From positions 1 through 64,000 of the forward strand of contig JBCCPL010000009.1 of assembly GCA_039111155.1 (NCBI GenBank): 64,000 bases of DNA. Direction: 5' to 3'. Source of the DNA: Pseudomonadota bacterium. Lineage in GTDB: Bacteria; Pseudomonadota; Gammaproteobacteria; Pseudomonadales; Halieaceae. A program made the position numbers and the translations under genes. This document shows positions 1 to 64,000 of this stretch, one piece after another. Numbering within the stretch: position 1 is the first letter of the stretch; the number at the start of each line of letters is the position of its first letter. The notes under the pieces are model-generated. The model searched no databases. It saw nothing but the letters and a program-made list of their open reading frames with translations, and was not told where the DNA came from.

Positions 1-881
1 GGCAGGGGAGATACGTCCGGATTGGGTCCGGCACAGTCAATGCCATGATCTGCGGGATAAGCAGCGTAGGGTTTGCTGAACATCTCTTTGGGATGAGAGC
101 GATGTGTGGCGACGTACTCAAAGCTACGCGGCAGCAGGTCCTGAGAAGGCGCCGATGGATCGCCATCAAACGTCTCTTCGAAGGCCCAGGTGAACACGGG
201 ATCCGGTGTGCTCTGCGAAAAAGAATTCTCTGAGATGCTGCTGGTAGACACCGCGACTAAGGCCGCAAGTACAAGAGTCTGGAATCGACTTTTCATTGTT
301 TTTGTAATTGTTCTAGTCATAGTTCTTGCCGTTGCCATCGGGGATTTGACGGGGAATACAAAGTGTTGTCGGGACACCCTGGCGCAGGTTCGCATAAACA
401 TGTCCTTCTTAGACTAGCGACAGCAACCGACCTTGTGTCGGTCCGATGGAATGCAGGGCGAGCTGGGCAGAACGCACATCTGGGAGCCGACTCACAAATC
501 ATCGGAAGCTCGTCTTCCTGAAAACAGGGTCTGTGCCGCGAATTTTTATTTCATGTCTATAGCAAAGACGAATGGGTCGGTTTCTTATTCTTCTGGGAAT
601 TGAAGAAAAACCTGCCTTGGCAGCTGCGCACTGTTTATGCGAGTACAGCAACCTCACTACTGCACCGGCAACTGGGGTAGGGGAGCTATTTAAAGCGATG
701 GCGGGGACCTCGCATGTTCTGTGTCGCACCGCGGTACCTGAAAACTGCGTTCTATGGCATAAAGCACCCGATAAAGTTCTACTAACGCCGACTTCGTGCA
801 GGTTGTAGATCGACTTGTAGTTCAAGGGAAACGAGGTGATCGCACTGTTCGCTGGACCCTCGATTATGGAATAGCACTCTG

Positions 882-1817
882 ATGCCCAGGCTGTCCGAAC
901 TCTTAATCAGCTGCTCCGACATCACGCAGACCGCGCGCTTCTTCGAGCATAGCCTCGGTCTTGATGCTGCTGCTATTCGCAATTCGCCATCGCCGCTGCC
1001 GAGTTGCGATTATCCGATCGCACGGGAACAACCTGTCTTTTCTCATGCTGATCCTGATTCCAAAAACGGGCAGCCAATCTTGCACCTTGTGGAATTCAGC
1101 ACACCAGGAATGCCGGTAAGAGCGGGAGCATCGAGCCATGACTCCTGCGCAAAAACCGTGAACTTTTTATGCCGTGATCTGCCGCAGGTCTACGAGAAGC
1201 TTGTCGCGAGAGGTGTCGTCTTTCGCTCTCGCTGGGTAGAGTATGAAAAAGCTGGAGTATCCTATTGTGATGTGCACGCCATCGGGCCGGATGAACTCAA
1301 TATCGGATTCTTAGAAATAGTCGATGGGCAGTACACAGTAAATCAACTCGGTATCGGACCGATCGCGGCGGTGTGCTTTACCGTACCTGAGATGGAGCCG
1401 GTGGATGCCCTCGTGGAAGGCATCGGAATGCCCTTGGTATTGGATGAGCATTTCGCCGGCCCATCGATGGAGACGATGCTCAATCTTCCGGTCGGTGCGA
1501 GCCTACACATGCGGCTTTATGGCGCAATTGAGGCCTGGGGCCGACTGGAGATTGTAAGTTACAACGGCGTAACGACGAGCAATCTGCACCGAAGCACGCT
1601 GCCACCGGGAACGGGTCTCCTTACTGCGCGGATCGCTGTGGACGATCTAGACCACTCACTACGATTGCTCGATCAGCGAGAGTCACGAGGGATTGTTTAT
1701 TCTCGTGGTGTGCGATCCGGACAGGTTCTAGGCGAGTCGGCACGAATCGCAGAAGTGGCGACCGATTTCGGTCTAAGCCTGGAACTGATCGAACGCCCCG
1801 GCCATCCCGGCGGGTAA
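882..1817 (+). CDS. VOC-family (glyoxalase/bleomycin-resistance/dioxygenase-like) two-domain protein; function uncertain
   Basis: 311-aa ORF. The N-terminus resembles the beta-alpha-beta-beta-beta VOC module start ('...ISCSDITQTARFFEHSLGL'). Recognition from memory only; no catalytic residues verified. Confidence 0.35.
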   Translation: MPRLSELLISCSDITQTARFFEHSLGLDAAAIRNSPSPLPSCDYPIAREQPVFSHADPDSKNGQPILHLVEFSTPGMPVRAGASSHDSCAKTVNFLCRDLPQVYEKLVARGVVFRSRWVEYEKAGVSYCDVHAIGPDELNIGFLEIVDGQYTVNQLGIGPIAAVCFTVPEMEPVDALVEGIGMPLVLDEHFAGPSMETMLNLPVGASLHMRLYGAIEAWGRLEIVSYNGVTTSNLHRSTLPPGTGLLTARIAVDDLDHSLRLLDQRESRGIVYSRGVRSGQVLGESARIAEVATDFGLSLELIERPGHPGG

Positions 1818-2019
1818 GGAGCCTGTGGACTCGCCCGAAGCGACGGCTTAATGGGACACTTCATGGCGCATAACCCAGCCCCGCGCTAGATCGAGCCAGG
1901 CGCTCTCGGTGTCTTGCCCCCCCAGCCACTGGCATTGTACGCCGGGCCTCCCGGGCTGTAGCTGAAAGTTACGTTAAATCCGTACTAACGACGGTACCTA
2001 ACGACCCGGCGATCCAGAG

Positions 2020-2535
2020 CTATAAGAGCGTTGGGTTGGGTGCGTCTCCGTAGACTTCCTTAGGGTCAAAGGACTTTTCGGACTCTTCGAAAACGAGCTC
2101 TGCTGGATCATCCGTTGCGCTTCCCAGCTTCACGGACCGGTAAAAACACGAGCGATATCCGACGTGACAACTAGCACCTGATCCTGCGACCTTTACACGC
2201 AGCCACACCGCATCCTGATCATCATCGATACGTAGTTCCACCACTTGTTGAACCAGCCCGCTTGTTGCGCCCTTGTGCCATAAGCACTGGCGGCTTCGGC
2301 TCCAGTAGTGGGCCTCGCCGGTCGAGATCGTAGCCGCTAGCGCGTCTCTGTTCATGTAGCCCAGCATAAGCACTTCGCCGCTTTCGCTGTCAGTGGTTAC
2401 GCATACAATTAGGCCATCTGGATCGAACTTTGGTGCCAACGTCACCCCTTCCTCGACCTGTTCGATAGAGGTCCGCAAGGCGAACTGCGGGTAATTCTGA
2501 GGGTCAGTACTGTCTGCACACATCGGGTACCTCAA
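2020..2535 (-). CDS. hisI: phosphoribosyl-AMP cyclohydrolase (HisI), standalone
   Basis: Conserved HisI core '[21 protein letters not shown]' and 'DCDQD'-like acidic region. About 40-aa N-terminal extension relative to typical HisI; the true start may be at the internal Met (~2523). Confidence 0.75.
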
Positions 2536-2679
2536 CTGTCACTAGAAAAAAGCGCGCTAAGGTAGCATTTTCCGTGTAGATGCGACATGAAGCTAGAATG
2601 AAGTGTTCAGATTTAGCACACCTCGCACAGGCCGTTACCAAACGCCAGCTAAGTAGAATGTACTGGACATGAGGTCCTT

Positions 2680-3558
2680 ATGGCAGATCGAATTCTGATT
2701 GCAGGGTCGACGGGAACCAATGGTCGCGCATTGGTTCGGATGCTCCTGGATACCACCGATGTACGCGTGCGTGCGCTGGTGCGAGATCCGATGATGATCA
2801 CCGATGAGCTAATAGAAAAGCAGGGAAGCCGGTTTGAGTTCGTACAAGGGGACCTTATGGACCCCTCAAGCCTGGTTGCAGCGTTCGAGGGTGTCACCAG
2901 AGCATACATCGTCACCTCGATTCAGCCGCATGCCCGCAAACTATTTGAAAACTTTTTTCACGCCGCCGAAGCGGCCGATGTCAGTCATCTTGTAAAACTC
3001 TCAGGCCTTGGTTCTTCACCGGGGAGTGCATCAGAGATTATTCGGCAACATGGCGATACCGACCGCATGCTTCGAGAGACCGGTCTTCCCTACACGATCA
3101 TCCGGCCCAACTCGTTCCATCAAAACATGCTTGCGCAGTCCGCCGGAATTGCGGCTAACGATTGCTTCTATCTACCTCTGGGAGATGCTCTACAAAGCAC
3201 GATCGATATTTCGGATATCGCCGAGATCACCGCGTCCATACTGACTAGTGATGACCATTTTGGTCAAAGCTATGATCTAACGGGCCCCGAAAGCCTGAGC
3301 TTCCACGAGGTCGCGTCAATCCTGAGCGATGTGAGCGGCCGACAGATCACCTACCAGCCCGTGAGCCCCGCTCAGGCGGAATCCGCGTTTTTAGCCAATG
3401 GAATGCCGGAATGGACGGCGCGCGCACTCGCCGAGATCCAAGATTTGTTTGCAACGGGTGCCTACGCCGAAGTACTCCCTGACGCCGAGCGTTTGCTGGG
3501 CCGCAGGCCCCGAACTTTTGAGCGATTCGCCCGAGAGCACAGCGCAGCCTGGGCTTAG
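2680..3558 (+). CDS. NmrA-like / NAD(P)H-binding Rossmann-fold protein (atypical SDR)
   Basis: N-terminal 'ILIAGSTGTNGRALVRML' glycine-rich dinucleotide-binding motif; length 292 aa typical of the NmrA/HSCARG family. Confidence 0.7.
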   Translation: MADRILIAGSTGTNGRALVRMLLDTTDVRVRALVRDPMMITDELIEKQGSRFEFVQGDLMDPSSLVAAFEGVTRAYIVTSIQPHARKLFENFFHAAEAADVSHLVKLSGLGSSPGSASEIIRQHGDTDRMLRETGLPYTIIRPNSFHQNMLAQSAGIAANDCFYLPLGDALQSTIDISDIAEITASILTSDDHFGQSYDLTGPESLSFHEVASILSDVSGRQITYQPVSPAQAESAFLANGMPEWTARALAEIQDLFATGAYAEVLPDAERLLGRRPRTFERFAREHSAAWA

Positions 3559-4544
3559 CGTGCCGCGAGATCGGCTTCTGCAGCGATAAAGCCGAACGAA
3601 CTCCAGCTCGAGCCTTCCACGATGCGCTTCAGCAACGCATCAGACTTTGCCTGGTCTCCGTTGTAGTAATAGAAGTTTGCGAGCCCGTACGCAAAGGCCG
3701 CATTACTCGGATTGTCGGCGTTCACATCCAGTAGTTCATCAAGTGCGAGATCACCTTTGTAAAGTAGGCAGAGCCGGTGATAGCTCGCGTTTTCGATGAT
3801 GTTCATGTCCGCGTTGATGTCCTTGAGAGCCTGGTCAGCTGCTGTCGCGGCGCCCATTCGCCGCAGAATCATGTAAATCCAGTGCCCGGTGGAAACAAGG
3901 TTGTCGTCGTAGCCTCCGAGCCGATACCCGCTTTGAAAAGCCGCCAGTGCGAGAGGCCAGTCCTGCTTCAGGTAGTAGGCCAGTCCGAGGTGATACCAGA
4001 TGTTGCCCTGCGTAGTTGTGAGGGGGATGTTCTGCGCGTTCGGCAACCCGTCAGGCTCTACTTTCAGGTCCATACCCTGCATCAACACGACGGCGCGCTG
4101 GAAGTCGCTGATCGCAAGATCAAACTGACGAGTAGAGATATAGCGATGGCCACGGTGTCGGTAGAAGCGCGGATCGCTGGGGTGCTTCTCTATACCCTCG
4201 CCGAAAATCTCAATGGCGCGCTTGTAGTCCCCTGTGTAGGCGCTACGTCGTCCGTACCATATGATGTTGTCTGCATTGTTAGGGTCTGCCTCGTAGGCGA
4301 GCTGGGCTTTCGCCAATTTTGCAAGCGTCTCTTTACCCGGCTGCGCCGCGTACAGCGGTTTGCCGCTCAGCGAAACGGCCTGCGCTGGCTTCTGTGTCGA
4401 GGAAGACTGATCGTCTGCCATCGCCGGTGGTATGCGGATAGTGACCATCACTATCAATATGAATAGTTGGATCAGCTTGCGAATATTCACAGTCACTCCC
4501 TGTCTGTTGTTCGAAACGAAATCAAAACTGGGGGCAAAATTCAC
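3555..4544 (-). CDS. secreted tetratricopeptide-repeat (TPR) protein
   Basis: Hydrophobic signal-like N-terminus (LFILIVMVTIRIPPAMA), then repeated W/Y/G/A-rich TPR-like helices (e.g. 'AIEIFGEGIEKHPSDPRFYRHRGHRYISTRQFDLAISDFQRAV'). Confidence 0.6.
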   Translation of the reverse strand: MNFAPSFDFVSNNRQGVTVNIRKLIQLFILIVMVTIRIPPAMADDQSSSTQKPAQAVSLSGKPLYAAQPGKETLAKLAKAQLAYEADPNNADNIIWYGRRSAYTGDYKRAIEIFGEGIEKHPSDPRFYRHRGHRYISTRQFDLAISDFQRAVVLMQGMDLKVEPDGLPNAQNIPLTTTQGNIWYHLGLAYYLKQDWPLALAAFQSGYRLGGYDDNLVSTGHWIYMILRRMGAATAADQALKDINADMNIIENASYHRLCLLYKGDLALDELLDVNADNPSNAAFAYGLANFYYYNGDQAKSDALLKRIVEGSSWSSFGFIAAEADLAAR

Positions 4545-4882
4545 CCTCTGCCCAGCTTCGGTTATGGCGCTAAGTGGCCGCCGTGTATCTAAACGAATTC
4601 TAGAAGCGTAGTGCCTGGGTCAGGCATCAACGTTTCGTACGTGCTTGAGCTATATCTAATGCGCCTTGGTGTGTGAAGGCCTCACGCGATTCGTTCACCC
4701 AATCCTCGTTAGTCCTGGCTCATCCGTCGCGCAATCGCGGCAGGCATGAAACAGATGAACGAGGTTAACCGACACAGAAGTGTCATCTCGTTGACGCAAA
4801 CTCGGCAAATATCGGGAGTAGGGCGTACACGTTTATCACATCAGACACGACATCCTCAGCGTCACCTAAACACCCGAACAAA

Positions 4883-6109
4883 ATGGTCAGAGCAGTAGCC
4901 TCCTTTCGAGTCTGGATGGCCGTTGTTGCTCTTATCTACCTTCTTTTAATTGGTGTGGCCACCATTGGAGCCGGGTTCAAGTGGATATCCGGAGGGGCCG
5001 ATGGCGCAGCCGCGATTTTCGCTTTTGCTCGAAATCCGCTCTTTGGAGTGATTCTCGGTACTCTGGCAACGGCGCTCGTGCAATCGTCGAGCACGGTGAC
5101 CTCGGTGATTGTGGGCCTGGTCGCAGGCGGGGTCCCCGTGTCGATCGCTGTACCGATGATCATGGGCGCGAATATGGGAACGACGATCACCAATACGATC
5201 GTAAGCCTGGGCAACCTGAACGAGCGCGGTGCGTTTCGCAAATCTTTCGAAGCTGCCACCGTTCACGATTTCTTTAACCTCTACAGCATCCTGGTGTTCC
5301 TGCCGGTAGAGATTCTGTTTCACCCGCTGGAGCGGGTCGGGGCTGAGCTTTCTAAATTACTAGCTAGGGGCACAGGGTCAGCTGCTAGCGGTTTCAATCT
5401 TATTAATGAAGCTACAAGTCCTGCGGCAAAGTTAGTTTTGCAACTCTTCAGCCCATTACCACAAACCGCCGCGGCCCTTTGTACGATCGGCGTGGGTATT
5501 GGTTTTGTGATTGCCTCGGTGATCTACCTGGGCAGAGTACTTCAATCAGTTATGACTGGTAAGGCAAAGGGTATCGTAGACACCGCCATCGGTCGCGGAC
5601 CCATGTCGGGCATTGCCTCGGGCACGGTCGTCACTATTCTTGTTCAGTCTTCTTCGACAACAACCAGTCTGGTAGTGCCGCTCGCGGGAGCCGGTGTACT
5701 CACTACTCGCCAGGTTTATCCCTTTACCTTGGGCGCTAACATTGGCACCTGCGTAACGGCTCTGCTTGCAGCTATGTCGATCACCGGTACCAGTAAGATT
5801 TTCGCACTGCAGATCGCTATGGTGCATCAGCTCTACAACTTAATCGGAGTAGCTCTGTTCACCCTGACACCAGTGCTAAGAGAACTACCTGTTCGCTCCA
5901 GCGAATGGCTCGGATCTTTGGTTGACCGCAATCGTGTGTGGGCATTCGGCTACATCGGCGCCGTGTTTTTTGCGCTACCAGGGATGGTGTTCGGGATTGA
6001 GGCATTGCTGACAGACAGCGAAACCGACCAGCGCCTTAAACCGTGCGAGGAGCTTAAATCAGATTGCTATGACGAGCAGTCGGAGAGTGTGAACCTGAGC
6101 GTCGAATAG
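4883..6109 (+). CDS. Na+/phosphate cotransporter family II (NptA-like)
   Basis: Duplicated 'QSSSTVTSVIVGLVAGG' / 'QSSSTTTSLVVPLAGAG' signature repeats of the Na/Pi-cotransporter family; polytopic membrane protein. Confidence 0.8.
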   Translation: MVRAVASFRVWMAVVALIYLLLIGVATIGAGFKWISGGADGAAAIFAFARNPLFGVILGTLATALVQSSSTVTSVIVGLVAGGVPVSIAVPMIMGANMGTTITNTIVSLGNLNERGAFRKSFEAATVHDFFNLYSILVFLPVEILFHPLERVGAELSKLLARGTGSAASGFNLINEATSPAAKLVLQLFSPLPQTAAALCTIGVGIGFVIASVIYLGRVLQSVMTGKAKGIVDTAIGRGPMSGIASGTVVTILVQSSSTTTSLVVPLAGAGVLTTRQVYPFTLGANIGTCVTALLAAMSITGTSKIFALQIAMVHQLYNLIGVALFTLTPVLRELPVRSSEWLGSLVDRNRVWAFGYIGAVFFALPGMVFGIEALLTDSETDQRLKPCEELKSDCYDEQSESVNLSVE

Positions 6110-6283
6110 AAATGAGTTCAGAGGACTAGAGGCTGACTAAAACTGGTCTAGAAGTGAGGTAGAAGAAAGACGATACCGTTCAGTCTGAGAAATCTCAGGG
6201 GAGGGCAGAGGGCTGCAGCGCGAGGCGATATACGACCGTAGCCCAGCAGCACAGCCGGGACCCACGAGAAACCCAAGCAGAAC

Positions 6284-6709
6284 TTAAGCCGCTCGACGGC
6301 TTACGCCATAGGGGCTTGCGTAAGTGAGAAACAGATCCAAAGCGGCTTCCATGTCAGTCACAAGCGTAGACAGTTCATGCGCTGCAAACTCGAAACTGTT
6401 TGCCTGGAATGTTCGCTGAATCGCACTGGCCAGCTGCGATATTCTTGCGGCACCCACTCGATCGGCTGCGTCAACCACCGCTTGAGCGAGCTCCTCTGCC
6501 TTTAATCCAACGTCTTCGGAACGAGCATCGAGTGAGCGGTACTCGGCAACCATATCATTCATAAAGCAGTCGAATTCATCAACCAGAAGAGCGTACGACC
6601 TGTCCAGGCTGTCTCCGCCCGATGCAAGCGCGTGTTCAACCACACTTGAGTTGAGAGCGATCACCGGGGTGGCTGGCGCCAGGAGGGCAGTTTCTAGTTT
6701 CTGGTTCAT
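6284..6709 (-). CDS. hypothetical cytoplasmic protein (141 aa)
   Basis: Clean ORF with acidic, helical composition; no recognisable motif. Confidence 0.4.
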   Translation of the reverse strand: MNQKLETALLAPATPVIALNSSVVEHALASGGDSLDRSYALLVDEFDCFMNDMVAEYRSLDARSEDVGLKAEELAQAVVDAADRVGAARISQLASAIQRTFQANSFEFAAHELSTLVTDMEAALDLFLTYASPYGVSRRAA

Positions 6710-7305
6710 GCTTTTTTATCCTCGTTACCACTTAGGACTTGCAGTATGACGATTCCAGGCCGGCACTGGATCGAGTGCGACTGAATATGTGCTCATCGAC
6801 ACATCGTTATCTTATGTACGGCCCCGGTTGAGAAGGCGGTCACTTTTTTTTGCGTTCCGTGCCTTGATCGCCCCTAGTGAAGTGTTCGGCAGCGCCGTTT
6901 CGCTCTTTAAAGCAGCCGTCAATAGTGTGAGCTGGTACCGCTTTTCACCTCGCATGAGCCGGTCCGTTGACCTCAGAGCTCGCCAGCGTGTGGCGACGCC
7001 ATACCAGCATCAGAAGTCGTCAACGTCAGGCCGTCTTCTAGTTTTAGTTTGCGATAGTTTCTGGGGGCATTGTTGTTGGGTCATATCAGCCAGAACGGCA
7101 ACAAACCGATTTTCTGTGATCGTGTGTGCTTATAAACGCCGACTCTCCGGGTCTAACAATGTAAATACATGCGCATAATATGTATTATGTTAAATTAAGT
7201 CTGCGAATCGAAAGTCGGAGTGCAGGCTTGCTCTCTGGGCCTTTTTGCTTTTCCTGTTATGGCGCTTCGCTTTCCGTAGCCACTGAAAACGATCACTGTA
7301 GTACC

Positions 7306-7338
7306 GAAAGAAAAAAGGCGGTACTTACAAGCACCGCC
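7306..7338 (-). terminator. rho-independent terminator for the spondin/CHRD gene
   Basis: On the minus strand: GGCGGTGCTTGTAAGTACCGCC hairpin (6-bp GC stem) followed by TTTTTTCTTTC, about 33 nt after the stop at 7371. Confidence 0.55.
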
Positions 7339-7370
7339 CTTGAACGTAATCACTCTATGGTGCGTTTTTG

Positions 7371-8609
7371 CTAGTTGCGCCGCAGCCGCACCTGTCCTCT
7401 GATCTCACCCCCAGGGTTCGCCTCGGTGTGAAGGTTGATGTAGATATTGCCGGCCGCCATCTCGTTTAATAGGTTCAAGAAGGGATCATCGCCCTCGGCA
7501 AGCGGACCAACGACAGCTGAGCCATCGATCACCGTATCGATTATCTCGCCGTTGATGGCATCAGTAAGGTTGGCAACCACCGGACCGTTTGTGCCTTCCT
7601 GCCCAAGATGAAGGTGAGCCATAACGACCGGTCCGGACAATCGGCCCTGCGCAATGAACACATCCAGCTCCTGAGCGTTATAGGACGTGAGAGTGGCAAG
7701 ACCACCACCACGGCTTTGTACCGGTACAGCGGTGACTTCCTGACCTGGTGTCAGACGCGATGAGAAGAGTGTCTCCCGAGCCAGGTCGACAAAGCGGAAC
7801 GAAAACTCGGCCGCTCGATATGTGGACGCCAGAAAGTCGGCCATTCCGAAAATAGGATGACTCAAAACGCCATCGGGGAAGGCAAGACCGCTTAAGAACC
7901 CTTCATGAAGGATGACTCCCATACTTTCCGTAACGCCGGTATCCGGTGCGGCTTGGCCAAGAAAAGCGGTGTTGCCCGCGATCTCATCGTTTACTTCGGT
8001 ACCTGCATCGAGCACTTCGCTTCCGGCCACCACAAATGAACTGCCAACAAAACGCCCCTCCTCGTTAAAGAGCTCGTGCGCCAGCGGGTTACCGTTTGCG
8101 ATAAAGGCATCATTACTTGGGATAACCATGGAAGCGTAGCTGAAATAACGGTCGATAGAGGGCTCCACCTGCAGCGTGATGGCCGAACGATCACCAGGAG
8201 CAAATGGTCCCGTCGGTCCAAACATCGTTGCCTGAGGCGCACCAGGTAAGAGATCCTCGAATGCCTCGGTTATAGGCCCGGTTGCGCCATCTTCTGCGAG
8301 CCTCTCTACCGCTGGAGACGGAACGAGGCCTGCGGCACCTAGAGGTACATTGCGATCATATGTATCGAAAGAGCCGTCGTGTATCCCGACCCAGAAAGGA
8401 GTTTGTGCAGCGCCGCGAGAAGGTGCGCTGTTTGTCACGTTAATGATGATCGACGGAAGCGAAAGTTCGCCGTCATCATCATCGGTATCTTGCGCTCCTG
8501 CGGTGTGCGCCAGCATGCCCATCATGACAGCGGTCAGCGCGATCGATAGTGTGGTCTTCTTAGTTTTCATATTCCTTACCTGCCGGGCCGGCCTGCGTAG
8601 GCCGGTCAC
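7371..8609 (-). CDS. secreted spondin_N-domain + CHRD-domain protein
   Basis: Signal peptide (MKTKKTTLSIALTAVMMGMLAHTAGA) and acidic linker (DTDDDDGE). N-terminal half carries 'TPFWVGIHDGSFDTYDRN...LAEDG', characteristic of bacterial spondin_N proteins. C-terminal half carries 'LSGPVVMAHLHLGQEGTNGPVVANL', a CHRD-like motif. Confidence 0.55.
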   Translation of the reverse strand: MTGLRRPARQVRNMKTKKTTLSIALTAVMMGMLAHTAGAQDTDDDDGELSLPSIIINVTNSAPSRGAAQTPFWVGIHDGSFDTYDRNVPLGAAGLVPSPAVERLAEDGATGPITEAFEDLLPGAPQATMFGPTGPFAPGDRSAITLQVEPSIDRYFSYASMVIPSNDAFIANGNPLAHELFNEEGRFVGSSFVVAGSEVLDAGTEVNDEIAGNTAFLGQAAPDTGVTESMGVILHEGFLSGLAFPDGVLSHPIFGMADFLASTYRAAEFSFRFVDLARETLFSSRLTPGQEVTAVPVQSRGGGLATLTSYNAQELDVFIAQGRLSGPVVMAHLHLGQEGTNGPVVANLTDAINGEIIDTVIDGSAVVGPLAEGDDPFLNLLNEMAAGNIYINLHTEANPGGEIRGQVRLRRN

Positions 8610-8972
8610 AGTCGCCGAGTGAGCGAGCCGTCGACCCTGTGTCGAGCGGTCTCACAGGCTAAGAGGCAGCTGGTCGACATTCGGTTCAAGCCATAGAAAT
8701 TTTTTTGATAAGGCGGCGGAAATCGCTGACTCTAAGGCGGGTGCGCCCTTCTGCCCCGCTATTGGACGCGAGACCACAAGACTTTTGTCATGGCGCCTGA
8801 GTAGCTGGTTGGTTGAGCTTGGAAAACGACGGCATGCCAGCAGGCTGTTAAAAAACGTAGCGAGGAGTGGATTCTGCATGGCACAGGTCAGCCTGCAACG
8901 CCGCAGAACCCGTCCGCAGATACGTTCGAGATCTTTCTAGCGGTGCTGATTGATTGGTATTAGCATCATCCC

Positions 8973-9491
8973 ATGACCGCACTGACACCCTCCTCTTCAC
9001 AACCCACTGCTGTTCAGCAGGCACTGGGTCTGCTCACCGCTGTTCTGGTTTGTTTCGCAGTGTCTGCAGTCGGCGCAGCCGCATCTTTTCAGGCGCGCGC
9101 GTTCTACGGCGACCTGGCGCAGCCCGACTGGGCACCGCCGGGCTGGCTGTTTGGCCCCGTCTGGACGGTGCTGTTTCTGCTCATGGCCGTGTCGGTTTGG
9201 TTAGTTTGGCGTGCAGGAGGCTTTCGGGAACGTCCTTGGGTCGCCTGGGTATTCATCGCCCAGCTCGCGTGTAATGCGCTATGGAGCTGGCTGTTCTTCG
9301 CATGGCAGCTGGGGTTACCTGCACTGCTTGATATCGTCGCGCTTTGGTCGCTGATCGCCTTATCGATCGTCGGATTCTGGAGTATCACCCGCCTGGCCGG
9401 TGCCCTGTTAATGCCCTATTTATTGTGGGTCAGCTTTGCCATGGCACTCAATTATTTTCTGCTTGAGCTCAACCCTGCGGTTCTTGGCTAG
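8973..9491 (+). CDS. tspO: TspO/MBR family tryptophan-rich sensory protein
   Basis: Five-TM, Trp-rich protein with 'WAPPGWLFGPVWTVLFLLMAVSVWLVW', typical of TspO/MBR. Confidence 0.8.
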   Translation: MTALTPSSSQPTAVQQALGLLTAVLVCFAVSAVGAAASFQARAFYGDLAQPDWAPPGWLFGPVWTVLFLLMAVSVWLVWRAGGFRERPWVAWVFIAQLACNALWSWLFFAWQLGLPALLDIVALWSLIALSIVGFWSITRLAGALLMPYLLWVSFAMALNYFLLELNPAVLG

Positions 9492-10102
9492 TCACTCCAG
9501 GATTTGATGACCTCCCCCGCGCGCTCCTTCGCCGCTAATCGTCGACAAAGACCCGAATTCCAGCGCGACCATTGGTCGACCGCCGCAACTAGGGCTTCGG
9601 AAATTCCGCCCTCCCCTTTGCGGCTTACGGCCACAACGTTTTGCGGTGTCGCGTCACTCCGTCCATAACTCGACACAAGCACGCTGGTAAAGGGCTTTAG
9701 CAGGGATCGAAACCCCTCGGGAGTGAATCGCCAATAGTCGTTCGGATACCCATGGATGGGAAACTCAAACACAGAGCTCATCACGAGCACACCACCAGGC
9801 TTTAAGACGCGGTACATCTCTTCGACCGCTGTCCACGGTCTTTCGACATGCTCAAGTGTGTCCAGGCAAACAGCGAAGCCGACAGAATCATCAGGCAAGT
9901 CAAGGCCATGCAGATCCAAGACCTGATCTACACCAGGGCCCTCTCGCATGTCTGCGCCGATGAATGTGTGATCGGTAAACAGAGGACGTAGATCTTCGAG
10001 AGTCGAGCCGGATACCTGAAGCGCGCCAAATTCGTAGACCGGTCCGGCCCACACAAGATGCTCGATACAAAGCTTCAGAAAATCGCGATTGGTCTTCTGC
10101 AT
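9488..10102 (-). CDS. class I SAM-dependent methyltransferase (type 11-like)
   Basis: 'VLDLHGLDLPDDSVGFAVCLDTLEHV' and 'LKPGGVLVMS' motifs of Methyltransf_11. Convergent with tspO; 4-nt overlap. Confidence 0.7.
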   Translation of the reverse strand: MQKTNRDFLKLCIEHLVWAGPVYEFGALQVSGSTLEDLRPLFTDHTFIGADMREGPGVDQVLDLHGLDLPDDSVGFAVCLDTLEHVERPWTAVEEMYRVLKPGGVLVMSSVFEFPIHGYPNDYWRFTPEGFRSLLKPFTSVLVSSYGRSDATPQNVVAVSRKGEGGISEALVAAVDQWSRWNSGLCRRLAAKERAGEVIKSWSD

Positions 10103-10289
10103 GGCTAGATGATATCGCGCCCGACTACGTCACTGGATGCATTCTTTACCTTTAAATGCGATTGATTGCTGACCGCATTTGTGCCGATAATAAACGTCTT
10201 ACTTAGTAACAGTTCTTTTCGGGACCTCAGGCGCCGTTTGCGTCGTTTAAGACCCTAATCTCGGACGATAGTAGACAGATAGTGAACAA

Positions 10290-10541
10290 ATGCTTCAAAT
10301 AGCATCGCTTCTCAGCCTGATTGCTTCTCTGATGACATTCGTTGGCATCCGAAGGTTCGCGGGATGGCACCGGCGTGGCTTGCTGACGGGCGCTCTTGCA
10401 GTGTTTGTGCTGTCCAGCATCATGGCCAAGCAGCCTTATGGTTACTGGACGGGCTTCTACGTGATGCTGTCGGTTTTCTTTTTGGGGTGCATTACCCTAC
10501 CGTGGGGTGTGTTTTGGTGGAAAGAGCGCCGTGCTGCCTAA
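10290..10541 (+). CDS. small hydrophobic membrane protein (83 aa)
   Basis: Two predicted TM helices. Lies upstream of the PepSY gene and overlaps the next small ORF. Weak support. Confidence 0.3.
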   Translation: MLQIASLLSLIASLMTFVGIRRFAGWHRRGLLTGALAVFVLSSIMAKQPYGYWTGFYVMLSVFFLGCITLPWGVFWWKERRAA

Positions 10542-10794
10542 GGCCTTAGTCGCGTTTTTTCTGTCAATTCCCGCCGCGGCAGCGATTCTCGGGTTGTTTC
10601 TTGTATGGACCCCGGATGTGCCTGCCAAGGTACTTCCATCTTTGCTGATGTTTTTTCCTCTGTGGATCTGTGTGGGGGCCGCAACGTACTTTATTCCGCG
10701 TACAAAGGTAGCCGTAGCATTGATGGTGGCTGTTGCATGCGTGGGTTTTGCTCTTATTGAAGCCACTAAATACTTTGGAATAGCAGGTATCTAA
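10507..10794 (+). CDS. small hydrophobic membrane protein (95 aa)
   Basis: Three hydrophobic helices; ends 3 nt before the PepSY protein start, suggesting co-transcription. Confidence 0.3.
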   Translation: MCFGGKSAVLPKALVAFFLSIPAAAAILGLFLVWTPDVPAKVLPSLLMFFPLWICVGAATYFIPRTKVAVALMVAVACVGFALIEATKYFGIAGI

Positions 10795-10796
10795 CC

Positions 10797-12548
10797 GTGG
10801 ATCAGACTATCGATACGGCAAACGAACCAAAAAATGGCGTGCAAGCCACACCGCCTGCGCGTGATAAAGCGAAGGCGCGTGCGCTCGCCGCAGCTGCGAA
10901 GAAGACACTCATCAAGCCGGACACGGTCAAGGCCTTCAAGAGCCTGCATACCTGGACCGGGGTAGGCGCGGGCATGGCTCTGTTTATCGCCTTCTTTGCC
11001 GGTGCATTGACGGTTTTTCACCACGAGCTGGGGGACTGGGATAGCTACGCCCAGCAAGTACCAAGGGAACAGACCATCGCGGAAGCTCAGCTGCTGGTGG
11101 AGCAAGCCATACTCGACGAGCCGGGTGCGGCAGAAAGCCTGAGGCTATATTTACCAGGCCATCACAGCAACGAGAACGAGGTCTACTGGTACGAGAGACT
11201 CGAGAACGATACGTTTGAGACCCATCGATGGCGCATGGATGATGCGGGAGGCATCGACACATCGCTAGAGACCGCACACGTGGCGGATTTCGTTTATCGA
11301 CTGCACTACACCGGTGGCCTGATGCCGGCACGTCTGGGCCTGTATGCCCTCGGTATCATTTGTGTGCTTTATGGCCTGGCACTGTTCTCCGGCGTGCTGC
11401 TTTTTATCCCCGGCTTTTTAAAAGACCTCTTGGTTGTGCGTAAAGGAGGCAAGAACCCGAAGCGCTTCTGGCTGGACGCACACAATGTGATTGGTGTGGT
11501 TTCGCTGCCCTTTCACATTCTGTTCGCCTGGAGCAGTGCAATTCTGGCGATTGGCGTGTTCTTTCTCGCGCCGTTTCAATACCTGGTGTTTGATGACGAT
11601 CTCACCAAACTCGTCGGTCCGGAACTTGGTTTTGTGGACGCCGTGGAACCAAAAAACGAGCCTGCCGAGATGCTGAGTATTGCTGAGGTCTTAGAGATCG
11701 TAGAGCGCGAACTACCTGGAATGGAACCCGAACAGGTGAGATTCGCCCACTATGGCGATGCAGGTAGCAGCGTCTCAGTGTACGGGGACGCTCCAACGGG
11801 CACCTTGGTAACGGGAGCCGGCGTCACTTTGAATGCGGTTTCCGGTGAAGTCATCTCCTACTTCGATCCTGCCCAGGCGACGCCCGGGGGCACCTTCTAC
11901 CGAGGCTTAATGACTCTGCACTTCGTGGATTTCGGCGGCTACTTCGTTAAGTGGACGTTCTTTACGCTGTCGATGCTCGGGGCGTTCCTGTTCTATTCGG
12001 GCAACCTGCTGTTCGTAGAGAGCCGCCGCAAGCGCCGGGAGCAGCAACAGCCCGGCAAGGCAGTCTTGCTGGCCAAACTTAACAGTGGCGTGTGTATCGG
12101 TGCGATCGCAGGTATCGCCATGGCGATGTTGGCGAGTCGCTTTTTCAGCAACCTGGAGGGCCGGGCGGATCTTACCGAGTTCGCTTACTACACTGTGTTT
12201 CTGCTTGGACTTGGCTGGTCAATCTATCGCCCGGTCGCAAAGGGAACGCGTGATCTACTGAACCTATCAGCCTTACTGTGCTGCGCGATCCCGGTAGTCG
12301 ACGCGACGCTGATCGGTATGCCGCTATGGAAGAGCTTTGTCGAAGGCCATTGGTCACTGTTCGTGATCGACGTCATGGCACTCACGATGGGCGTCTTATT
12401 CTTGCGAATCGCCCGCGCAGTATCACACCGGTCGAAGAACGGCCCTGAGAACAGTGTTTGGTACAACCGGCCAACCGATCGAGAAGCACAGGAGTTAGTA
12501 CCCAACGAAGTTTCTCCGCCGGTCGCAGTGGCGGTAGCAAAAAACTAA
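10797..12548 (+). CDS. PepSY-associated TM-helix (PepSY_TM) membrane protein
   Basis: Long first-TM region containing 'FKSLHTWTGVGAGMALFIAFFAGALTVFHHEL' (PiuB/PepSY_TM signature), followed by periplasmic domains and further TM helices; 583 aa. Confidence 0.7.
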   Translation: MDQTIDTANEPKNGVQATPPARDKAKARALAAAAKKTLIKPDTVKAFKSLHTWTGVGAGMALFIAFFAGALTVFHHELGDWDSYAQQVPREQTIAEAQLLVEQAILDEPGAAESLRLYLPGHHSNENEVYWYERLENDTFETHRWRMDDAGGIDTSLETAHVADFVYRLHYTGGLMPARLGLYALGIICVLYGLALFSGVLLFIPGFLKDLLVVRKGGKNPKRFWLDAHNVIGVVSLPFHILFAWSSAILAIGVFFLAPFQYLVFDDDLTKLVGPELGFVDAVEPKNEPAEMLSIAEVLEIVERELPGMEPEQVRFAHYGDAGSSVSVYGDAPTGTLVTGAGVTLNAVSGEVISYFDPAQATPGGTFYRGLMTLHFVDFGGYFVKWTFFTLSMLGAFLFYSGNLLFVESRRKRREQQQPGKAVLLAKLNSGVCIGAIAGIAMAMLASRFFSNLEGRADLTEFAYYTVFLLGLGWSIYRPVAKGTRDLLNLSALLCCAIPVVDATLIGMPLWKSFVEGHWSLFVIDVMALTMGVLFLRIARAVSHRSKNGPENSVWYNRPTDREAQELVPNEVSPPVAVAVAKN

Positions 12549-12781
12549 CGCCTCACGCGACGTCCATCCGACGCTGAATCCCTAGCTTCTCCCCGGCGTC
12601 GCATTGTAGGCGTTAACGTAGCGGTTTTAGCAGCGCAGCAGTTTTCGCTACCGACACCCCGCTTGATTTTTGTACCTGCTTTTCGCGCCGTGGGCCAGCA
12701 GGGACTGCACCCCAGGACGAGTTCTCTATCCTCACTAGCGAACCCGCGAAATTTCGAACTCAGAGAGTTCGAGATTCAATT

Positions 12782-13351
12782 TCATGAGTTTGACAAGCAC
12801 GCGCTTGTCAGTCGCGCATACAGGCCCGCAACTAACACTCCACTCATTACACCCGCAAGATGCATTTCAAATGAAATGCGTGAATCCGAGGGCACAAGAC
12901 CCCATACCATGCCGCCGTAGAAGAAAACTACGACGACGGCCATGAGCACGCTTTTCAATTTCCGGTCTAACCAGGCAATGCTGATCAGCATCCCCCACAG
13001 TCCATAAACCCAACCGCTTGCACCCAAGTGCGCCGCTTCGCGACCAAAAAGCCAGACCAAGCCACCGCTAATGGCGATGATGCAGGCGCTGCCGAACAGG
13101 AATAGAAGTCTCGATCGGAGAGCTACCATGGATCCAAATACGAGCAGACCCGTGCAGTTGCTCATCAAGTGTGATGAGTTCGCATGTACGAATGGCGCGC
13201 TGAAGATCGTAAACCAACGGCTGTCTGAACGCGGGAGGACACCGTAGAGTTCTGGGCGCAGACCTACCCCGATTGCTGCGGCATGAGCGAGGACCTCTAG
13301 CAATACAACGGCGGTAACCAAGGTTAGTGCCTTCGCCAATCGCCGCAGCAT
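12782..13351 (-). CDS. rhomboid-family intramembrane serine protease (last gene of the giant-ATPase operon)
   Basis: Textbook rhomboid motifs: 'FVHANSSHLMSN' (TM2 H/N), 'GASGWVYGL' (GxSG catalytic Ser, TM4), 'HLAGVMSGVLVAGLY' (catalytic His, TM6). Start at 13351 abuts the stop of the upstream giant gene (13352). Confidence 0.85.
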   Translation of the reverse strand: MLRRLAKALTLVTAVVLLEVLAHAAAIGVGLRPELYGVLPRSDSRWFTIFSAPFVHANSSHLMSNCTGLLVFGSMVALRSRLLFLFGSACIIAISGGLVWLFGREAAHLGASGWVYGLWGMLISIAWLDRKLKSVLMAVVVVFFYGGMVWGLVPSDSRISFEMHLAGVMSGVLVAGLYARLTSACLSNS

Positions 13352-16300
13352 CTAACTACCTGGTGGAGACTCGCCCGCGTCGTGCAGCTCGTCTTGTAGG
13401 CTACGGAGTTGTTGCGAAACCTCGACCATTTTTTCGTGAGTGCGTAGATCGATATCGAGTTTTTTATCCATGTTGCGAATCAGGGGCATAATGCTGTGCT
13501 CTAGAGAATCGGCAAGCGCATTTAAGACCTTATCAATGCCCGGTACGGGTCTGTTCTCGACGGTCACAGCGGGTGCATTCTCCTGTATCGCGGTCACCAA
13601 ACGATCTGCCAATTCCTCAACGCCGGCACGACCCTGCTCATTTTGCTCCGTGGATGACGCAGAAGCCTTTGTTGCCAGTGCGTCTACTCCATTCACCAGG
13701 TCAACGAGCTGCGCCACAACTTTATTGCCCACATCGGCATCGTCGCCGCCGATGGCTTTGTTACGCAAAAAATCCGCCTTAATCTGTTCCCAGCGCTGCC
13801 TCTCCTCCGCGCTCATCACACCGCGCAATTCTTGCAGCTTTAGAAGATTCGCCTCCGCTCCAGTGGTCAAAAGCTGTGCTTCGCCGAGATAGTGATCTTC
13901 GATCATTTGCTGAAGCTCTTCGTCGTTCATCACGGAGGAAATCTTCTCCGTCATTTTGTTCATGTTGCGGTAGCTGCCCTGTAGTTTGAACGGTGGCTCA
14001 ACTCTATACGCGTCCTCTTGGCCAGCTGATTCGATATATTGCTGATTGATCTTCAAGACGATGTCCTGAACTACGAACATCTTGCGCAGCACAGCGGTGA
14101 TTTCATTGATTTCGGCGGCGCTGTAGGCATGGCTGAGATCAGAGGTTGCGACCTCTGCGCCTTTAGCGATAGCAACGAGTTTGTAGACGTCGCCCATCTC
14201 CCGCGTCGCGAGCGGTGCCAGAGCAGTATTGGAAGTCAGGGCGTTTTCGACGTAGCTGAGCGCAAACTGCTCTTCCATTCCACCAAGAATGTCGCCCAAA
14301 TTGTAGATATCTGCGCGGTTGGCCAGCATATCGGGAACTTTGAACGTCTCACCGCTTTCTGTGTAGGGATTACCTGCCATGACTACACAGAACTTTTTTC
14401 CACGCATGTCGTAGGTCTTGCTGACACCCTTCCAAACGCCTTCGATGCGTCGCGTGCCATCACAGAGGGATATGAACTTCTGTAGAAACTCCGGATGGGT
14501 ATGCTGAATATCGTCTAGGTACAGCATTACGTTGGAGCCCATTTCAAGTGCAAGATTGAGTTTTTCAAGCTCACTGGAAGCAGTCGAATTTGGCGCTTGT
14601 AGCGGATCGAGGGACTTAACGTCGTGGCCAAGTGCGGGACAATTGATCTTCATGAAAACAAGACCCAGACGACTGGCGACGTATTCCATCAAGGTTGTCT
14701 TACCGTAACCCGGTGGTGAAATCATCATCAGCAGGCCCATGAGGTCCGTTCTCTTGCTCTGGCCGAAAGTACCCATCTGCTTCGCTAGGTTGTCCCCGAT
14801 GAGTGGTAGATATGACTCATTAATCAAGCGATTGCGAACGAACGAACTCAGTGGTCGGGCCCGGAACTCCTCAAGGCGTAGATTTTTACGAGCGAAAGAA
14901 ACTGCCGACCGACGCTGTTCAAGATAGCTTTGATATGCGGGCACAACCTCGGTTCTATGCTGTTCCAAACGCAATAGGAACGTATCAATGGCAAACTCGA
15001 GAGACTGATCTTTAATCGTGGGATGTTCCCCAAGGAGTCCGCCGACTCGCAGCTCAGTTTCAACCGAGGTAGCCCGCCGGGTCAGGGTCTTTTCCGCATT
15101 GATGTGTGCTACCGCCTCAGGAATATAATGCTCGTAGTGAGACAGTCCTTTGCTCTTGACCATGGCAGTAAGCCACGCCGTGCTCAATTGCCATCGCTGG
15201 GCAGGCCAGCCTTTCATTTGCCGCAGCGCGTGCTTTAGCTGTCGCCAGGTCCGCTCGCCAACGGCCGTTGTCAGTTCTGTGACCAACGATTGCGCATACT
15301 TACTGCCAATAAACTCAAGATGCTCACGACTCAACTCTTCGACCAAGTATTGAGCAGCCCGCTGCACCTGCAGCGTCGAGACGGGAATCGGATGCAGATC
15401 GAGAAAGTCCTGAAGCGCTCGCTGCACTTCTTGGGACAACAGGCTTAGGGCGTCGCTACGTGCAAATGTTGACTTCATCTGTGCGCCGGATTGCGCACGC
15501 TCACGCCAGGTCTCGTGCGAAAGGCGCTGCACCGGGGTGCCGGGATCGATTTCGACAATCGTCTCCGTGGCATGCAGGTTCGCCCAAAACACCTGCGCAA
15601 GACCGCGGCTGGCCGGGTCAAAGGTCAGCAGGTCGCAGCGCTGCATGGCCGAGGTGACTTCGTCAAGAATCAGGAGCGCATCGTGATCATGAACGCCCTT
15701 TACGTATCCTTCTTTGTAGTGCTTGGTGACAAATCTCTGAATTAGAGCCTCAAGTTTCTTGCGGTCGACTGGCGCATTGTCTGCGGTCGCGTTCGCAAAG
15801 TCTTGTCCCCGTTGCAGCTCCACAAGGACCGTGTACGCAAGGTATTCGCTCCGGTATACCGTCGGACCCTCGGACTCAAGGGTCATTTCCCAGTAGTCGC
15901 TAAGCGCATCTAGACTCGGGTCGTCGATTGGCTCAAAGAAATCAGTTCCTGTGAGATGAAGGTCGAGACGACCCTCCCGCGGGATGATACTGAGATCAAG
16001 CTCCTGTGTATTGACGGAGAAACGATGCCGGGGCCCAAGCCGAATGACGGCTCCATCGTCCTCGAAAATATCGCTCTTATCACGAAGCGAACGGTGTGCC
16101 AGCTCGCTGGCGGCTTTGAATCGAGCCTCTATGTCATCGGCTTTTACCGCACTCCCTAAATCGCGGAGCTGCTCGCAGAAATCTCCAACTTTAAGCACTA
16201 GGGGGTCAGATGCAAAATAGGTGTTCAATGCATCCTGATCGGCCAGAGTAAGAGAGCGCTTTTCGATATTTACCAGTGTCCGCTCTGCTGCATCGGCAAT

Positions 16301-18619
16301 CGACTGTGATTTACGTTGACGCTCATCGAGCAATTGCTGCTTACGCGTCTCGAAGGACTCGTAGACTTCCTCCCGCTTTGCTACAAGTTCACCGATGAAC
16401 TGCTCATGCTCTCCAAACTGGCCCTCCAGATCCTCTAACTGAACCAAAAGGCGCGACAGAAGCTCATCACAGCGCTTCGGCGTGTCCGATTTACTCAAAT
16501 TGTTAGCCACGCTCTGTGAAAACAGCTTGAACTGGGCACTGAACTGAGCGGTCGCCTCCTCAGACCCCAACGATTTGGCTTTGAGCCTCGCTGTTGCGCG
16601 AATACGATTAAGCAGCGCGTAGACTTGAGAGATCGAATCGATGATCTCCGTATGCAGAGTTGCATCGTCTACACTCAGGGTACTGACAAGCTCCGAAAGC
16701 AAGTCAAGATCGGAGGATGTAGCTTCTAGGCTTTCGAGTACCGGCTTAAGCTCCGACATCGTTTTTGCGGTCTCGAGCGCAGCTTCAAAACTCTGAGCCT
16801 TGCTTTCGTAAGGAGTCAGTGCGTCTGCAGAGGACAGAAAGGCTGTGGTTTTCGCACTCAGTTCCTGCTCGACAGCCTCTAGATCGACACTCATCAGTTT
16901 TACCTGATTAATGTCTATGTAACGAAGCTCTTGGATTGTCACCAGATGACCGCGCTGGCGGCGCAGCTTACCCAGAGTAGTTACGTACTGCTCTGCGGAG
17001 TCCCAACTCTCTGGCCGCACCGACTGCAGGAGAGCCTTCTGTTCTGTCCGCGCATCGCGCAATGCGATTTCTGACTGCTCACGAATTGCGTGGACTTTTT
17101 CAAATTCATCGATGACAAGATCGGCGGTTTCAGCGATTTGCCGAGCTAGTAGGCCCACCGCAGCTACTTCATCGTCCGCCAACCAAAAATGATCATCAAA
17201 CAACTTGCTAGCAATACGCCTTAGTTCTTCATAATGCCTTGTTGATACGGTTTCGTTGTCAATATGGCGACACATGGCGTAGAGATCCGATACGCCGCGG
17301 ACCAGTTCAGCATTACCGATCCGAGAGTAAAAGGTCTGTCCGATTGACTTGTATGCCGCATGTTCCTCACTGGAAAACGGTGTATGCCAGAGCTGCATTG
17401 GATGCACGCGGGTAGCTTCTTCTTCAGCTGAAAAGATGACCAGGCCGCCATCAGCGGCAAGCGCATAGCCGTGGCAGACGATTGGATTGGCGAGCTCTTT
17501 CCGAATCAGATTGTAGGCCAACAATGCCGACGTGCCCGACTCCGGTGCGTAAAAAACATACAACACGTCCTCACCATTGGGTGAACGAACGCGTTGACGA
17601 AACTTTAAGTTGGGTACGAAATCGCTGAGCGACTTGTATTCACCGGTCTCTAGAAAATAACCGCCCGGAAAAATGACACCGTGATCATCGGGAAGCTGCA
17701 CACACGATGCGCCGATGGCATCAACCCGCGTGACATTCTCAGTCAGTGAATTGAAAATGAGAAAACGCCACTGTTGTTCTCTGTAAGGGCGAACCTTTAG
17801 CAAGATCAGATTGCCAACCAGCGCGTAAGCAAGCTGTACGTCGTCAAGGGACTGGGTAGCATCCTCCACCGGCTCGCTGTAGATGCCGAGACCGTCTTCT
17901 GTATTGTTTTCAACTTTGACCGTTAATGTGCCGTCCAAGGTTTCAACGAATACCCGGTCGCGAACATTGATGTGCGCGTGGCGGCCGTGGACAAAGTCAT
18001 CACGACTAGTTTCAATCCAATCGAAGTCAAAGGCGGGTGGCGGCCTGATATCACGCTCACCGCGGTTATCGATGTATTCAACACGAGAACCGTCGGGGGA
18101 AAGGGTCCAGCGAAACACACGTATATCGCTAAGGCGCTCACCGATCTGGAAGCCAGCAAGCAGCTTACCGTCGCGAACCGTCAGTTCGATCAACTGCGTG
18201 TGCTTGTAATAACGATATAGTTCGTCGAAGTCGTTAACGAACCTTTGCTCCGCTAAAAAACTCCCAACCAGTGGTACGGCCGTCATATCCACACTGTCAG
18301 TGTCAGTGTTGACGTCGAACAGTGCGAAGACATCGGCGACCCGGGTTTCTCTCTTGAGCCCGATGAAAACGTTATAGCCAAACAGTAGGTGCCCGCCTAC
18401 CTGAACGATGTCGCGCGCTACACAGTTGTTTTCGGTACGCACGCGGGTACGACCGACAACCCGCATGTCCGATGCTCCGAATTCATCTACTCGGGCCTGA
18501 TTCAGGGAGGCTATTTGTGCCTGAAGGTCCTGCGACTGCATATCCAGTCGCTTGCGGATGACTTCATAGGCGCCCCCCTGCGCGACGGCATCATCGACTT
18601 GTGACTCTTCCTGGCTCAC
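13352..18619 (-). CDS. giant (1755 aa) multidomain P-loop/AAA+-like ATPase with long coiled-coil regions; function unknown
   Basis: Uninterrupted 5.27-kb ORF. Walker A 'MISPPGYGKTTL' at about residue 1300 (nt ~14693-14740) and Walker B-like 'VMLYLDDIQH' about 65 aa later. N-terminal ~450 aa beta-rich. Residues ~500-1000 are strongly helical, E/L/A/Q/S-rich coiled-coil-like; C-terminal ~300 aa helical. Codon usage matches its neighbours. Confidence 0.75.
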   Translation of the reverse strand: MSQEESQVDDAVAQGGAYEVIRKRLDMQSQDLQAQIASLNQARVDEFGASDMRVVGRTRVRTENNCVARDIVQVGGHLLFGYNVFIGLKRETRVADVFALFDVNTDTDSVDMTAVPLVGSFLAEQRFVNDFDELYRYYKHTQLIELTVRDGKLLAGFQIGERLSDIRVFRWTLSPDGSRVEYIDNRGERDIRPPPAFDFDWIETSRDDFVHGRHAHINVRDRVFVETLDGTLTVKVENNTEDGLGIYSEPVEDATQSLDDVQLAYALVGNLILLKVRPYREQQWRFLIFNSLTENVTRVDAIGASCVQLPDDHGVIFPGGYFLETGEYKSLSDFVPNLKFRQRVRSPNGEDVLYVFYAPESGTSALLAYNLIRKELANPIVCHGYALAADGGLVIFSAEEEATRVHPMQLWHTPFSSEEHAAYKSIGQTFYSRIGNAELVRGVSDLYAMCRHIDNETVSTRHYEELRRIASKLFDDHFWLADDEVAAVGLLARQIAETADLVIDEFEKVHAIREQSEIALRDARTEQKALLQSVRPESWDSAEQYVTTLGKLRRQRGHLVTIQELRYIDINQVKLMSVDLEAVEQELSAKTTAFLSSADALTPYESKAQSFEAALETAKTMSELKPVLESLEATSSDLDLLSELVSTLSVDDATLHTEIIDSISQVYALLNRIRATARLKAKSLGSEEATAQFSAQFKLFSQSVANNLSKSDTPKRCDELLSRLLVQLEDLEGQFGEHEQFIGELVAKREEVYESFETRKQQLLDERQRKSQSIADAAERTLVNIEKRSLTLADQDALNTYFASDPLVLKVGDFCEQLRDLGSAVKADDIEARFKAASELAHRSLRDKSDIFEDDGAVIRLGPRHRFSVNTQELDLSIIPREGRLDLHLTGTDFFEPIDDPSLDALSDYWEMTLESEGPTVYRSEYLAYTVLVELQRGQDFANATADNAPVDRKKLEALIQRFVTKHYKEGYVKGVHDHDALLILDEVTSAMQRCDLLTFDPASRGLAQVFWANLHATETIVEIDPGTPVQRLSHETWRERAQSGAQMKSTFARSDALSLLSQEVQRALQDFLDLHPIPVSTLQVQRAAQYLVEELSREHLEFIGSKYAQSLVTELTTAVGERTWRQLKHALRQMKGWPAQRWQLSTAWLTAMVKSKGLSHYEHYIPEAVAHINAEKTLTRRATSVETELRVGGLLGEHPTIKDQSLEFAIDTFLLRLEQHRTEVVPAYQSYLEQRRSAVSFARKNLRLEEFRARPLSSFVRNRLINESYLPLIGDNLAKQMGTFGQSKRTDLMGLLMMISPPGYGKTTLMEYVASRLGLVFMKINCPALGHDVKSLDPLQAPNSTASSELEKLNLALEMGSNVMLYLDDIQHTHPEFLQKFISLCDGTRRIEGVWKGVSKTYDMRGKKFCVVMAGNPYTESGETFKVPDMLANRADIYNLGDILGGMEEQFALSYVENALTSNTALAPLATREMGDVYKLVAIAKGAEVATSDLSHAYSAAEINEITAVLRKMFVVQDIVLKINQQYIESAGQEDAYRVEPPFKLQGSYRNMNKMTEKISSVMNDEELQQMIEDHYLGEAQLLTTGAEANLLKLQELRGVMSAEERQRWEQIKADFLRNKAIGGDDADVGNKVVAQLVDLVNGVDALATKASASSTEQNEQGRAGVEELADRLVTAIQENAPAVTVENRPVPGIDKVLNALADSLEHSIMPLIRNMDKKLDIDLRTHEKMVEVSQQLRSLQDELHDAGESPPGS

Positions 18620-18647
18620 TCGTGCTACTCCGGTGCCGCTTGGACCA

Positions 18648-20534
18648 TCAAATCGAATCGCGCTCTGTCGCTACACTCGCCTCGGGGCGAGCTTCCAAAA
18701 CCCGGTCAATAAGGGCAGAGATCGTGCCACTCTTCTCCGCAAGCCCATCCACCGCTTTCCCGATGGATAGTGACTTGGCGAAGTTGTCGAAGAAGTGCTC
18801 TTCACCACCCACAATATCGATCTTTGCTTTTTCAAGCGCAGTTGCCAGAACCTCCGCATTCTCGCGAGCTATTTCTTTACCGGCTTCGATAGACGCCAAC
18901 GCCTCCCTAAGGGCTGTCTCCAGACCCATGCGGTACTCCTCGTGAGCCCGGGCTTCCACGCTCATGCTGTTCATTGCGTCGAACTTATCGGTTAGGCCGT
19001 CGGCCTCGGCCTTGAACTGCTCTCGGGTAACCTCGGCCTGGGCCTTGCCGGTTCCGAGAAGAGCATCCGCCTCGGCATCGCCCTTCGCCTTGATCACAGT
19101 TGCCTCGGCAAGGCCTTCTTTTTCTAGCGCATCGGCTTTTGCGGCCTGCACTCGTGCCTCGGCGAGCCCTGTTGCGGCTTCCTCCGCCTGTGTACCCTCG
19201 GCGAGCTGCTTCTTTGCATCGGCCTCTTTTGCGGCTGCATCCAACTCAGCCTGAGCGATCGTTGTGATTTCCACTGCCTTGTGGCGAGCGGCGGCCTCCT
19301 CGGCTTCTGCAGCTTTCACTTGCTTGGTTTTTTCCTCCTCTGCCTGCGCTTCCGCCGCAAGAACCTGGGTCTGCTTAAGGCGATCCGCCTCGGAAACTTC
19401 ACGAACCTCCTTAATGTTCTCTTCCTCGATTGCTACGGTCTTGTCGACGGCGACCCTTTCACGAATGACGTTGGCGATTTCCTTCTTTTCAACCTCAACG
19501 GCTTTCTCCGCCTCTATCTTTTGCAGCTCGACCTCTCGCTCCCGGGATACAACTTCCAGATCGCGTGCTCGCGTCACCTTCTCCTGCTCGATAGCCACTG
19601 CTCGCTGACGATTCTGCTCCGCCACCTCGATCTCCCGCTGCTGATTCTCGGTCTGTACGGCAAGTTCCTGCGCTACCTGAATCGCAGTAGTTTCAGCCCG
19701 TTGCCGCTCTTCTTCTTGTACTTTTTTAGTCTCCGCTTCTTCACGGGCACGAATGGTCGCTATTTCACGCTCTTGCTTGGCTTCCGCGTCCGCTTGCTGG
19801 CGCTCCAGTTCGAGCATGGCCTCGACGGTCTCCACGTTCTTCTTCTTTATCGCCAACTCTTCGTCACGTTCGAGATCATTTGTGCGGACGTTCTGTGCTG
19901 CCGTAAGTTCTGTGATTTTCTTGATGCCTTCTGCATCTAGAATATTGGTGGGATCGAGAGAGCCTTTAGGAGTCTGCTCAAGATAATCGATGGCAACATC
20001 CTCGAGTACGTAGCCGTTCAGATCGTCTCCGATCACCTGGATAATCTTTTCTCGGAAGTCCTGACGATTTTCGAACAACTGCACAAAGTCGATCTGCTTG
20101 CCTACAGTTTTCAGCGCTTCAGAGAACTTGGCATTGAACAGCTCGTTCACAGCGACCCTGTCTGATGCACGGCTCGCTCCGATCGATTTTGCGACCTTTA
20201 AAACATCGTCCGCAGTCTCGTTCACCCGTAAGTAGAACGCGACAACGATGTCAGCGCGCATATTGTCTTTACAGATCAGTCCATCCGTTCCCCGCCGATC
20301 TATCTCCAGAGTGATCAGTGAGATACGCATTAGCTCTTTCTTGTAAATGATTGGGTAAACAAGTGCGCCCGTGAAATGAACCTTCGGACGCGAACTCATA
20401 TCGTTCACAATCAGCGCAGTCCCCTGCTCGACCTTCACATAGAAAGCCTTAAAGATGGCTGCAAATCCCATCAGGATGACAAAGAAAATGCCTACGCCAG
20501 TCACAATAGGCATTAACACAGAAAGGTCAGCCAT
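18648..20534 (-). CDS. flotillin-family SPFH/band-7 protein (YqiK-like)
   Basis: N-terminal TM helix, SPFH core ('VKVEQGTALIVNDMSS...', 'RADIVVAFYLRV'), then ~250 aa of E/A/K/Q-rich flotillin-type coiled coil; 628 aa. Confidence 0.9.
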   Translation of the reverse strand: MADLSVLMPIVTGVGIFFVILMGFAAIFKAFYVKVEQGTALIVNDMSSRPKVHFTGALVYPIIYKKELMRISLITLEIDRRGTDGLICKDNMRADIVVAFYLRVNETADDVLKVAKSIGASRASDRVAVNELFNAKFSEALKTVGKQIDFVQLFENRQDFREKIIQVIGDDLNGYVLEDVAIDYLEQTPKGSLDPTNILDAEGIKKITELTAAQNVRTNDLERDEELAIKKKNVETVEAMLELERQQADAEAKQEREIATIRAREEAETKKVQEEERQRAETTAIQVAQELAVQTENQQREIEVAEQNRQRAVAIEQEKVTRARDLEVVSREREVELQKIEAEKAVEVEKKEIANVIRERVAVDKTVAIEEENIKEVREVSEADRLKQTQVLAAEAQAEEEKTKQVKAAEAEEAAARHKAVEITTIAQAELDAAAKEADAKKQLAEGTQAEEAATGLAEARVQAAKADALEKEGLAEATVIKAKGDAEADALLGTGKAQAEVTREQFKAEADGLTDKFDAMNSMSVEARAHEEYRMGLETALREALASIEAGKEIARENAEVLATALEKAKIDIVGGEEHFFDNFAKSLSIGKAVDGLAEKSGTISALIDRVLEARPEASVATERDSI

Positions 20535-20592
20535 AGTGTTTACTCCAGTTTCTTTTGAATAAAAGTATCGTTAGGTACAAACGCCTGGCCGC

Positions 20593-21282
20593 TTAGCCAC
20601 CACGAAACTCATCTTCCGAGATAACCCGATACACGCCTTCATCTTTGCGATGTTCAAGCAGCACTACCCGATCACCGCGGGTATAGGTCGCGTCACCGGT
20701 AGCACGAACCTTCAGGATCAGGCCTGCGCCGCCGTCTTCGAGTAGAGCTTCGCCAAATTCTGCATTGACAACAGACGTGCGTACGACCGCCGACTGTCCG
20801 AGTACCTTCTTGACGGTTTGTTGAAGCGCTTTTTTAAACAGCGGACGCATTGGTTTGATCACTTGCGCAGTGATCATCGTTGCCACGTAAAGCGCCAAGC
20901 CAAGGATTGGAATACCCGCACCGAAACGCAGAAAACCTTCCGGCAGGGGCCGAAGAAAAAAGTGGCTGAGATAATAGGAGATCAACCACCCAAACAGCGC
21001 GATACAGGACACGATGATCGTTACGGGGACACCGGTCAGCCCGAAGCGCAAGAGCAGGCCAGCCAAAACATCCGGATTGGATAGCCCCTGATCTGCAGCT
21101 CCAAGCACGCTATCTGTCTCGGGCAGGTCAAAGTCGAGAAACTCGATATCTACGAGCCCAAGAACTGCGATCGCCCAGTAGAGCAGTACCACACCGAGAA
21201 GGACGGTAAAGACAATCGTCGGAAAAGAAGCAATCGTCTGGTAGAACGGGTTCATACCTTCAGTCAGAAAAATCGCGAACAT
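20593..21282 (-). CDS. YqiJ/NfeD-like inner-membrane protein (flotillin operon partner)
   Basis: Polytopic membrane N-half and soluble beta-rich C-half ('VVRTSVVNAEFGEALLEDGGAGLILKVRATGDATYTRGDRVVLLE'), resembling the NfeD/YqiJ OB-fold tail. Positioned immediately upstream of the flotillin gene, as in yqiJK-type pairs. Confidence 0.6.
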   Translation of the reverse strand: MFAIFLTEGMNPFYQTIASFPTIVFTVLLGVVLLYWAIAVLGLVDIEFLDFDLPETDSVLGAADQGLSNPDVLAGLLLRFGLTGVPVTIIVSCIALFGWLISYYLSHFFLRPLPEGFLRFGAGIPILGLALYVATMITAQVIKPMRPLFKKALQQTVKKVLGQSAVVRTSVVNAEFGEALLEDGGAGLILKVRATGDATYTRGDRVVLLEHRKDEGVYRVISEDEFRGG

Positions 21283-21355
21283 GAAAGCTCCGGGGCAGAT
21301 TCAGGTCTGATGACGCGCAGCAGTGCGGCGCTGAGGTAACAACAGGTCGCTACGC

Positions 21356-22042
21356 CTACTGTTTTGCCCTGAGACGGTCCAGCACCTCATCGGCGCTCGC
21401 GCCTGACGGCGCAATTCCCGCCTGCTCCAATTTGGTCTGTAGAGTTTCACTGGAGCTCTCATCGGCCAGATCGCGGGCCGCGTTCATCCTCGCCGCATTC
21501 AGCGCCTGCTTCTCCTTGATGCGCTCCAACGAATCCATCGCGGTACGCATCTTTGAGTTAGAACCACTATGACGCTCGGCAACAGCGGCTTGTGCGCGCT
21601 GTACGTTTTCTGTGGCTTTGACTGTATCCACCTGCTGCTTGATGCGTTTCAAATTCTGTTCGGTTTGATTGATCGCCGCGCGTAAATCATCGGCCTGCTT
21701 TTTGTAACCCGCAACGGACTCCCGCTCGTGGGTAAGCTGGTTTTCCATATCTGCGATTTTCTCAGCGACATCCCGCGCTAAAGCAGTATCACCCTTGTCG
21801 AGAGCCTGAATGGCATAGCCTTCGTGCTCCTCGATCTTGGCTACCAAACTCTCCGATTTCTCTTCCGCAAGCTTCTGGTGAGCAAGTATTTCTGCCAGTC
21901 CGTCCCGCGATAGCTTTAATTCTTCTGCTGCGTCTCGAACCTCCTGGTCGAGAATTCTCAGGGCCTGAGAATCCACGATCGCCTCTCCCGCTTCATTCAC
22001 ACCACCACGAAGCGCCGTCATCATTTTTGCCCAGATATTCAT
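21356..22042 (-). CDS. PspA/IM30-family protein (bacterial ESCRT-III homologue; YjfJ-like)
   Basis: 228-aa all-helical protein. N-terminus 'MNIWAKMMTALRGGVNEAGEAIVDSQALRILDQEVRDAAEELKLSRDGLAEILAHQKLAEEK' matches the PspA/IM30 helix-0/helix-1 layout. No pspBC or pspF nearby. Confidence 0.8.
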   Translation of the reverse strand: MNIWAKMMTALRGGVNEAGEAIVDSQALRILDQEVRDAAEELKLSRDGLAEILAHQKLAEEKSESLVAKIEEHEGYAIQALDKGDTALARDVAEKIADMENQLTHERESVAGYKKQADDLRAAINQTEQNLKRIKQQVDTVKATENVQRAQAAVAERHSGSNSKMRTAMDSLERIKEKQALNAARMNAARDLADESSSETLQTKLEQAGIAPSGASADEVLDRLRAKQ

Positions 22043-22060
22043 AGCTCTTACTGCCTCCGT

Positions 22061-22690
22061 TTAGACGGCCTCTGCCGTAACGTCGAGAAACTCCATATAG
22101 GCTTGTGTCGCCTGCAATACATTGCTCGCTAGCACTTCAATCTCAAGCACGACATTCTGCAGCTTGGATGCGGCACTCAATGCACCGAACATTTGGTAGA
22201 CCTCATCATCATCGCTGATTCTGTCGAGACTGATCGTTGAAAGGGGAAAGTACTTGTGTGTTCGAAGCACAGCATCGTTGAACGCTGCGACATCTACCAC
22301 GTCACTGGCTGGCCAGAGCACCGACTCAGCAATGATCTGCTCCCCCGAGACGGTGAGAAAAATCGGTAGATCCCCGTATTCGGTCATGACGATATGCAGT
22401 GATGCATCCACACCATCAATGAGTTCGATTCTCGCGCGCCCGGTAGTTGTCATCTCGTGATCGCTGAGCGCCTCATATAGGCTTTTTGTACTCCAAAAAT
22501 CCACCTTCTCACTCATGCTTACACCTCCTTCCGGTTTGAGCTGATCACGGTCCTCACGCAAAAGCTTCTCTATCCGCAACAATTCCCTCGAGGTCTCGGG
22601 GCGAATCCAGACTTCTTTTTTCACTAAGCCTTTTTGGCGTAACCGCTTGCGGTATTCGCGTTGATAATGCGCTGAAGATTTGATCACCAT
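22061..22690 (-). CDS. fusion of an N-terminal ribbon-helix-helix-like DNA-binding module with a DUF2170 (YjfI-like) domain
   Basis: From Met at 22690: 'MVIKSSAHYQREYRKRLRQKGLVKKEVWIRPETSRELLRIEKLLRE' (basic beta-strand then helix, RHH/CopG-like), followed by ~150 aa resembling the YjfI/DUF2170 partner of YjfJ-type PspA. The longest ORF extends to 22801, but that extension overlaps the palindromic promoter region. Confidence 0.5.
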   Translation of the reverse strand: MVIKSSAHYQREYRKRLRQKGLVKKEVWIRPETSRELLRIEKLLREDRDQLKPEGGVSMSEKVDFWSTKSLYEALSDHEMTTTGRARIELIDGVDASLHIVMTEYGDLPIFLTVSGEQIIAESVLWPASDVVDVAAFNDAVLRTHKYFPLSTISLDRISDDDEVYQMFGALSAASKLQNVVLEIEVLASNVLQATQAYMEFLDVTAEAV

Positions 22691-22707
22691 GGATGCAGCG
22701 TAGCATG

Positions 22708-22740
22708 TTACATGTAAGATTAAAATGATATTACATGTAA
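22708..22740 (-). promoter_or_regulatory. pair of perfect TTACATGTAA palindromes (putative operator) overlapping the operon promoter
   Basis: TTACATGTAA at 22708-22717 and 22731-22740 (centres 23 bp apart, AT-rich spacer), 18-50 nt upstream of the ATG at 22690. Further ACATGT-core half-sites at 23015-23023 and 23050-23055. Confidence 0.45.
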
Positions 22741-23426
22741 TAGTTTGAAAGGATAATTGAACAAGCCTGAGTGGCGTTACACCCGACGCGCATGGACGCA
22801 TGGATTTGTGGCTTCCATAAGCGCCTGATTGCCGGAGTTCAGGTCATTCCTTGAGCCTTACTCTGAGTCTTCGGAGCGTTAAGCCGGGAATTGCCTTTGA
22901 TCCCAGATCTTAAGAAACCCACATCGATGGATTGGCATTGAAGACCCGCGCCCTGCGCTCGGTATGGTATCGGTTCGCACAGAAAATCACCGAGATACAA
23001 AGATTTCTCTCTATTACATGTTCCCGGCGAGACGCGGGTAGACGCCTGCACATGTAGCTGCTTCTACTGAGTTCGCTAAGCGAACCTTGATAAACAACGC
23101 TTCACCGACTCAGTGGTAATCGGGCAAGCGAGTGAGTAGACAGTTAACGCTTCGACGAAAACCGCTGGTTTGCGGTTCGTCGAGAGGCGAATCGGACGTA
23201 GCGATAGCCGCAGGTCAAAGAAAGTCTGATCATGATCACCCGAAGCATTCCAAACAGGGCCGCATCGAGCGGCATAGAGACAGGCTGCGAGGGACTAAAT
23301 CCCGCCCTATGAAGACCACAGATTTTTGACGGTTGAGTGAAAAAGCACTCTTTAGAGTTATAGAAAGCAATTCATCAGGGCAGCGATTGCAAACTGAAAC
23401 AATTAAGTCGAGACGAGATCGGCGCA

Positions 23427-23816
23427 CTAACCCAACGCGACGGAGGCAACCAGGGCAATCAGGCCGACTAGAAAAGCCGCGTGCTCAATGAAAGCTAGCG
23501 TGTCGAACCGGATCCAATCCTGCCACTTGTTTTCGTAGATGCTCTCAGTCAGTTCTATGGTCTTTCCATCCTTGGCGACATTCTGTATTGCGGCTGGGAT
23601 GGCCCCGACCAGTAACGTCGCGGCAATTACTGATATCAGTAACGCCACTACAGCAGTGATCAACAAGCGTCCCGGCCATGTCTCAATGCTAAAGACAGCG
23701 CTTTTGGCTATCGTGATACCGACAGCCGACAACGTTTGAATCGAAATCGCCCATTTGCTCCAGTCGGCTAGACTGTTTAGCGCTTCGATTCTTCGTTTCT
23801 CTATATCGTCTGCCAT
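23427..23816 (-). CDS. hypothetical small membrane protein (129 aa)
   Basis: Three to four predicted TM helices; no motif recognised. Confidence 0.4.
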   Translation of the reverse strand: MADDIEKRRIEALNSLADWSKWAISIQTLSAVGITIAKSAVFSIETWPGRLLITAVVALLISVIAATLLVGAIPAAIQNVAKDGKTIELTESIYENKWQDWIRFDTLAFIEHAAFLVGLIALVASVALG

Positions 23817-24058
23817 TCAGCTGCCGCTCACGTCAATTGGTACCCTTGGATACACGCACTGCGATAAGACGTGATTAAACACGCCGCAGTTAGGCGTTGT
23901 CGCTACCACAGATGCTCCATGCCCTTGCTCTATTGGTTGTACGCTCGGTGGCTCGTGACTGGGTGGCAATGCTTCGAAAATTTTTTACACCCGCTGCATC
24001 CATCTGCACTAATCCCACGTCTCCATAAACGACGCAATCAAAAACATGAGGAGGCTAG

Positions 24059-24440
24059 TGTGGGCGATCTCGGGATGTTCGGATTCTGGATGTTCATTGC
24101 GGCTGCGGTTCTTGGCGGTATCTGGAGCGATGTAAAGTCGAAAGAGTCCAAGCAGGAAACCCTGCGCCGGCTTGTTGAGAGCGGCCAGGAGATTAATGCG
24201 CAGACTTTAGATGCGTTGTTGAACGGTGCTGACTCGCGTGACAACGAGCGTGAGTATCGCATTGGTTCCTACGTGCTTGGCGGGGTGGCGCTAGGTCTGT
24301 TCGTGTTCAGCCTATTTCTGGGCATTGTGTCGTCAGATGCTCGTTGGGTGCTGATGGGCGTGTCCTTTCTTGTAGCTTGTATCGCCGGTGGGCTTCGAGT
24401 GGCCTCTCACTACGTTGCGCGTGACCAACAGAGCTTCTAA
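24059..24440 (+). CDS. small membrane protein, first gene of the ECF sigma operon
   Basis: AGGAGG 5 nt upstream of GTG at 24059. Two TM helices flanking a charged loop; ends 9 nt before the sigma factor gene. Confidence 0.45.
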
Positions 24441-24449
24441 CCAGCGCAG

Positions 24450-25001
24450 ATGCGTGATGTTCAAAAGCACTATGAGGACGGTCCCGAAGCGTTGATCGTC
24501 AGCCTGGCGACGCGCGGTGATCGCGCGGCATTCAGTGAACTGGTACGCCGCCGCCAGGTATGGATACGCGGACTGTTTCGTCGCTTCTGCAATGAACCGA
24601 CACTTGCGGACGACTTGTCCCAGCGGGTTTTCCTAAAAATGTGGAAGCAAATCCGCTCCCTAAAGCATCCCGAACGATTCGCAGGCTGGTTAAAACGAAT
24701 CGCGATTAACGAATGGATAGACCATCAACGAAAATATGGATCAGATTGGGATGAAAGCTTTGACGAAGACGCGCAATCGACGACCATGCCCTCCCCGTCC
24801 ACGGCGATCGACCTGAACTTTGCGTTGTCCGAACTACCACCGCAGGTTCGGACCTGCATGGTTCTGGCCTACCATGAGTGCATGACTCATCCAGAGATTG
24901 TAGAGGCGACAGGCTTGCCTGCGGGCACCGTTAAATCTCACATACGTCGGGGTAGTGCTCGCTTGCGCGAACGGTTGAAAGACTACGAGGTAACTTCATG
25001 A
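24450..25001 (+). CDS. ECF (sigma-70 family group IV) RNA polymerase sigma factor
   Basis: Region 2 ('FSELVRRRQVWIRGLFRRF', 'WLKRIAINEWIDHQRK') and region 4 HTH ('LAYHECMTHPEIVEATGLPAGTVKSHIRRGSARLRERL'). Confidence 0.85.
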   Translation: MRDVQKHYEDGPEALIVSLATRGDRAAFSELVRRRQVWIRGLFRRFCNEPTLADDLSQRVFLKMWKQIRSLKHPERFAGWLKRIAINEWIDHQRKYGSDWDESFDEDAQSTTMPSPSTAIDLNFALSELPPQVRTCMVLAYHECMTHPEIVEATGLPAGTVKSHIRRGSARLRERLKDYEVTS

Positions 25002-25345
25002 GGGACGAGCTGGATCCTGACCTGTTATCACTCTTTGAAGAGCAGCAGCCGATACCTGGCAGCACCGACTTCACCGCGTGTGTGATGGCGGGGGTCGACC
25101 GGCGGCGCATCGGTTTTCGTGCGCTTCAGCTGGGGATTGTTATTCTACTGATCGCGCTGGAGCTCGTTTTCGAATCTCCGATCAGTCAGTCAATGGGAGC
25201 CCTCAATTCCGCAATGAAAAGCTCTGTATTAGAACTTGAGGGCGACTGGATCTCATTCATCCTGGAACCGGTGAACTCCGTAGCTGGTGTGTTAGGCATG
25301 GTGCTGTTGGGCGTTCATTTTTTGATGCGACGTTTCCTTCGCTAA
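24998..25345 (+). CDS. putative anti-sigma factor (single-pass membrane protein)
   Basis: ATGA overlap with the sigma gene; one TM helix (LQLGIVILLIALELVF); typical position and size of an ECF anti-sigma. Confidence 0.45.
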   Translation: MRDELDPDLLSLFEEQQPIPGSTDFTACVMAGVDRRRIGFRALQLGIVILLIALELVFESPISQSMGALNSAMKSSVLELEGDWISFILEPVNSVAGVLGMVLLGVHFLMRRFLR

Positions 25346-25471
25346 CGGCTTTCGCACAGCCCTTGGGATGCAGTCCTGCGCAGTTTCGTCGCCTAAACCG
25401 CAAGTCGGTGAGCTGAGAGATGAGTTGCTGCACACTCCACAGAGTGTTTCTCGCAGTTCAAGCCGGCAAAT

Positions 25472-26818
25472 TCAGTTCAGCAGTTGTTCAGTTCGCGCGT
25501 ATTCCAGCGTTGCATCGACGGCAACTGTCAGCTTGCTGACCAATTCTTCGATCTGGTCTTTTGTGATGATCAGCGGCGGGCATATGGCTACGCTGTTTCC
25601 ACCTAGGGCGCGCAGGATCAGCCCCTGCTCCTCGCATTGCTTCTGACAATAAGCGCCAATACCGTTGCCCTGAAATGGCTGCCGCGTCTCCTTATTCGCG
25701 ACCAGTTCAACCGCCGCGATTAGGCCCATGCCACGAACTTCTCCCACGAGGGGATGCTCGTTCAGGGACGAAAGCCTTTCCTGAAGGACCGAACCTACCT
25801 GCTTGGCGTGCTCGAACAGTCGGTCACGCTGATAAATCTCCAGCACTTTCGATGCAACCGCACAGGCCACCGGGTGGCCTGAATAGGTGTAACCGTGGCC
25901 GAAGACCCCTACATTCCCGACGGGTTCAACGAGCGCTTCATACATCTCGCCGGGGATGATGGCAGCGCTCAACGGTACGTAGGCCGACGACAGCGCCTTG
26001 GCCAGCGTCATGATTTTCGGCTGGATCCCCAAGGCGGTGGCACCAAAGTCTTCTCCGAGCCGGCCAAACCCACAGATAACTTCATCGCTCCAGAGCATAA
26101 TTCTATATTTATCAAGGAGCTGAGAAAGCTTATTAAAGTAGTTTTCAGGAGGTATGATGACACCGCCAGCACCGTTAACGGGCTCGGCAATAAAAGCGGC
26201 GATCGTTTCAGGGCCCTCTTTGAGGATCAGTGATTCAAGTTCACTCATCCGGCGGTCTACGAAACCGTCCTCCGACTCACCCGGCAAAGCCTCTCGGTAG
26301 AAATGCGGAGACCCGGTGCGAAGAATTCCCAGCGCATCAAATGGGAGCTGAAAATGCGTATGGTTGGCAGGCAGGCCAGTCAACGCGGCCGTTGCGAGGG
26401 TGACACCGTGATAACCCTTATCGCGGGCAATCACCTTGTAGCGCTCGGGCTGACCGGTGGCGGCGGCGTGATAACGCAGCAGTTTAAGGATCGAATCGTT
26501 TGCATCGGAGCCTGAGTTGCCAAAGAACACACGCGCATCGGGGATGGGAACCATGTCAGCGAGGGTATCCGCCAACTCCATCGCCGCAGGATGCGTCTTG
26601 CCGCCGAACATATGACTGTAGGTCAACGTTCGCATCTGCTCTTCGGCAGTGGCGATGACTTCCTCATTGCCGTAGCCAAGCGCGGTACACCAAAGACCCG
26701 CCATGCCTTCAAGGTAGCGCTTACCCTCCGCATCCTGGACGTAAACGCCCTCCCCCTGGGCGACGATGAGCTGCTCCGTCGCCTTAAAATTCGTGGTCGG
26801 ATAAACCATTGTGTTCAT
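25472..26818 (-). CDS. class III (omega-) aminotransferase, PLP-dependent
   Basis: 448 aa; 'GHGYTYSGHPVACAVA' and 'DEVICGFGRLG' motifs of the aspartate aminotransferase superfamily class III (omega-amino acid:pyruvate / GABA-AT like). Confidence 0.85.
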   Translation of the reverse strand: MNTMVYPTTNFKATEQLIVAQGEGVYVQDAEGKRYLEGMAGLWCTALGYGNEEVIATAEEQMRTLTYSHMFGGKTHPAAMELADTLADMVPIPDARVFFGNSGSDANDSILKLLRYHAAATGQPERYKVIARDKGYHGVTLATAALTGLPANHTHFQLPFDALGILRTGSPHFYREALPGESEDGFVDRRMSELESLILKEGPETIAAFIAEPVNGAGGVIIPPENYFNKLSQLLDKYRIMLWSDEVICGFGRLGEDFGATALGIQPKIMTLAKALSSAYVPLSAAIIPGEMYEALVEPVGNVGVFGHGYTYSGHPVACAVASKVLEIYQRDRLFEHAKQVGSVLQERLSSLNEHPLVGEVRGMGLIAAVELVANKETRQPFQGNGIGAYCQKQCEEQGLILRALGGNSVAICPPLIITKDQIEELVSKLTVAVDATLEYARTEQLLN

Positions 26819-26973
26819 GCGTCTAGTCCCCTGCTAAACCTTGAGTGTCGGTGTTGTTGCGCCGCCATTCTCTCTTATTCGATCAGTAGTATCAGCTTAG
26901 TTTCGGCGAACCTCGAACAGCTCGTCCAAAGCTCTCGGGTAGAGCCATTAAACACCGGATTTCTTACCCAGCG

Positions 26974-28020
26974 TTAAAAATCCAGATAGTGCAATGAGAA
27001 GCGGAAGTTGATGTCGGGAGAAGCTCCAACGGCCAGATCCTCAGCAAAGCCTGCTTCGATCTGCCAGCTATTGCTGGCCCTCCAGCGTAGAGCAAGCGTG
27101 CCCCAAACCGGTGGTCCGTTTCGGATAAGCAAAGAATCCTTATAAACATCTTCGTGATAGTCCAGCTGCGCGACGAGCGCGATACTCTGACGGGCTTGCC
27201 AGGCCAGTCCAAACGACGCAAAGGGGATGAGCTGATCGGTAGACTGATCAGGGAGTTCACCCCATAGCCAGGTCGCCCCCACTTGTCCGTAACAACGAAG
27301 CGTTCTCAGGAGACAGTCGTCGATGTGCAGTCGCAACCCAAGTGACGTTGCATTCTCTCCCGAGCCCAGGAAGTCCTTCTCATCGCCCAACGCAAATTTG
27401 TGGTTGAGCAACCACGCCGCTTTCCATGAACCTGTTCCTGCGAACGCGCCTGCTAGTTCGACCTCCGGATCCCCGAGACCGGATACCGATCTCTCGAGCG
27501 GCTCTATGCCCGGACTGGCGACGTCAAATAGCAGCCGATCCTGGGGTTGGGAGTCCCGGGCTCCGTCCGGCAATCCAAAGAATGCGTGCCAGCCATCAAT
27601 CAGTGAGTCCAGCTGCCCTCCTGAGTGACGTACGAACGGCAGATTCATAGTCAAAGTGAGCTGATCAGACACTCCGAATCGAAGAGAAAGATCACTCCGC
27701 AGAGTCTCCCCATCAAGTTCGTATAGACGCTCCCTCGCACTTTCGCGCACTGAATGGGAAGCGACGTTTGCGTCCCATTCCACCCGCCAGCGACCGCTAG
27801 ACACCGGACTGGCGCTTCGCAGCACGGGAATCCCGATACTCTGGTAAATCGGAGATAGGTTCCTGCTGCTGATTGGGTCCATAAGAGCCAGATCTGCAGC
27901 ATGGAGTCTCAGAGCGGGATACAGAGAAAGTGCTAACGCAATGGCGCAGCGCCAGCGCTTGAAGCCTGAGCGCCAATAGTTCTCACGTCGATCAAGTGAT
28001 TCGGTTATGGTGTTGCGCAT
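26974..28020 (-). CDS. predicted outer-membrane beta-barrel protein (DUF3187-like)
   Basis: Signal peptide, alternating amphipathic beta-strand pattern, C-terminal '...FRFSLHYLDF' ending in aromatic Phe (OMP sorting signal). Confidence 0.45.
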   Translation of the reverse strand: MRNTITESLDRRENYWRSGFKRWRCAIALALSLYPALRLHAADLALMDPISSRNLSPIYQSIGIPVLRSASPVSSGRWRVEWDANVASHSVRESARERLYELDGETLRSDLSLRFGVSDQLTLTMNLPFVRHSGGQLDSLIDGWHAFFGLPDGARDSQPQDRLLFDVASPGIEPLERSVSGLGDPEVELAGAFAGTGSWKAAWLLNHKFALGDEKDFLGSGENATSLGLRLHIDDCLLRTLRCYGQVGATWLWGELPDQSTDQLIPFASFGLAWQARQSIALVAQLDYHEDVYKDSLLIRNGPPVWGTLALRWRASNSWQIEAGFAEDLAVGASPDINFRFSLHYLDF

Positions 28021-28888
28021 GAATGTTCAGATGCCGAGGCCCGCCGTTGAGACTAGCACGCCAGCGAGACAGTGGATCGCGCACCTGGACTTGCGGTTCG
28101 CGAGTAATGGCCATCGAACCGAGCTTCGGCATTGTGCCCATAAAGGACCGCTGCGAGTACAGCGACTTTTCCATCCTGATGGCAATAAGACTGCTCACTG
28201 CTATTTACTGCACCCTCCTGGTGGTGTGGTACTAGGCGATGAGCTTTCGATTAACGCGGATGTAAAAAGCGGGAACGCGTTGCTCACCAGCACGTCCGCC
28301 GCTCGCTTCTACGGCACAGGCTCCTTCGAGCAGCCTCAACGACAGACGATCAGGCTCTCGGTTGATCAGGGAACGCTGCAATGGCTCCCGCAGGAGACGA
28401 TACTGTTTCCCGGAGCCAACGCTGAGCTCACGACCAATGTCGAGTTTGGTGACTCCGCCGCCCTGTACTTTTGGGACATAGTCGTTCTTGGCTTACCCGC
28501 CTGCGGTGAGCGCTTTGACTGTGGGCGCCTGTGGCAAACTCTCTCTTGCCTCCGATCCGGACGGCCGGTGCTGAAAGAACGGCTTTCTATAAACGCTGGC
28601 GACTCAACGACGCAACATGAGATCGGTCTGGGCGGACGCAGTACGCTTGGAACACTGGTCACCACCCATCGGCTGGAGAGAGCCGAGCGAGAGCGCTGGC
28701 TCAGCCGAGTGGCAGCGCTCGATCCGGCAGGAGAGTTTTCGATTACCGAGAAGTCCGGACTGCTGATCGCACGCTACCGTGGTGATGATGCGCAGCGCTG
28801 TCGCGCGGGGTTTGCCGATCTGTGGAGAACAACCACTAAGATAAGCGCCGGACTTCAAGTATCAGAGCCCAGAATCTGGCACACATGA
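28007..28888 (+). CDS. ureD: urease accessory protein UreD (UreH)
   Basis: 'LRVQRLFHPDGNKTAHCYLLHPPGGVVLGDEL' UreD signature; first gene of the ure cluster. Start uncertain (28007/28019/28031). Confidence 0.85.
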   Translation: MVLRMNVQMPRPAVETSTPARQWIAHLDLRFASNGHRTELRHCAHKGPLRVQRLFHPDGNKTAHCYLLHPPGGVVLGDELSINADVKSGNALLTSTSAARFYGTGSFEQPQRQTIRLSVDQGTLQWLPQETILFPGANAELTTNVEFGDSAALYFWDIVVLGLPACGERFDCGRLWQTLSCLRSGRPVLKERLSINAGDSTTQHEIGLGGRSTLGTLVTTHRLERAERERWLSRVAALDPAGEFSITEKSGLLIARYRGDDAQRCRAGFADLWRTTTKISAGLQVSEPRIWHT

Positions 28889-29147
28889 TGCTTGCGATGA
28901 GCAGCCCGCCGTGACTATGCTTTTGCCTTGACCCAGGCGCTGGTCCTTGGCTGTTGGATCGCCGACGGTGGCCTGCGCACAAGTCGCTGCAGTGATCAGG
29001 TCGATTTCAGAGCTGCTTGTGTAAGGCGTTTGCCTAAGATACAGCCCACGACCAGCACCAGAGTGCAAAGTAAGCCGCTAGCGAGTGCGAGACTGAACAA
29101 CGAGGTCCATTTATGGACTCGCATCAAACCGAATTAGAAGGCTAAGC

Positions 29148-29459
29148 ATGGAGCTAACGCCCAGAGAGAAAGACAAGCTGTTGCTATTCACCGCGGCGTT
29201 GTTAGCGGAGCGGCGACTGGCACGCGGGCTGAAGCTCAACTACCCCGAAGCTCAGGCGATGATCAGTGCGGCCATTCTCGAGGGCGCGCGCGACGGAAAA
29301 ACCGTGGCCGAGCTCATGAGCGAGGGCCGCACCGTATTAGCGCGTGACCAGGTCATGGACGGCGTTGCCGACATGATCAAAGAGGTGCAGGTTGAAGCAA
29401 CGTTTCCGGATGGCACCAAACTCGTGACCGTCCACGATCCGATCGGAAGTCGCGAATGA
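29148..29459 (+). CDS. ureA: urease gamma subunit
   Basis: '[35 protein letters not shown]...' near-canonical UreA, 103 aa. Confidence 0.95.
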
Positions 29460-29761
29460 AACCCGGTGAGCTTGTATGTGCGCAGGGTGAGATCACCCTC
29501 AACGAGGGTCGCGAAACCCGAGAGCTGGAGGTCGTGAATCACGGCGATCGTCCGGTACAGGTGGGTTCGCACTATCACTTTGCAGAGGCGAATATGGCGT
29601 TGGAGTTTGATCGTGCAGCCGCGCGCGGGTATCGATTAAATATCCCTGCCGGTACGGCGGTTCGCTTTGAGCCTGGTCAGCGACGCGAGATCGAGCTGGT
29701 GGCGCTCGCAGGAGACCGTCGGGTGTTTGGCTTTCGCGGTGATGTGATGGGAGATCTCTGA
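29456..29761 (+). CDS. ureB: urease beta subunit
   Basis: '[46 protein letters not shown]' canonical UreB; overlaps ureA/ureC by 4 and 1 nt. Confidence 0.95.
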
Positions 29762-31458
29762 TGCGCAGTATCAACCGCAGTGACTACGCCAGCATGTATG
29801 GGCCAACCGTGGGTGATCAGGTTCGTCTCGCCGACACAGACCTGTTCATTGAAGTAGAGTCTGATCGCACGCTCTACGGTGAAGAGGTCAAGTTTGGGGG
29901 CGGTAAAGTCATTCGCGACGGCATGGGGCAGGCCCAGGTAAGTTGTGCCGACAGCCCCGATACGGTGATCACCAACGCTCTGATTCTTGACTACTGGGGG
30001 ATCGTTAAGGCCGACGTTGCGTTAAATGCGGGGCGAATTCAGGCTATTGGCAAGGCAGGCAACCCCGACATTCAACCGGGAGTCACCATAACGATTGGCC
30101 CGGGAACTGAGATCATTGCCGGTGAGGGTCAGATTCTGACGGCCGGGGGAATCGACGCCCACATCCACTTTATTTGCCCTCAGCAGATCGAAGAAGCTCT
30201 GATGAGCGGAGTAACCACCATGATTGGGGGCGGTACGGGACCGGCCACCGGTACCAACGCCACCACCTGCACACCCGGACCCTGGCACATCGGCAAGATG
30301 CTGCAATCGGCCGAAGCATTCCCGATGAATCTTGGATTCTTAGGCAAGGGGAATGCGAGTTTGCCGATCGCGCTGCGTGAGCAGTTAAAGGCCGGTGCCC
30401 TGGGTCTGAAGCTGCATGAAGACTGGGGCACAACACCTGCGGCGATTGATAACTGCCTGTCGGTCGCCGAAGAGTTTGACGTGCAGGTTGCCATTCACAC
30501 CGACACGCTCAATGAATCGGGATTCGTCGAGGACACAATCGCTGCTTTTAAAGGGCGCACTATTCACACGTATCACACTGAGGGTGCCGGCGGTGGCCAC
30601 GCGCCGGACATCATAAAGGCCTGCGAGCTTCCAAACGTATTGCCCTCTTCTACCAACCCCACGCGCCCCTACACCATCAATACGGTAGACGAACACCTGG
30701 ACATGTTAATGGTGTGCCATCACCTTGATCCGTCGATCCCCGAGGACGTGGCTTTTGCAGACTCGCGTATTCGTAAGGAGACCATAGCGGCGGAAGACAT
30801 TCTTCACGATCTGGGCGCGTTCTCGATTATCTCCTCCGACTCTCAGGCCATGGGGCGTGTCGGCGAGGTAATCTGTCGAACCTGGCAAACGGCCAGCAAG
30901 ATGAAAACGCAGCGCGGCAAGCTCGCAGACGGCGCCGCCGATAATTTCCGCGCCAAACGCTACATCGCCAAGTACACGATCAATCCGGCGCGGGCGCACG
31001 GTGTTGATCACGAGGTTGGATCTATCGAGGAGGGCAAGCTTGCGGATCTGTGCTTATGGAAGCCGGCGTTCTTCGGCGTAAAGCCCTCGCTGATTATCAA
31101 AGGTGGCGCCATCGCAGCGGCGCCTATGGGAGATGCCAACGCGTCGATACCCACGCCCCAGCCGGTGCACTACCGGCCTATGTTCGGCGCCTTTGGAGGG
31201 GCGCTTCGAACGACCAGTGTGAGCTTTGTCAGTGAAGCGTCCCTGGAGCTGGGGTTGGCAGAGAAGCTGGGACTGCAACGCCCCTTGCGAGCGGTGCGTG
31301 GTTGTCGCACTGTCACTAAGGCCGACATGGTACTGAACGACTACCAACCCAAAATGGAAGTCGATCCTCAGACCTACGAGGTGCGGGCCGATGGCGAGCT
31401 TCTAACCTGTGAGCCTGCGACTGTGCTGCCGATGGCGCAGCGGTACTTTTTATTCTAA
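29761..31458 (+). CDS. ureC: urease alpha subunit (nickel metalloenzyme)
   Basis: 565 aa; '[13 protein letters not shown]', 'MVCHHLD', 'GGGHAPDII' active-site motifs. Confidence 0.95.
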
Positions 31459-31694
31459 GAGTTGGAGGCTGCGAACACGGCGCCGAAGAGAAACGCAGTG
31501 AAGACGCCATGCCGAACGTTCCTGATGCAACACGTGACATGCAGGGTGCAATCACAATAAGGGGGGACCTCGGTGCCCTATGTGCTGCAACCAGGAGCCT
31601 GGCTACTACGATTTACCTAGCGGCCCAGGGTAGCTGCGAGTAATCAGAAGCCTGCCCAAGAGTACATACGAAGCACGAAGTAATCGTAACGAGA

Positions 31695-32204
31695 GTGAAG
31701 AGCAACCCGATGGAAGACAACCTGTTAGAAGCCTTCGACCACACCGCCGCCTACCGAGGAGACTGGCAAGACGAAGTGCACCTGGTGTACTCAGAGCGTG
31801 AACGGTCCCGCTACCGAACCACGACCGAGGCCGGGCAGGACATCGGTTGGTTCTTGCCGAGAGGAATTGTGCTGTGCGATGGCGACGCGCTGGTATGCGA
31901 GAACAAGGAGATCATCATGATCCGGGCGGCGAGTGAGTCCCTCACCGAAGCGTACAGTGATAACCCCCATCTCTTGCTGCGCGCTGCGTATCACCTGGGG
32001 AACCGGCACGTAAGTCTCCAGGTGCTTCCCCGCGCTCTGCGTTTCCCCCGAGATCATGTTCTGGAAGACATGCTGGAAGGCCTGGGTTTGCAGCTGCGCC
32101 AGGTTGATGATGCATTTACTCCGGAAGCGGGCGCCTATACCTCGCATGCGCACGCTCATGAACATGGCGTCTCTGACTCGGACGAATCCTCGTTTCGTGC
32201 CTGA
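31695..32204 (+). CDS. ureE: urease accessory metallochaperone UreE
   Basis: 'AAYHLGNRH' motif and His-rich C-terminus (HAHAHEHG). Confidence 0.85.
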   Translation: MKSNPMEDNLLEAFDHTAAYRGDWQDEVHLVYSERERSRYRTTTEAGQDIGWFLPRGIVLCDGDALVCENKEIIMIRAASESLTEAYSDNPHLLLRAAYHLGNRHVSLQVLPRALRFPRDHVLEDMLEGLGLQLRQVDDAFTPEAGAYTSHAHAHEHGVSDSDESSFRA

Positions 32205-32913
32205 AGTTTCCAAACAGTCGATCGAGCTGGGTGCGTCGTCTGGTCAGTCAGTAGCCGCCCTCACTCAGCTGCACCTGCTTCATCTCGCCAGTCCCGCTCT
32301 GCCAATAGGTGCGTACGCCTACTCGCAGGGCCTGGAACAGGCGATTGAAGAAATGGGGATTCGTGGCAGCCAGCTGGAAAGCTGGTTGAACGACGGCCTG
32401 CAACTCGGGCTGGCCCACCTTGAGCTCCCGGTGATTCGTCGAGTGTTTGATGCGGCTGCATGCGAAGACTGGCAACGCTTGAACGAATGGAACGATACGG
32501 TGCTTGCCTTTCGCGAAACCGAGGAACTGCTGCTGGAAGACCAGCAACTCGGCTTGGCACTTGCACGCCTACTACGCAACGCAACCCAGTTCCGCCAGCC
32601 AGAGCTCACTCAGTCTCCTTCATACAGCGTCATGTTTGCCTTGGCGGCGTATTGGTGGTCGATATCGGTAGAGAGCACATGTCACGCTTTCTGCTACAGC
32701 TGGCTCGAAAATCAAATCACAGCGGCGACCAAGCTCGTGCCCCTGGGGCAGACGGAGGCTCAGCGGATGCTTCTTGCTATGCTGAACCGCATACCCGAGG
32801 CGTGCGAACACGCATGGAGGATTGACGATGAGGATCTGGGGCTGAATTTGCCGGGTCTCGCCCTCGCGTCCGCACGACATGAGTATCAGCACACTCGGCT
32901 CTTCCGATCTTGA
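32158..32913 (+). CDS. ureF: urease accessory protein UreF
   Basis: '[27 protein letters not shown]' UreF N-terminal signature. Start placed at the internal ATG 32158, so it overlaps the ureE 3' end; the longest ORF starts at 32056. Confidence 0.8.
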
Positions 32914-33605
32914 GAACGCTTGCCATGAATGAAGCCAGCAAACCCTTAACAGACAAACGCGAAGGTGCCGGCAATCAGCGCCCGGCGTTACGGGTGGGAA
33001 TCGGCGGTCCGGTTGGATCCGGAAAGACGGCATTGGTCCGACGTTTGTGCGAGCAGCTCCGGGATGCGTACAGCCTCGCGGTAATAACCAATGACATATA
33101 CACACGGGAGGACGCGGAGTTTCTCCTGCGCCACGACGCCTTGGATGCCGATCGAATTCTGGGCGTCGAAACCGGAGGCTGTCCGCATACCGCGATTCGC
33201 GAAGACGCCTCAATGAATCTTGCTGCCGTGGATCAATTGCAGCAGAGCTTCTCCGATTTGCAGTTGCTCTTTATTGAGTCGGGTGGGGATAACCTGGCTG
33301 CCACATTCAGCCCTGAACTGTCTGATCTCACGCTGTACGTCATTGATGTATCAGCCGGTGACAAGATTCCCCGCAAAGGCGGACCGGGGATTACCAAATC
33401 GGACCTACTGATCATAAACAAGACTGATCTTGCACCACTCGTCGGCGCTGACCTTCAGGTTATGGATCGTGATGCGCGAAAGATGCGAGGCGACAAGCCG
33501 TTTGTGTTCAGTAATCTCAAAAGCGAGGAAGGGCTCCCCACGATCCGGGATTTTGTCGTCCGTGCCGGAATGCTTCCCTCTGTTGATGCAATGCCAAACA
33601 CCTAA
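32910..33605 (+). CDS. ureG: urease accessory GTPase UreG
   Basis: P-loop '[14 protein letters not shown]' and '[17 protein letters not shown]' motifs. Confidence 0.9.
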
Positions 33606-33642
33606 TGCTCAATGTGCGCCAACCTGAACCAAATACACGCTG

Positions 33643-35178
33643 ATGATCCGATTTCTGCACGGGTTTGAGGAAGTCGCAATTCGAGACGCTCGCGCCGATA
33701 CGACGGTGCTTAAGTACCTGCGTGATCAAAGCAACATGAAAGGCACCAAGGAAGGGTGCGCGTCGGGCGACTGCGGGGCCTGCACGGTCGTGACCGCATG
33801 TTCGGTGAACGGGCAATTGCACTACGAGCCGATAAACGCGTGCATCGCCACTCTCGGCGGTCTTCATGGAAAGCAATTGATCAGCGTTGAGCAGCTGGCT
33901 GATGACGAGGGTTTGCATCCGGTGCAGAAAGCGATGGTCGACAATCACGGCTCCCAGTGCGGTTTCTGTACCCCGGGCTTTGTGATGTCGATGTTTGCTT
34001 TCTTTCATCAACAGCAGCGCACAGCCCAGGGGACTGGACCTGATCCAACACTGGCAAACCCAGTGGATGATCATGCTGTGCACGAGGCGCTCGGCGGTAA
34101 CCTGTGTCGCTGCACTGGGTACCGCCCCATCGTTGATGCGGCCAAAGATGCCGTGACGCAAAGGCAGCACACCGGATCGCCCGACAAGTTCGAGCGACAG
34201 GAACAACAAACACTCGATAAGCTTAAACGGCTTAAGGCTGATCACCAGGAGCCAGCAAAACTTGAATGTGAGGACAGCCGCTACTTTCGTCCGCGCACCG
34301 GTCAGGGTGTTGCAGACCTACTGCAACAGTTCCCAGAAGCTCGATTGATCGCAGGGGGTACGGATTTGCTCCTGGAGCACACGCAGCAACTGAAACCGCT
34401 CGCTCAACTCATTGATCTTAAGTCTGTCCCCGAGCTGATGGAACTGGGTGCCGACGCTTCGGCCATCAGAATAGGGGCCGCTGTCACACATGCCCAAGCG
34501 CTGGACCTGGTGTTTGCCGATTATCCGGAGCTTAGAGAGCTAATCGAGCGTTTTGGTTCGTTACAAATCCGAAGCCAGGGGACCGTGGTAGGCAACGTTG
34601 CCAATGCATCCCCCATCGGAGACTGGCCTCCCGTTTTACTGGCACTCGATGCGACCCTGGTGATCCAGTCGAGCGTCGCCCAGCGGTTACTCCCCATCGA
34701 TGAGTTTTTCCTAGACTACCGGAAGACTTCCCTTCAGCCCGGGGAATTCCTGCGCGAGATACACATCCCCAGAAGACCTGCCGGCCTTTTCCTTCGCGCC
34801 TACAAGATTAGCAAACGCTATGAGGACGACGTATCGAGCGTGTGCGGAGTTTTCGCGTTGCGCTTAGACGACCAGGAGATCGAGCCTCGCATTACCGAGG
34901 CGCGAGTGGCGCTTGGCGGTATGGCAGCTGTTCCCACGCGAGCCAAGAGTTGCGAGCAGGCATTACGAACGCGCACGATGTCGGAGCGCTCGCTCAATGA
35001 CGCGGCCCAGGTACTCCATGACGAGTTTGATCCCATCAGTGATGCACGAGCAAGCGCAGGCTACCGGCGTCGTGTCGCGTCGAATTTACTCCGCAGGGTT
35101 GCCATCGAGTTTGGTGGGCAAACAGCAACTCGAACTCATACGCACTCGGTAGTAGCGTTTTACCCGGAGCCAGGCTGA
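33643..35178 (+). CDS. xdhA: xanthine dehydrogenase small subunit (2Fe-2S + FAD-binding)
   Basis: Two [2Fe-2S] cysteine clusters ('GCASGDCGACTV', 'CGFCTPG', 'CRCTGYRPI') and FAD-binding CO-dehydrogenase-flavoprotein domain ('RLIAGGTDLLL'). Confidence 0.85.
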   Translation: MIRFLHGFEEVAIRDARADTTVLKYLRDQSNMKGTKEGCASGDCGACTVVTACSVNGQLHYEPINACIATLGGLHGKQLISVEQLADDEGLHPVQKAMVDNHGSQCGFCTPGFVMSMFAFFHQQQRTAQGTGPDPTLANPVDDHAVHEALGGNLCRCTGYRPIVDAAKDAVTQRQHTGSPDKFERQEQQTLDKLKRLKADHQEPAKLECEDSRYFRPRTGQGVADLLQQFPEARLIAGGTDLLLEHTQQLKPLAQLIDLKSVPELMELGADASAIRIGAAVTHAQALDLVFADYPELRELIERFGSLQIRSQGTVVGNVANASPIGDWPPVLLALDATLVIQSSVAQRLLPIDEFFLDYRKTSLQPGEFLREIHIPRRPAGLFLRAYKISKRYEDDVSSVCGVFALRLDDQEIEPRITEARVALGGMAAVPTRAKSCEQALRTRTMSERSLNDAAQVLHDEFDPISDARASAGYRRRVASNLLRRVAIEFGGQTATRTHTHSVVAFYPEPG

Positions 35179-37538
35179 TGGATCGAACCGATCCTCACTC
35201 CCTGCCCCTGTCGCGCGGATCACCGGTAGGAACGGTCGGTCAGCGGACGGCGCATGAGAGTGCGGCCAAGCATGTGAGTGGCGCTGCGTTGTATGTCGAC
35301 GACATACCCACTCCAATGGAAGCTCTGCATGCTTATGTGGGTCTTTCGACGGTCGCGCGAGGACGACTTCGCAGCCTGAATCTAGACAAGGTCCGCAGTG
35401 CGCCCGGTGTCGTCGATGTACTGACCCGCGATGAAATCCCGGGCCATAAAGACATAGGCCCGGTCTATCCGGGCGATCCGCTGCTTCTTGGTGAAGATGA
35501 CGAAATAGAGTTTCACGGGCAGGTGTTGTTCTGTGTTGCGGCCGAGTCCTACGATTTGGCACGCAGAGCCGTACAGCTTGCCGAAATCGTCTGTGATCCG
35601 CTGCCCCCAGTGCTCAGCATTGAAGAAGGCCTGGCAGTAGAATCCTTCGTGCGCCCTTCCCACACGCAGCGACGCGGTGAGGTCGGGCCTGCGCTCGATG
35701 CTTCCCCGCACCGGCTTCAGGGTGAGCTCAGGATAGGCGGTCAGGAGCAGATGTATCTGGAAGGTCAGGTTTCTCTATGTATCCCCGAAGAAGACGGCGG
35801 TATGCTCGTGTACTCCTCCACCCAGAATCCTACCGAAGGTCAGAAGCTGGTGGCAGAGGTACTGGGAGTGCCGATGCATAAGGTGACCGTGGACGCGCGC
35901 CGTATGGGTGGCGCTTTTGGTGGCAAGGAAACCCACGCCAATCAATGGGCGTGCCTGGCGGCAGTCCATGCCCGTCGCACCGGGCGCGCCGTCAAACTTC
36001 GTCTGGCTCGCAGCGAAGACATGCGCGCGACGGGCAAGCGCCACCATTTCTTGAGTCAGTACACCGTGGGTTATGACGATAAAGGTCTTATCCAGGCTCT
36101 GGATCTTTCGTTGGCTGGTGGGTGCGGCATGTCTCCGGATCTGTCGGATGCGATTGTGGATCGCGCGATGTTCCATTCGGACAATGCCTATTTCGTACCC
36201 CACATGCACGTGATCGGTCACCGAGTTAAAACAAATACCGTCTCGAACACGGCGTTTCGCGGCTTTGGCGGACCACAGGGGATGGTGGCCATTGAGGACA
36301 TCATCGACGCCGTTGCCCGCTCCGTCGCCGTCGATCCACTGACAGTTCGTAAAAGTAATCTCTACAGCGCGAACGGTGATCGCAACGTCACGCACTATGG
36401 GCAAACCGTAGATACACGTGTAATGCTCAGGTTGATTGATCGTCTTGAGCGTAGCTCGGACTACTGGCAGCGCCGGAAGGCGATTCAGGAATTTAACTCG
36501 GCCAACCGTGTTCTTAAGCGTGGCCTTGCACTTACGCCCGTGAAATTCGGGATCTCGTTCACGCTCAAGCACCTGAATCAGGCTGGGGCGTTGCTGCATG
36601 TCTACACCGACGGCAGCATCCAGCTCAATCACGGCGGCACCGAGATGGGTCAGGGCCTCTACACAAAGGTGGCTCAGGTGGTCGCCAATGAGCTACAGGT
36701 CGATATCGGCACGATTCGCTGTACGGCCACCCGCACGGACAAGGTGCCCAATACCTCCCCGACCGCTGCCTCTTCCGGGAGCGATCTGAATGGAATGGCG
36801 GCGCTCGCTGCCGCCCGCACCATTCGCAGGCGGCTCGAGAGCTTTGCCGCGGCTCACTTCGACGTACCGCTCGATGAGGTGGTCTTCAGTCGCAATCATG
36901 TGCGTGTGGGCACGCGGGAGCTCAGCTTCGCAGAGCTGGCAGAACTGGCTTACCGGAATCGCGTTCAGCTCTCGGCAACTGGGTACTACAAGACACCGAA
37001 GATTCACTACGACCGGGCCACCGCGACCGGCCGCCCATTTTATTACTACGCCAATGGTGCGGCGGTATCTGAGGTGGTGATCGACACGCTGACGGGCGAG
37101 TATCGCGTCGACCGGGTAGATATCTGTCACGACGTGGGGCGTTCGCTGAACCCGGCCATCGATATCGGGCAGATTGAGGGAGGATTCATCCAGGGTATGG
37201 GCTGGCTGACCACCGAGGAGCTGGCCTGGGACGACAGCGGCCGACTGCTCACGACCGGTCCCGCGACATATAAGATCCCGGCAATCGGCGACACACCAAC
37301 AGCCTTCAATGTCGAGCTCTTGCCGGACAGCCCCAATGCTGAAGAGACCGTCTTTCGATCCAAGGCTGTTGGTGAACCACCACTCATGCTAGCTATCTCA
37401 GTGTGGTCCGCCATTCGCGATGCGGTAGCGAGCCTAGCCGATTATCGAGTGCACCCTCCGCTCGATCCGCCCGCAACCGCTGAGCGGGTTTTAGACGCCT
37501 GTGTGGCCATGCAAGCTCTTGGGAAGAAGACGCCATGA
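35178..37538 (+). CDS. xdhB: xanthine dehydrogenase molybdopterin-binding large subunit
   Basis: 786 aa; aldehyde-oxidase/xanthine-DH a/b-hammerhead and MoCo-binding motifs ('GGAFGGKE', 'GQGLYTKVAQV', 'FRSKAVGEPPL'). Confidence 0.85.
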   Translation: MDRTDPHSLPLSRGSPVGTVGQRTAHESAAKHVSGAALYVDDIPTPMEALHAYVGLSTVARGRLRSLNLDKVRSAPGVVDVLTRDEIPGHKDIGPVYPGDPLLLGEDDEIEFHGQVLFCVAAESYDLARRAVQLAEIVCDPLPPVLSIEEGLAVESFVRPSHTQRRGEVGPALDASPHRLQGELRIGGQEQMYLEGQVSLCIPEEDGGMLVYSSTQNPTEGQKLVAEVLGVPMHKVTVDARRMGGAFGGKETHANQWACLAAVHARRTGRAVKLRLARSEDMRATGKRHHFLSQYTVGYDDKGLIQALDLSLAGGCGMSPDLSDAIVDRAMFHSDNAYFVPHMHVIGHRVKTNTVSNTAFRGFGGPQGMVAIEDIIDAVARSVAVDPLTVRKSNLYSANGDRNVTHYGQTVDTRVMLRLIDRLERSSDYWQRRKAIQEFNSANRVLKRGLALTPVKFGISFTLKHLNQAGALLHVYTDGSIQLNHGGTEMGQGLYTKVAQVVANELQVDIGTIRCTATRTDKVPNTSPTAASSGSDLNGMAALAAARTIRRRLESFAAAHFDVPLDEVVFSRNHVRVGTRELSFAELAELAYRNRVQLSATGYYKTPKIHYDRATATGRPFYYYANGAAVSEVVIDTLTGEYRVDRVDICHDVGRSLNPAIDIGQIEGGFIQGMGWLTTEELAWDDSGRLLTTGPATYKIPAIGDTPTAFNVELLPDSPNAEETVFRSKAVGEPPLMLAISVWSAIRDAVASLADYRVHPPLDPPATAERVLDACVAMQALGKKTP

Positions 37539-38455
37539 GGTCCTCGAATACGCACTGGAGCGAGTGGGTCAGAAGCTGCGAACTGCAGGGGCATGCCTAT
37601 GTGCTGATCACTGTGCTGGGTGCCCGCGGCTCGACGCCCCGAGACTCAGGCACAAAGATGCTGGTGTCCAACGGTCGCGAAGACAGTTCTGGGATCGTTA
37701 GCACGGTCTACGGCACAATTGGTGGTGGTCGTCTTGAGTACCTCGCGCTGCAGAAAGCCGCAACGTGCCTGAGCAATCCCCACGGCGGCCAATGGGTCGA
37801 GAACTTTCCCCTTGGCGAGAAGCTGGGTCAATGCTGTGGCGGCAGCGTGACTCTACTGTTCGAACTGTTCGTCCCGTGCTACCCGCAGATTCTGCTGTTC
37901 GGAGCAGGACATGTGGGTCGTGCACTCGCACAGGTCTTAGCGTCGCTGCCAATACGGCTCAAATGGATCGATTCGCGATTCGACGAGTTTCCGGAATCGA
38001 TACCCGACAATGTGGTGAAGGTTTGCACCGATGACCCGATCGCCGAGCTTAGCGCCGCATCCGCTGGCAGTTTTTACATCGTGATGACCCACGAGCACCC
38101 CCTCGACTTTGCGCTTGCTGAGACGGCGCTCAAGCGAGAAGACGCAGCTTACGTGGGCGTCATTGGTTCTGAGCGCAAGGCACAGCGATTCAGGATGCGA
38201 TTGGAGCATCGTGGCTTTTCCACAGCGCAAATCGCCCAGATGCGATGCCCCATCGGATTACCCGAAGTGCGAGGCAAGCAACCGGCCGAGATCGCTGTCT
38301 CGGTGGCCGGCGAAGTCATTGTGGCCTACCAGAAGTACATCGATCACAGTGGCGTTGCAAGCGCAGCTCCGCGATGGAAAGAGTTGCAGACCCTGCTGCA
38401 AACCAGTGAATCAACGCTTGCAGAATCCGATCTTCCCGTGGACACGAACTCATGA
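37535..38455 (+). CDS. xdhC: xanthine dehydrogenase accessory/MoCo-insertion protein XdhC
   Basis: XdhC/CoxI family; N-domain with 'LGARGSTPRDSG' and Rossmann-like C-domain 'ILLFGAGHVGRAL'. Overlaps xdhB stop by 4 nt. Confidence 0.75.
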   Translation: MRSSNTHWSEWVRSCELQGHAYVLITVLGARGSTPRDSGTKMLVSNGREDSSGIVSTVYGTIGGGRLEYLALQKAATCLSNPHGGQWVENFPLGEKLGQCCGGSVTLLFELFVPCYPQILLFGAGHVGRALAQVLASLPIRLKWIDSRFDEFPESIPDNVVKVCTDDPIAELSAASAGSFYIVMTHEHPLDFALAETALKREDAAYVGVIGSERKAQRFRMRLEHRGFSTAQIAQMRCPIGLPEVRGKQPAEIAVSVAGEVIVAYQKYIDHSGVASAAPRWKELQTLLQTSESTLAESDLPVDTNS

Positions 38456-39489
38456 CTGCCGCTGATACCGAACGCTATGCGGACGACTTCATGTTTCGTT
38501 ACATCAATCTGCTGGCGGAGCGTGTGGGTGGACGTGCAATTGACTGCAGTGATCAGTGGTTCGCGAGTTGCGACAATTTGGTTAAGCCAGGACGCGGCGT
38601 ATTCGAACAGGGTCGGTTCACCGAGCGTGGGCAGTGGATGGATGGCTGGGAATCAAGGCGCAGCTATGGCCGGCGGTTTCGCAGCTCCGGAATCGACCAT
38701 GACTGGTGCATTTTGCGGCTAGGGCTACCGGGCGTAGTACGCGGCGTCGACGTCGATACCCTGCACTTTCGGGGGAACGCCCCACTCCAGGTCGCTGTGG
38801 ATGCCACGAAAGTCACCCTCGACCCGGAACCCAGTACGGTTTGGACCCAGATCATTCCGCTGACCGACATTCTGCCCGATGAGCAAAACCCAATACCGTG
38901 CGACAACGAGGGTTGCTGGTCGCATCTACGCCTTAGGATATATCCAGACGGAGGTGTATCGCGGCTGCGCGTGTACGGCGAGGTGATACCCAATCCGGAT
39001 GACTACGTGTCCGGGGAGTTGATTGATCTGGCGTCAGCCGCCATGGGCGGTCGCGGTGTGGCGGCGTCGGACCAGTTTTTCTCGTCCACCGACAATCTGA
39101 TTATGCCCGGTCGGGGAGTAAACATGGGGGACGGTTGGGAGACTCGCCGTCGCCGCGACGAAGGGAATGACTGGGCGATTATCCGTTTAGGGCGTCCGGG
39201 TACGATTCGTAAGGTACTGTTGGACACCGCGCACTTGCGTGGCAACTACCCGGATCGATTCAGCCTGGAGGCCTGTAACGCCCCCAACACCATTGTGCCC
39301 GACGACGATGTGGGCTGGAGCCCGGTGATCCACCAGCACCGCTTGTGCCCAGATCGAGAACATCTATTCACAAAAGATGTGATATGTCCGCCGGAGTATG
39401 AGTTTACGCACGTGCGTTTGCAGATTTACCCGGATGGCGGCGTCAGTCGCCTGAGAATCCTGGGGCATGCGAACTGGTCAGCACCGTGA
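38452..39489 (+). CDS. alc: allantoicase
   Basis: Two tandem allantoicase repeats, each with the 'DGWESRR' / 'DGWETRRRR' motif; 345 aa. Confidence 0.85.
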   Translation: MTAADTERYADDFMFRYINLLAERVGGRAIDCSDQWFASCDNLVKPGRGVFEQGRFTERGQWMDGWESRRSYGRRFRSSGIDHDWCILRLGLPGVVRGVDVDTLHFRGNAPLQVAVDATKVTLDPEPSTVWTQIIPLTDILPDEQNPIPCDNEGCWSHLRLRIYPDGGVSRLRVYGEVIPNPDDYVSGELIDLASAAMGGRGVAASDQFFSSTDNLIMPGRGVNMGDGWETRRRRDEGNDWAIIRLGRPGTIRKVLLDTAHLRGNYPDRFSLEACNAPNTIVPDDDVGWSPVIHQHRLCPDREHLFTKDVICPPEYEFTHVRLQIYPDGGVSRLRILGHANWSAP

Positions 39490-40004
39490 GTCACGTGATT
39501 GCAACTACGCTACAAGCGTTTAACGCCCTTGGCGACAGCGACGCTTATGCACGGTTGGAGCACTGTTGTACAAGCACGCGATGGATAGAGGGGATGTTGG
39601 CTCGGCGCCCGTTCGACAGCGAAAGTACTTTACGTGTGGCGAGTGACGAGGTCTGGCACGACTGTGGCGTGAACGACTGGCTCGAGGCGTTTGAGGGCCA
39701 CCCCAAAATCGGCGACATGGCATCGCTCCAGCGAAAGTACGCCGATACGCAGGCGCTTGCTGCCGGAGAGCAGGCCGGGGTTCAGGGAGCAGCGACCGAT
39801 ACGCTAGAGCGACTCGCTGCGGGGAATCACGAGTACGAAGAGCGTTTCGGCTTTATCTTTATCGTTTGCGCATCGGGGAAGAGCGCCGACGAAATGCTGG
39901 ATCTCCTCGAAGCAAGGCTGGGTAATTCGCGGGAAGAAGAGCTTTCAATCGCCGCACAAGAGCAGCGCAAAATCACACAAATTCGATTGGATACTCTACT
40001 GTGA
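39486..40004 (+). CDS. uraD: 2-oxo-4-hydroxy-4-carboxy-5-ureidoimidazoline (OHCU) decarboxylase
   Basis: 'FEGHPKIGD' His-Pro-x-Ile-Gly motif and C-terminal helical bundle typical of UraD/PucL-N; 172 aa. Confidence 0.8.
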   Translation: MSHVIATTLQAFNALGDSDAYARLEHCCTSTRWIEGMLARRPFDSESTLRVASDEVWHDCGVNDWLEAFEGHPKIGDMASLQRKYADTQALAAGEQAGVQGAATDTLERLAAGNHEYEERFGFIFIVCASGKSADEMLDLLEARLGNSREEELSIAAQEQRKITQIRLDTLL

Positions 40005-40366
40005 GCCAGATAACCACTCATGTTCTGGACACCGCTCGGGGCTGCCCCGCCGACGGCCTGGCCATTCAGCTATTTGAGAGGCATGGCGACGAATGGGTGC
40101 TGCGCGGTGACGGTGTGACCAATTCAGATGGCCGCATCGGCGATCTTCTGCCGCCCGAGACGATACTCGCCGCCGGTGAGTACCGCATGCATTTTGCCAC
40201 CGGGCCCTATCTCAGCCTGCACGCAGCGGCCTTATCGGAGACTGAAGACAGTGCTCCGTTCTATCCTTACGTCGATGTGGTCTTTCATCTCAGGGATGGC
40301 GGAGAGCACTATCACATACCGCTGCTGCTCTCGCCCTACTCCTACTCCACCTACCGCGGCAGCTAG
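40001..40366 (+). CDS. uraH: 5-hydroxyisourate hydrolase (transthyretin-like)
   Basis: 'ITTHVLDTARGCPADGL' N-terminus and diagnostic C-terminal 'YRGS' tetrapeptide. Confidence 0.9.
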   Translation: MSQITTHVLDTARGCPADGLAIQLFERHGDEWVLRGDGVTNSDGRIGDLLPPETILAAGEYRMHFATGPYLSLHAAALSETEDSAPFYPYVDVVFHLRDGGEHYHIPLLLSPYSYSTYRGS

Positions 40367-40464
40367 TCGTAGGGCGGTTGGCTCTCGGACTGTCAATGAT
40401 CTGAACCGCCTGAGATTTGCAACTTAAATGCCTATAAAAAACAGATATTTGCGAGCTTAATTTA

Positions 40465-40962
40465 GTGAAAAATCTCGCTCTTTCTGCTCTTACCGCGGAT
40501 GCCTTTTCGGCCTTTGGCGATGTCGTCGACAGCACGGTTGTCTGCGATCAGTATCCCATCAATGCGGGGCGAACAACCCGTCATCACGCGCTATCCCGCG
40601 TCGACTGTAGTAACGAAGATGGCGAGCCCGTGATCAGCATCTTTCGCGCGTCGCCAGTAGAGGATGGCTTTGTGATGCACGGCATGGAACGCCATCCACT
40701 TGGCTCGCAAACCTTCGTCAATCTATCGCCTTATCCCTACGCTATCGTGGTCGCCCCCGTTGGCGAGTTCGATGAAAGCAAGATAGTGGGTTTTATCGCA
40801 AGACCCCAGCAAAGCATTACGTACCATCGCGGCACCTGGCATCACTATCTTCTGGCCCTGGAAGGTGCTTCTGACTTTGTCGTGATTGATCGAGTTGGGC
40901 CTGGGGAGAACTGCGACGAGGTAGCACTTGCCAACCCACTAAAACTAACCCTTCCGCGATAA
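40465..40962 (+). CDS. allA: ureidoglycolate lyase (cupin fold)
   Basis: N-terminus 'LSALTADAFSAFGDVVD' and 'GTWHHYLLALEGASDFVVIDRVGPGENCDE', typical of AllA. Confidence 0.8.
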   Translation: MKNLALSALTADAFSAFGDVVDSTVVCDQYPINAGRTTRHHALSRVDCSNEDGEPVISIFRASPVEDGFVMHGMERHPLGSQTFVNLSPYPYAIVVAPVGEFDESKIVGFIARPQQSITYHRGTWHHYLLALEGASDFVVIDRVGPGENCDEVALANPLKLTLPR

Positions 40963-40980
40963 GCGATCCTTAGTTCAGCC

Positions 40981-42291
40981 ATGAAACGTCAACTGCATCG
41001 GGGCGCCCTGCTTCATCTCATCGCCGATCCAGGTCAATGCGAAGAACCTGGCAAGGCAAGCTGCTATGAGTACTTCCCGGACGGCGAACTGTTAGTAGAG
41101 GACGGGCACATAGTGGCAACAGGTGCCCTAGGGGCGTTGATCAATGGGCGCGACACGCAAACAGAAGTCATCGAACATCCGCACTCCTTGCTGCTGCCAG
41201 GTTTCATCGACACGCACGTTCATTACCCCCAGCTTGATGTCATCGCCTCCTACGGCTCTCAACTACTCGAATGGCTCGAACGTTATGTGTTTCCGGAGGA
41301 GGCAAAGTTCGGTGATCCAACCTACGCAGAGGCTGTCGCCAAACGGTTCCTCACCGAGTTGCTGGCGAACGGGACCACGACTGCCCTTGTTTATGGAACC
41401 GTCCACCCAGAATCCGTTGATGCATTCTTCACCGAGTGCGAAGCACTTAACTTGCGCATGATCGCAGGCAAAGTCCTGATGGATAGAAACGCACCGGACA
41501 CGCTCCGCGACGATCCCGAAAGAGCGTATGCGCAAAGCAAGGAACTGATCGAACGCTGGCATGGGCGCGGGCGTCTGGCCTACGCCGTTACGCCGCGCTT
41601 CGCATGTACCTCTTCCCCCGAACAGTTGGAAGCCGCAGCGCGCCTGCTCGCTGAGTACCCGGATGTCTACATGCAGACGCACCTGTCCGAGAACCACGAC
41701 GAGATACGTTGGGTAAGCGAACTGTATCCCGAGAGCCTGAACTACTTTGATGTGTACGATTCGGCGGGCCTGGCGCGCAAACGCAGCGTCTTCGCGCACT
41801 GTATTCACTTGCAGGACGCTGAGTGGAATCGCCTGGCCGAGACCCAGTCCAGCATCGCCTTCTGCCCGAGCTCAAACCTCTTCCTTGGGTCTGGTCTGTT
41901 TGCCTTGAACACGGCAAGAGATCATCACATACCCGTCGGTCTTGGATCAGATGTCGGCGCCGGGACAAGCTTGTCCTGCTTCCACACAATGGATGCGGCG
42001 TACAAAACGCAGCAACTGCAAAATGTATCGCTCGACCCGCTGGAAAACCTCTACCTGGCCACCCTGGGGGCCGCCGCATCGCTGGATCTGCATGACAAGA
42101 TCGGTAACTTCTCCGCCGGTAAAGAGGCCGACTTCGTCGTGCTCGATCTGAACGCGACGCCACAAATTGCAGAACGACTGAAGAGAACGCAAACGATCAG
42201 TGAGACTCTGTTCGCCCTGATTACGCTGGGGGATGATCGAGTCGTCGGCGAAACCTGGTCTTTTGGGAAGCGCTGTTACGTCCGTCGATAG
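40981..42291 (+). CDS. guaD: guanine deaminase (amidohydrolase superfamily)
   Basis: 'LLPGFIDTHVHYPQ' metal-binding HxH and 'HLSEN' / 'GLGSDVGAG' motifs of guanine deaminase; 436 aa. Confidence 0.8.
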   Translation: MKRQLHRGALLHLIADPGQCEEPGKASCYEYFPDGELLVEDGHIVATGALGALINGRDTQTEVIEHPHSLLLPGFIDTHVHYPQLDVIASYGSQLLEWLERYVFPEEAKFGDPTYAEAVAKRFLTELLANGTTTALVYGTVHPESVDAFFTECEALNLRMIAGKVLMDRNAPDTLRDDPERAYAQSKELIERWHGRGRLAYAVTPRFACTSSPEQLEAAARLLAEYPDVYMQTHLSENHDEIRWVSELYPESLNYFDVYDSAGLARKRSVFAHCIHLQDAEWNRLAETQSSIAFCPSSNLFLGSGLFALNTARDHHIPVGLGSDVGAGTSLSCFHTMDAAYKTQQLQNVSLDPLENLYLATLGAAASLDLHDKIGNFSAGKEADFVVLDLNATPQIAERLKRTQTISETLFALITLGDDRVVGETWSFGKRCYVRR

Positions 42292-42578
42292 CGTCGTGCT
42301 GTCAAACAGCAACCGAGCAATAAGCGCCACAACTCTAAAGGGCAAGGTGACCATCATTGCTGCTAGCGATCTCGGGAACTCTCTGGTCCTACATCGGTTC
42401 AAAGAGTGTAACGAACCTTTTTTGGGTCGTACCAGAGCCCAACCATGAACTGCGAGATGGCACAACGGGTTCAATAAACATGCTCCGTTCAGACTTGTGA
42501 GTCAGCGGGCTCCAGCGGGTCAGAGAGAAAAATTTCGTCTACTATTCGTTCGAGGTAATCGCAGATCGGTATTCGAAC

Positions 42579-43109
42579 TTGGCTGGGATTCAAATCAACA
42601 AACGCGCAGATGTCACCCCCAGGCCAATCGCCGGATTGGCTCGATTACTTACGTCGTTTTTGCTCCTGATTCTTAGCGCGAGCGAGCTCTCCGCCAGAGA
42701 AATCTCGAGTTACGCTTTTATCAATCCGGACGGCAGTCTGCGCATTGATCGACGCACGGTACACCTCTACGGCGTGCACATTCCCGCCACAAACCGCACG
42801 TGCGCAAACAACCGGCGACCCCCGGTGTGCGGTAGCCGAGCCTCGGTCGCGTTGGAGCTCAAGAACAGCGGATTTGTACGCTGTGAAATTCTGCAGCAGC
42901 GACAGGACCGATCACTCACCGGCCGATGTCGTGTCAACGCTTCTCGGTTCGATCAAGGTGAAGACCTTAGCGCCTATTTGCTCCAACTCGGCTGGGCTGT
43001 CGCACTTCCCGATGCACCTATCGAGTACCAGACCCTCGAAAAAATCGCGCGCACCCGTGGCGTAGGTGTCTGGGGATTTCCGGTAGACCGGATCGCTCCT
43101 GTCCGGTAG
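42579..43109 (+). CDS. SNase-like (thermonuclease-fold) secreted protein, possibly catalytically degenerate
   Basis: Signal-like N-terminus. 'LYGVHIPAT...C...' and 'DRSLTGRCRVNASRFDQGEDLSAYLLQLGWAVAL' parallel the staphylococcal-nuclease 'LYGIDAPE...DRYGR.VA.C...G.DL...LV..GWA' layout, but the DAPE catalytic motif is replaced by HIPAT. Confidence 0.4.
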   Translation: MAGIQINKRADVTPRPIAGLARLLTSFLLLILSASELSAREISSYAFINPDGSLRIDRRTVHLYGVHIPATNRTCANNRRPPVCGSRASVALELKNSGFVRCEILQQRQDRSLTGRCRVNASRFDQGEDLSAYLLQLGWAVALPDAPIEYQTLEKIARTRGVGVWGFPVDRIAPVR

Positions 43110-43346
43110 CGCAGTTACTCGCTTCTCGCCCTTGATCCCGGAGAAGGTGTATAACCTTCTACGAGAACCGTCAGTAAACGCAGTAGATTCGTCCGCAACA
43201 CGCACCTCAATAGCTTAAAAGGCCGTAGTGCAATGGCAGCAATAATTCAGCCTGTGCGAGTGTTATGCTCTTCAGCCAGTGGCTGGTAGTGCGATGGTCT
43301 CGCACACCGAATACAACTCACCCCTAAGTGAAGACCCGGTAAAGGT

Positions 43347-44390
43347 ATGAATAGACCCATTCGCGCTGCCCTCTCGTGTTTGTGCCTCGCGGTACCAATC
43401 CTGGCGGGCTGCAAGATCCAGGTAAGCAGCAGCACCGGAGGGTCCGTGCGAACCCTGTCCGGAAGCCTGACCTGCGCTCCCGGCGCGGCCTGCCCCGAAG
43501 TCGATGTTTCGACCACAACCTTTGATGAGACTTTCGTCGCCGAGCCTGATGACGGCTTCGTCTTTGATGGCTGGAGACGACGTGATCGAGGTCTCTGTGG
43601 CGGGAGCAGTGATCCATGCAGGCTGTTTACCAGTGGATTTGCGGGGAACGATATTCTGCTGGCGTTCCTCGCAAGTGATGACGTGTTCTTTCTCGAAGCT
43701 GTGTTCGAGCCGGAAAGCGATCCAGGCAGCGGGACCGGCAGCGGATCTGACTGCTGGAACTCGGCGCTTCAGGCCGAAGGCACGACTATTCTGACGACTC
43801 GTCGCAGCACCGGCATCGGACCGAGCATCGACACAGATTTTGAGCAGACCATCGCCGGCAGTGGGCCTTTTAATGGTCGAACGGGACGCCTGGTGACCAC
43901 TCTTTCATCTGCGATGGCGGGTGGAATGCTCGTAAGTGGTACCTCGCGCTCCTACTTTCAGGACGTGTCCGACGCCCGCATTCTGAATCTGGGAACCGAG
44001 ACCGAAATTGATTCACCGGATCCATCGATTGGATCGACGACAGCAGTCGATCAGTATGAACCGCCCCGGCTCGAACGACGCGATTTAAGCGCGGGCGAAA
44101 GCTACACGCAGGAGTTTGAAGAGACACAGTCCACGACGATTGATGGCGAGACCACAACGTTCATTCGAAACATCGCAAGAACAGTGACCTTTGACGGCAT
44201 TGAATCCATCACCGTTCCCGCTGGAACGTTTGACGCCTGCCGCTTCACCGAGGTCGAAGTCAGCGCCGGTGAAACATCGACACTTCAACTTTGGTACGGC
44301 GTTGGAAACGGTCTGATTCTTCGAGTTCAGGAGGATGGCGATACGGGATCCGTTCTGGTCTCAGGTTCGATCAATGGGATGGATATCTAG
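43347..44390 (+). CDS. hypothetical lipoprotein (347 aa)
   Basis: Lipobox 'PILAGC' after a signal peptide; Ser/Thr/Gly/Asp-rich beta-type composition; no motif recognised. Confidence 0.5.
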   Translation: MNRPIRAALSCLCLAVPILAGCKIQVSSSTGGSVRTLSGSLTCAPGAACPEVDVSTTTFDETFVAEPDDGFVFDGWRRRDRGLCGGSSDPCRLFTSGFAGNDILLAFLASDDVFFLEAVFEPESDPGSGTGSGSDCWNSALQAEGTTILTTRRSTGIGPSIDTDFEQTIAGSGPFNGRTGRLVTTLSSAMAGGMLVSGTSRSYFQDVSDARILNLGTETEIDSPDPSIGSTTAVDQYEPPRLERRDLSAGESYTQEFEETQSTTIDGETTTFIRNIARTVTFDGIESITVPAGTFDACRFTEVEVSAGETSTLQLWYGVGNGLILRVQEDGDTGSVLVSGSINGMDI

Positions 44391-44474
44391 GGGACACTCA
44401 CCATCGCTAAACAACCTGGATCGTGGGGCGCGCCACGTAAATCTGCTTTCCTGCTAGTTCTACTTACTCTCACG

Positions 44475-46157
44475 ATGGCCTTCCTCGTCGGCCAGGCGTC
44501 CGAGCGCCAGTGGCGTGAGCGTAAGACAATTCACGCGGTCGAGGTCTCCCTGGACGGAGTCCTGTCTTATTTTGTTCAAGGTGAACGAGTCACTATCGAT
44601 AACGTCGTGCCCTACTCCCAATCGGAGCTGCGCCAGGCGTCTCTTGATGACCTCGACGGTCCGCCTTCGATAGACGCCCAGTGGGTCTATGAGGTGAGCC
44701 CGGATGGCCAGAAGATCTACTCGCTGCTGACCCCGGTTTCGCATCACGGTATTTGGTCGCTCCTACCGGCGCTTATTGCCGTAGCCCTCTGCCTCATCAC
44801 GAGAGAACCCCTTACCGCTCTGCTTACCGGGGTTCTTTCCGGCGCATTGATTCTGGGGCGACTGGACATCACCGATGCGGTCCTCATACCCAACTTGAGA
44901 ACCGAGAGCGCCGCCACGGTTCTGCTGCTTTATCTCTGGTTGCTCGGGGGACTTCTGGGCATCTGGTCGCGAACAGGAGCCGCACAAGCCTTTGCAACGT
45001 TCATGACCCAACACTTTGTACGAGGTCCGCGATCCGCCAAACTCGTTGCCTGGTTGCTGGGCGTACTCTTCTTTCAGGGCGGCACCATGAGCACCGTGCT
45101 GGTGGGTTCGACCGTGAAACCCCTGGCGGATGAACACCGGGTGAGTCATGAAGAACTTGCCTACATTGTCGACTCAACAGCCTCACCTATTGCGTCGGTC
45201 ATCGCTTTCAATGCCTGGCCAGCCTATGTACAGGCGCTGATTTACGTACCAGGGGCCGCTTTTTTAGCAACCGAAGCCGATCGAATCGCATTCTTCTTCT
45301 CGAGTGTCCCGTTCAGCTTTTACGGGATTTTTGCGGTCTGCGGCACGTTGTTGCTGAGCCTGGGGTTCACGCGTTTATCTGGACCAGGCATTCGTGCCGC
45401 GGCCAGCCGTGCGCGAGCCACCGGTCAGCTGGACGCACCCGATGCCAAACCGCTCCGTGCTAAAGAGCTGCAGGAGACACACATACCCGCCGGTTACCAA
45501 CCGCATGTTCTGGAGTTTGTAGTCCCCCTCACTGTGCTCATCAGCATTGCCGTAGGCACTTTCGTGGTGCTGGGCGTTCCGAAAGTGAACTGGGCGTTCG
45601 CAGCCGCGCTGATGATCGCGGCGCTGAGTGCCCTCGCTCGCGGTATGAGCCTTGAGAACGTCGTTGAAGGTTTCGGAGATGGACTGAAAGGTGTCGTACT
45701 GGCCTCGGTGATCCTGATGCTGGCGGTCACCGTGGGCGCGATCAGCAAGGAGGTAGGTGCGGGTCAGTACATGGTAGATCTGCTGGGGAATCGGATCGCG
45801 TTTTGGGCGTTGCCCGTTGCTCTGCAGGCCTTGACAGTCGTAACCGCGTTCTCGACCGGCTCAAGTTGGGGCACCTATGCGATTACCTTTCCACTTGCCA
45901 TGCCCCTCGCATGGATCGTCGCCCAGCAGCCGGAAGTCGCAAACGCTGAACTCTACATGATGGTGTGCTTTGCCGCTGTGCTGAACGGTAGCGTTTACGG
46001 TGATCAGTGCTCCCCAATCTCCGACACCACGATTCTCAGCTCCATGTCGACGGGGTGCGACCTGATGGACCATGTGACTACCCAGATCGTACCGGCGACC
46101 TTTGCGGCGGTCATGGCGGGAGTTTTATGGACGGCGATCGTCCTGCTTTTCGCATAG
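44475..46157 (+). CDS. Na+/H+ antiporter NhaC-family transporter
   Basis: Polytopic protein with NhaC-like helices ('[12 protein letters not shown]', '[23 protein letters not shown]'). The first ~75 aa are soluble, so the true start may be downstream. Confidence 0.75.
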
Positions 46158-46322
46158 AGCCAACTAGACAGCGCGCTTTCCAGCCCGTGCTTCCCGTCTG
46201 CAGGCGCTAATCCCGCCCAACCAGAGTCGCCGTATAACAACCAATTAACCTTCGCGCCGGCCAGCTTGCTAAGTAGGCCGTGCTCGTCTCGATTTTCACA
46301 GCCAACAGCCCGAATCCGCCTA

Positions 46323-49300
46323 ATGCGCTTTCTGTTCAAACTGGTCTTCTCCTTTCTGGTGGTCGTCGTAGCACTGGGATGTGCTGCGGTTGGTGTTGTC
46401 TGGCTTAAGCAGGATGAGATCGTGCAGGAACTGATCACCGCTGCGAACGCGGATTTTCAGGGCAGGATCACCCTTGAGGGATCGCGGCTCTCACCCTTTG
46501 GAGACCTGCCCTACTTCTCCGTCGATCTTCAGGGCCTGCGCATCTTTGAGCAGAAACAAGCCGAAGCATCTCCAGTGCTGGAGGTACCGGATCTGTATGT
46601 TGGCCTTGATGTGTTCACGGTTCTGAACGGTGACTTCGAGATCAAATCAGTGAGAGTGGCTTCCGGATACGTTGATCTTGTCCAGTACCCCGATGGGTCG
46701 CTTAACCTGCTCAACGCGCTTGCCCCATTCGACGGCGTGGAAGCACCGGAGGAAGACCTCCACCTGAAGCTCCAGCGCGTGGCGATCGAGTCGCTGACGG
46801 TGAACAAGCACGATGTAGACAGTGATTTTTCAGTCTCGACGGTTGTCGAGTGGGCAGAAACAAGTTTTCTGAGCGACGCCCAGTATCTGAACCTCGAACT
46901 ATCAGGTCTACTGGAAGTCACTGTGCTCGATCAAGACCGCGCCAGTTTCTTTCACGACAAGCATATTGAGCTCAGTACCGGTGTTCAATTGGACAGAGTG
47001 TCTCGGCTTGCCTCCGTGCGATCTTCCACTCTCAAGCTTGAAGACGCGCTGTTTAACGTACAAGGCACGATTGATCTTAAGAACGACGCCAACCTCGATC
47101 TCAGGATCGAGGGACGCAAAGACAACTTTGACTTACTGCTTGCCTTTGCGCCACCGGAACTGGAGCCGGCGCTTGATCGCTACAGTAATGCCGGTGAGAT
47201 CTATTTCGACGCGACGCTGACCGGGCAGTCTGCGAACGGCCACTCGCCGGCGATCAGCGCCAATTTTGGGTGTAAAGATGGCTACTTCAACAACGATCTA
47301 AACGACACTCGTCTGGAAGATATGCGGTTCCGAGGACACTTCTTTTCCGAAAAGGATCGCGGTCTCGACGCAATGGAATTTGCCATCGACAGCTTCGGTA
47401 TCCGTCCCGAGGCTGGCGTGTTCACAGGTGAACTCACGGTAAAGAACTTCGATTCACCCGACATCGATCTGCGGTTGGATAGTGACTTTGATCTCGATTT
47501 TCTTGCGAGCTTTTTGAACGTTGAGAATCTTGAGGATCTCCGTGGACATGTCGCGCTACAGATGAACTTTCACGACATCGTCGATCTCGCGAACCCAGAA
47601 ACCAGTATCGCGAGACTAAACGAGTCCTACTACACCGAACTGACAATCACGGACTTGGGGTTCAAATCCCCCGACTTTCATCTGCCCATTGACGACATTG
47701 ACCTGGACATGAGTGTGAATGGTCATCGCGCAGAAATTGAGAAGCTCAGTTTTCGCATAGGCTCCAGTGACATAACACTCGCAGGCTCCTTCGATGATCT
47801 TCCGGCCGTCCTGCACCACACCGACATACCCGTTACCGCAAAACTGGCTCTGCATTCCGATCGTTTTGACCTTTACGAACTCACCAACAGCGAATCCATA
47901 AACGGTGACCCCGTGAACGAAGTTCTCTCTGATCTCGAAGCCACGCTTGTGCTCAATACCTCGGCTAAAGCCCTGACCGAGTCCACGTATCTTCCCGTGG
48001 GCGACTTTCTCATCGAACGACTTAACGTAACGCTGCAAAACTACCCGCATCGATTGCATGACTTTTCTGCAGAGGTTGCTATCAGCGAGAAAGACCTTCC
48101 CAAGATCGTGTTTAACGGGTTTGTCGATGACAGCGATTTTCGGATAGCAGCATCGCTCAGGCATTACGATCTTTGGTTTGCAGAAGAACCGCAGGGTGAT
48201 ACCGATCTCGCCTTCAATCTCTCATCCAACCGGCTGCGGCTTGAGGATTTATTCAGCTACGACGGTGAAAACTACGTACCACCCGATTACCGTCAGGAGG
48301 TGCTCGATGACCTGACGATCAATGGTCAGGCCTATTTGCACTTTGTGGATCAGCTGCACTCTGCAGATATCAGCATCGAGAACTTTGCGACGTCGCTCCA
48401 ATCGCACGAGATGCGCCTTGATAAAGTCAGTGGCCGCGTGCATCTGGAAGACGGCACGGTGGACGTACAGAATCTTATAGCCAGCGTTGGCGATAGCGAT
48501 GTGACGCTCAACCTGAGTTACGACATGCGTGGGCGCAACACCACAGAACATACGAACGTGTTGAACTTCAGTTCCACCCAGTTGAACTTCGATCAGCTGT
48601 TTTCCTGGAAGCCGCCAGAAAGTATCGAACCCATCGATCACGACAGCGTGTTTTCGATCTTCGATGTCCCGTTTCCAGATATGACGTACGACGTTGAGAT
48701 TGCGCGCTTGAATTACCACAGCGTAGAAGTCCGCGATTTCAAGGCTGACCTTCGCTCCAGTCGTGAACAGAAGCTATTTGTCGACGCATTGCATCTGCAA
48801 CTCGCGGACGGAACGATCGATCTGGACGGCTACTTCAGTGCCGCCGATCGTACCCAGATCTACCTCACTCCGACCATGAGGTTCAGCGGGCTGGATCTGG
48901 ATAAGCTCCTGTTGAAGTTCGACAACTTCGGGCAGGATGAACTCGTTGCAGAAAACCTGCATGGCCGCATCAGCGGGGAACTGACGGGCAACGTACATCT
49001 ACACGCCGACCTTACGCCAATGATTGATGACAGCGAACTGCACCTGGATGTAGAGATCCTCGATGGGCGGCTCGATGATTACGAACCCCTGACGGCGCTG
49101 ACAGATTACTTTAAAGAGGCCGATCTGCGCCGCGTCGCGTTTGACACGCTCTCGAACCAATTCGATGTCAAAAACGGCGAGGTTGTTGTTCCCAATATGC
49201 GCATCAATTCGTCCCTCGGTTTTTTCGAAGTCAGTGGTAAGCAGGACATCGATCTAAACCTCGACTACCTAGTCCGGGTACCCTGGCGATTCGTGATCAA

Positions 49301-49505
49301 GGCCGGTAAACAAAAGCTGTTTGGCTGGTTCACCCGACAAAGCGATGATGCTGAGAATGCATCAGGGAGCGAGATCATCCGAGCGGAAGAAGGCGAGCGC
49401 GTCAAATTTGTAAACGTGCGACTTACGGGTAATCCGGATGATTACAGCGTTGATCTGATTAGTGGAAGGAAAGCTGAGGAACTTCGTTCTGCTCGATCGG
49501 GTTAG
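46323..49505 (+). CDS. AsmA-family large envelope protein
   Basis: N-terminal TM anchor (FLVVVVALGCAAVGVVWL) followed by ~1000 aa of beta-rich repetitive sequence (many 'D..L..L.L' segments), typical of AsmA/TamB/YhdP-like proteins. Confidence 0.65.
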   Translation: MRFLFKLVFSFLVVVVALGCAAVGVVWLKQDEIVQELITAANADFQGRITLEGSRLSPFGDLPYFSVDLQGLRIFEQKQAEASPVLEVPDLYVGLDVFTVLNGDFEIKSVRVASGYVDLVQYPDGSLNLLNALAPFDGVEAPEEDLHLKLQRVAIESLTVNKHDVDSDFSVSTVVEWAETSFLSDAQYLNLELSGLLEVTVLDQDRASFFHDKHIELSTGVQLDRVSRLASVRSSTLKLEDALFNVQGTIDLKNDANLDLRIEGRKDNFDLLLAFAPPELEPALDRYSNAGEIYFDATLTGQSANGHSPAISANFGCKDGYFNNDLNDTRLEDMRFRGHFFSEKDRGLDAMEFAIDSFGIRPEAGVFTGELTVKNFDSPDIDLRLDSDFDLDFLASFLNVENLEDLRGHVALQMNFHDIVDLANPETSIARLNESYYTELTITDLGFKSPDFHLPIDDIDLDMSVNGHRAEIEKLSFRIGSSDITLAGSFDDLPAVLHHTDIPVTAKLALHSDRFDLYELTNSESINGDPVNEVLSDLEATLVLNTSAKALTESTYLPVGDFLIERLNVTLQNYPHRLHDFSAEVAISEKDLPKIVFNGFVDDSDFRIAASLRHYDLWFAEEPQGDTDLAFNLSSNRLRLEDLFSYDGENYVPPDYRQEVLDDLTINGQAYLHFVDQLHSADISIENFATSLQSHEMRLDKVSGRVHLEDGTVDVQNLIASVGDSDVTLNLSYDMRGRNTTEHTNVLNFSSTQLNFDQLFSWKPPESIEPIDHDSVFSIFDVPFPDMTYDVEIARLNYHSVEVRDFKADLRSSREQKLFVDALHLQLADGTIDLDGYFSAADRTQIYLTPTMRFSGLDLDKLLLKFDNFGQDELVAENLHGRISGELTGNVHLHADLTPMIDDSELHLDVEILDGRLDDYEPLTALTDYFKEADLRRVAFDTLSNQFDVKNGEVVVPNMRINSSLGFFEVSGKQDIDLNLDYLVRVPWRFVIKAGKQKLFGWFTRQSDDAENASGSEIIRAEEGERVKFVNVRLTGNPDDYSVDLISGRKAEELRSARSG

Positions 49506-49900
49506 CTGATCTGTTGCCTATTTTGGTGGAGCAAATATTGAAAACAAACTCTCACATTTGCCTCATTTAACTCGTAGCGAATGGATCGCGAGTTACCTGC
49601 CTTAGAAGCTTTTTGACTGATTAGTTCAGAGGTAATAGCTTACGATAAGTCATATCGTAAGTAAGTTATTGGAGGTCGGGTTTGTCGCTCAAATCAACAA
49701 AAGACCACATGGAAATGTTGGCCAGACCCACTAATGGAAATCATCCAGAGCTCGTACAGCGGCTCCCTAACGACATCAGGCGCCACTCGGAGCAGTTGAT
49801 TGCCGCGTGAATGAGCTGCTTTTTCGCACATAGGTGTGCTCATATAAGTCTTTTAATCCAGAGTTTTTTCGCTAGGCTTTCTTGTGCCAACACATGAAAG

Positions 49901-50284
49901 GTGCCGGGGTTTTCGCAAATGAAGTATTTCGTACTCATGCTTGTTTTGTGCACGCTCAGCTCAGTTTTAAACGCGCAGATGCCTCCGCCGCGGCCTATGC
50001 CCCCTCCACGAGGTGTTTTGTACAGTGGGGAGGCAATCAAAACCCTGCCTCCGGGGTTCACCACAATCCGCTTCAACAGCACACCTTACTACTTCGTCAA
50101 CGGCACTTTTTACACCGAAGTTGGTAATGAATTTGTTATCACCCCGGCACCGCTGGGTTTGCGGGTGGACCGATTGCCCGCTGGCGCCATAGCTGTCGCA
50201 GGGACTCGCAACAAACAGTTTGAGTACGGTGGTGTTCGCTATAAAAAATTCGGTAGACGATGGGAAGTTGTTGCCAGCGAGTAA
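49901..50284 (+). CDS. small secreted protein with Pro-rich segment (127 aa)
   Basis: Signal peptide 'MKYFVLMLVLCTLSSVLNA' then 'QMPPPRPMPPPRG'. The 3' end overlaps the IS3 OrfA remnant on the opposite strand. Confidence 0.4.
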   Translation: MPGFSQMKYFVLMLVLCTLSSVLNAQMPPPRPMPPPRGVLYSGEAIKTLPPGFTTIRFNSTPYYFVNGTFYTEVGNEFVITPAPLGLRVDRLPAGAIAVAGTRNKQFEYGGVRYKKFGRRWEVVASE

Positions 50285-50526
50285 GGGGGCAAAATACGCC
50301 GAAGTGCTTTGAGTTCTTCGATCTCGGAACTGGTCCGGCCAGGAATCTGGCCACCTTTAATTCCAGCTCGCTGAACCCACTTGCGCGGCATCTCGGGCGT
50401 AGAGCCAATCTTCGCAGCAATTGACTGCAGTGCCGCCCATCGCGACGAATACGATGGCTCTTGATCCAAGAGCATCCGTACAGCGCGCTCTCTGACTTCG
50501 GGGGAGTATCGTGTCGGTTTTGTCAT
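50239..50526 (-). pseudogene. truncated IS3-family transposase OrfA (N-terminal HTH fragment)
   Basis: 'MTKPTRYSPEVRERAVRMLLDQEPSYSSRWAALQSIAAKIGSTPEMPRKWVQRA' is near-identical in pattern to IS3-group OrfA N-termini; ORF collapses after ~80 aa. Confidence 0.6.
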
Positions 50527-50905
50527 CGGAGAACCCTCTCAACATAATAGGTCTACGGTAAACCCAAGGCGGTTCAGTCGGGCGAAATAGCTCATTTCGC
50601 CTTGTATTCGAGGCTTTTGCAGCGGCTGCCTGGATTGCATGTTATCTCGGTCAGTGACTGCACAAGCAGAAATCCACACTCTGCCTTCCTGGGGACTTTG
50701 ATTCGCTCTCAGTACCAGCAGACAATGGCCAGGGAAGTGGACAAACTTTCAATTTGAAACAGAAGGCTTCTATTGATTCAAGAAACTACGTGCGCTTCAC
50801 ACTGATGAGCGCAGCGCCATACTTGGGCTTTCCTGATATTTGCAAACTAAGCGAATCTGCTGCTTCCGCGTCCTTAAGTGGCTAGACTAGCTCTGTTGTT
50901 GTCTG

Positions 50906-51667
50906 ATGAGTGAGATGAAGCACGAAATGCAAGTGAAGCAAGCCAGATACGCCCTCCTAGCGTCGCTTTTGTGTTCGGTCTTTGGATTTTCTTCGACTGT
51001 CTCGGCTGGACCGATAGTGTTGGATTTCGAGGGTTTGGGAGTACTACAAACGAACTCATTTGGCACAGGATTCATCGAAGGCGTTGGCGACTTTTACAAT
51101 GGAGGAACTGGTACTCAAGGTAGTGGCCCAGGTACCGATTTTGGCATTTCGTTTTCCAGCAATGCTCTCGCGATTATCGATGCAGATGCTGTTGGCTTAC
51201 CGTTTGTATCTGGGAACTTCGGAGGCGAGCCAACGCCCGATACCGCACTCTTCTTTCTGACAGGAACCGCGGCCACAGTAACCTCCAGTGCTGGGTTTAC
51301 AGATGGTTTTTCATTTTTCTACAGTTCGATAGATTTCACTGGTTCGATCGATGTTTATTCCGGGCCTGACGCAACAGGCTCAGTACTAGCTAGCCTTGTA
51401 CTACCACCCACACCTACCAATGGAGCGCCAGATCCGACTGGTGAATTTAGCCCCTTTCTACCTATCGGCGTAGAATTTTCTGGCATTGCTCAATCCATCG
51501 ATTTCGGTGGAACCATCAATCAGATAGCTTTTGATAACATCACCTTCGGGTCTTCTACGCCGCTAGTTCTTGATGATATGAGCTCGACATCGGTGCCGGT
51601 TCCGCCATCCGTAGTTTTGCTGACCGTAGCGCTCGTTGGTGTTTTCGGTGTCAGACTCCAGAGATAG
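50906..51667 (+). CDS. secreted protein with PEP-CTERM-like C-terminal sorting signal
   Basis: N-terminal signal peptide, Gly/Thr/Ser/Phe-rich body. C-terminus is 'VPVPPSVVLLTVALVGVFGVRLQR' (Pro-rich motif, hydrophobic helix, basic tail), the PEP-CTERM/exosortase-substrate architecture. Confidence 0.5.
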   Translation: MSEMKHEMQVKQARYALLASLLCSVFGFSSTVSAGPIVLDFEGLGVLQTNSFGTGFIEGVGDFYNGGTGTQGSGPGTDFGISFSSNALAIIDADAVGLPFVSGNFGGEPTPDTALFFLTGTAATVTSSAGFTDGFSFFYSSIDFTGSIDVYSGPDATGSVLASLVLPPTPTNGAPDPTGEFSPFLPIGVEFSGIAQSIDFGGTINQIAFDNITFGSSTPLVLDDMSSTSVPVPPSVVLLTVALVGVFGVRLQR

Positions 51668-51858
51668 ACGAAAGTCGCCAAACTCAACAGGGTCTGCCGA
51701 ACCAACTTTTACTCGGGAATCAGACAATCTCAGCGTACCGCTGCTCGAACCGAGAGCTTGGTGAAAAACGTCGCAAGAGATTGGTCAAGTTCGCCCAGTC
51801 CGCTGAAAAAATACAGTATTGAATCGCTCAGGGATTTCAGGAGGCCTTTTGGTGTAAG

Positions 51859-52068
51859 TCAGGCTACCTGACCTGACTGGTGTAGTTGATCATAGAACGC
51901 CTGCTCATGCTCAACCGGTGGTACATAGCCAATAGCGCTGTGCACCCGCTGGTTGTTGTACCAATCGGCCGAGACCAGTGTGGCGTATTCAATGGCTTCG
52001 AAGGTTTTCCACGGTCCCTTTTGTTTAACGACCTCCGTCTTGAAGAGGCCGATAACGCTCTCGGCCAT
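51859..52068 (-). pseudogene. C-terminal fragment of an IS3-family OrfB (rve integrase) remnant, truncated by the intact IS insertion
   Basis: 'ADWYNNQRVHSAIGYVPPVEHEQAFY' matches the conserved C-terminal end of IS3-family integrase-core transposases. Upstream part is interrupted about 100 bp away by the IS at 52168. Confidence 0.6.
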
Positions 52069-52228
52069 CGCGCTATCGTGGGAGTCGCCCTGACCTGCCC
52101 GGAGATTTTCGAGCCTCTAGAAACTTGAGAGACTGGCCCTCGTGAAGGAGCGAGAGCTATGCGAAGCTGTAATGACCCAGTGAATAACTGCACACGGTAT
52201 AGTCGCTCCGATACTTGAGGGCATCACC

Positions 52229-52540
52229 ATGATGCAAGAACCCGAAATCAAACGCTGGACGGCCAAACGTAAGGCAGAGCTGATTAAGCAAATCTATCGA
52301 GGGCAGACGACACTTCCAGAGGCTGCCCGGGAGTTTGATCTGACACAGGCTGAAATAGAGAGCTGGATGAACGATGCCGAGGCCGGCATGGAGAACGCGC
52401 TAAAAGCCAACCCTAAAGACATCACCGAGCAATATGAGAAACAGCTAAGTGAGCTCAAGGAAGCGTATGGCGAAGCCATGCTCGAGGTGAAGTTTCTAAA
52501 AAAGTTACAACGCCATCTCGCCTCGACCGAGGAGTCGTAG
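52229..52540 (+). CDS. IS3-family transposase OrfA (HTH)
   Basis: 'TLPEAAREFDLTQAEIESWM' HTH and C-terminal leucine-zipper-like 'LSELKEAYGEAMLEVKFLKKLQ'. Confidence 0.85.
   Translation: MMQEPEIKRWTAKRKAELIKQIYRGQTTLPEAAREFDLTQAEIESWMNDAEAGMENALKANPKDITEQYEKQLSELKEAYGEAMLEVKFLKKLQRHLASTEES
52497..52503 (+). other. A-AAA-AAG slippery heptamer for programmed -1 ribosomal frameshifting (OrfA-to-OrfAB)
   Basis: 'ttctAAAAAAGttac' lies within the 3' end of orfA; orfB is in the -1 frame (orfA frame 2, orfB frame 1). Confidence 0.7.
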
Positions 52541-52557
52541 AGCAATTCATTGCTGAG

Positions 52558-53358
52558 ATGGCTGCGCAAGATTGCCCGATCTCGATCAGCAAGGCCTGTG
52601 CGCTGGCTGACCTGTCACGTCGCACGTATTACTACAAGCCCAAGCGTCGCCGACCGAAGGTGAATGAGTTCCTGATACAGCGCATCAAACGGGTGATCGA
52701 TGCCTTGCCGTACGCGGGCTACCGTACAGTGGCCTGGCTGCTGGGCGAGAACAAGAACACCGTACAGCGGATCTTCCAGATCAAGGGCTGGCAGGTTAGG
52801 AAACGCAAATCCGGTCATCGACCGCGCGTGCGATCCTTGCTTTCGGCAGCGTCCAGGCCGAATGAACGCTGGGCGACGGATATGGCAAGAGTCTGGTGCG
52901 GCGATCAGCACCGCTGGTGTGCACTGACATTGGTCATGGACTGCTTCACGCGGGAGCTCATCGGTTGGCGGCTTAGCCCCACGGGCAACGCCAAAGCTGC
53001 TGAGGCGGCGTTGGAAGAAGCCCTGATCAGCCGCTACGGCATCTTGGGTCGGGCCCAAGATGACCTGACGATTCGATCGGATAATGGCTTAGTCTTCACC
53101 AGTCGGCGGTACACCCGAACGGTGTATCGCTATGGCCTGAAGCAAGAGTTCATCCGCCCTCACACGCCACAGCAAAACGGTATGGTTGAGCGGCTGATAC
53201 GATCTGTAAAGGAGCAGTGCCTGTGGCTCCGTAATGTTGCCTCATTGGACGAGGCTAGGCAGGCATTGGGGGCTTGGTTTCGTTATTACAACGAGCAGCG
53301 ACCCCATCAGGCCCTGGGTATGAAAACGCCCAGGGAAACCTATAGATTAGCGGCGTAG
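52558..53358 (+). CDS. IS3-family transposase OrfB (DDE integrase core, rve)
   Basis: 'WATDMARVWCGDQHRWCALTLVMDCFTRELIGW', 'IRSDNGLVFTS', 'RPHTPQQNGMVERL' DDE motifs; its upstream reading frame extends back into orfA, as in frameshifted fusions. Confidence 0.85.
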   Translation: MAAQDCPISISKACALADLSRRTYYYKPKRRRPKVNEFLIQRIKRVIDALPYAGYRTVAWLLGENKNTVQRIFQIKGWQVRKRKSGHRPRVRSLLSAASRPNERWATDMARVWCGDQHRWCALTLVMDCFTRELIGWRLSPTGNAKAAEAALEEALISRYGILGRAQDDLTIRSDNGLVFTSRRYTRTVYRYGLKQEFIRPHTPQQNGMVERLIRSVKEQCLWLRNVASLDEARQALGAWFRYYNEQRPHQALGMKTPRETYRLAA

Positions 53359-53404
53359 CTGTGCAGTTTTGGCTGGGTCATTACATCGGCCCAAGCAAAG
53401 GGCT

Positions 53405-54202
53405 TCAGATCGGCGTGAACTTCAGCCAGATTTGCTTGTTGATCGTTGGGCGATTGAGCTCTTCTACTGCTAAGTCTGTTGATCGCGCTGCGGCTTCGAT
53501 GTAAGCAAACGTATACCTCACCACAGCGATAAATCGCTGGTCATCTATGTCAAGCGAATCTCCGACAGCCTCAATCCCGGACGTCCTATTAGGCACCGTG
53601 TGGTAGTGCGACTTAGAGTCTTCTCGCCAGTAGGAAGCCAGAAACACACCCGCCGGACAGGTCGTTCTGAAGCTTTTTAAGATTGACGTAAGCATTCCGG
53701 GCGCTGTGTGGGTCAGGATTGAACGAGCAATGACGTAGTCAAACTGCTCGTCGAAAACCCCAAAGTTGTTTTCGTTGCTGAAGCTAAAACGCGGACGCTT
53801 AAACTCTTGAAGCTCCTCGCCAATGCCAAGCTCAAGGCCAGCTTCCACGCCTTTGCGAAACGGTTCGATCCCAAAGTAACAACCCTCATCCAGAAATCGT
53901 ATTAACCAGTACCCGAGACGCAAAGAGCCGCATCCAAAATCCAAAAGCTTATGCGATGGAAGCAGTCCCTCCGAAAGCAAAGTAGCGAGAGCGTCTCGAC
54001 CCACCGCCTCAAAGGACTTTACCGGACCACCGGAGTAACGGCCCGTTCGTTTCTCTATCTCGACCGCGAGCTTTATGAGCTCTGGGTTGGCTTCTACGTC
54101 TTCGGCTTCTACTAGCCTTTGCGGTTCAGTGCCTACGAACGGCTGAGAACTCACCGTTCTACCAAGCCCAGAGACAAACGCCCGTAATCCAAACAAGTCC
54201 AA
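53405..54202 (-). CDS. class I SAM-dependent methyltransferase
   Basis: Motif I 'LLDFGCGSLRLGYWL' and motif post-I 'YFGIEP'; 265 aa. Confidence 0.65.
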   Translation of the reverse strand: MDLFGLRAFVSGLGRTVSSQPFVGTEPQRLVEAEDVEANPELIKLAVEIEKRTGRYSGGPVKSFEAVGRDALATLLSEGLLPSHKLLDFGCGSLRLGYWLIRFLDEGCYFGIEPFRKGVEAGLELGIGEELQEFKRPRFSFSNENNFGVFDEQFDYVIARSILTHTAPGMLTSILKSFRTTCPAGVFLASYWREDSKSHYHTVPNRTSGIEAVGDSLDIDDQRFIAVVRYTFAYIEAAARSTDLAVEELNRPTINKQIWLKFTPI

Positions 54203-54263
54203 AGCAAAAATTCTCGTCGCTATATTGAGTTGCTCTTGATCTCTCGCTGTTGCTACTTTGAGC

Positions 54264-55286
54264 CTACGCGGCCTCCGAATCCGAAAGAAACTTTGCTAGT
54301 AGCCTAGTCGCGTCCTCCCATGGCGGATCCGTGCCGTGGGTTGGGTAAACGAGGCCAGGCTCATTGAAAAGATCGTCCCGACCGAACCATTTCTGAGCGA
54401 CTCTGCGGTTTGATTCAATGAATGCTGTATTGAATTCTTCTGCTTCGGAGCGCGGAGGTAGAAGAGGAGTCCCGACCTCCGCGCCTTGAAGAAATCGATC
54501 GAGCTTTTCTCTTGTAGGAGCTACCTCATCGCGACGTTCAAAATTGAGTCGGTTGAAGGTCAGCATCGCCAGCTGCCCTGCTGCATCGTAAGATCTATTG
54601 ACCGGCCTTTCTTCGATTTTATTGGGCAGAGTGCAGCCGATTCGCTCAAAAAAATCGGCTATGACATTGCCTGAAACCAGCGATGAGCGTTCATAAACGT
54701 AGGGTGTGACATTGCTATGGCCAACGGCTGAGGCCCAACGATCGAGCAGAGATTCGAAGTCAAAGAAGTCAGGAAGATTGGGTTTGCATTTCCTGATTCC
54801 GAGAATCGGCAGAATGAAAGGCGGTACGAATCCGCCCCGTAGCTTTTGCGTGTAGAAACTAAGTGCCATACGTTCTTGCGGCCGCAGGTAACAGATGACC
54901 CTGATTTCAGTGAAGTATTCTTTAATCGAGTCAACGAAGTGCCCCACCTCGCGATTAGATGTCAACCGCGACTGGAAGTGCTCAGAGGTGATCAACATCG
55001 TATCCACTTTTCTTCTTTGCCTCTGAACTTGCTTTGAGAGGGACTCCAGTAGCGCGCCTCTCCGGTCCTCCCGAGCCCTTGGCGTTACAAGATTTGCAGC
55101 CTGGAGAAAATCATCGTTCTTGGTGCTATCCATGAATACACAGGCAAGCTCTAGATGATTTGCGCCTTCTAGAAAGTCCGGAACCATAATTCCAGACCGC
55201 AGGATTCGATAGCGGTTCTCTTGTATGTACTGTTGAAGCGCTGTCGTGCCCGTCTTCTCAGTGCCGATATGTAGTAAGAGCCGCAA
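54264..55286 (-). CDS. sulfotransferase-family-like P-loop protein
   Basis: N-terminal 'LLLHIGTEKTGTTALQQYI' resembles the 5'-PSB loop of bacterial sulfotransferase-family proteins (K-[ST]-G-T-T); weak recognition. Confidence 0.4.
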   Translation of the reverse strand: MRLLLHIGTEKTGTTALQQYIQENRYRILRSGIMVPDFLEGANHLELACVFMDSTKNDDFLQAANLVTPRAREDRRGALLESLSKQVQRQRRKVDTMLITSEHFQSRLTSNREVGHFVDSIKEYFTEIRVICYLRPQERMALSFYTQKLRGGFVPPFILPILGIRKCKPNLPDFFDFESLLDRWASAVGHSNVTPYVYERSSLVSGNVIADFFERIGCTLPNKIEERPVNRSYDAAGQLAMLTFNRLNFERRDEVAPTREKLDRFLQGAEVGTPLLPPRSEAEEFNTAFIESNRRVAQKWFGRDDLFNEPGLVYPTHGTDPPWEDATRLLAKFLSDSEAA

Positions 55287-56043
55287 AGTAGATCCCGCTC
55301 CTCAAATGCGTGTGCATGACGAGAGAGCTAAACTTGAAATCTTCACCGTCATTGTGCCGGCACGTTACGGTAGCAGTTAGTTCGTTGCCATCGTCTGCTG
55401 TCACGACTTCGAAGCAGCGTTTTTAGTCGCCCGCATTCGTCGCGAAAAATAGGCCCTGGGGCATGAATCGCCAGATCGACTCCCTGGTTTGTACCGTGGG
55501 ATCACTATTGATCTTCATGGTCAACGACTCTGACAAGCGTTCGCTCTGGCTCGACGCTGAACTGAAAGAAATCTGCAAACCGGTGATATGCGCATCCTTG
55601 GCGATGGATTTACTGCCCAGCTTCCAGACCTGCGCCGTACCAGCAACCGGCTTTTTCGGTCGCAACGTGAGCGCCAGTGTTTTGCTTTCCGGACGGGGAA
55701 CTTCGATTAGCACAGCAGTGAGCCTGGAATATAAGAGCTCACGAAAATATCGCCCGCACGATGACAACGCTATTTCAGAGTCTTACCACTTACACCGCAG
55801 CCGTTGCCTGCTAAGTCGCTCGTTAAGTCGCAATTTGAAAAGGGGCCTTTGCAGGAGCGGGGCAACGTGTAGAGGCCGACCCCGATTGTTGGACGGCGCT
55901 TTGGTCGTACACAAGCAATTCTTGCGGTGGCCAATGAACAAGGACAAGGCGTGAATCCGGACACGTTGCGTCTTCTCCGGTAGCTCTGCCTCACAGCGTT
56001 CAGTGCGCCCTATCTATCTCGCTCTCATCCACTGGGCCTCTTC

Positions 56044-56088
56044 AATGAGTGGTCCAACTCATTAACTTTATATACAAAAGTTAATGAG
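56044..56088. repeat. nested inverted repeats AATGAGT / ACTCATTAAC / GTTAATGAG in a gene-less AT-rich stretch
   Basis: AATGAGT (56044-56050) pairs with ACTCATT (56057-56063). ACTCATTAAC (56057-56066) pairs with GTTAATGAG (56080-56088) around a 13-nt A/T loop. Confidence 0.4.
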
Positions 56089-56757
56089 CCGCTGTGGTCG
56101 ATTCTGCGGTTATGTCGTTGCATATTGAATTTTTACTCATACCCTGTGCGTGATCCGACTAAAACCGATGCCATGCTTTGAAGCCAGTGAGCGTCGGCGT
56201 TTATCCTGGTCTGATGACTGCTGACAACCGACAAGCCCAGTGCCGGGCGAGGATTTGGTGTCGAGAATGCTTTTTGGTCAAGTTCGCCTATCCTACTTGT
56301 CTGGACTAAATTGCTTATTTACCAGCACCTACAGTAGATCGCTCAGACCGCAGGCGTTCGGTCAAGCAATCGCCGTTCTGGAGTCGACAGTACATCGTGT
56401 CGAAGCAAAGGCCATCGTGAGGAATTGCCTCAACCGGTGATCGCGAGGGAGTGCATTCACCCCCATGCAGCCAGAAACGATGATGTAGGCGGCAAGCTAC
56501 GAGCCCGTTTCGAGCAACGGCACCCATATACGTTGCCTGTGGTGCGGTAGTCGTGAACAGGGGCTGTTTCGAGCTGGCGCTGTATTAGGGGCCGTGACCA
56601 CACGACAGACTTTGGTGCTCTCCACACTCTTTGCTGGAGTTGAATTCTGTTGACAGCGTAGCAGCGAAGATTTCACTTGATCTCTAGTCGTCTTTGCCGG
56701 GGAACAAGAACGTCAAACTCTGAAGAGATTAATTTGGCCTGAGAAAAGGACTGCGAA

Positions 56758-57897
56758 ATGGATAGTATTGTCGGGCGCCGAGAATTTCTCGTAACGAGCG
56801 GTCTCGTTGCAGCCGGTTTGACCGCTGGCTGCGCAACAGAAGCAGGACCGGAAGCCACTTCGAGCGGTCTGGCCGTCATGCCAAATTCGGACGGCCTTGT
56901 TCGACTGAATTTGGCGGAAAACGCCTGGGGCTGTTCAAAAAAAGCTTATGAAGCCATCGTGAATCACGCTCACGGCGTTAATCGCTATGCTGGCGCTGAG
57001 AAGGAGGCGTTGATCGCACATATTGCTGAGACCAATGGAGTCTCGGCGGATCAGATCGTTCTGGGCAATGGATCTAAGCCGATTCTTGCTGCAGCGGGCG
57101 CGGTGTTCGCGCGCCGCAGTGGTCGGTTGGTCACATCTGACCTGACCTATCTCGTTCTCAACAGTTCGGCCGAGCAGTTTGGCACCGAACTCGTTCGGGT
57201 TCCGCTCACGGAAACCGATGATTGGGACTTTGCCTCGATGGTGGCGGCCTTAAATGACGAAACGATCGGCACATATGTGTGTAATCCAAACGGCCCCACG
57301 GGCCGTCTCTGTGATCCTGTTGAGCTGCGTGCCTTCGTGATTGAAGCGGCAAGATATGGGCCGGTCTTTGTGGATGAGGCGTACCTTGATATGTCGCCCG
57401 ACTATCCGGCCAATTCCATGGTTGGTCTGGTCGCCGAAGGGCACAACGTCATCGTCTCTCGTACCCTGTCCAAAATGCATGGCCTCGCCGGTCAACGCCT
57501 GGGCTATGCGATGGGGCCAGCTGAACTCGTCGCGAGCATCCAAAAGCTCCTAACAAACCACGTTAACCTTGCTGGTCTGGTCGCCGGCTTAGCGAGTCTG
57601 GAAGACATTGCGTTCCAGGAGGAGATGCGTGAGCGTTTCAAACTTGGGCGCGCACGGCTCGTCGGTTTGATCGACGATCTGGGCCTCAATTACGTTCAAG
57701 CACCGATGCACAATGGCGTTCTGTTCGATGTAGGTACGCCCGTACCCGACTTTCACAAAAAGATGCTGTCAGAAAACATACTCGTTCGAAGCGGCGGCTA
57801 TGGTGGTGAGCGAGCAACATGGACCTCCATTTGTGTCGTCACAGAGTCCGAAATGGACAAGGTTGAGATTGCGATGAAAAAAGTCTTCAAAGCGTAG
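56758..57897 (+). CDS. Tat-signal (possibly lipidated) class I/II PLP aminotransferase (HisC-like fold)
   Basis: N-terminal twin-arginine motif 'GRREFLVTSGLVAAGLTAGCA' (RRxFL then lipobox-like LTAGC). Mature domain has aminotransferase class I/II motifs ('GSKPIL', 'FVDEAY', 'RTLSKMHGLAGQRLGY' with Lys for PLP). Confidence 0.7.
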   Translation: MDSIVGRREFLVTSGLVAAGLTAGCATEAGPEATSSGLAVMPNSDGLVRLNLAENAWGCSKKAYEAIVNHAHGVNRYAGAEKEALIAHIAETNGVSADQIVLGNGSKPILAAAGAVFARRSGRLVTSDLTYLVLNSSAEQFGTELVRVPLTETDDWDFASMVAALNDETIGTYVCNPNGPTGRLCDPVELRAFVIEAARYGPVFVDEAYLDMSPDYPANSMVGLVAEGHNVIVSRTLSKMHGLAGQRLGYAMGPAELVASIQKLLTNHVNLAGLVAGLASLEDIAFQEEMRERFKLGRARLVGLIDDLGLNYVQAPMHNGVLFDVGTPVPDFHKKMLSENILVRSGGYGGERATWTSICVVTESEMDKVEIAMKKVFKA

Positions 57898-58425
57898 TCT
57901 TGGAGCACGTACACACATCGTTCGGCGGATAGATTTCGATCAATCTTTTTGGAAGCATAGCGACTTGTAGGATAGAGATATGTGGTGGAGGACAGGCCTA
58001 CCCGCCAAATCGAAACCAGTTTCGAGGCGCTCGCCGGTGAAGTCCGACCTTTCAACGATTCACTGTTTTTTTGAATGCCTCGTCAACAGTCGTTAAGGCG
58101 CTCTCTTCCACCCGATGCATTACCGCGTTCTGCATACGAGTTGACGGAGCCCAATCGGCACGCAGAGAAGAGAACAGCGCATATTCCGTGTTAAGCCATT
58201 GAATTTACAAGTTTGAATGAACTCTAAAGCTGCAATTTGATCTGGCGGTGTGGCAGACATGCAATCGACGATGTGGGGCCGAGCACGAAAGTCGTGTTGA
58301 AGAACCAGCTATCGAGGGCAAGTGTCGGCTAGTCTGATCACCGACATTAGCCTACCTGTTCCAATGTCAGGTAGTTAAAGCAATGTTGAGGGGCGCAGAA
58401 AATCCAGTAGTAGGGCGGCAGATCT

Positions 58426-59676
58426 ATGGCTAAGGATTCCGGAAGTACTGTGTCGGTTGACTCGGGCGTAAGCCGCCGAACGTTTGGTAAGACGGCTTTA
58501 GCTTCGACTCTGCTGCTGGGCACCCCATCGGCTTCGGGCGCAACGGAAGTGATCGGAGAAACAGATACCGGATACTTTCTTCCTTGGGTCGAGACTCGTA
58601 CTGAAGCCCTTCGTCATAATGCATCTGTCATCTCGGCAGCGACGGGCGGGCGCCAAATTGTCGCGGTGGTAAAGACAAACGGTTACGGGATTGGTGACAT
58701 CGCAGTTGCCCAATCCCTGGACGACGCGCCTGCGGTTTGGGGCACGATGGTCGTGCGACCAGAAGAAGCGCTACGGCTTGCGAGAGCCGGAATCCGCAAA
58801 CCGGTTCTTTTGATGGGAGCCAGAGTCGATCAGACGACGGCTCGTGAACTTGTTTCTCGCGGCGTGCGCTTATCACTCACTTCGCTCGACGAAATCAAGA
58901 TGCTCGCCAACGTCGCTAGCGAGTTAGGTGAGCCGATCCCGGTACATCTGGAGATCGACACTGGTTACGGGCGAATGGGTGCTCTCTACTCTGAGACCAA
59001 GCTTTGGGCCCGCGAACTCATGGATGCTAATCATCTGCGGTTGGAGGGCGTTTCCACCTATTACGTAGACGATGAAGCAGTCACAAACACGCAGATCGCA
59101 CGCTTCAATACGGCGCTCGCGCAGATCACCGCGGCCGGTTTGCGGCCAGAGATAATCCACGCACCCCACTCCAATCCGATTCTCGGCCGGCCGCAGACAC
59201 TGAAGGGGTGCAATGCTACTCGACCCGGACTGATCATTTACGGCGTCTATCCAAACGCTCGACGATGGCAGGCGAGTCGTCTGGACCTGCAGGTTGCGCA
59301 TCGACTCATGACCCGTATCTTGCGCGTTGAAAAGCTAGAGCCCGATCACGGAGCCATCGCCGGACTGCCGATTAAGCTGTCGGTACCGCGCTACTTCGCA
59401 ACTATCGGCATCGGCGTTCATGATGGCCTGCGATACTACCCAGCGCGGGGAAGAACCAAACGTGTGGAAATACGCGGACGCCTTTACAACGCCACTGAGG
59501 GACGCAACTACAACCATATGATGATTGATCTCGGCGAGGCAGAAACTGACGTCACTGCGGGTGATATCGTAAAGATCTTCAGCTGGGAGCGCCCTGAACT
59601 CCATCCCAATTCCGATGTGGACACCGCTTATTGGCAAGCGTTTTACGGACCCGATATCCGTAGGACAACGCTGTGA
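58426..59676 (+). CDS. Tat-signal alanine-racemase-like PLP enzyme (periplasmic amino-acid racemase candidate)
   Basis: 'SRRTFGKTALASTLLLGTPSASGA' Tat-type signal. Mature region begins with the alanine-racemase N-domain 'VAVVKTNGYGIG' (PLP-lysine) and includes the C-terminal beta domain; 416 aa. Confidence 0.7.
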   Translation: MAKDSGSTVSVDSGVSRRTFGKTALASTLLLGTPSASGATEVIGETDTGYFLPWVETRTEALRHNASVISAATGGRQIVAVVKTNGYGIGDIAVAQSLDDAPAVWGTMVVRPEEALRLARAGIRKPVLLMGARVDQTTARELVSRGVRLSLTSLDEIKMLANVASELGEPIPVHLEIDTGYGRMGALYSETKLWARELMDANHLRLEGVSTYYVDDEAVTNTQIARFNTALAQITAAGLRPEIIHAPHSNPILGRPQTLKGCNATRPGLIIYGVYPNARRWQASRLDLQVAHRLMTRILRVEKLEPDHGAIAGLPIKLSVPRYFATIGIGVHDGLRYYPARGRTKRVEIRGRLYNATEGRNYNHMMIDLGEAETDVTAGDIVKIFSWERPELHPNSDVDTAYWQAFYGPDIRRTTL

Positions 59677-59849
59677 TGTTGCGGCGACGACAGGTCCTTA
59701 AAGCGGCAGGTTGTTTGCCCCTAGCAGGTGTACTGACGACCCAGTCACAAACCTTGTATGCGGCACGGGTCGACGATGCGCACCCAGCAAAGCGCGATGG
59801 CTGACGTACGTAGGGCAAAAACTGAGGCTCGTAGCGAAGGTGACCGAGA

Positions 59850-60758
59850 GTGCCCAAACCTACCCTAATGATCGACTCCTCAATCCGCCCTACCGACAAT
59901 GCAAAGGGCTGCGTAGATGAGAATGGGCAACACTCGTTCGCCGGGTTTACTCAGAGAATCGAAAGACTGGTTGAGCTTTGGCAACTGGCCGACGTAGTGC
60001 CATTAACAAATCTCTCCGTTAACTTCTTAGCAAACGCGATTCGCGACGGTCAGAGGGTTGTCCTTAAGATCGGTCGGGAAGAAAAGGCTATTCATCGAGA
60101 AAGCAGCTGGCTTACACATTACGGCCAACACACCTCCCGCGTGGTTGTCCCAGTATTGGAGCGCGATGGCCATGACGCTTATCTTATGCCACGACTTGAT
60201 CCCGGGATAAGTGTGGATCGCATCCCCGATGACACTGCGACTGAGATAATCGGAAGCTGTATTAACAGTCTTACCGAATCCTCCACAACGATTCCGCTGG
60301 AGCCAAGCTATCCCAATCTCCGAGAATGGTTCACTCTCCTAGAGCACACTAGCGAAGCGTCACGGCGCAAGCTCTGCAAACGTATCGACCGGGCGTACGG
60401 TCTATTCTGCGAGTTAGTGCATGCCAGTGAGTCAAGACTACTGCATGGCGACCTCCACCATTACAACTTACTCAACGACAATAATTGCTGGATCGTAACG
60501 GATCCTAAAGGGGTCATCGGTGATCCGAGTCATGAGTGTGCTGCCATGCTCCGCAATGCGTTGGGATCTCTTCACGGCGCAGTTTCGCGTGGAGTCCGTC
60601 GTCGTGTTGACCAACTGGCATCGATCACTGGTTTCGAAGCGAGTCGCATCGCCGCCTGGGGCTACGCCCAGAACGTTTTGTCGTGTGCTTGGGCACTCGA
60701 AGAAGACCCGTACACCGATGTCAGTGAAGTTCTAGTGGTGGTTGATGCACTTGAGTAA
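59850..60758 (+). CDS. aminoglycoside phosphotransferase family protein, APH(6)/StrB-like
   Basis: 'LLHGDLHHYNLLNDNNCWIVTDPKGVIGDPSHE' (catalytic HGDLHxxN plus D motif) matches the streptomycin-6-kinase-like family; 302 aa. Confidence 0.65.
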   Translation: MPKPTLMIDSSIRPTDNAKGCVDENGQHSFAGFTQRIERLVELWQLADVVPLTNLSVNFLANAIRDGQRVVLKIGREEKAIHRESSWLTHYGQHTSRVVVPVLERDGHDAYLMPRLDPGISVDRIPDDTATEIIGSCINSLTESSTTIPLEPSYPNLREWFTLLEHTSEASRRKLCKRIDRAYGLFCELVHASESRLLHGDLHHYNLLNDNNCWIVTDPKGVIGDPSHECAAMLRNALGSLHGAVSRGVRRRVDQLASITGFEASRIAAWGYAQNVLSCAWALEEDPYTDVSEVLVVVDALE

Positions 60759-60953
60759 CGACAGTCTACAGTTGGCCAAAGCCGCGTGACCCCTACCGCG
60801 GAAAATATCGCTGCAGCCGTTCAGAAACAAAGGAATGGATAGCCCCGCTTTTCAAGTTCGAACTCGGAGAGAGTTCGCAACGCAGTGCCGATCCGCTATC
60901 AGAACTGATTAGTCTGTTTCGAGAACCGCTCTAGCTGCCCCGCATTATCATGA

Positions 60954-63767
60954 CTAGATTACAGCACCACCGCTAAGACCTTCCGCGCGTTTCAGAAGAT
61001 CTTCGCGCCGCGGATAGTCGCGCCGCAGCTGCAGCAGCACAGCGTTCGCCAAATCGATGGCCTCCTCAGCTCGCTTCTCTCTGACTAGAAGATCCGCCTC
61101 AATGAGCTTCGCCCGAAGCACATCCGGATGATTGGGATATCGCGTTAGCGTTTGCGACACCATCTTGAGCGCGCGGGATGCTCCGGCAACATCGCCCAAG
61201 GACGCTTGGATGTCTGCAAGGTCCACGACTCGAGTAAGGAAATGCGGGCTGTCAAGCACTTGCTGCTGCTTGATCAGCTCAAAGTAACGTTCCAGGTACT
61301 CGCGCGCTGACCGTAAGTTGCCATTAGCCCGCTCTAAGAGATACTGGTGCATGGACCAGGTTTCGAAGTCCTGGTTTTGTCTACCGCGCAGCGCAATGAG
61401 TCCGGCCAGTGCGGTGTCAAAAAGGTCTTTGGCCTCATCGATTTGACCCGCAGCCACAAGCGCATAGCTCAGGAATCTCTGTGAGTCGTAGTCGCCGTAG
61501 CTCCCCTCGCCGTGCAGTGCCTGGCGCAGTGCAAGGGACCGCCTGCTGGCAGCGACCCCTTCTTCCACGGCTCCCGCCTGGATCAGGAAACGGCTTTGGT
61601 TGGCCAACAATACTTCGAGATTTCGACGTCCTTCTGGACCTTCGCGAGCCGCAAATATGGCGAGCAGTGACTCGCTGGCCGCAAGTGCCTCGGGAATTCG
61701 TCCCGCTTCGCCAAGATAAAGAACCAGCGTGTTAGCACTAACCAGCGAATCCCAGGAGTCCCCGCCGTAGAGCGCCTGCTCGATACGCTGTGCCTCCTCT
61801 TCATGGGTGATAGCACGGTGTATGTCGCCCCGCCGATAGAACAGACTGCTCAGGCTGCTGTGGACCCTTCCGACGGTGCGATGCGTTTGGCCATAGTTGG
61901 CATTGGCCAGCCTGAGGGCACGCTCATTAACCTGCAACGCTGAGCTGTACTCGCCGGTGAATCCCAGCGCTAGAGCGAGTGTTCGTAGCGGATCAATGAA
62001 GCGATGGCTCATGGGTGATTCGTCTTTCTCCAGCAAGTCCACCGCAGCCTGCGCGTAGTCTCTGGTCATCTCGAAGTCTTCTCTACCGATTTCGACCCAA
62101 GCCAGCGAAGTTAGCACGTCCGCGCGTTCGCGATCGTGAGCGCTTCCTAGACCTTCAAGGATCTCCATCGCCTGCAAGTAGGTATTTGTGGCGACCTCAA
62201 ATTCATCCTTGGCATAAGCGAGATAGCCAAGGGTGCGTAGATAGCGCGCCCTGATCGCCGCGGGCAACTGGTCAACGGCAACCGCTCGCGTGAGTTGACC
62301 AAGCACTTCATCTGCAGTAACAACCTGACGGTCCTGAAGAGTGAGCTGGATGGTGTCCAGCTGAATCTCGGTAAAAAGGTCAGGAGATTCCACCGCGGAG
62401 GCGAGTACTGTAGCCTCGCGAAAGCTCGCTTTTGCTTCCTTCAGACGACCGAGTCGCCACTCGGCATTGGCGCGAATACGAATGAGATTTGCCAGGGTTG
62501 CGTCGTCCGAAGCTAGCTCTTGCGACGCCAGCCGGATAGCGTCCTCAAAAACTGATTTAACGATTGCTGCAGAACCCGTTTCTTGCTCCGCGACATGATC
62601 CTGAAGGTCCGACATCGACTCCGTCAGCAGCCGTGACAATGCCTTGCTAGCCCGTGTCGCGCTCGCCGCACGGGCCTCAGCCAGTTCCTCGGACTTGCTC
62701 AAAGACCGCGTGTAGCTGAAGGTGATGCCCATCAGCACGATTCCGGCGGCAGCAATGACTGAAGCGACGGTTCGATGACGCTTCAGGAAGCGGCCAGCTA
62801 GGTAGGTGCCGCTTCGGCTCGCCGCAGACACCGGATAATCGCCCTGAAAGGCCGCGAGGTCTCTTGCCAGTGCGTCTGCCGACGGATATCGGGCTTGAGG
62901 TTCTGCTCGCAGACACCGCTCAACAATCAGCTGTAGATCCCTTGGGATTGATCGCCGAAACTTAGGGGGAATCGACAGATCTTCGCCTCGAGCAGCGATC
63001 GCTATCGCCTGCTCAATCGCGTTTGGCGGCAGCAGCGATTGCCCGGTGAGCAAGCGATACAGCAATGCACCAAGTTGAAAGATGTCCGACGCAATTGTTA
63101 CTGGCTTCCCTAAAAGCTGCTCGGGGCTAGCAAAGTGCGGGGTCATCGCGCGTATCGCCGTGCCACTGTCGGTGTCATTTACCAAAAGTTTGGCAATTCC
63201 AAAGTCCAGCAGCTTTGGTTGGTCAAACCAATCCACCATCACATTGCCTGGTTTGATATCACGATGGACGATGAGGTGAGCATGTGCATAAGCAACAGCT
63301 GCCGTAATCGCTTGCAGCAGTGTTACCGCCGTCGACACGGGATTGCCGCGCGAATCGCAGTAAGCGTCTACCGATTCTCCCCTGATCAACTCCATCACCA
63401 TGTAGGGACGACCGCTGACACTGACTTGGGCATCGTAGAGGCGGGTGATGTTTGGATGATCCAGTGCCGCCAGAAGACTTAGTTCCTGGTCAAATCGTCG
63501 ACGGAGTTCAGCACTGATTGAGGCGCCCATGGAGACTTTCACCGCAACGTCGTGTTCGAAGTTACCATCGGCGCGCTCGCCTCGGTAGATCCGGCTCATA
63601 CCACCCTCGCCAATGACTTCAACGAGACGGTATTGGCCTAAAGTACTGCCGAGCAGACAGTCTTCGCTTTTCCCCATCAGGTCGATACCGAGCCGCAACC
63701 CGTATCCGGTGGAGAGTCCTGATTTGTCGGTCTTGAGCATGTCGGGCGCCTTACCTGTCAACAACAA
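60954..63767 (-). CDS. Hanks-type Ser/Thr protein kinase fused to a single TM helix and a long TPR array
   Basis: N-terminal kinase subdomains ('VAVK', 'HRDIKPGNVMV', 'DFGIAK', 'APE'), a TM segment (VIAAAGIVLMGITFSY), then ~550 aa of TPR-like repeats; 937 aa. Confidence 0.85.
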   Translation of the reverse strand: MLLTGKAPDMLKTDKSGLSTGYGLRLGIDLMGKSEDCLLGSTLGQYRLVEVIGEGGMSRIYRGERADGNFEHDVAVKVSMGASISAELRRRFDQELSLLAALDHPNITRLYDAQVSVSGRPYMVMELIRGESVDAYCDSRGNPVSTAVTLLQAITAAVAYAHAHLIVHRDIKPGNVMVDWFDQPKLLDFGIAKLLVNDTDSGTAIRAMTPHFASPEQLLGKPVTIASDIFQLGALLYRLLTGQSLLPPNAIEQAIAIAARGEDLSIPPKFRRSIPRDLQLIVERCLRAEPQARYPSADALARDLAAFQGDYPVSAASRSGTYLAGRFLKRHRTVASVIAAAGIVLMGITFSYTRSLSKSEELAEARAASATRASKALSRLLTESMSDLQDHVAEQETGSAAIVKSVFEDAIRLASQELASDDATLANLIRIRANAEWRLGRLKEAKASFREATVLASAVESPDLFTEIQLDTIQLTLQDRQVVTADEVLGQLTRAVAVDQLPAAIRARYLRTLGYLAYAKDEFEVATNTYLQAMEILEGLGSAHDRERADVLTSLAWVEIGREDFEMTRDYAQAAVDLLEKDESPMSHRFIDPLRTLALALGFTGEYSSALQVNERALRLANANYGQTHRTVGRVHSSLSSLFYRRGDIHRAITHEEEAQRIEQALYGGDSWDSLVSANTLVLYLGEAGRIPEALAASESLLAIFAAREGPEGRRNLEVLLANQSRFLIQAGAVEEGVAASRRSLALRQALHGEGSYGDYDSQRFLSYALVAAGQIDEAKDLFDTALAGLIALRGRQNQDFETWSMHQYLLERANGNLRSAREYLERYFELIKQQQVLDSPHFLTRVVDLADIQASLGDVAGASRALKMVSQTLTRYPNHPDVLRAKLIEADLLVREKRAEEAIDLANAVLLQLRRDYPRREDLLKRAEGLSGGAVI

Positions 63768-64000
63768 CGGGTGTGCTATCGCCTTTTATCAGGCAATCTG
63801 TTGACCTTCTCATGCTACCCGTCACTTTTGCCAAAATTCAGCGCGATACACTCCACCGCAGTCCGTACCTTTGGCTGGGGTTCGTTTTTGCGAGTTGTAT
63901 TCGACAGCTGTGTAAGATAGTTGCGGTGGGACTGATTGGCCAATGCTTCTACCGCTCTTTCCTTCAAAAAAACGTCAGATTCTAAGTGAACAACTGATGG

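Follow-up and report, generated by a model that had tools for sequence, protein, structure and literature searches.

The window, i.e. the whole 64 kb stretch of DNA analysed here, carries on its minus strand a gene (22061-22690) for a 209-residue protein that is an ortholog of BacA (PA3732/PA14_16140), the product of the first gene of the Pseudomonas aeruginosa bacABCDEF 'biofilm-associated cluster' (Mace 2008; Wallart 2024; PDB 8q8o). The minus-strand reading frame is open from 22061 to 22801 and contains, in frame, an ATG at 22690 starting MVIKSSAHYQREYRKRLRQKGLVKKEVWIRPETSRELLRIEKLLRE and an internal ATG at 22516 starting MSEKVDFW. The 22061-22690 product, used as a query, retrieves more than 100 homologs of about 208 residues with 100% query coverage, and it matches NF050185 ('biofilm formation regulator BacA', an NCBIfam equivalog with a curated cut-off of 300 bits) with 303.1 bits, i.e. 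by a narrow margin, residues 1-205 aligning with positions 1-205 of the 206-position model. The ATG at 22801 is ruled out as the bacA start, being upstream of the promoter elements, and homologs start at MxxKSS. The features of the locus are, in order of position:

12782-13351, minus strand: rhomboid-family membrane protein gene (PF01694, E 4e-19), abutting the ATPase gene and last in the cluster
13352-18619, minus strand: bacE-like gene for a giant DUF3686/AAA+ ATPase (PF12458, E 2e-193, plus DUF7902 and AAA domains)
18648-20534, minus strand: bacD-like gene, with downstream homologs 72-87% identical in most related loci and 64% in the divergent locus L034
20593-21282, minus strand: bacC-like membrane protein gene, with syntenic homologs in 34 of 38 loci
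21356-22042, minus strand: bacB-like PspA/IM30 gene (PF04012, E 1e-45), syntenic in all loci
22061-22690, minus strand: long form of bacA (209 aa), made up of the basic module at the N-terminus, the linker and DUF2170
22061-22516, minus strand: predicted DUF2170-only isoform of 151 aa, initiated at the internal ATG (22516)
22085-22495, minus strand: DUF2170/CesT-like domain (PF09938, E 3e-50, residues 66-202; PDB 8q8o, E 1e-42)
22517-22555, minus strand: variable, disordered linker, aa 46-58 (pLDDT <50 for residues 51-62)
22524-22528, minus strand: internal Shine-Dalgarno (SD) sequence GGAGG, 7 nt before the internal ATG
22556-22690, minus strand: N-terminal module, aa 1-45, proposed DNA-binding domain (helix 6-19, extended 20-30 and helix 31-45 predicted)
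22690, minus strand: predicted transcription start on the first base (A) of the ATG, judging by the distance to the -10 and the lack of an SD sequence
22697-22702, minus strand: -10 hexamer TACGCT (TAnnnT), ending 6 nt before the ATG
22708-22717: proximal operator TTACATGTAA, in the -35/-10 spacer
22719-22724, minus strand: -35-like hexamer TTTAAT (from a positional scan; 3/6 matches, below the TTGACA of most homologs)
22731-22740: distal operator TTACATGTAA, immediately upstream of the -35 element; a copy exists in P. aeruginosa too

The bacA gene lies at the head of a bacA-F-like membrane-stress operon, being followed by PspA-like, YqiJ-like membrane, flotillin-like, giant DUF3686 AAA+ and rhomboid genes. 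The operon class that combines PspA-like, membrane, flotillin-like and giant AAA+ proteins has been described (PMC11237479), and bacABCD synteny is conserved across the related loci, those without a bacC-like homolog mostly having short downstream flanks. Not all of these assignments rest on the same ground. The bacC-like protein has neither a Pfam nor another family match and is equated with the YqiJ/YuaF-type 3TM protein of Ravi et al. from its operon position alone; the bacD-like protein, also without a Pfam match, is equated with their band-7/flotillin-type protein from its position and its coiled-coil-rich sequence; and the rhomboid gene is assigned to the bacF position on positional grounds, without a comparison with PA3727.

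The N-terminal module is translated, under coding selection and fused to DUF2170. In an alignment of 23 diverse sequences 17 residues are invariant, all within the first 45 of the 50 aligned N-terminal positions, and the module is better conserved than the remainder of BacA, the linker differing between homologs in both length and sequence. Variation in the codons of the module gathers at third positions (entropy 0.66, 0.40 and 1.39 at positions 1, 2 and 3, respectively), with 11,017 synonymous versus 7,057 non-synonymous differences among homologs, and the reading frame across module and linker is open in every homolog, despite indels in the linker. Furthermore, standalone proteins of 44-60 residues with the same domain exist, which end directly after the second helix; when they were used in tblastn searches, only 'hypothetical protein' genes on small plasmids were matched.

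What the module does has to be inferred from its fold and its distant relatives. AlphaFold2 (monomer) predicts a helix at residues 6-19, an extended stretch at 20-30 and a second helix at 31-45 or 31-49, followed by the disordered linker. A canonical ribbon-helix-helix (RHH) domain of the CopG/Arc/MetJ type was considered and rejected, the model being helix-strand-helix, in which the strand is followed by a single helix and not by the two of an RHH fold (strand-helix-helix). Neither an RHH Pfam family nor a solved RHH structure matches the module significantly, its profile gives only chance-level matches against PDB sequences, and no solved relative is available. Weak matches are found to NF041430 (plasmid repression protein F) in 23 of 26 BacA N-termini, with a best E value of 7e-6, and to PF11455 (MazE-like) in 22 of 26. 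The protein of the window is not a member of NF041430 (14.6 bits against a cut-off of 100 bits), which leaves distant homology only, nor does it reach the PF11455 gathering score of 22 bits (14.5 bits; 20.7 bits at best for the standalone relatives), and the gene downstream is PspA-like and not a toxin gene. On these sub-threshold matches the module appears to be distantly related to the plasmid repressor F and MazE-like families, and it is probably DNA-binding, although this is an inference without direct evidence of binding. The original prediction, made from sequence alone, had described a DNA-binding-like module fused to a DUF2170/YjfI-like domain: the fusion held, while binding remains inferred. 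The RHH-like character that it gave to the N-terminus was only loosely right, as the structure prediction that it had called for yields the helix-extended-helix topology and no RHH Pfam family scores above threshold; its view of the remainder as the YjfI-like partner of a PspA-like protein held, with DUF2170 at residues 66-202 and a PspA_IM30 protein encoded by the next gene.

Two perfect copies of TTACATGTAA precede the ATG at 22690 by 18-50 nt. These two, at 22708-22717 and 22731-22740, are the only sites of the 64 kb window with at most one mismatch to this sequence, a count that is not significant when the window is taken alone (at least two matches were obtained in 23 of 100 shuffles). 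The pair is nevertheless beyond chance because of comparative counts: across 36 related loci, 74 sites with at most one mismatch fall in 3,960 bp of promoter-proximal DNA versus 3 in 217,978 bp elsewhere. The pair is found at fixed positions in about 40 genomes, with the family consensus aTYACATGTRAt. In 31 of the 35 promoters with an exact core, the proximal ACATGT starts 24-26 nt before the ATG (in the remaining four the proximal copy is degenerate or was missed by the scan), and neighbouring operators are mostly 21-25 bp apart (mode 22-24), i.e. about two helical turns. The P. aeruginosa promoter has the same layout (TATTACATGTGAgctgTTGAAAtcTTACATGTGAtctcgTAGTGTgagtccATG), seven additional loci from divergent subfamilies retain the promoter plan, and the operators persist across many gammaproteobacterial orders, in which the bac genes are the only conserved neighbours. 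Conserved palindromes overlapping the core promoter of bacA itself are what an autoregulatory operator would look like, its occupancy by BacA being inferred. Covariation between protein and operator is weak and merely suggestive: a variant operator, ATTTCATGTAGT, is common to two proteins with Asn at position 9, both loci possibly being close relatives, a further variant (ATTTCAGGAAAG) is found in L034, and changes at residue 10 do not follow the operator variants. The window has nine ACATGT cores, of which four fall within 340 bp. The additional upstream half-sites at 23016 and 23050 were rejected as operators, as they have 2 and 3 mismatches to the 10-mer, respectively, which is chance level; sites with at most two mismatches, among them 23014-23023, number 11 in the window against 12.3 expected.

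The promoter in which these palindromes are embedded is of the sigma-70 type, rather than of the sigma-54/PspF-dependent psp type, a conclusion drawn from scans of the promoter region only. A TAnnnT hexamer is found 4-7 nt before the ATG in all 42 promoters compared (6-7 nt in 40 of them), and TTGACA is matched at four or more of six positions in 38 of 42. In this window a promoter scan returned no minus-strand sigma-70 site at bacA, because the -35 element matches here at only 3/6 positions. No sigma-54 consensus (TGGCAC-N5-TTGCW) with at most 3 mismatches was found on either strand between 22311 and 23520, and no Rfam family matched between 22400 and 23600, so that the 735-bp gap upstream shows no trace of a known RNA element. 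With only 6-7 nt between the end of the -10 hexamer and the ATG, a leaderless mRNA is expected; an SD-like motif precedes the long-form ATG in only 1 of the 42 promoters. For the PA14 ortholog leaderless transcription has been mapped directly: Table S3 of Wurtzel 2012 places the transcription start at 1374599, on the A of the long-form ATG and 177 nt ahead of the internal start codon of the annotation; in both coordinate systems 1330 nt lie between this transcription start and the end of bacB. For the window, a leaderless mRNA is inferred from the -10 position and the absence of an SD sequence.

In 27 of 31 homologs the internal ATG has an SD core ahead of it, at a spacing of 5-9 nt that is suitable for initiation. 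GGA is the codon used for the linker Gly in 28 of 32 cases, versus 33 of 287 elsewhere in the same genes, and the conservation of Met59 is at least 90%, although the linker varies in other respects. The NCBI annotation of this genome gives exactly the 151-residue product, and the P. aeruginosa crystal structure 8q8o corresponds to the short DUF2170 part. Furthermore, direct targeting of PA3732 by RsmA, at sites around the internal SD, is cited (PMC4066749, second-hand for Brencic and Lory 2009). The conserved GGAG and ATG thus predict a second, DUF2170-only isoform, whose production and role are inferred. It is not universal, the internal Met or SD being missing in seven loci (L021, L024-L027, L030 and L031), which belong to Granulosicoccaceae, Woeseia and two Methylococcales.

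With respect to the original prediction, the open reading frame, its starts and the palindromes were confirmed in full where it had placed them, and its reading of the palindromes as an autoregulatory operator over the -10 and -35 elements held in the form of a conserved operator-like element in a sigma-70-type promoter; the search it proposed, for the palindrome upstream of related genes in other genomes, found the pair conserved (the 74 sites versus 3 in the flanks given above). Its claim of logic independent of PspF and sigma-54 is supported by the lack of a sigma-54 consensus upstream. Of the two further half-sites that it had put at 23015-23023 and 23050-23055, ACATGT is present (at 23016 and 23050) and their significance failed. 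It would have been refuted by a transcription start downstream of the palindromes that left the N-terminal segment untranslated; the PA14 start is indeed downstream, yet on the long-form ATG, and the segment is in the mRNA because this start falls on the A of that codon. The internal Met, which it had named as the alternative start, appears to be used too, as a predicted second initiation site.

Long BacA is likely to be an autorepressor of the bacA-F operon, with the DNA-binding step inferred. Conservation of the domain, of the operators, of the promoter geometry and of the internal ribosome-binding site is shown, as are the leaderless start in PA14 and the published de-repression, namely a 6-13-fold increase of BacB-F in a P. 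aeruginosa bacA mutant (PMC10948618). The latter is a PA14 transposon mutant, and polarity or read-through could add to the rise. No other conserved upstream gene able to encode a regulator was found, the largest upstream cluster being present in 4 of 35 loci. In the proposed mechanism, the sigma-70-type promoter (-35 at 22719-22724, -10 at 22697-22702) would fire at the A of the ATG at 22690 to give a leaderless mRNA, and the long form would dimerize through its CesT-like DUF2170 domain or through the module itself. The dimer is inferred to bind both palindromes, aTTACATGTAAt, which flank the -35 element at a separation of about two helical turns (the proximal copy lies between it and the -10), and would so occlude RNA polymerase. 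The internal GGAG and ATG would lead to the 151-residue DUF2170-only protein, unable to bind DNA, which is probably a chaperone-like partner of the PspA-like BacB and may tune the repressor through mixed dimers, both its production and its role being inferred. By analogy with PspA-PspF, the signal would probably enter via BacB binding to the DUF2170 domain, a coupling that is likewise inferred.

Among the alternatives, it remains possible that only the long form is made, and that the internal GGAG and ATG are a relic of an ancestral pair of regulator and yjfI genes, or a pause site. The seven loci without the internal Met or SD are in favour of this explanation, and protein-level evidence for two isoforms is lacking; against it stand the strong synonymous-site constraint (GGA in 28 of 32 linker Gly codons versus 11% elsewhere), the conservation of Met59 (at least 90%) in a variable linker with an apt SD-ATG spacing of 5-9 nt, and the citation of PA3732 as a direct target of RsmA around the internal SD.

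It is unlikely, instead, that the palindromes serve a different, unlinked transcription factor, with the module having another role, for example to bind protein or RNA, or a partner as antitoxins do. This explanation draws on the absence of binding data for the module, on its lack of a solved relative, with only sub-threshold Pfam and NCBIfam matches outside BacA, and on the weak protein-operator covariation. Against it, the operator is near-exclusive to bacA promoters (74 sites versus 3 in 218 kb of flanks) and is kept across many gammaproteobacterial orders with the bac genes as sole conserved neighbours, the module, which is basic, has relatives in a known family of plasmid autorepressors, and the operon is de-repressed in the bacA mutant. 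Finally, that only the short DUF2170 protein is made and the upstream 174 nt are a conserved untranslated 5' leader would agree with the current annotation of this genome (151 aa) and of PA14/PAO1, with PA3732 being annotated as about 16 kDa and crystallized as 146 aa, with the strong SD ahead of the internal ATG and with the often inefficient translation of leaderless mRNAs, but it is very unlikely in view of 45 codons that vary in a protein-coding manner (third-position entropy 1.39 versus 0.40-0.66, with a synonymous excess), a frame open in every homolog despite linker indels, standalone 44-60-residue proteins carrying the same domain and a PA14 transcript beginning exactly at the AUG.

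Starting again from long BacA as the likely autorepressor, the closest known system is P. aeruginosa BacA itself, an ortholog in the same operon order, in which the two operators, -35, -10, leaderless ATG and internal GGAGG with ATG are all present, and for which negative control of the operon has been reported; differences lie in the protein identity of about 49% and in the weaker -35 of this window. In the literature it is a 16-kDa DUF2170 protein, with regulation by protein-protein contacts and a putative RpoN site, and none of the BacA papers searched was found to mention the N-terminal module, the operators, leaderless transcription or two isoforms. The RSF1010 F repressor, which autoregulates promoter P4 of its own operon (PMC2200642), shares with BacA a small basic module of the same helix-strand-helix arrangement (residues 6-46 against model positions 17-57 of NF041430). 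BacA matches are below 30 bits against the cut-off of 100, and protein F, of about 68 residues, stands alone and is encoded on IncQ plasmids, whereas the BacA module is chromosomal and fused to a CesT-like domain. RHH repressors (NikR; the CopG/ParD/MazE-like PF11455; Escherichia coli YbfE) are alike in logic, with a short N-terminal dimeric DNA reader, a C-terminal partner-binding domain, and autorepression through palindromic operators over their own promoter, DNA binding by BacA being inferred; weak matches to PF11455 and, via the standalone relatives, to PRK11675 (YbfE) go in the same direction. They differ in topology, in the absence of any above-threshold RHH match and of a toxin gene, and in that the partner domain of BacA has a type III secretion chaperone-like fold.

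The comparison with E. coli PspF-PspA rests on a PspA-family protein whose gene adjoins that for the regulator of the operon and which is predicted to bind this regulator; for BacA and BacB, the interaction is predicted and reported as unpublished. Unlike psp, bac is without a sigma-54 promoter or an enhancer-binding ATPase (no genome-wide PspF search was made), and the proposed regulator is a repressor rather than an activator. E. coli YjfI, of the YjfI-YjfJ pair, has the same DUF2170 domain; with its 133 residues it is not known to carry the N-terminal module. Repressors made from an mRNA starting at the AUG include lambda cI, from PRM, and TetR of Tn1721, and in the Tn5 transposase/inhibitor pair a second in-frame start gives a product without the DNA-binding N-terminus. 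These are analogies only, without sequence relationship to BacA, and antagonism between the short and long forms is hypothetical.

A bolder reading, possible but more likely wrong than right, is that of a single-ORF two-isoform switch, in which a scarce long repressor is set against an abundant short, DUF2170-only BacA. The leaderless mRNA would yield little long BacA, which would repress the bac promoter via TTACATGTAA, while SD-driven short BacA would chaperone BacB, and would set the level of repression through mixed dimers with the long form or by competing with it for BacB. The promoter would then sense directly any membrane stress that draws BacB to the membrane, and in Pseudomonas RsmA at the internal SD may add a further gate. 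If true, the bac operon would have a counterpart of the PspA-PspF partner switch that works from a single gene and without sigma-54.

Deletion of the P. aeruginosa bac cluster affects biofilm formation, swarming, rhamnolipid production and virulence, and BacA has so far been only a 'possible regulator' without a mechanism, studied and crystallized as its short 16-kDa form. The present analysis corrects where bacA begins, both in this genome and in the classical annotations of PA14 and PAO1, replaces the proposed RpoN promoter with a sigma-70-type one, and points to a family of helix-strand-helix proteins of about 45 residues, standalone as well as fused, that has no solved structure. With the long product, the operators, the leaderless promoter and a probable second isoform, it offers a concrete mechanism for self-repression of the bac operon, and with it a regulatory logic independent of PspF and sigma-54 for a widespread class of PspA-flotillin-AAA+ operons.

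The N-terminal extension of BacA is very likely a real, translated domain. The original prediction of an open reading frame with two in-frame ATGs, preceded by two perfect palindromes, held in full, and these elements are listed here with the promoter hexamers.

Features of the bacA gene and promoter in the window
22801 to 22061, minus strand: open reading frame of bacA; the in-frame ATG at 22690 begins MVIKSSAHYQREYRKRLRQKGLVKKEVWIRPETSRELLRIEKLLRE
22516, minus strand: internal in-frame ATG of bacA, beginning MSEKVDFW and preceded by GGAGG
22708-22717 and 22731-22740: two copies of the perfect palindrome TTACATGTAA (proximal and distal operator)
22697-22702, minus strand: -10 hexamer TACGCT of the bacA promoter
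22719-22724, minus strand: -35 hexamer TTTAAT of the bacA promoter, weak

Numbering from the 22690 start, DUF2170 occupies residues 66-202 (Pfam), and residues 1-205 match the NCBIfam equivalog NF050185, 'biofilm formation regulator BacA', with 303 bits for a cut-off of 300, which is a narrow margin; residues 1-58 on their own align with model positions 1-50 (E 5e-20). The whole query is covered by more than 100 homologs, each of approximately 208 residues. Among 23 diverse sequences, residues 1-45 are far better conserved than the remainder, with 17 invariant positions, while the linker (residues 46-58) differs among homologs in both length and sequence. Across 36 genes, the entropy of codons 4-45 is 0.66 at the first codon position, 0.40 at the second and 1.39 at the third, and 11,017 synonymous versus 7,057 non-synonymous codon differences are counted in the same segment, a pattern typical of selection on a protein-coding sequence rather than on an RNA leader. 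The NCBI annotation of this genome contains only the 151-residue short form (P0001, 'MAG: YjfI family protein'), which begins at the internal Met and leaves out the conserved 58-residue N-terminus; the latter is likewise missing from the classical PA14/PAO1 annotation of PA3732, the Pseudomonas aeruginosa BacA, and from the 8q8o crystal construct.

The palindromes are, with high confidence, conserved promoter operators; their occupancy by BacA is inferred, in the absence of binding data. Within the window alone the pair is unremarkable, two or more matches being found in 23 of 100 shuffles, and the 64 kb contain no further site within one mismatch of TTACATGTAA. Thirty-six related loci were fetched from the genome collection (Cellvibrionaceae, Pseudomonas, Oleispira, Sedimenticola, Methylococcales, Woeseia, Granulosicoccaceae, Arenicella, Nevskia and others), and the promoter core was counted in these and in the window (37 in total). 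Most fetched bacA promoters carry 2-3 copies of the element (consensus across loci, aTYACATGTRAt), neighbouring copies lying mostly 21-25 bp upstream; an exact ACATGT core is present in 35 of the 37 and, in 31 of those 35, starts 24-26 nt ahead of the ATG. The proximal copy is degenerate by one or two bases in loci L017, L024 and L027, and locus L011 keeps an exact proximal copy that the scan missed. With one mismatch to TTACATGTAA allowed, 74 sites are counted in the 3,960 bp of promoter-proximal sequence versus 3 in the other 217,978 bp of these loci.

A TTGACA-like hexamer is found between operator copies and a TAnnnT hexamer after the proximal one. The distance from the end of the latter to the ATG is 4-7 nt in all 42 promoters (6-7 nt in 40), a -35 element with at least 4/6 matches is located 16-18 nt upstream in 38/42, and an SD-like motif precedes the first ATG in one of the 42. 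Thus, the proximal operator fills the -35/-10 spacer and the distal operator abuts the -35 element, the latter being weak in the window promoter. No sigma-54 consensus is found upstream of bacA in the window, where sigma-70-type elements are present instead, in line with the predicted independence from sigma-54; an RpoN site has been proposed by Mace et al.

Further upstream, an operator-like site with one perfect half, TATTACATGTTC, is found at 23012-23023, 283 bp from the distal operator, and a weaker ACATGT at 23050-23055; four of the nine ACATGT cores of the window fall within 340 bp. These extra half-sites had also been predicted and are present, but at two mismatches their count is at chance level, and TATTACATGTTC may act as an auxiliary (looping) site or have no role at all.

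From the promoter geometry, transcription is predicted to start on the A of the bacA ATG. In P. aeruginosa, the bacA locus reads TATTACATGTGAgctgTTGAAAtcTTACATGTGAtctcgTAGTGTgagtccATG, and an internal ATG, preceded by GGAGG, lies 177 nt downstream of the long-form ATG. For the PA14_16140-16150 unit, Wurtzel et al. (2012, Table S3, PMC3460626) report a start at 1374599, an annotated gene start at 1374776 and a 5' UTR of 177 nt. Counted to the end of bacB, the mapped PA14 start and the long-form ATG of the retrieved locus both give 1330 nt, and this equality identifies the mapped start with the A of the long-form AUG. A start downstream of the palindromes, leaving the N-terminal segment untranslated, would have refuted the original prediction. 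This scenario is not met: the mapped P. aeruginosa start is downstream of the palindromes, yet the mRNA opens directly with the N-terminal coding segment.

A second start is predicted within the gene. A linker Gly and Met (G55 and M59 in the window) are at least 90% conserved amid variable residues, GGAG, GAGG or AGGA precedes the internal Met at SD-like spacing in 27/31 genes, and GGA encodes the linker Gly in 28/32 cases versus 33 of the 287 Gly codons in the rest of these genes. This synonymous-site constraint supports a functional ribosome-binding site inside the gene and, with it, a putative DUF2170-only isoform, 151 residues long in the window. The annotated PAO1/PA14 protein (approx. 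16 kDa) is the short form, as is the crystallized BacA (PDB 8q8o, 146 residues, aligned to residues 65-204). The internal Met or its SD is missing in seven loci (Granulosicoccaceae, Woeseia and two Methylococcales), so that the short form is common, not universal. The internal ribosome-binding region is GGA-rich, reading GGAGAAGGAGGAAGACATG in P. aeruginosa (L038 3160-3180) and CCGGAAGGAGGTGTAAGCATG in the window (22514-22535). According to PMC4066749, which refers to Brencic and Lory 2009, RsmA targets PA3732 directly, at several sites around the SD, from which it is conceivable that RsmA specifically gates the short isoform.

The N-terminal module is best regarded as a small basic domain of DNA-binding type, related to ribbon-helix-helix (RHH) proteins yet non-canonical; that it binds DNA is inferred without binding data. 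AlphaFold2, run on alignments of 84 sequences (full protein) and 23 sequences (module), predicts, with moderate confidence (pLDDT approx. 65-80), a non-canonical fold consisting of a helix (6-19), an extended segment (20-30) and a second helix (31-45/49), followed by a disordered linker. The RHH label of the original prediction was therefore only partly upheld, as the predicted order differs from the strand-helix-helix of canonical RHH proteins. The module profile gave 188 matches among 1.84 billion representative proteins, many of them standalone proteins of 44-60 residues ending directly after the second helix, which implies that the helix-strand-helix unit of approximately 45 residues is the whole domain. 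All matches to known families are sub-threshold: NF041430, 'plasmid repression protein F' (NCBIfam), in 23/26 BacA N-termini (best E 7e-6) and, weakly, in the standalone relatives; PF11455, 'MazE-like antitoxin' (Pfam), weakly in both; and the LexA-regulated protein YbfE in one standalone relative. NF041430 corresponds to the 68-residue F repressor of RSF1010; the latter is an autoregulator that acts on P4, the promoter of its own operon (PMC2200642). No solved structure was related to the module by sequence or fold search.

The standalone family is sizeable (44-60 residues; metagenomic proteins P0300-P0390, and L039:2477-2638), and its members contain nothing but the BacA-type helix-strand-helix module; it has neither a solved structure nor a Pfam family above threshold. 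One member, a 53-residue 'hypothetical protein', is carried by small mobilizable enterobacterial plasmids, where a RelE/ParE toxin-antitoxin pair lies next to it.

The operator is likely bound by BacA itself, an inference made again without binding data, because it hardly occurs outside bacA promoters and the bac genes are its sole conserved neighbours: bacABCD synteny is conserved across loci, and no upstream gene is common to more than 4/35. Divergent BacA subfamilies have an identical promoter plan with the operator sometimes altered to ATTTCATGTAGT or ATTTCAGGAAAG; these alterations accompany changes in the N-terminal helix, a covariation that is no more than suggestive. In a P. aeruginosa bacA mutant, BacB-F accumulate 6- to 13-fold (PMC10948618), which the authors credit to protein-protein regulation without mention of a DNA-binding domain; polar effects might also contribute to this phenotype.

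In the window, bacA is followed by genes for PspA/IM30, a membrane protein and a large coiled-coil membrane protein and, further along, a 1755-residue DUF3686/AAA+ protein and a rhomboid-family protein, an arrangement that fits the CesT-like/PspA/band-7-flotillin/AAA+/YqiJ operon class of Ravi et al. (PMC11237479). The rhomboid-family intramembrane protease gene (12782-13351, minus strand) abuts the DUF3686/AAA+ stop codon and is the last of the cluster. In PA14, a separate start at 1376533, 129 nt upstream of PA14_16180 (bacD; Wurtzel 2012 Table S3), raises the possibility that the downstream half of the operon owns a promoter. An unusually long gap of approximately 700 bp (22741-23426) separates the bacA promoter from the next upstream gene (23427-23816), whereas that of P. 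aeruginosa is approximately 300 bp; no Rfam match, convincing ORF or sigma-54 site was found in it. On the strand opposite to bacA, approximately 1.7 kb upstream of it, two adjacent ORFs of 183 and 115 residues (24450-25345, plus strand) resemble, by eye only, an ECF-type sigma factor and, after it, a small membrane anti-sigma-like protein.

In the mechanism proposed, long BacA would be translated at a low level from the leaderless mRNA and would bind both palindromes on the same DNA face, blocking RNA polymerase. The CesT-like domain of BacA is a dimer in crystal and solution, and its dimerization would provide cooperativity. The short isoform, without the DNA-binding module, probably partners the PspA-like BacB, an interaction of BacA that AlphaFold2 predicts and that has been mentioned as unpublished data. 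The further steps rest on analogy with PspA-PspF, RHH antitoxin-toxin co-repression and the Tn5 transposase/inhibitor: mixed dimers or competition for BacB could tune repression, and membrane stress, by drawing BacB to the membrane, would convey the signal to the promoter.

The gene family, the operon and the negative effect of BacA were already known; no account of the DNA-binding-type N-terminal module, the operators, the leaderless start or the internal isoform was found in the open-access literature, the only one searched. The reading of bacA as an autorepressor fused to a sensor domain, which is likely but rests on no binding experiment, has direct consequences for the experimentally studied P. 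aeruginosa system.

Follow-up and report, generated by a model that had tools for sequence, protein, structure and literature searches.

The window analyzed here, a 64,000-nucleotide stretch of DNA, carries two adjacent genes for PLP enzymes with N-terminal twin-arginine (RR) leaders, followed by the remnant of a third gene. The features discussed below are the following.

52558 to 53358: insertion sequence (IS) transposase/rve integrase, located in the same region.
56758 to 57897, plus strand: ORF1, a HisC-like class I/II aminotransferase of 379 amino acids, of the PtaA/PRK09105 type, bearing an RR leader and probably a lipobox.
56758 to 56832, plus strand: aminotransferase leader, MDSIVG-RR-EFL, hydrophobic VTSGLVAAGLTAG, and Cys25 (lipobox-like L-T-A-G-C).
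57898 to 58425, no strand assigned: intergenic spacer of 528 bp between ORF1 and ORF2.
58426 to 59676, plus strand: ORF2, an alanine-racemase-fold PLP protein of 416 amino acids with an RR leader, from a rare clade without Tyr265′ and His166.
58426 to 58572, plus strand: racemase-like leader, with a 16-residue n-region, S-RR-TFGK, hydrophobic TALASTLLLG, and the c-region PSASGA.
59673 to 59804, plus strand: remnant of an RR-leader amidase gene, 43 codons, located by tblastn with the N terminus of the amidase from a related locus (L001).

The coordinates confirm the statement of the first-pass annotation that the two open reading frames are adjacent, on the same strand, and about 530 bp apart, the exact gap being 528 bp. 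The start codons of both genes are the first possible starts past an upstream stop. Noncoding gaps of 1.47 and 0.53 kb lie in the surroundings, where the GC content is lower. The region around the spacer (55.3 to 60.9 kb) yielded no Rfam match and no promoter-like or terminator-like sites on the plus strand, and the 528-bp spacer itself showed no DNA homology to related loci. Separate transcription of the two genes, as suggested earlier, fits a gap of this size; the promoter and terminator scans add nothing either way. A search by repeats for the boundaries of an IS element or island across ∼49 to 64 kb gave nothing beyond short matches such as chance alone would produce. The same gene arrangement was found in three other assemblies, and because it recurs there, an assembly artifact is excluded. 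The DNA of these assemblies is at least 99.9% identical, identifying them as the same population, and the four assemblies therefore do not represent independent conservation.

Judged from its sequence, ORF1 is a catalytically complete HisC-like aminotransferase. It matches PF00155 (Aminotran_1_2) with 131.8 bits (gathering score, 19.7), as well as three more specific families with scores below their cutoffs, namely, NF006580/PRK09105 (199.1 bits; cutoff, 444; residues 4 to 378 aligned, leader included), HisC (TIGR01141; 183.6 bits; cutoff, 276.55), and PtaA (NF051461; 157.2 bits; cutoff, 500). The best PDB match is 3ly1. The catalytic and PLP-binding set, K239, D206, Y209, N178, and R247, is present, and these residues are conserved in 75 to 87 of the 87 homologs. 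In the AlphaFold2 model (pLDDT, 91.8), the fold begins at about residue 48. The dN/dS ratio relative to the relatives is ∼0.05, which, given that dS is saturated, reports long-term purifying selection only. The earlier suggestion that the LTAGC motif could be lipidated is plausible: all five of the closest homologs share the Cys that ends the hydrophobic region (LTAGC, LTAGC, LTTAC, LAAGC, and LLSAC). Matched by hand, L-T-A-G-C25 together with R7/R8 agrees with the PROSITE PS51257-type lipobox pattern, [LIVMFWSTAG](2)-[LIVMFYSTAGCQ]-[AGS]-C, which calls for a preceding hydrophobic region free of charges, the Cys at positions 15 to 35, and K/R near the N terminus. HisC-like aminotransferases of fold-type I are L-specific, and direct interconversion of D-amino acids and keto acids by ORF1 is therefore not expected. 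Nor can an exported aminotransferase be regarded as a novelty, given that the Tat-exported PtaA, which belongs to the same HisC-like group, has already been published (PMC6206403); ORF1 is an ordinary aminotransferase of a kind already known from PtaA.

ORF2 matches PF01168 (Ala_racemase_N) with 160.2 bits but scores under the gathering score of PF00842 (22.1 against 25 bits) and under the cutoff of TIGR00492 (alr; 135.9 against 168 bits). The AlphaFold2 model has a pLDDT of 87.7, and its top Foldseek matches are Alr structures (TM, 0.73 to 0.77). The protein retains K83 (equivalent to Lys39), Y87, R183 (equivalent to Arg136), S249, and R266 (equivalent to Arg219); among these, K83, R183, and R266 are invariant alignment columns. 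In place of Tyr265′ and His166, ORF2 has A312 and Y212, respectively, and the V-C-M-D of the canonical RVCMDQ motif is replaced by N361-Y362-N363-H364. The loss of Tyr265′ and His166 is seen in two independent alignments, one made by phmmer against the PDB and the other by MAFFT. Because it lacks both the L-face base Tyr265′ and the helper His166, ORF2 is predicted not to be a canonical two-base alanine racemase. The label “alanine-racemase-like, Bsr-like” assigned by the first-pass annotation is not supported in view of these absences, and ORF2 is also much more distant from the solved broad-specificity racemase 4dyj (E value, 1.2e-6) than from an ordinary Alr (1.9e-27).

The clade to which ORF2 belongs comprises two 50%-identity clusters among 1.84 billion (1.84e9) representatives, and scans of metagenome contigs found no relatives from this clade. 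Within it, the position of Tyr265′ is occupied by Ala, Ser, or Cys; among the top representatives, 140 of the 156 have Tyr there. The reading frame of ORF2 is not truncated, and none of the residues invariant in the clade is missing from it. Its dN/dS ratio relative to the relatives is ∼0.08, a value at which, with dS saturated, recent relaxation of selection would be invisible. RR-leader proteins of the alanine racemase fold are, more generally, widespread in metagenomes, and full-text searches found no literature on such proteins.

The two gene types did not occur together in any of the 98 related loci. The relatives of ORF1 (72 to 84%; six loci, L006 to L011, in three distinct contexts) never have a racemase neighbor, and the aminotransferase stands alone. 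The relatives of ORF2 (∼70 to 81% identity; five independent loci) have an amidase gene downstream and never an aminotransferase neighbor; the amidase gene is complete in four of these loci, and in the fifth, its first 26 codons are present at the contig end. Altogether, a racemase-like gene with a downstream amidase and no aminotransferase was found in L001 to L005, L097, and L098; in L001 (GCA_039193195.1), the intact pair occupies positions 10001 to 12798. Independent loci are thus few, five for the racemase clade and three distinct contexts for the aminotransferase clade. The contig profile scan relied on the family pattern AV[VI]K..YG, which was too general: nearly all of the loci that it retrieved encode an ordinary cytoplasmic Alr and serve as negative controls for pairing only. 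The functional partnership of the aminotransferase and the racemase that had been proposed is thus not supported, given the absence of pairing in the 98 loci and the amidase that occurs beside the racemase-like gene instead. The adjacency of the two genes is judged to be accidental, although a lineage-specific functional link may exist in this organism despite the lack of conservation.

The amidases encoded next to the relatives of ORF2 carry RR leaders of their own (MTIRRREVLK, MTWRRRDVLAG, MTLRRRDILMG, MRRRDMLAG, and MTVRRREVLK), and in each case, the amidase start abuts or overlaps the stop of the racemase-like gene. A tblastn search of the window with the N terminus of the L001 amidase matched positions 59673 to 59789 (44% identity; E value, 2e-4). 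The translation of this remnant, VMLRRRQVLKAAGCLPLAGVL..., resembles MTVRRREVLKAAGCLYLAGML of L098 before it is interrupted by stop codons; its GTG start overlaps the stop codon of the racemase-like gene. The remnant scores 15.8 against the Tat-signal profile TIGR01409 (threshold, 16.7), and in a sister assembly (L100), it is listed by the gene caller as an ORF of 42 amino acids. In some relatives, genes for a TonB-dependent receptor or exported peptidases also lie near the racemase-like gene; tblastn searches of the window with the relatives’ TonB-dependent receptor and gamma-glutamyltranspeptidase detected no remnants of these two.

The N terminus reads MDSIVG-RR-EFLVTSGLVAAGLTAG-C in ORF1 and ...VS-RR-TFGKTALASTLLLGTPSASGA in ORF2. 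Both leaders contain a motif resembling the Tat consensus S/T-R-R-x-F-L-K, with a hydrophobic region and then a cleavage site or lipobox downstream. In the aminotransferase, the Tat-type motif is G-RR-EFL-V, and the hydrophobic region leads to LTAG/C; in the racemase-like protein, the motif is S-RR-TFG-K, and the hydrophobic region leads to PSASGA. Of the 60 highest-ranking relatives of ORF1, the majority have an RR leader, and among the top 52 matches of ORF2, nearly all N-terminally complete relatives have RR and a hydrophobic stretch, with KR in one. Within the racemase-like clade itself, RR is invariant in all seven N-terminally complete members, although the flanking residues diverge. In the AlphaFold2 models, residues 1 to 48 of ORF2 have a pLDDT of <50 and lie outside the confident fold, and residues 1 to 45 of ORF1 are of low confidence, with a lone helix (residues 7 to 24) followed by disorder up to about residue 47. 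Solved cytoplasmic homologs of the two proteins align from about residue 36 to 55 onward. The earlier claim that both proteins have twin-arginine leaders is therefore well founded, as RR recurs in the homologs and sits outside the predicted folds; the possibility that RR is part of the mature fold, which would have counted against that claim, disagrees with both the models and the PDB alignments.

Whether these leaders direct export through Tat is a separate matter. The Tat-signal profiles PF10518 and TIGR01409 scored ORF1 below threshold (14.5 bits against 22.7 and 13.6 against 16.7, respectively) and gave no match to ORF2 at E values up to 10; both are short profiles of low sensitivity. A crude screen for RR plus hydrophobicity, with a cutoff of 0.8, picked out the aminotransferase, together with a membrane protein of the rhomboid family, and missed the racemase-like leader, whose mean hydropathy is estimated at ∼0.66; this screen is unreliable. 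The subthreshold or silent profiles and the weak hydrophobicity of the racemase-like leader, which failed the screen, are what would be seen if the RR motifs were not functional Tat signals and the proteins were cytoplasmic, or were exported through Sec by a leader that happens to contain two arginines. However, weakly hydrophobic cores are typical of Tat signals. Moreover, RR is invariant in otherwise diverging leaders of both families and of the partner amidases, the leaders are extensions of 45 to 50 residues outside the folds, both proteins are cofactor-binding enzymes and thus typical Tat cargo, and experiments have established Tat dependence for a homologous transaminase (PMC6206403). 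We consider a non-Tat origin of these motifs decidedly unlikely. Export of both proteins through Tat, the best reading of the RR leaders, is likely; of the earlier claim, the conserved RR extensions outside the fold stand, whereas the curated Tat profiles do not bear it out.

Two further alternatives concern the genes rather than the leaders. The adjacency of two genes on the same strand, both encoding PLP enzymes with RR leaders, would suit a periplasmic module in which the exported aminotransferase and the racemase jointly interconvert D/L-amino acids and keto acids, for example, in cell wall remodeling. Four assemblies of the population agree in this arrangement, and neither gene is disrupted, selection on each being purifying. 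Nevertheless, assemblies that are at least 99.9% identical offer no independent support, none of the 98 related loci contains the pair, and close relatives of each gene have other or no conserved neighbors. The 528-bp gap is devoid of operon signals, and ORF2 lacks the Tyr265′ base and had an amidase partner of its own, now deleted. Such a module is very improbable. The reduction of that partner to 43 codons, along with the IS element and the long noncoding stretches in the region, could also indicate that the racemase-like gene is a functionless orphan, a pseudogene in the making after the amidase deletion. Against this, ORF2 is full length with all clade-invariant residues kept, and omega relative to the relatives is ∼0.08, although the saturated dS leaves room for recent decay; loss of function is, on balance, unlikely.

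The explanation that we prefer, with a probability of about 0.68 for the whole, is that the two genes are unrelated, that each encodes a periplasmic PLP enzyme probably exported through Tat, that the enzymes form no functional module, and that ORF2 has been orphaned from an amidase operon. ORF1 and ORF2 would be neighbors in this one population only, within a stretch that has been rearranged and contains an IS element. The aminotransferase would fold and bind PLP in the cytoplasm, cross the membrane through Tat, and probably be held by a lipid anchor at Cys25, where it may transaminate the L-amino group of a periplasmic substrate. The racemase-like gene would have opened an ancestral operon of two genes, the second encoding an RR-leader amidase of the amidase signature type, which appears to have been deleted in the window except for its first 43 codons. 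The product of ORF2 retains the complete set of PLP-binding residues along with Lys83 (equivalent to Lys39), the base on the D face. It might racemize its substrate via a relocated base, for which the clade-invariant Tyr362/His364 or, alternatively, Tyr212 are candidates, or it might perform chemistry on the D side only, of the aldol cleavage or elimination type. In the latter case, its target could be the product or the substrate of the amidase, as nitrogen is scavenged from peptides or amides in the periplasm.

It is tentatively possible that the racemase-like enzyme and the RR-leader amidase constitute an undescribed, Tat-exported periplasmic two-enzyme system, acting through a relocated base or a nonracemization reaction on substrates imported by TonB-dependent receptors. 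Within that reading, D-specific aldol cleavage, elimination, or the epimerization of amino acid amides are examples of nonracemization reactions, put forward with equal reserve. Such a system, if it exists, would extend the fold-type III PLP enzymes by a new reaction specificity, in an enzyme exported through Tat. The tyrosine-less racemase-like enzyme with its amidase is a modestly interesting, uncharacterized variant: in one tiny marine clade, the catalytic tyrosine has been lost and the gene is coupled to that of a putatively exported amidase. If the clade were characterized, the fold-type III PLP enzymes could gain a new type of reaction or an instance of a relocated catalytic base, and a new step could be added to the periplasmic scavenging of amide, peptide, or D-amino acid nitrogen by marine bacteria.

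Among known systems, ORF1 most resembles PtaA of Pseudomonas fluorescens and PRK09105 (3ly1), with which it shares the HisC-like, fold-type I PLP aminotransferase domain and an N-terminal RR leader. PtaA, periplasmic transaminase A, is exported via Tat with PLP bound, and it has homologs in species without pyoverdine production as well (PMC6206403). ORF1 differs in scoring far under the family cutoffs (157 versus 500 for PtaA and 199 versus 444 for PRK09105), in the absence of pyoverdine genes from the 64-kb window, and in the lipobox-like Cys of its closest clade. ORF2 shares with Alr/DadX (TIGR00492; 1sft and 4lus) the two-domain fold (TM, 0.73 to 0.77) and the equivalents of the PLP lysine, Tyr43, Arg136, Ser204, and Arg219. 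It differs from these enzymes in having Ala for Tyr265′, Tyr for His166, and NYNH for V-C-M-D, in carrying a 50-residue RR leader, and in scoring under the cutoffs of TIGR00492 and PF00842.

In Bsr enzymes, the Lys/Tyr pair is retained and the leaders are of the Sec type; none of them is known to have an amidase partner. BsrV and the Pseudomonas putida Alr (4dyj) resemble ORF2, for which export is predicted, in being exported enzymes of the alanine racemase fold, and the periplasmic location of Bsr is documented (PMC7890096). Membership of ORF2 in the Bsr group was rejected on account of the weak similarity to 4dyj and the missing Tyr. A precedent for the active site is the ornithine racemase OrnR (Salmonella STM2358), an enzyme of the Alr fold in which both the catalytic Tyr and the PLP-stacking His are missing and Cys164, on another loop, serves as the base (PMC13397332). 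OrnR racemizes without the Tyr, and loss of Tyr265′ alone therefore does not rule out racemization. However, the catalytic Cys of OrnR occupies the position of Alr Thr165, which in the ORF2 clade is the invariant Thr211 (motif S-T-Y-Y), and OrnR is described without an export leader (PMC13397332). ORF2 matches the NCBIfam family racem_Orr with an E value of only 5e-4, and its assignment to the OrnR-type Cys/Lys enzymes was rejected because Thr, not Cys, is found at the key position. Finally, Alr Y265A (Seebeck and Hilvert 2003) is an engineered D-specific aldolase, in which racemization is sharply reduced and retro-aldol activity on D-beta-hydroxy-amino acids is gained (PMC6411801). ORF2 has the same fold and the same substitution of Ala for Tyr265; the difference is that Y265A is a laboratory mutant, whereas ORF2 belongs to a natural clade.

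Two adjacent open reading frames (ORFs), each with a twin-arginine (RR) leader, were confirmed exactly where the first-pass annotation had placed them, in sequence that derives from a Pseudomonadota MAG. ORF1 encodes an aminotransferase that begins with MDSIVGRREFLVTSGLVAAGLTAGC, and ORF2, 528 bp downstream, encodes a racemase-like protein that begins with MAKDSGSTVSVDSGVSRRTFGKTALASTLLLGTPSASGA. The features of the window are the following.

13352-18619, minus strand: very long ORF (1755 aa), then a 628-aa ORF without a Pfam match
29761-42291: nitrogen and purine catabolism cluster (urease alpha subunit, xanthine-dehydrogenase-type molybdoenzyme subunits, allantoicase, amidohydrolase)
52229-53358, plus strand: IS3-type transposase, an HTH_Tnp_1 ORF followed by an rve/rve_3 integrase ORF (rve domains 52558-53358)
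53405-54202, minus strand: ORF with a weak methyltransferase domain
54264-55286, minus strand: 340-aa ORF without a Pfam or NCBIfam match
55287-56757: unusually long non-coding stretch (1.47 kb)
56758-57897, plus strand: ORF1, 379 aa (Pfam Aminotran_1_2, 131.8 bits)
57898-58425: unusually long non-coding stretch (0.53 kb)
58426-59676, plus strand: ORF2, 416 aa (Ala_racemase_N, 160.2 bits)
59673-59804, plus strand: 43-codon ORF starting on the ORF2 stop codon, amidase stump
59850-60758, plus strand: APH(6)/hydroxyurea-kinase-like phosphotransferase (PF04655, 92 bits; far under the NCBIfam APH(6) cut-offs)
60954-63767, minus strand: Ser/Thr protein kinase with TPR repeats

The nitrogen and purine catabolism cluster bears no relation to the ORF1-ORF2 finding. 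GTEKTGTT, at the start of the 340-aa ORF, is similar to a P-loop or sulfotransferase motif.

The fold of the ORF2 protein is that of alanine racemase (Alr); its top Foldseek matches are Alr structures (TM 0.73-0.77), and the PLP-binding residues are intact (K83, Y87, R183 and R266, equivalent to Lys39, Tyr43, Arg136 and Arg219 of Alr, along with S249). The family scores are under the respective thresholds (TIGR00492, 135.9 against a cut-off of 168; Ala_racemase_C, 22.1 bits against a Pfam gathering score of 25). The second catalytic base, Tyr265', is missing: in MAFFT alignments of 120 and 156 homologs, A312 stands in its column, ungapped through to the conserved A-T...G..DG motif, and phmmer alignments of PDB Alr entries place '(i/v)sYG' opposite 'aiAG' of ORF2. 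This position is Tyr in 140 of the 156 top representative clusters; within the ORF2 clade, it is Ala in six, Ser in one and Cys in one, a variation indicating that it is not a catalytic position in this clade. The partner of Tyr265', His166, is replaced by Tyr212 (STYY in place of FTHF), residues 361-364 (N-Y-N-H) replace V-C-M-D of the canonical RVCMDQ motif, and IGYADG of Alr becomes IGVHDG. When 1.84 billion representative proteins were searched exhaustively with phmmer, just two clusters in the clade were recovered, at 75% and 43% identity, and identity falls to 37% at the first match beyond it. Purifying selection has acted on both window genes over the long term (omega 0.05-0.08; dS saturated); the racemase-like gene, now orphaned, may nevertheless have begun to decay recently, which the saturated dS would hide.

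The matches just beyond the clade form a broad group of Alr-like proteins with RR leaders; these retain the Tyr and carry 'VSASH' for 'VCMDQ' and GH(T/A/S)DG in place of GYADG. This family (loci L092-L095 and L012; proteins P0010-P0052 and P0209-P0243) is apparently undescribed. In the loci examined, its genes neighbor those for a DAO-family oxidase, Peptidase_S58 (DmpA-like), an ADI/DDAH-family protein and amino-acid-binding proteins.

In the close ORF2 relatives with a downstream contig (loci L001/L002, L003/L004, L005 and L097), the gene after the racemase-like gene encodes an amidase-signature amidase (PF01425) whose start overlaps the racemase-like stop or follows it without a gap; at a further locus, L098, the contig ends 26 codons into the downstream gene. 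An RR leader is present in every relative's amidase (MTIRRREVLK, MTWRRRDVLAG, MTLRRRDILMG, MRRRDMLAG, MTVRRREVLK). As an enzyme it is generic: the closest PDB entries are a Rhodococcus amidase, GatA and peptide amidase. The 43-codon ORF in the window (VMLRRRQVLKAAGCLPLAGVL...) resembles the L098 amidase N terminus and then runs into stops; it is the stump of a gene that in relatives spans ∼500 aa, and the site of the lost amidase is now occupied by the APH(6)-like gene. Directly 5' in L001/L002 is a gene for a TonB-dependent receptor, and exported-peptidase genes (S9, S15, gamma-glutamyltranspeptidase) occur nearby in several of these loci. Close relatives of both window genes also have genes for Fur-family regulators and TonB-dependent receptors nearby (L001, 8270-8698 region; L006/L007, 1382-8698), and in one case an ECF-sigma/FecR/PepSY_TM cluster. 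The Fur and TonB-dependent receptor genes near relatives of both window genes hint at metal-regulated uptake loci; no Fur, TonB-receptor or ECF-sigma-type gene adjoins the pair in the window.

The first-pass annotation had cast the two proteins as possible partners that could interconvert D/L-amino acids and keto acids in the periplasm, a partnership that the comparison of loci does not support. None of the 98 fetched loci holds a HisC-like aminotransferase gene together with an Alr-like gene, and the neighbor of the racemase-like gene in relatives is the amidase. The arrangement recurs in three further assemblies, but these match the window DNA at 99.9% identity or more and thus represent one population, so that the adjacency is real but without independent evolutionary support. 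It is best explained as a by-product of rearrangement because the IS3-type transposase lies 3.4 kb 5' of ORF1 (GC 0.50-0.53 there), GC is lower across the 49.5-60.8 kb stretch, long non-coding gaps flank ORF1, DNA homology to relatives ends at the gene borders and none of the 98 loci combines the two genes. Terminal repeats of the transposase were sought and not found. Nothing in the non-coding stretches, which may be debris of gene decay, matched Rfam, looked like a promoter or terminator, or was homologous to related loci.

ORF1 belongs to a known type of gene and stands alone. Its best NCBIfam match is PRK09105 (NF006580; 199 bits), over residues 4-378, so that the model takes in the leader; this score and those for hisC (183.6 bits) and PtaA (NF051461; 157.2 bits) are all under the curated cut-offs. 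Among solved structures, the best match is 3ly1 (a 'putative histidinol-phosphate aminotransferase'), and the PLP lysine K239, along with D206, Y209, N178 and R247, is present and kept in 75-87 of 87 homologs. The sequence matches the lipobox pattern (matched by hand), and the Cys that ends the hydrophobic region is kept in the five closest homologs (LTAGC, LTAGC, LTTAC, LAAGC, LLSAC), which makes a Tat-dependent lipoprotein, as first suggested, plausible. Close relatives (72-84% identity) occur in three unrelated contexts, all without a racemase neighbor. In one, the neighbors are a gene for Peptidase_M78 and an ECF-sigma/FecR/TonB-receptor cluster; in another, the gene is flanked by those for a methionyl-tRNA-synthetase-like protein and an MFS transporter; in the third, it adjoins an unannotated gene and a TonB-dependent receptor.

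The RR leaders are probably export signals because they recur in homologs, lie outside the fold and have a precedent in PtaA, a transaminase of the same HisC-like group for which experiments demonstrated Tat export in the folded, PLP-bound state (PMC6206403). RR followed by a hydrophobic stretch is found in nearly all N-terminally complete ORF2 homologs among the top 52 matches (one has KR) and in most of the top 60 ORF1 homologs; the residues near RR are divergent, and 2 to ∼40 residues precede it. The AlphaFold2 models of ORF1 (pLDDT 91.8) and ORF2 (pLDDT 87.7) are confident except for residues 1-45 and 1-48, respectively, where the sole structure in ORF1 is a lone helix (residues 7-24), and solved cytoplasmic homologs align only from residue 36-55; RR therefore falls outside the mature fold, so that the refutation foreseen in the first-pass annotation (RR as part of that fold) does not apply. 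Generic Tat-signal profiles scored below threshold for ORF1 (PF10518, 14.5 against 22.7 bits; TIGR01409, 13.6 against 16.7) and did not match ORF2. Taken together, Tat export is likely for both proteins, slightly more so for ORF1 (probability roughly 0.8) than for ORF2. Both proteins would fold with PLP in the cytoplasm before export, and the aminotransferase would be lipid anchored.

Tyr362, His364 and Tyr212 are invariant in the ORF2 clade, and the loop that carries the first two presumably lines the active site beside Tyr265', as in Alr structures. One possibility is that ORF2 racemizes or epimerizes its substrate by means of an L-face base at a new position, with ornithine racemase as the precedent: that Alr-fold enzyme has neither the Tyr nor the His, and its base is Cys164 on another loop (PMC13397332). 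Alternatively, ORF2 could work from the D-face lysine only, a reading prompted by an Alr mutant, Y265A, that lost racemization and gained D-specific retro-aldol activity (PMC6411801). Under either reading, ORF2 and the amidase would together process imported compounds of the amide, peptide or D-amino-acid type.

Full-text searches, incomplete in coverage, found no description of Tat-exported Alr-fold enzymes and no Tat-dependent periplasmic PLP aminotransferases outside the pyoverdine studies of PtaA/PvdN. ORF1 belongs to the PtaA-like kind of periplasmic transaminase and, given the failed equivalog cut-offs, is not PtaA itself; with PtaA already shown to be Tat exported, the novelty initially claimed for an exported aminotransferase was overstated. 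ORF2 was likened at first to broad-spectrum racemases, a likeness that its sequence does not bear out, since it matches their solved representative 4dyj far more weakly (E = 1e-6) than Alr (1e-27). Nor does it fit the ornithine racemase type: Cys164 has no counterpart in the clade, where Thr211 is invariant. ORF2 retains the Alr scaffold but departs from Alr in two defining respects, the catalytic Tyr and the family cut-offs, and what gives the finding its value is this probably exported enzyme without the catalytic tyrosine, together with its amidase, and not the pair originally flagged.
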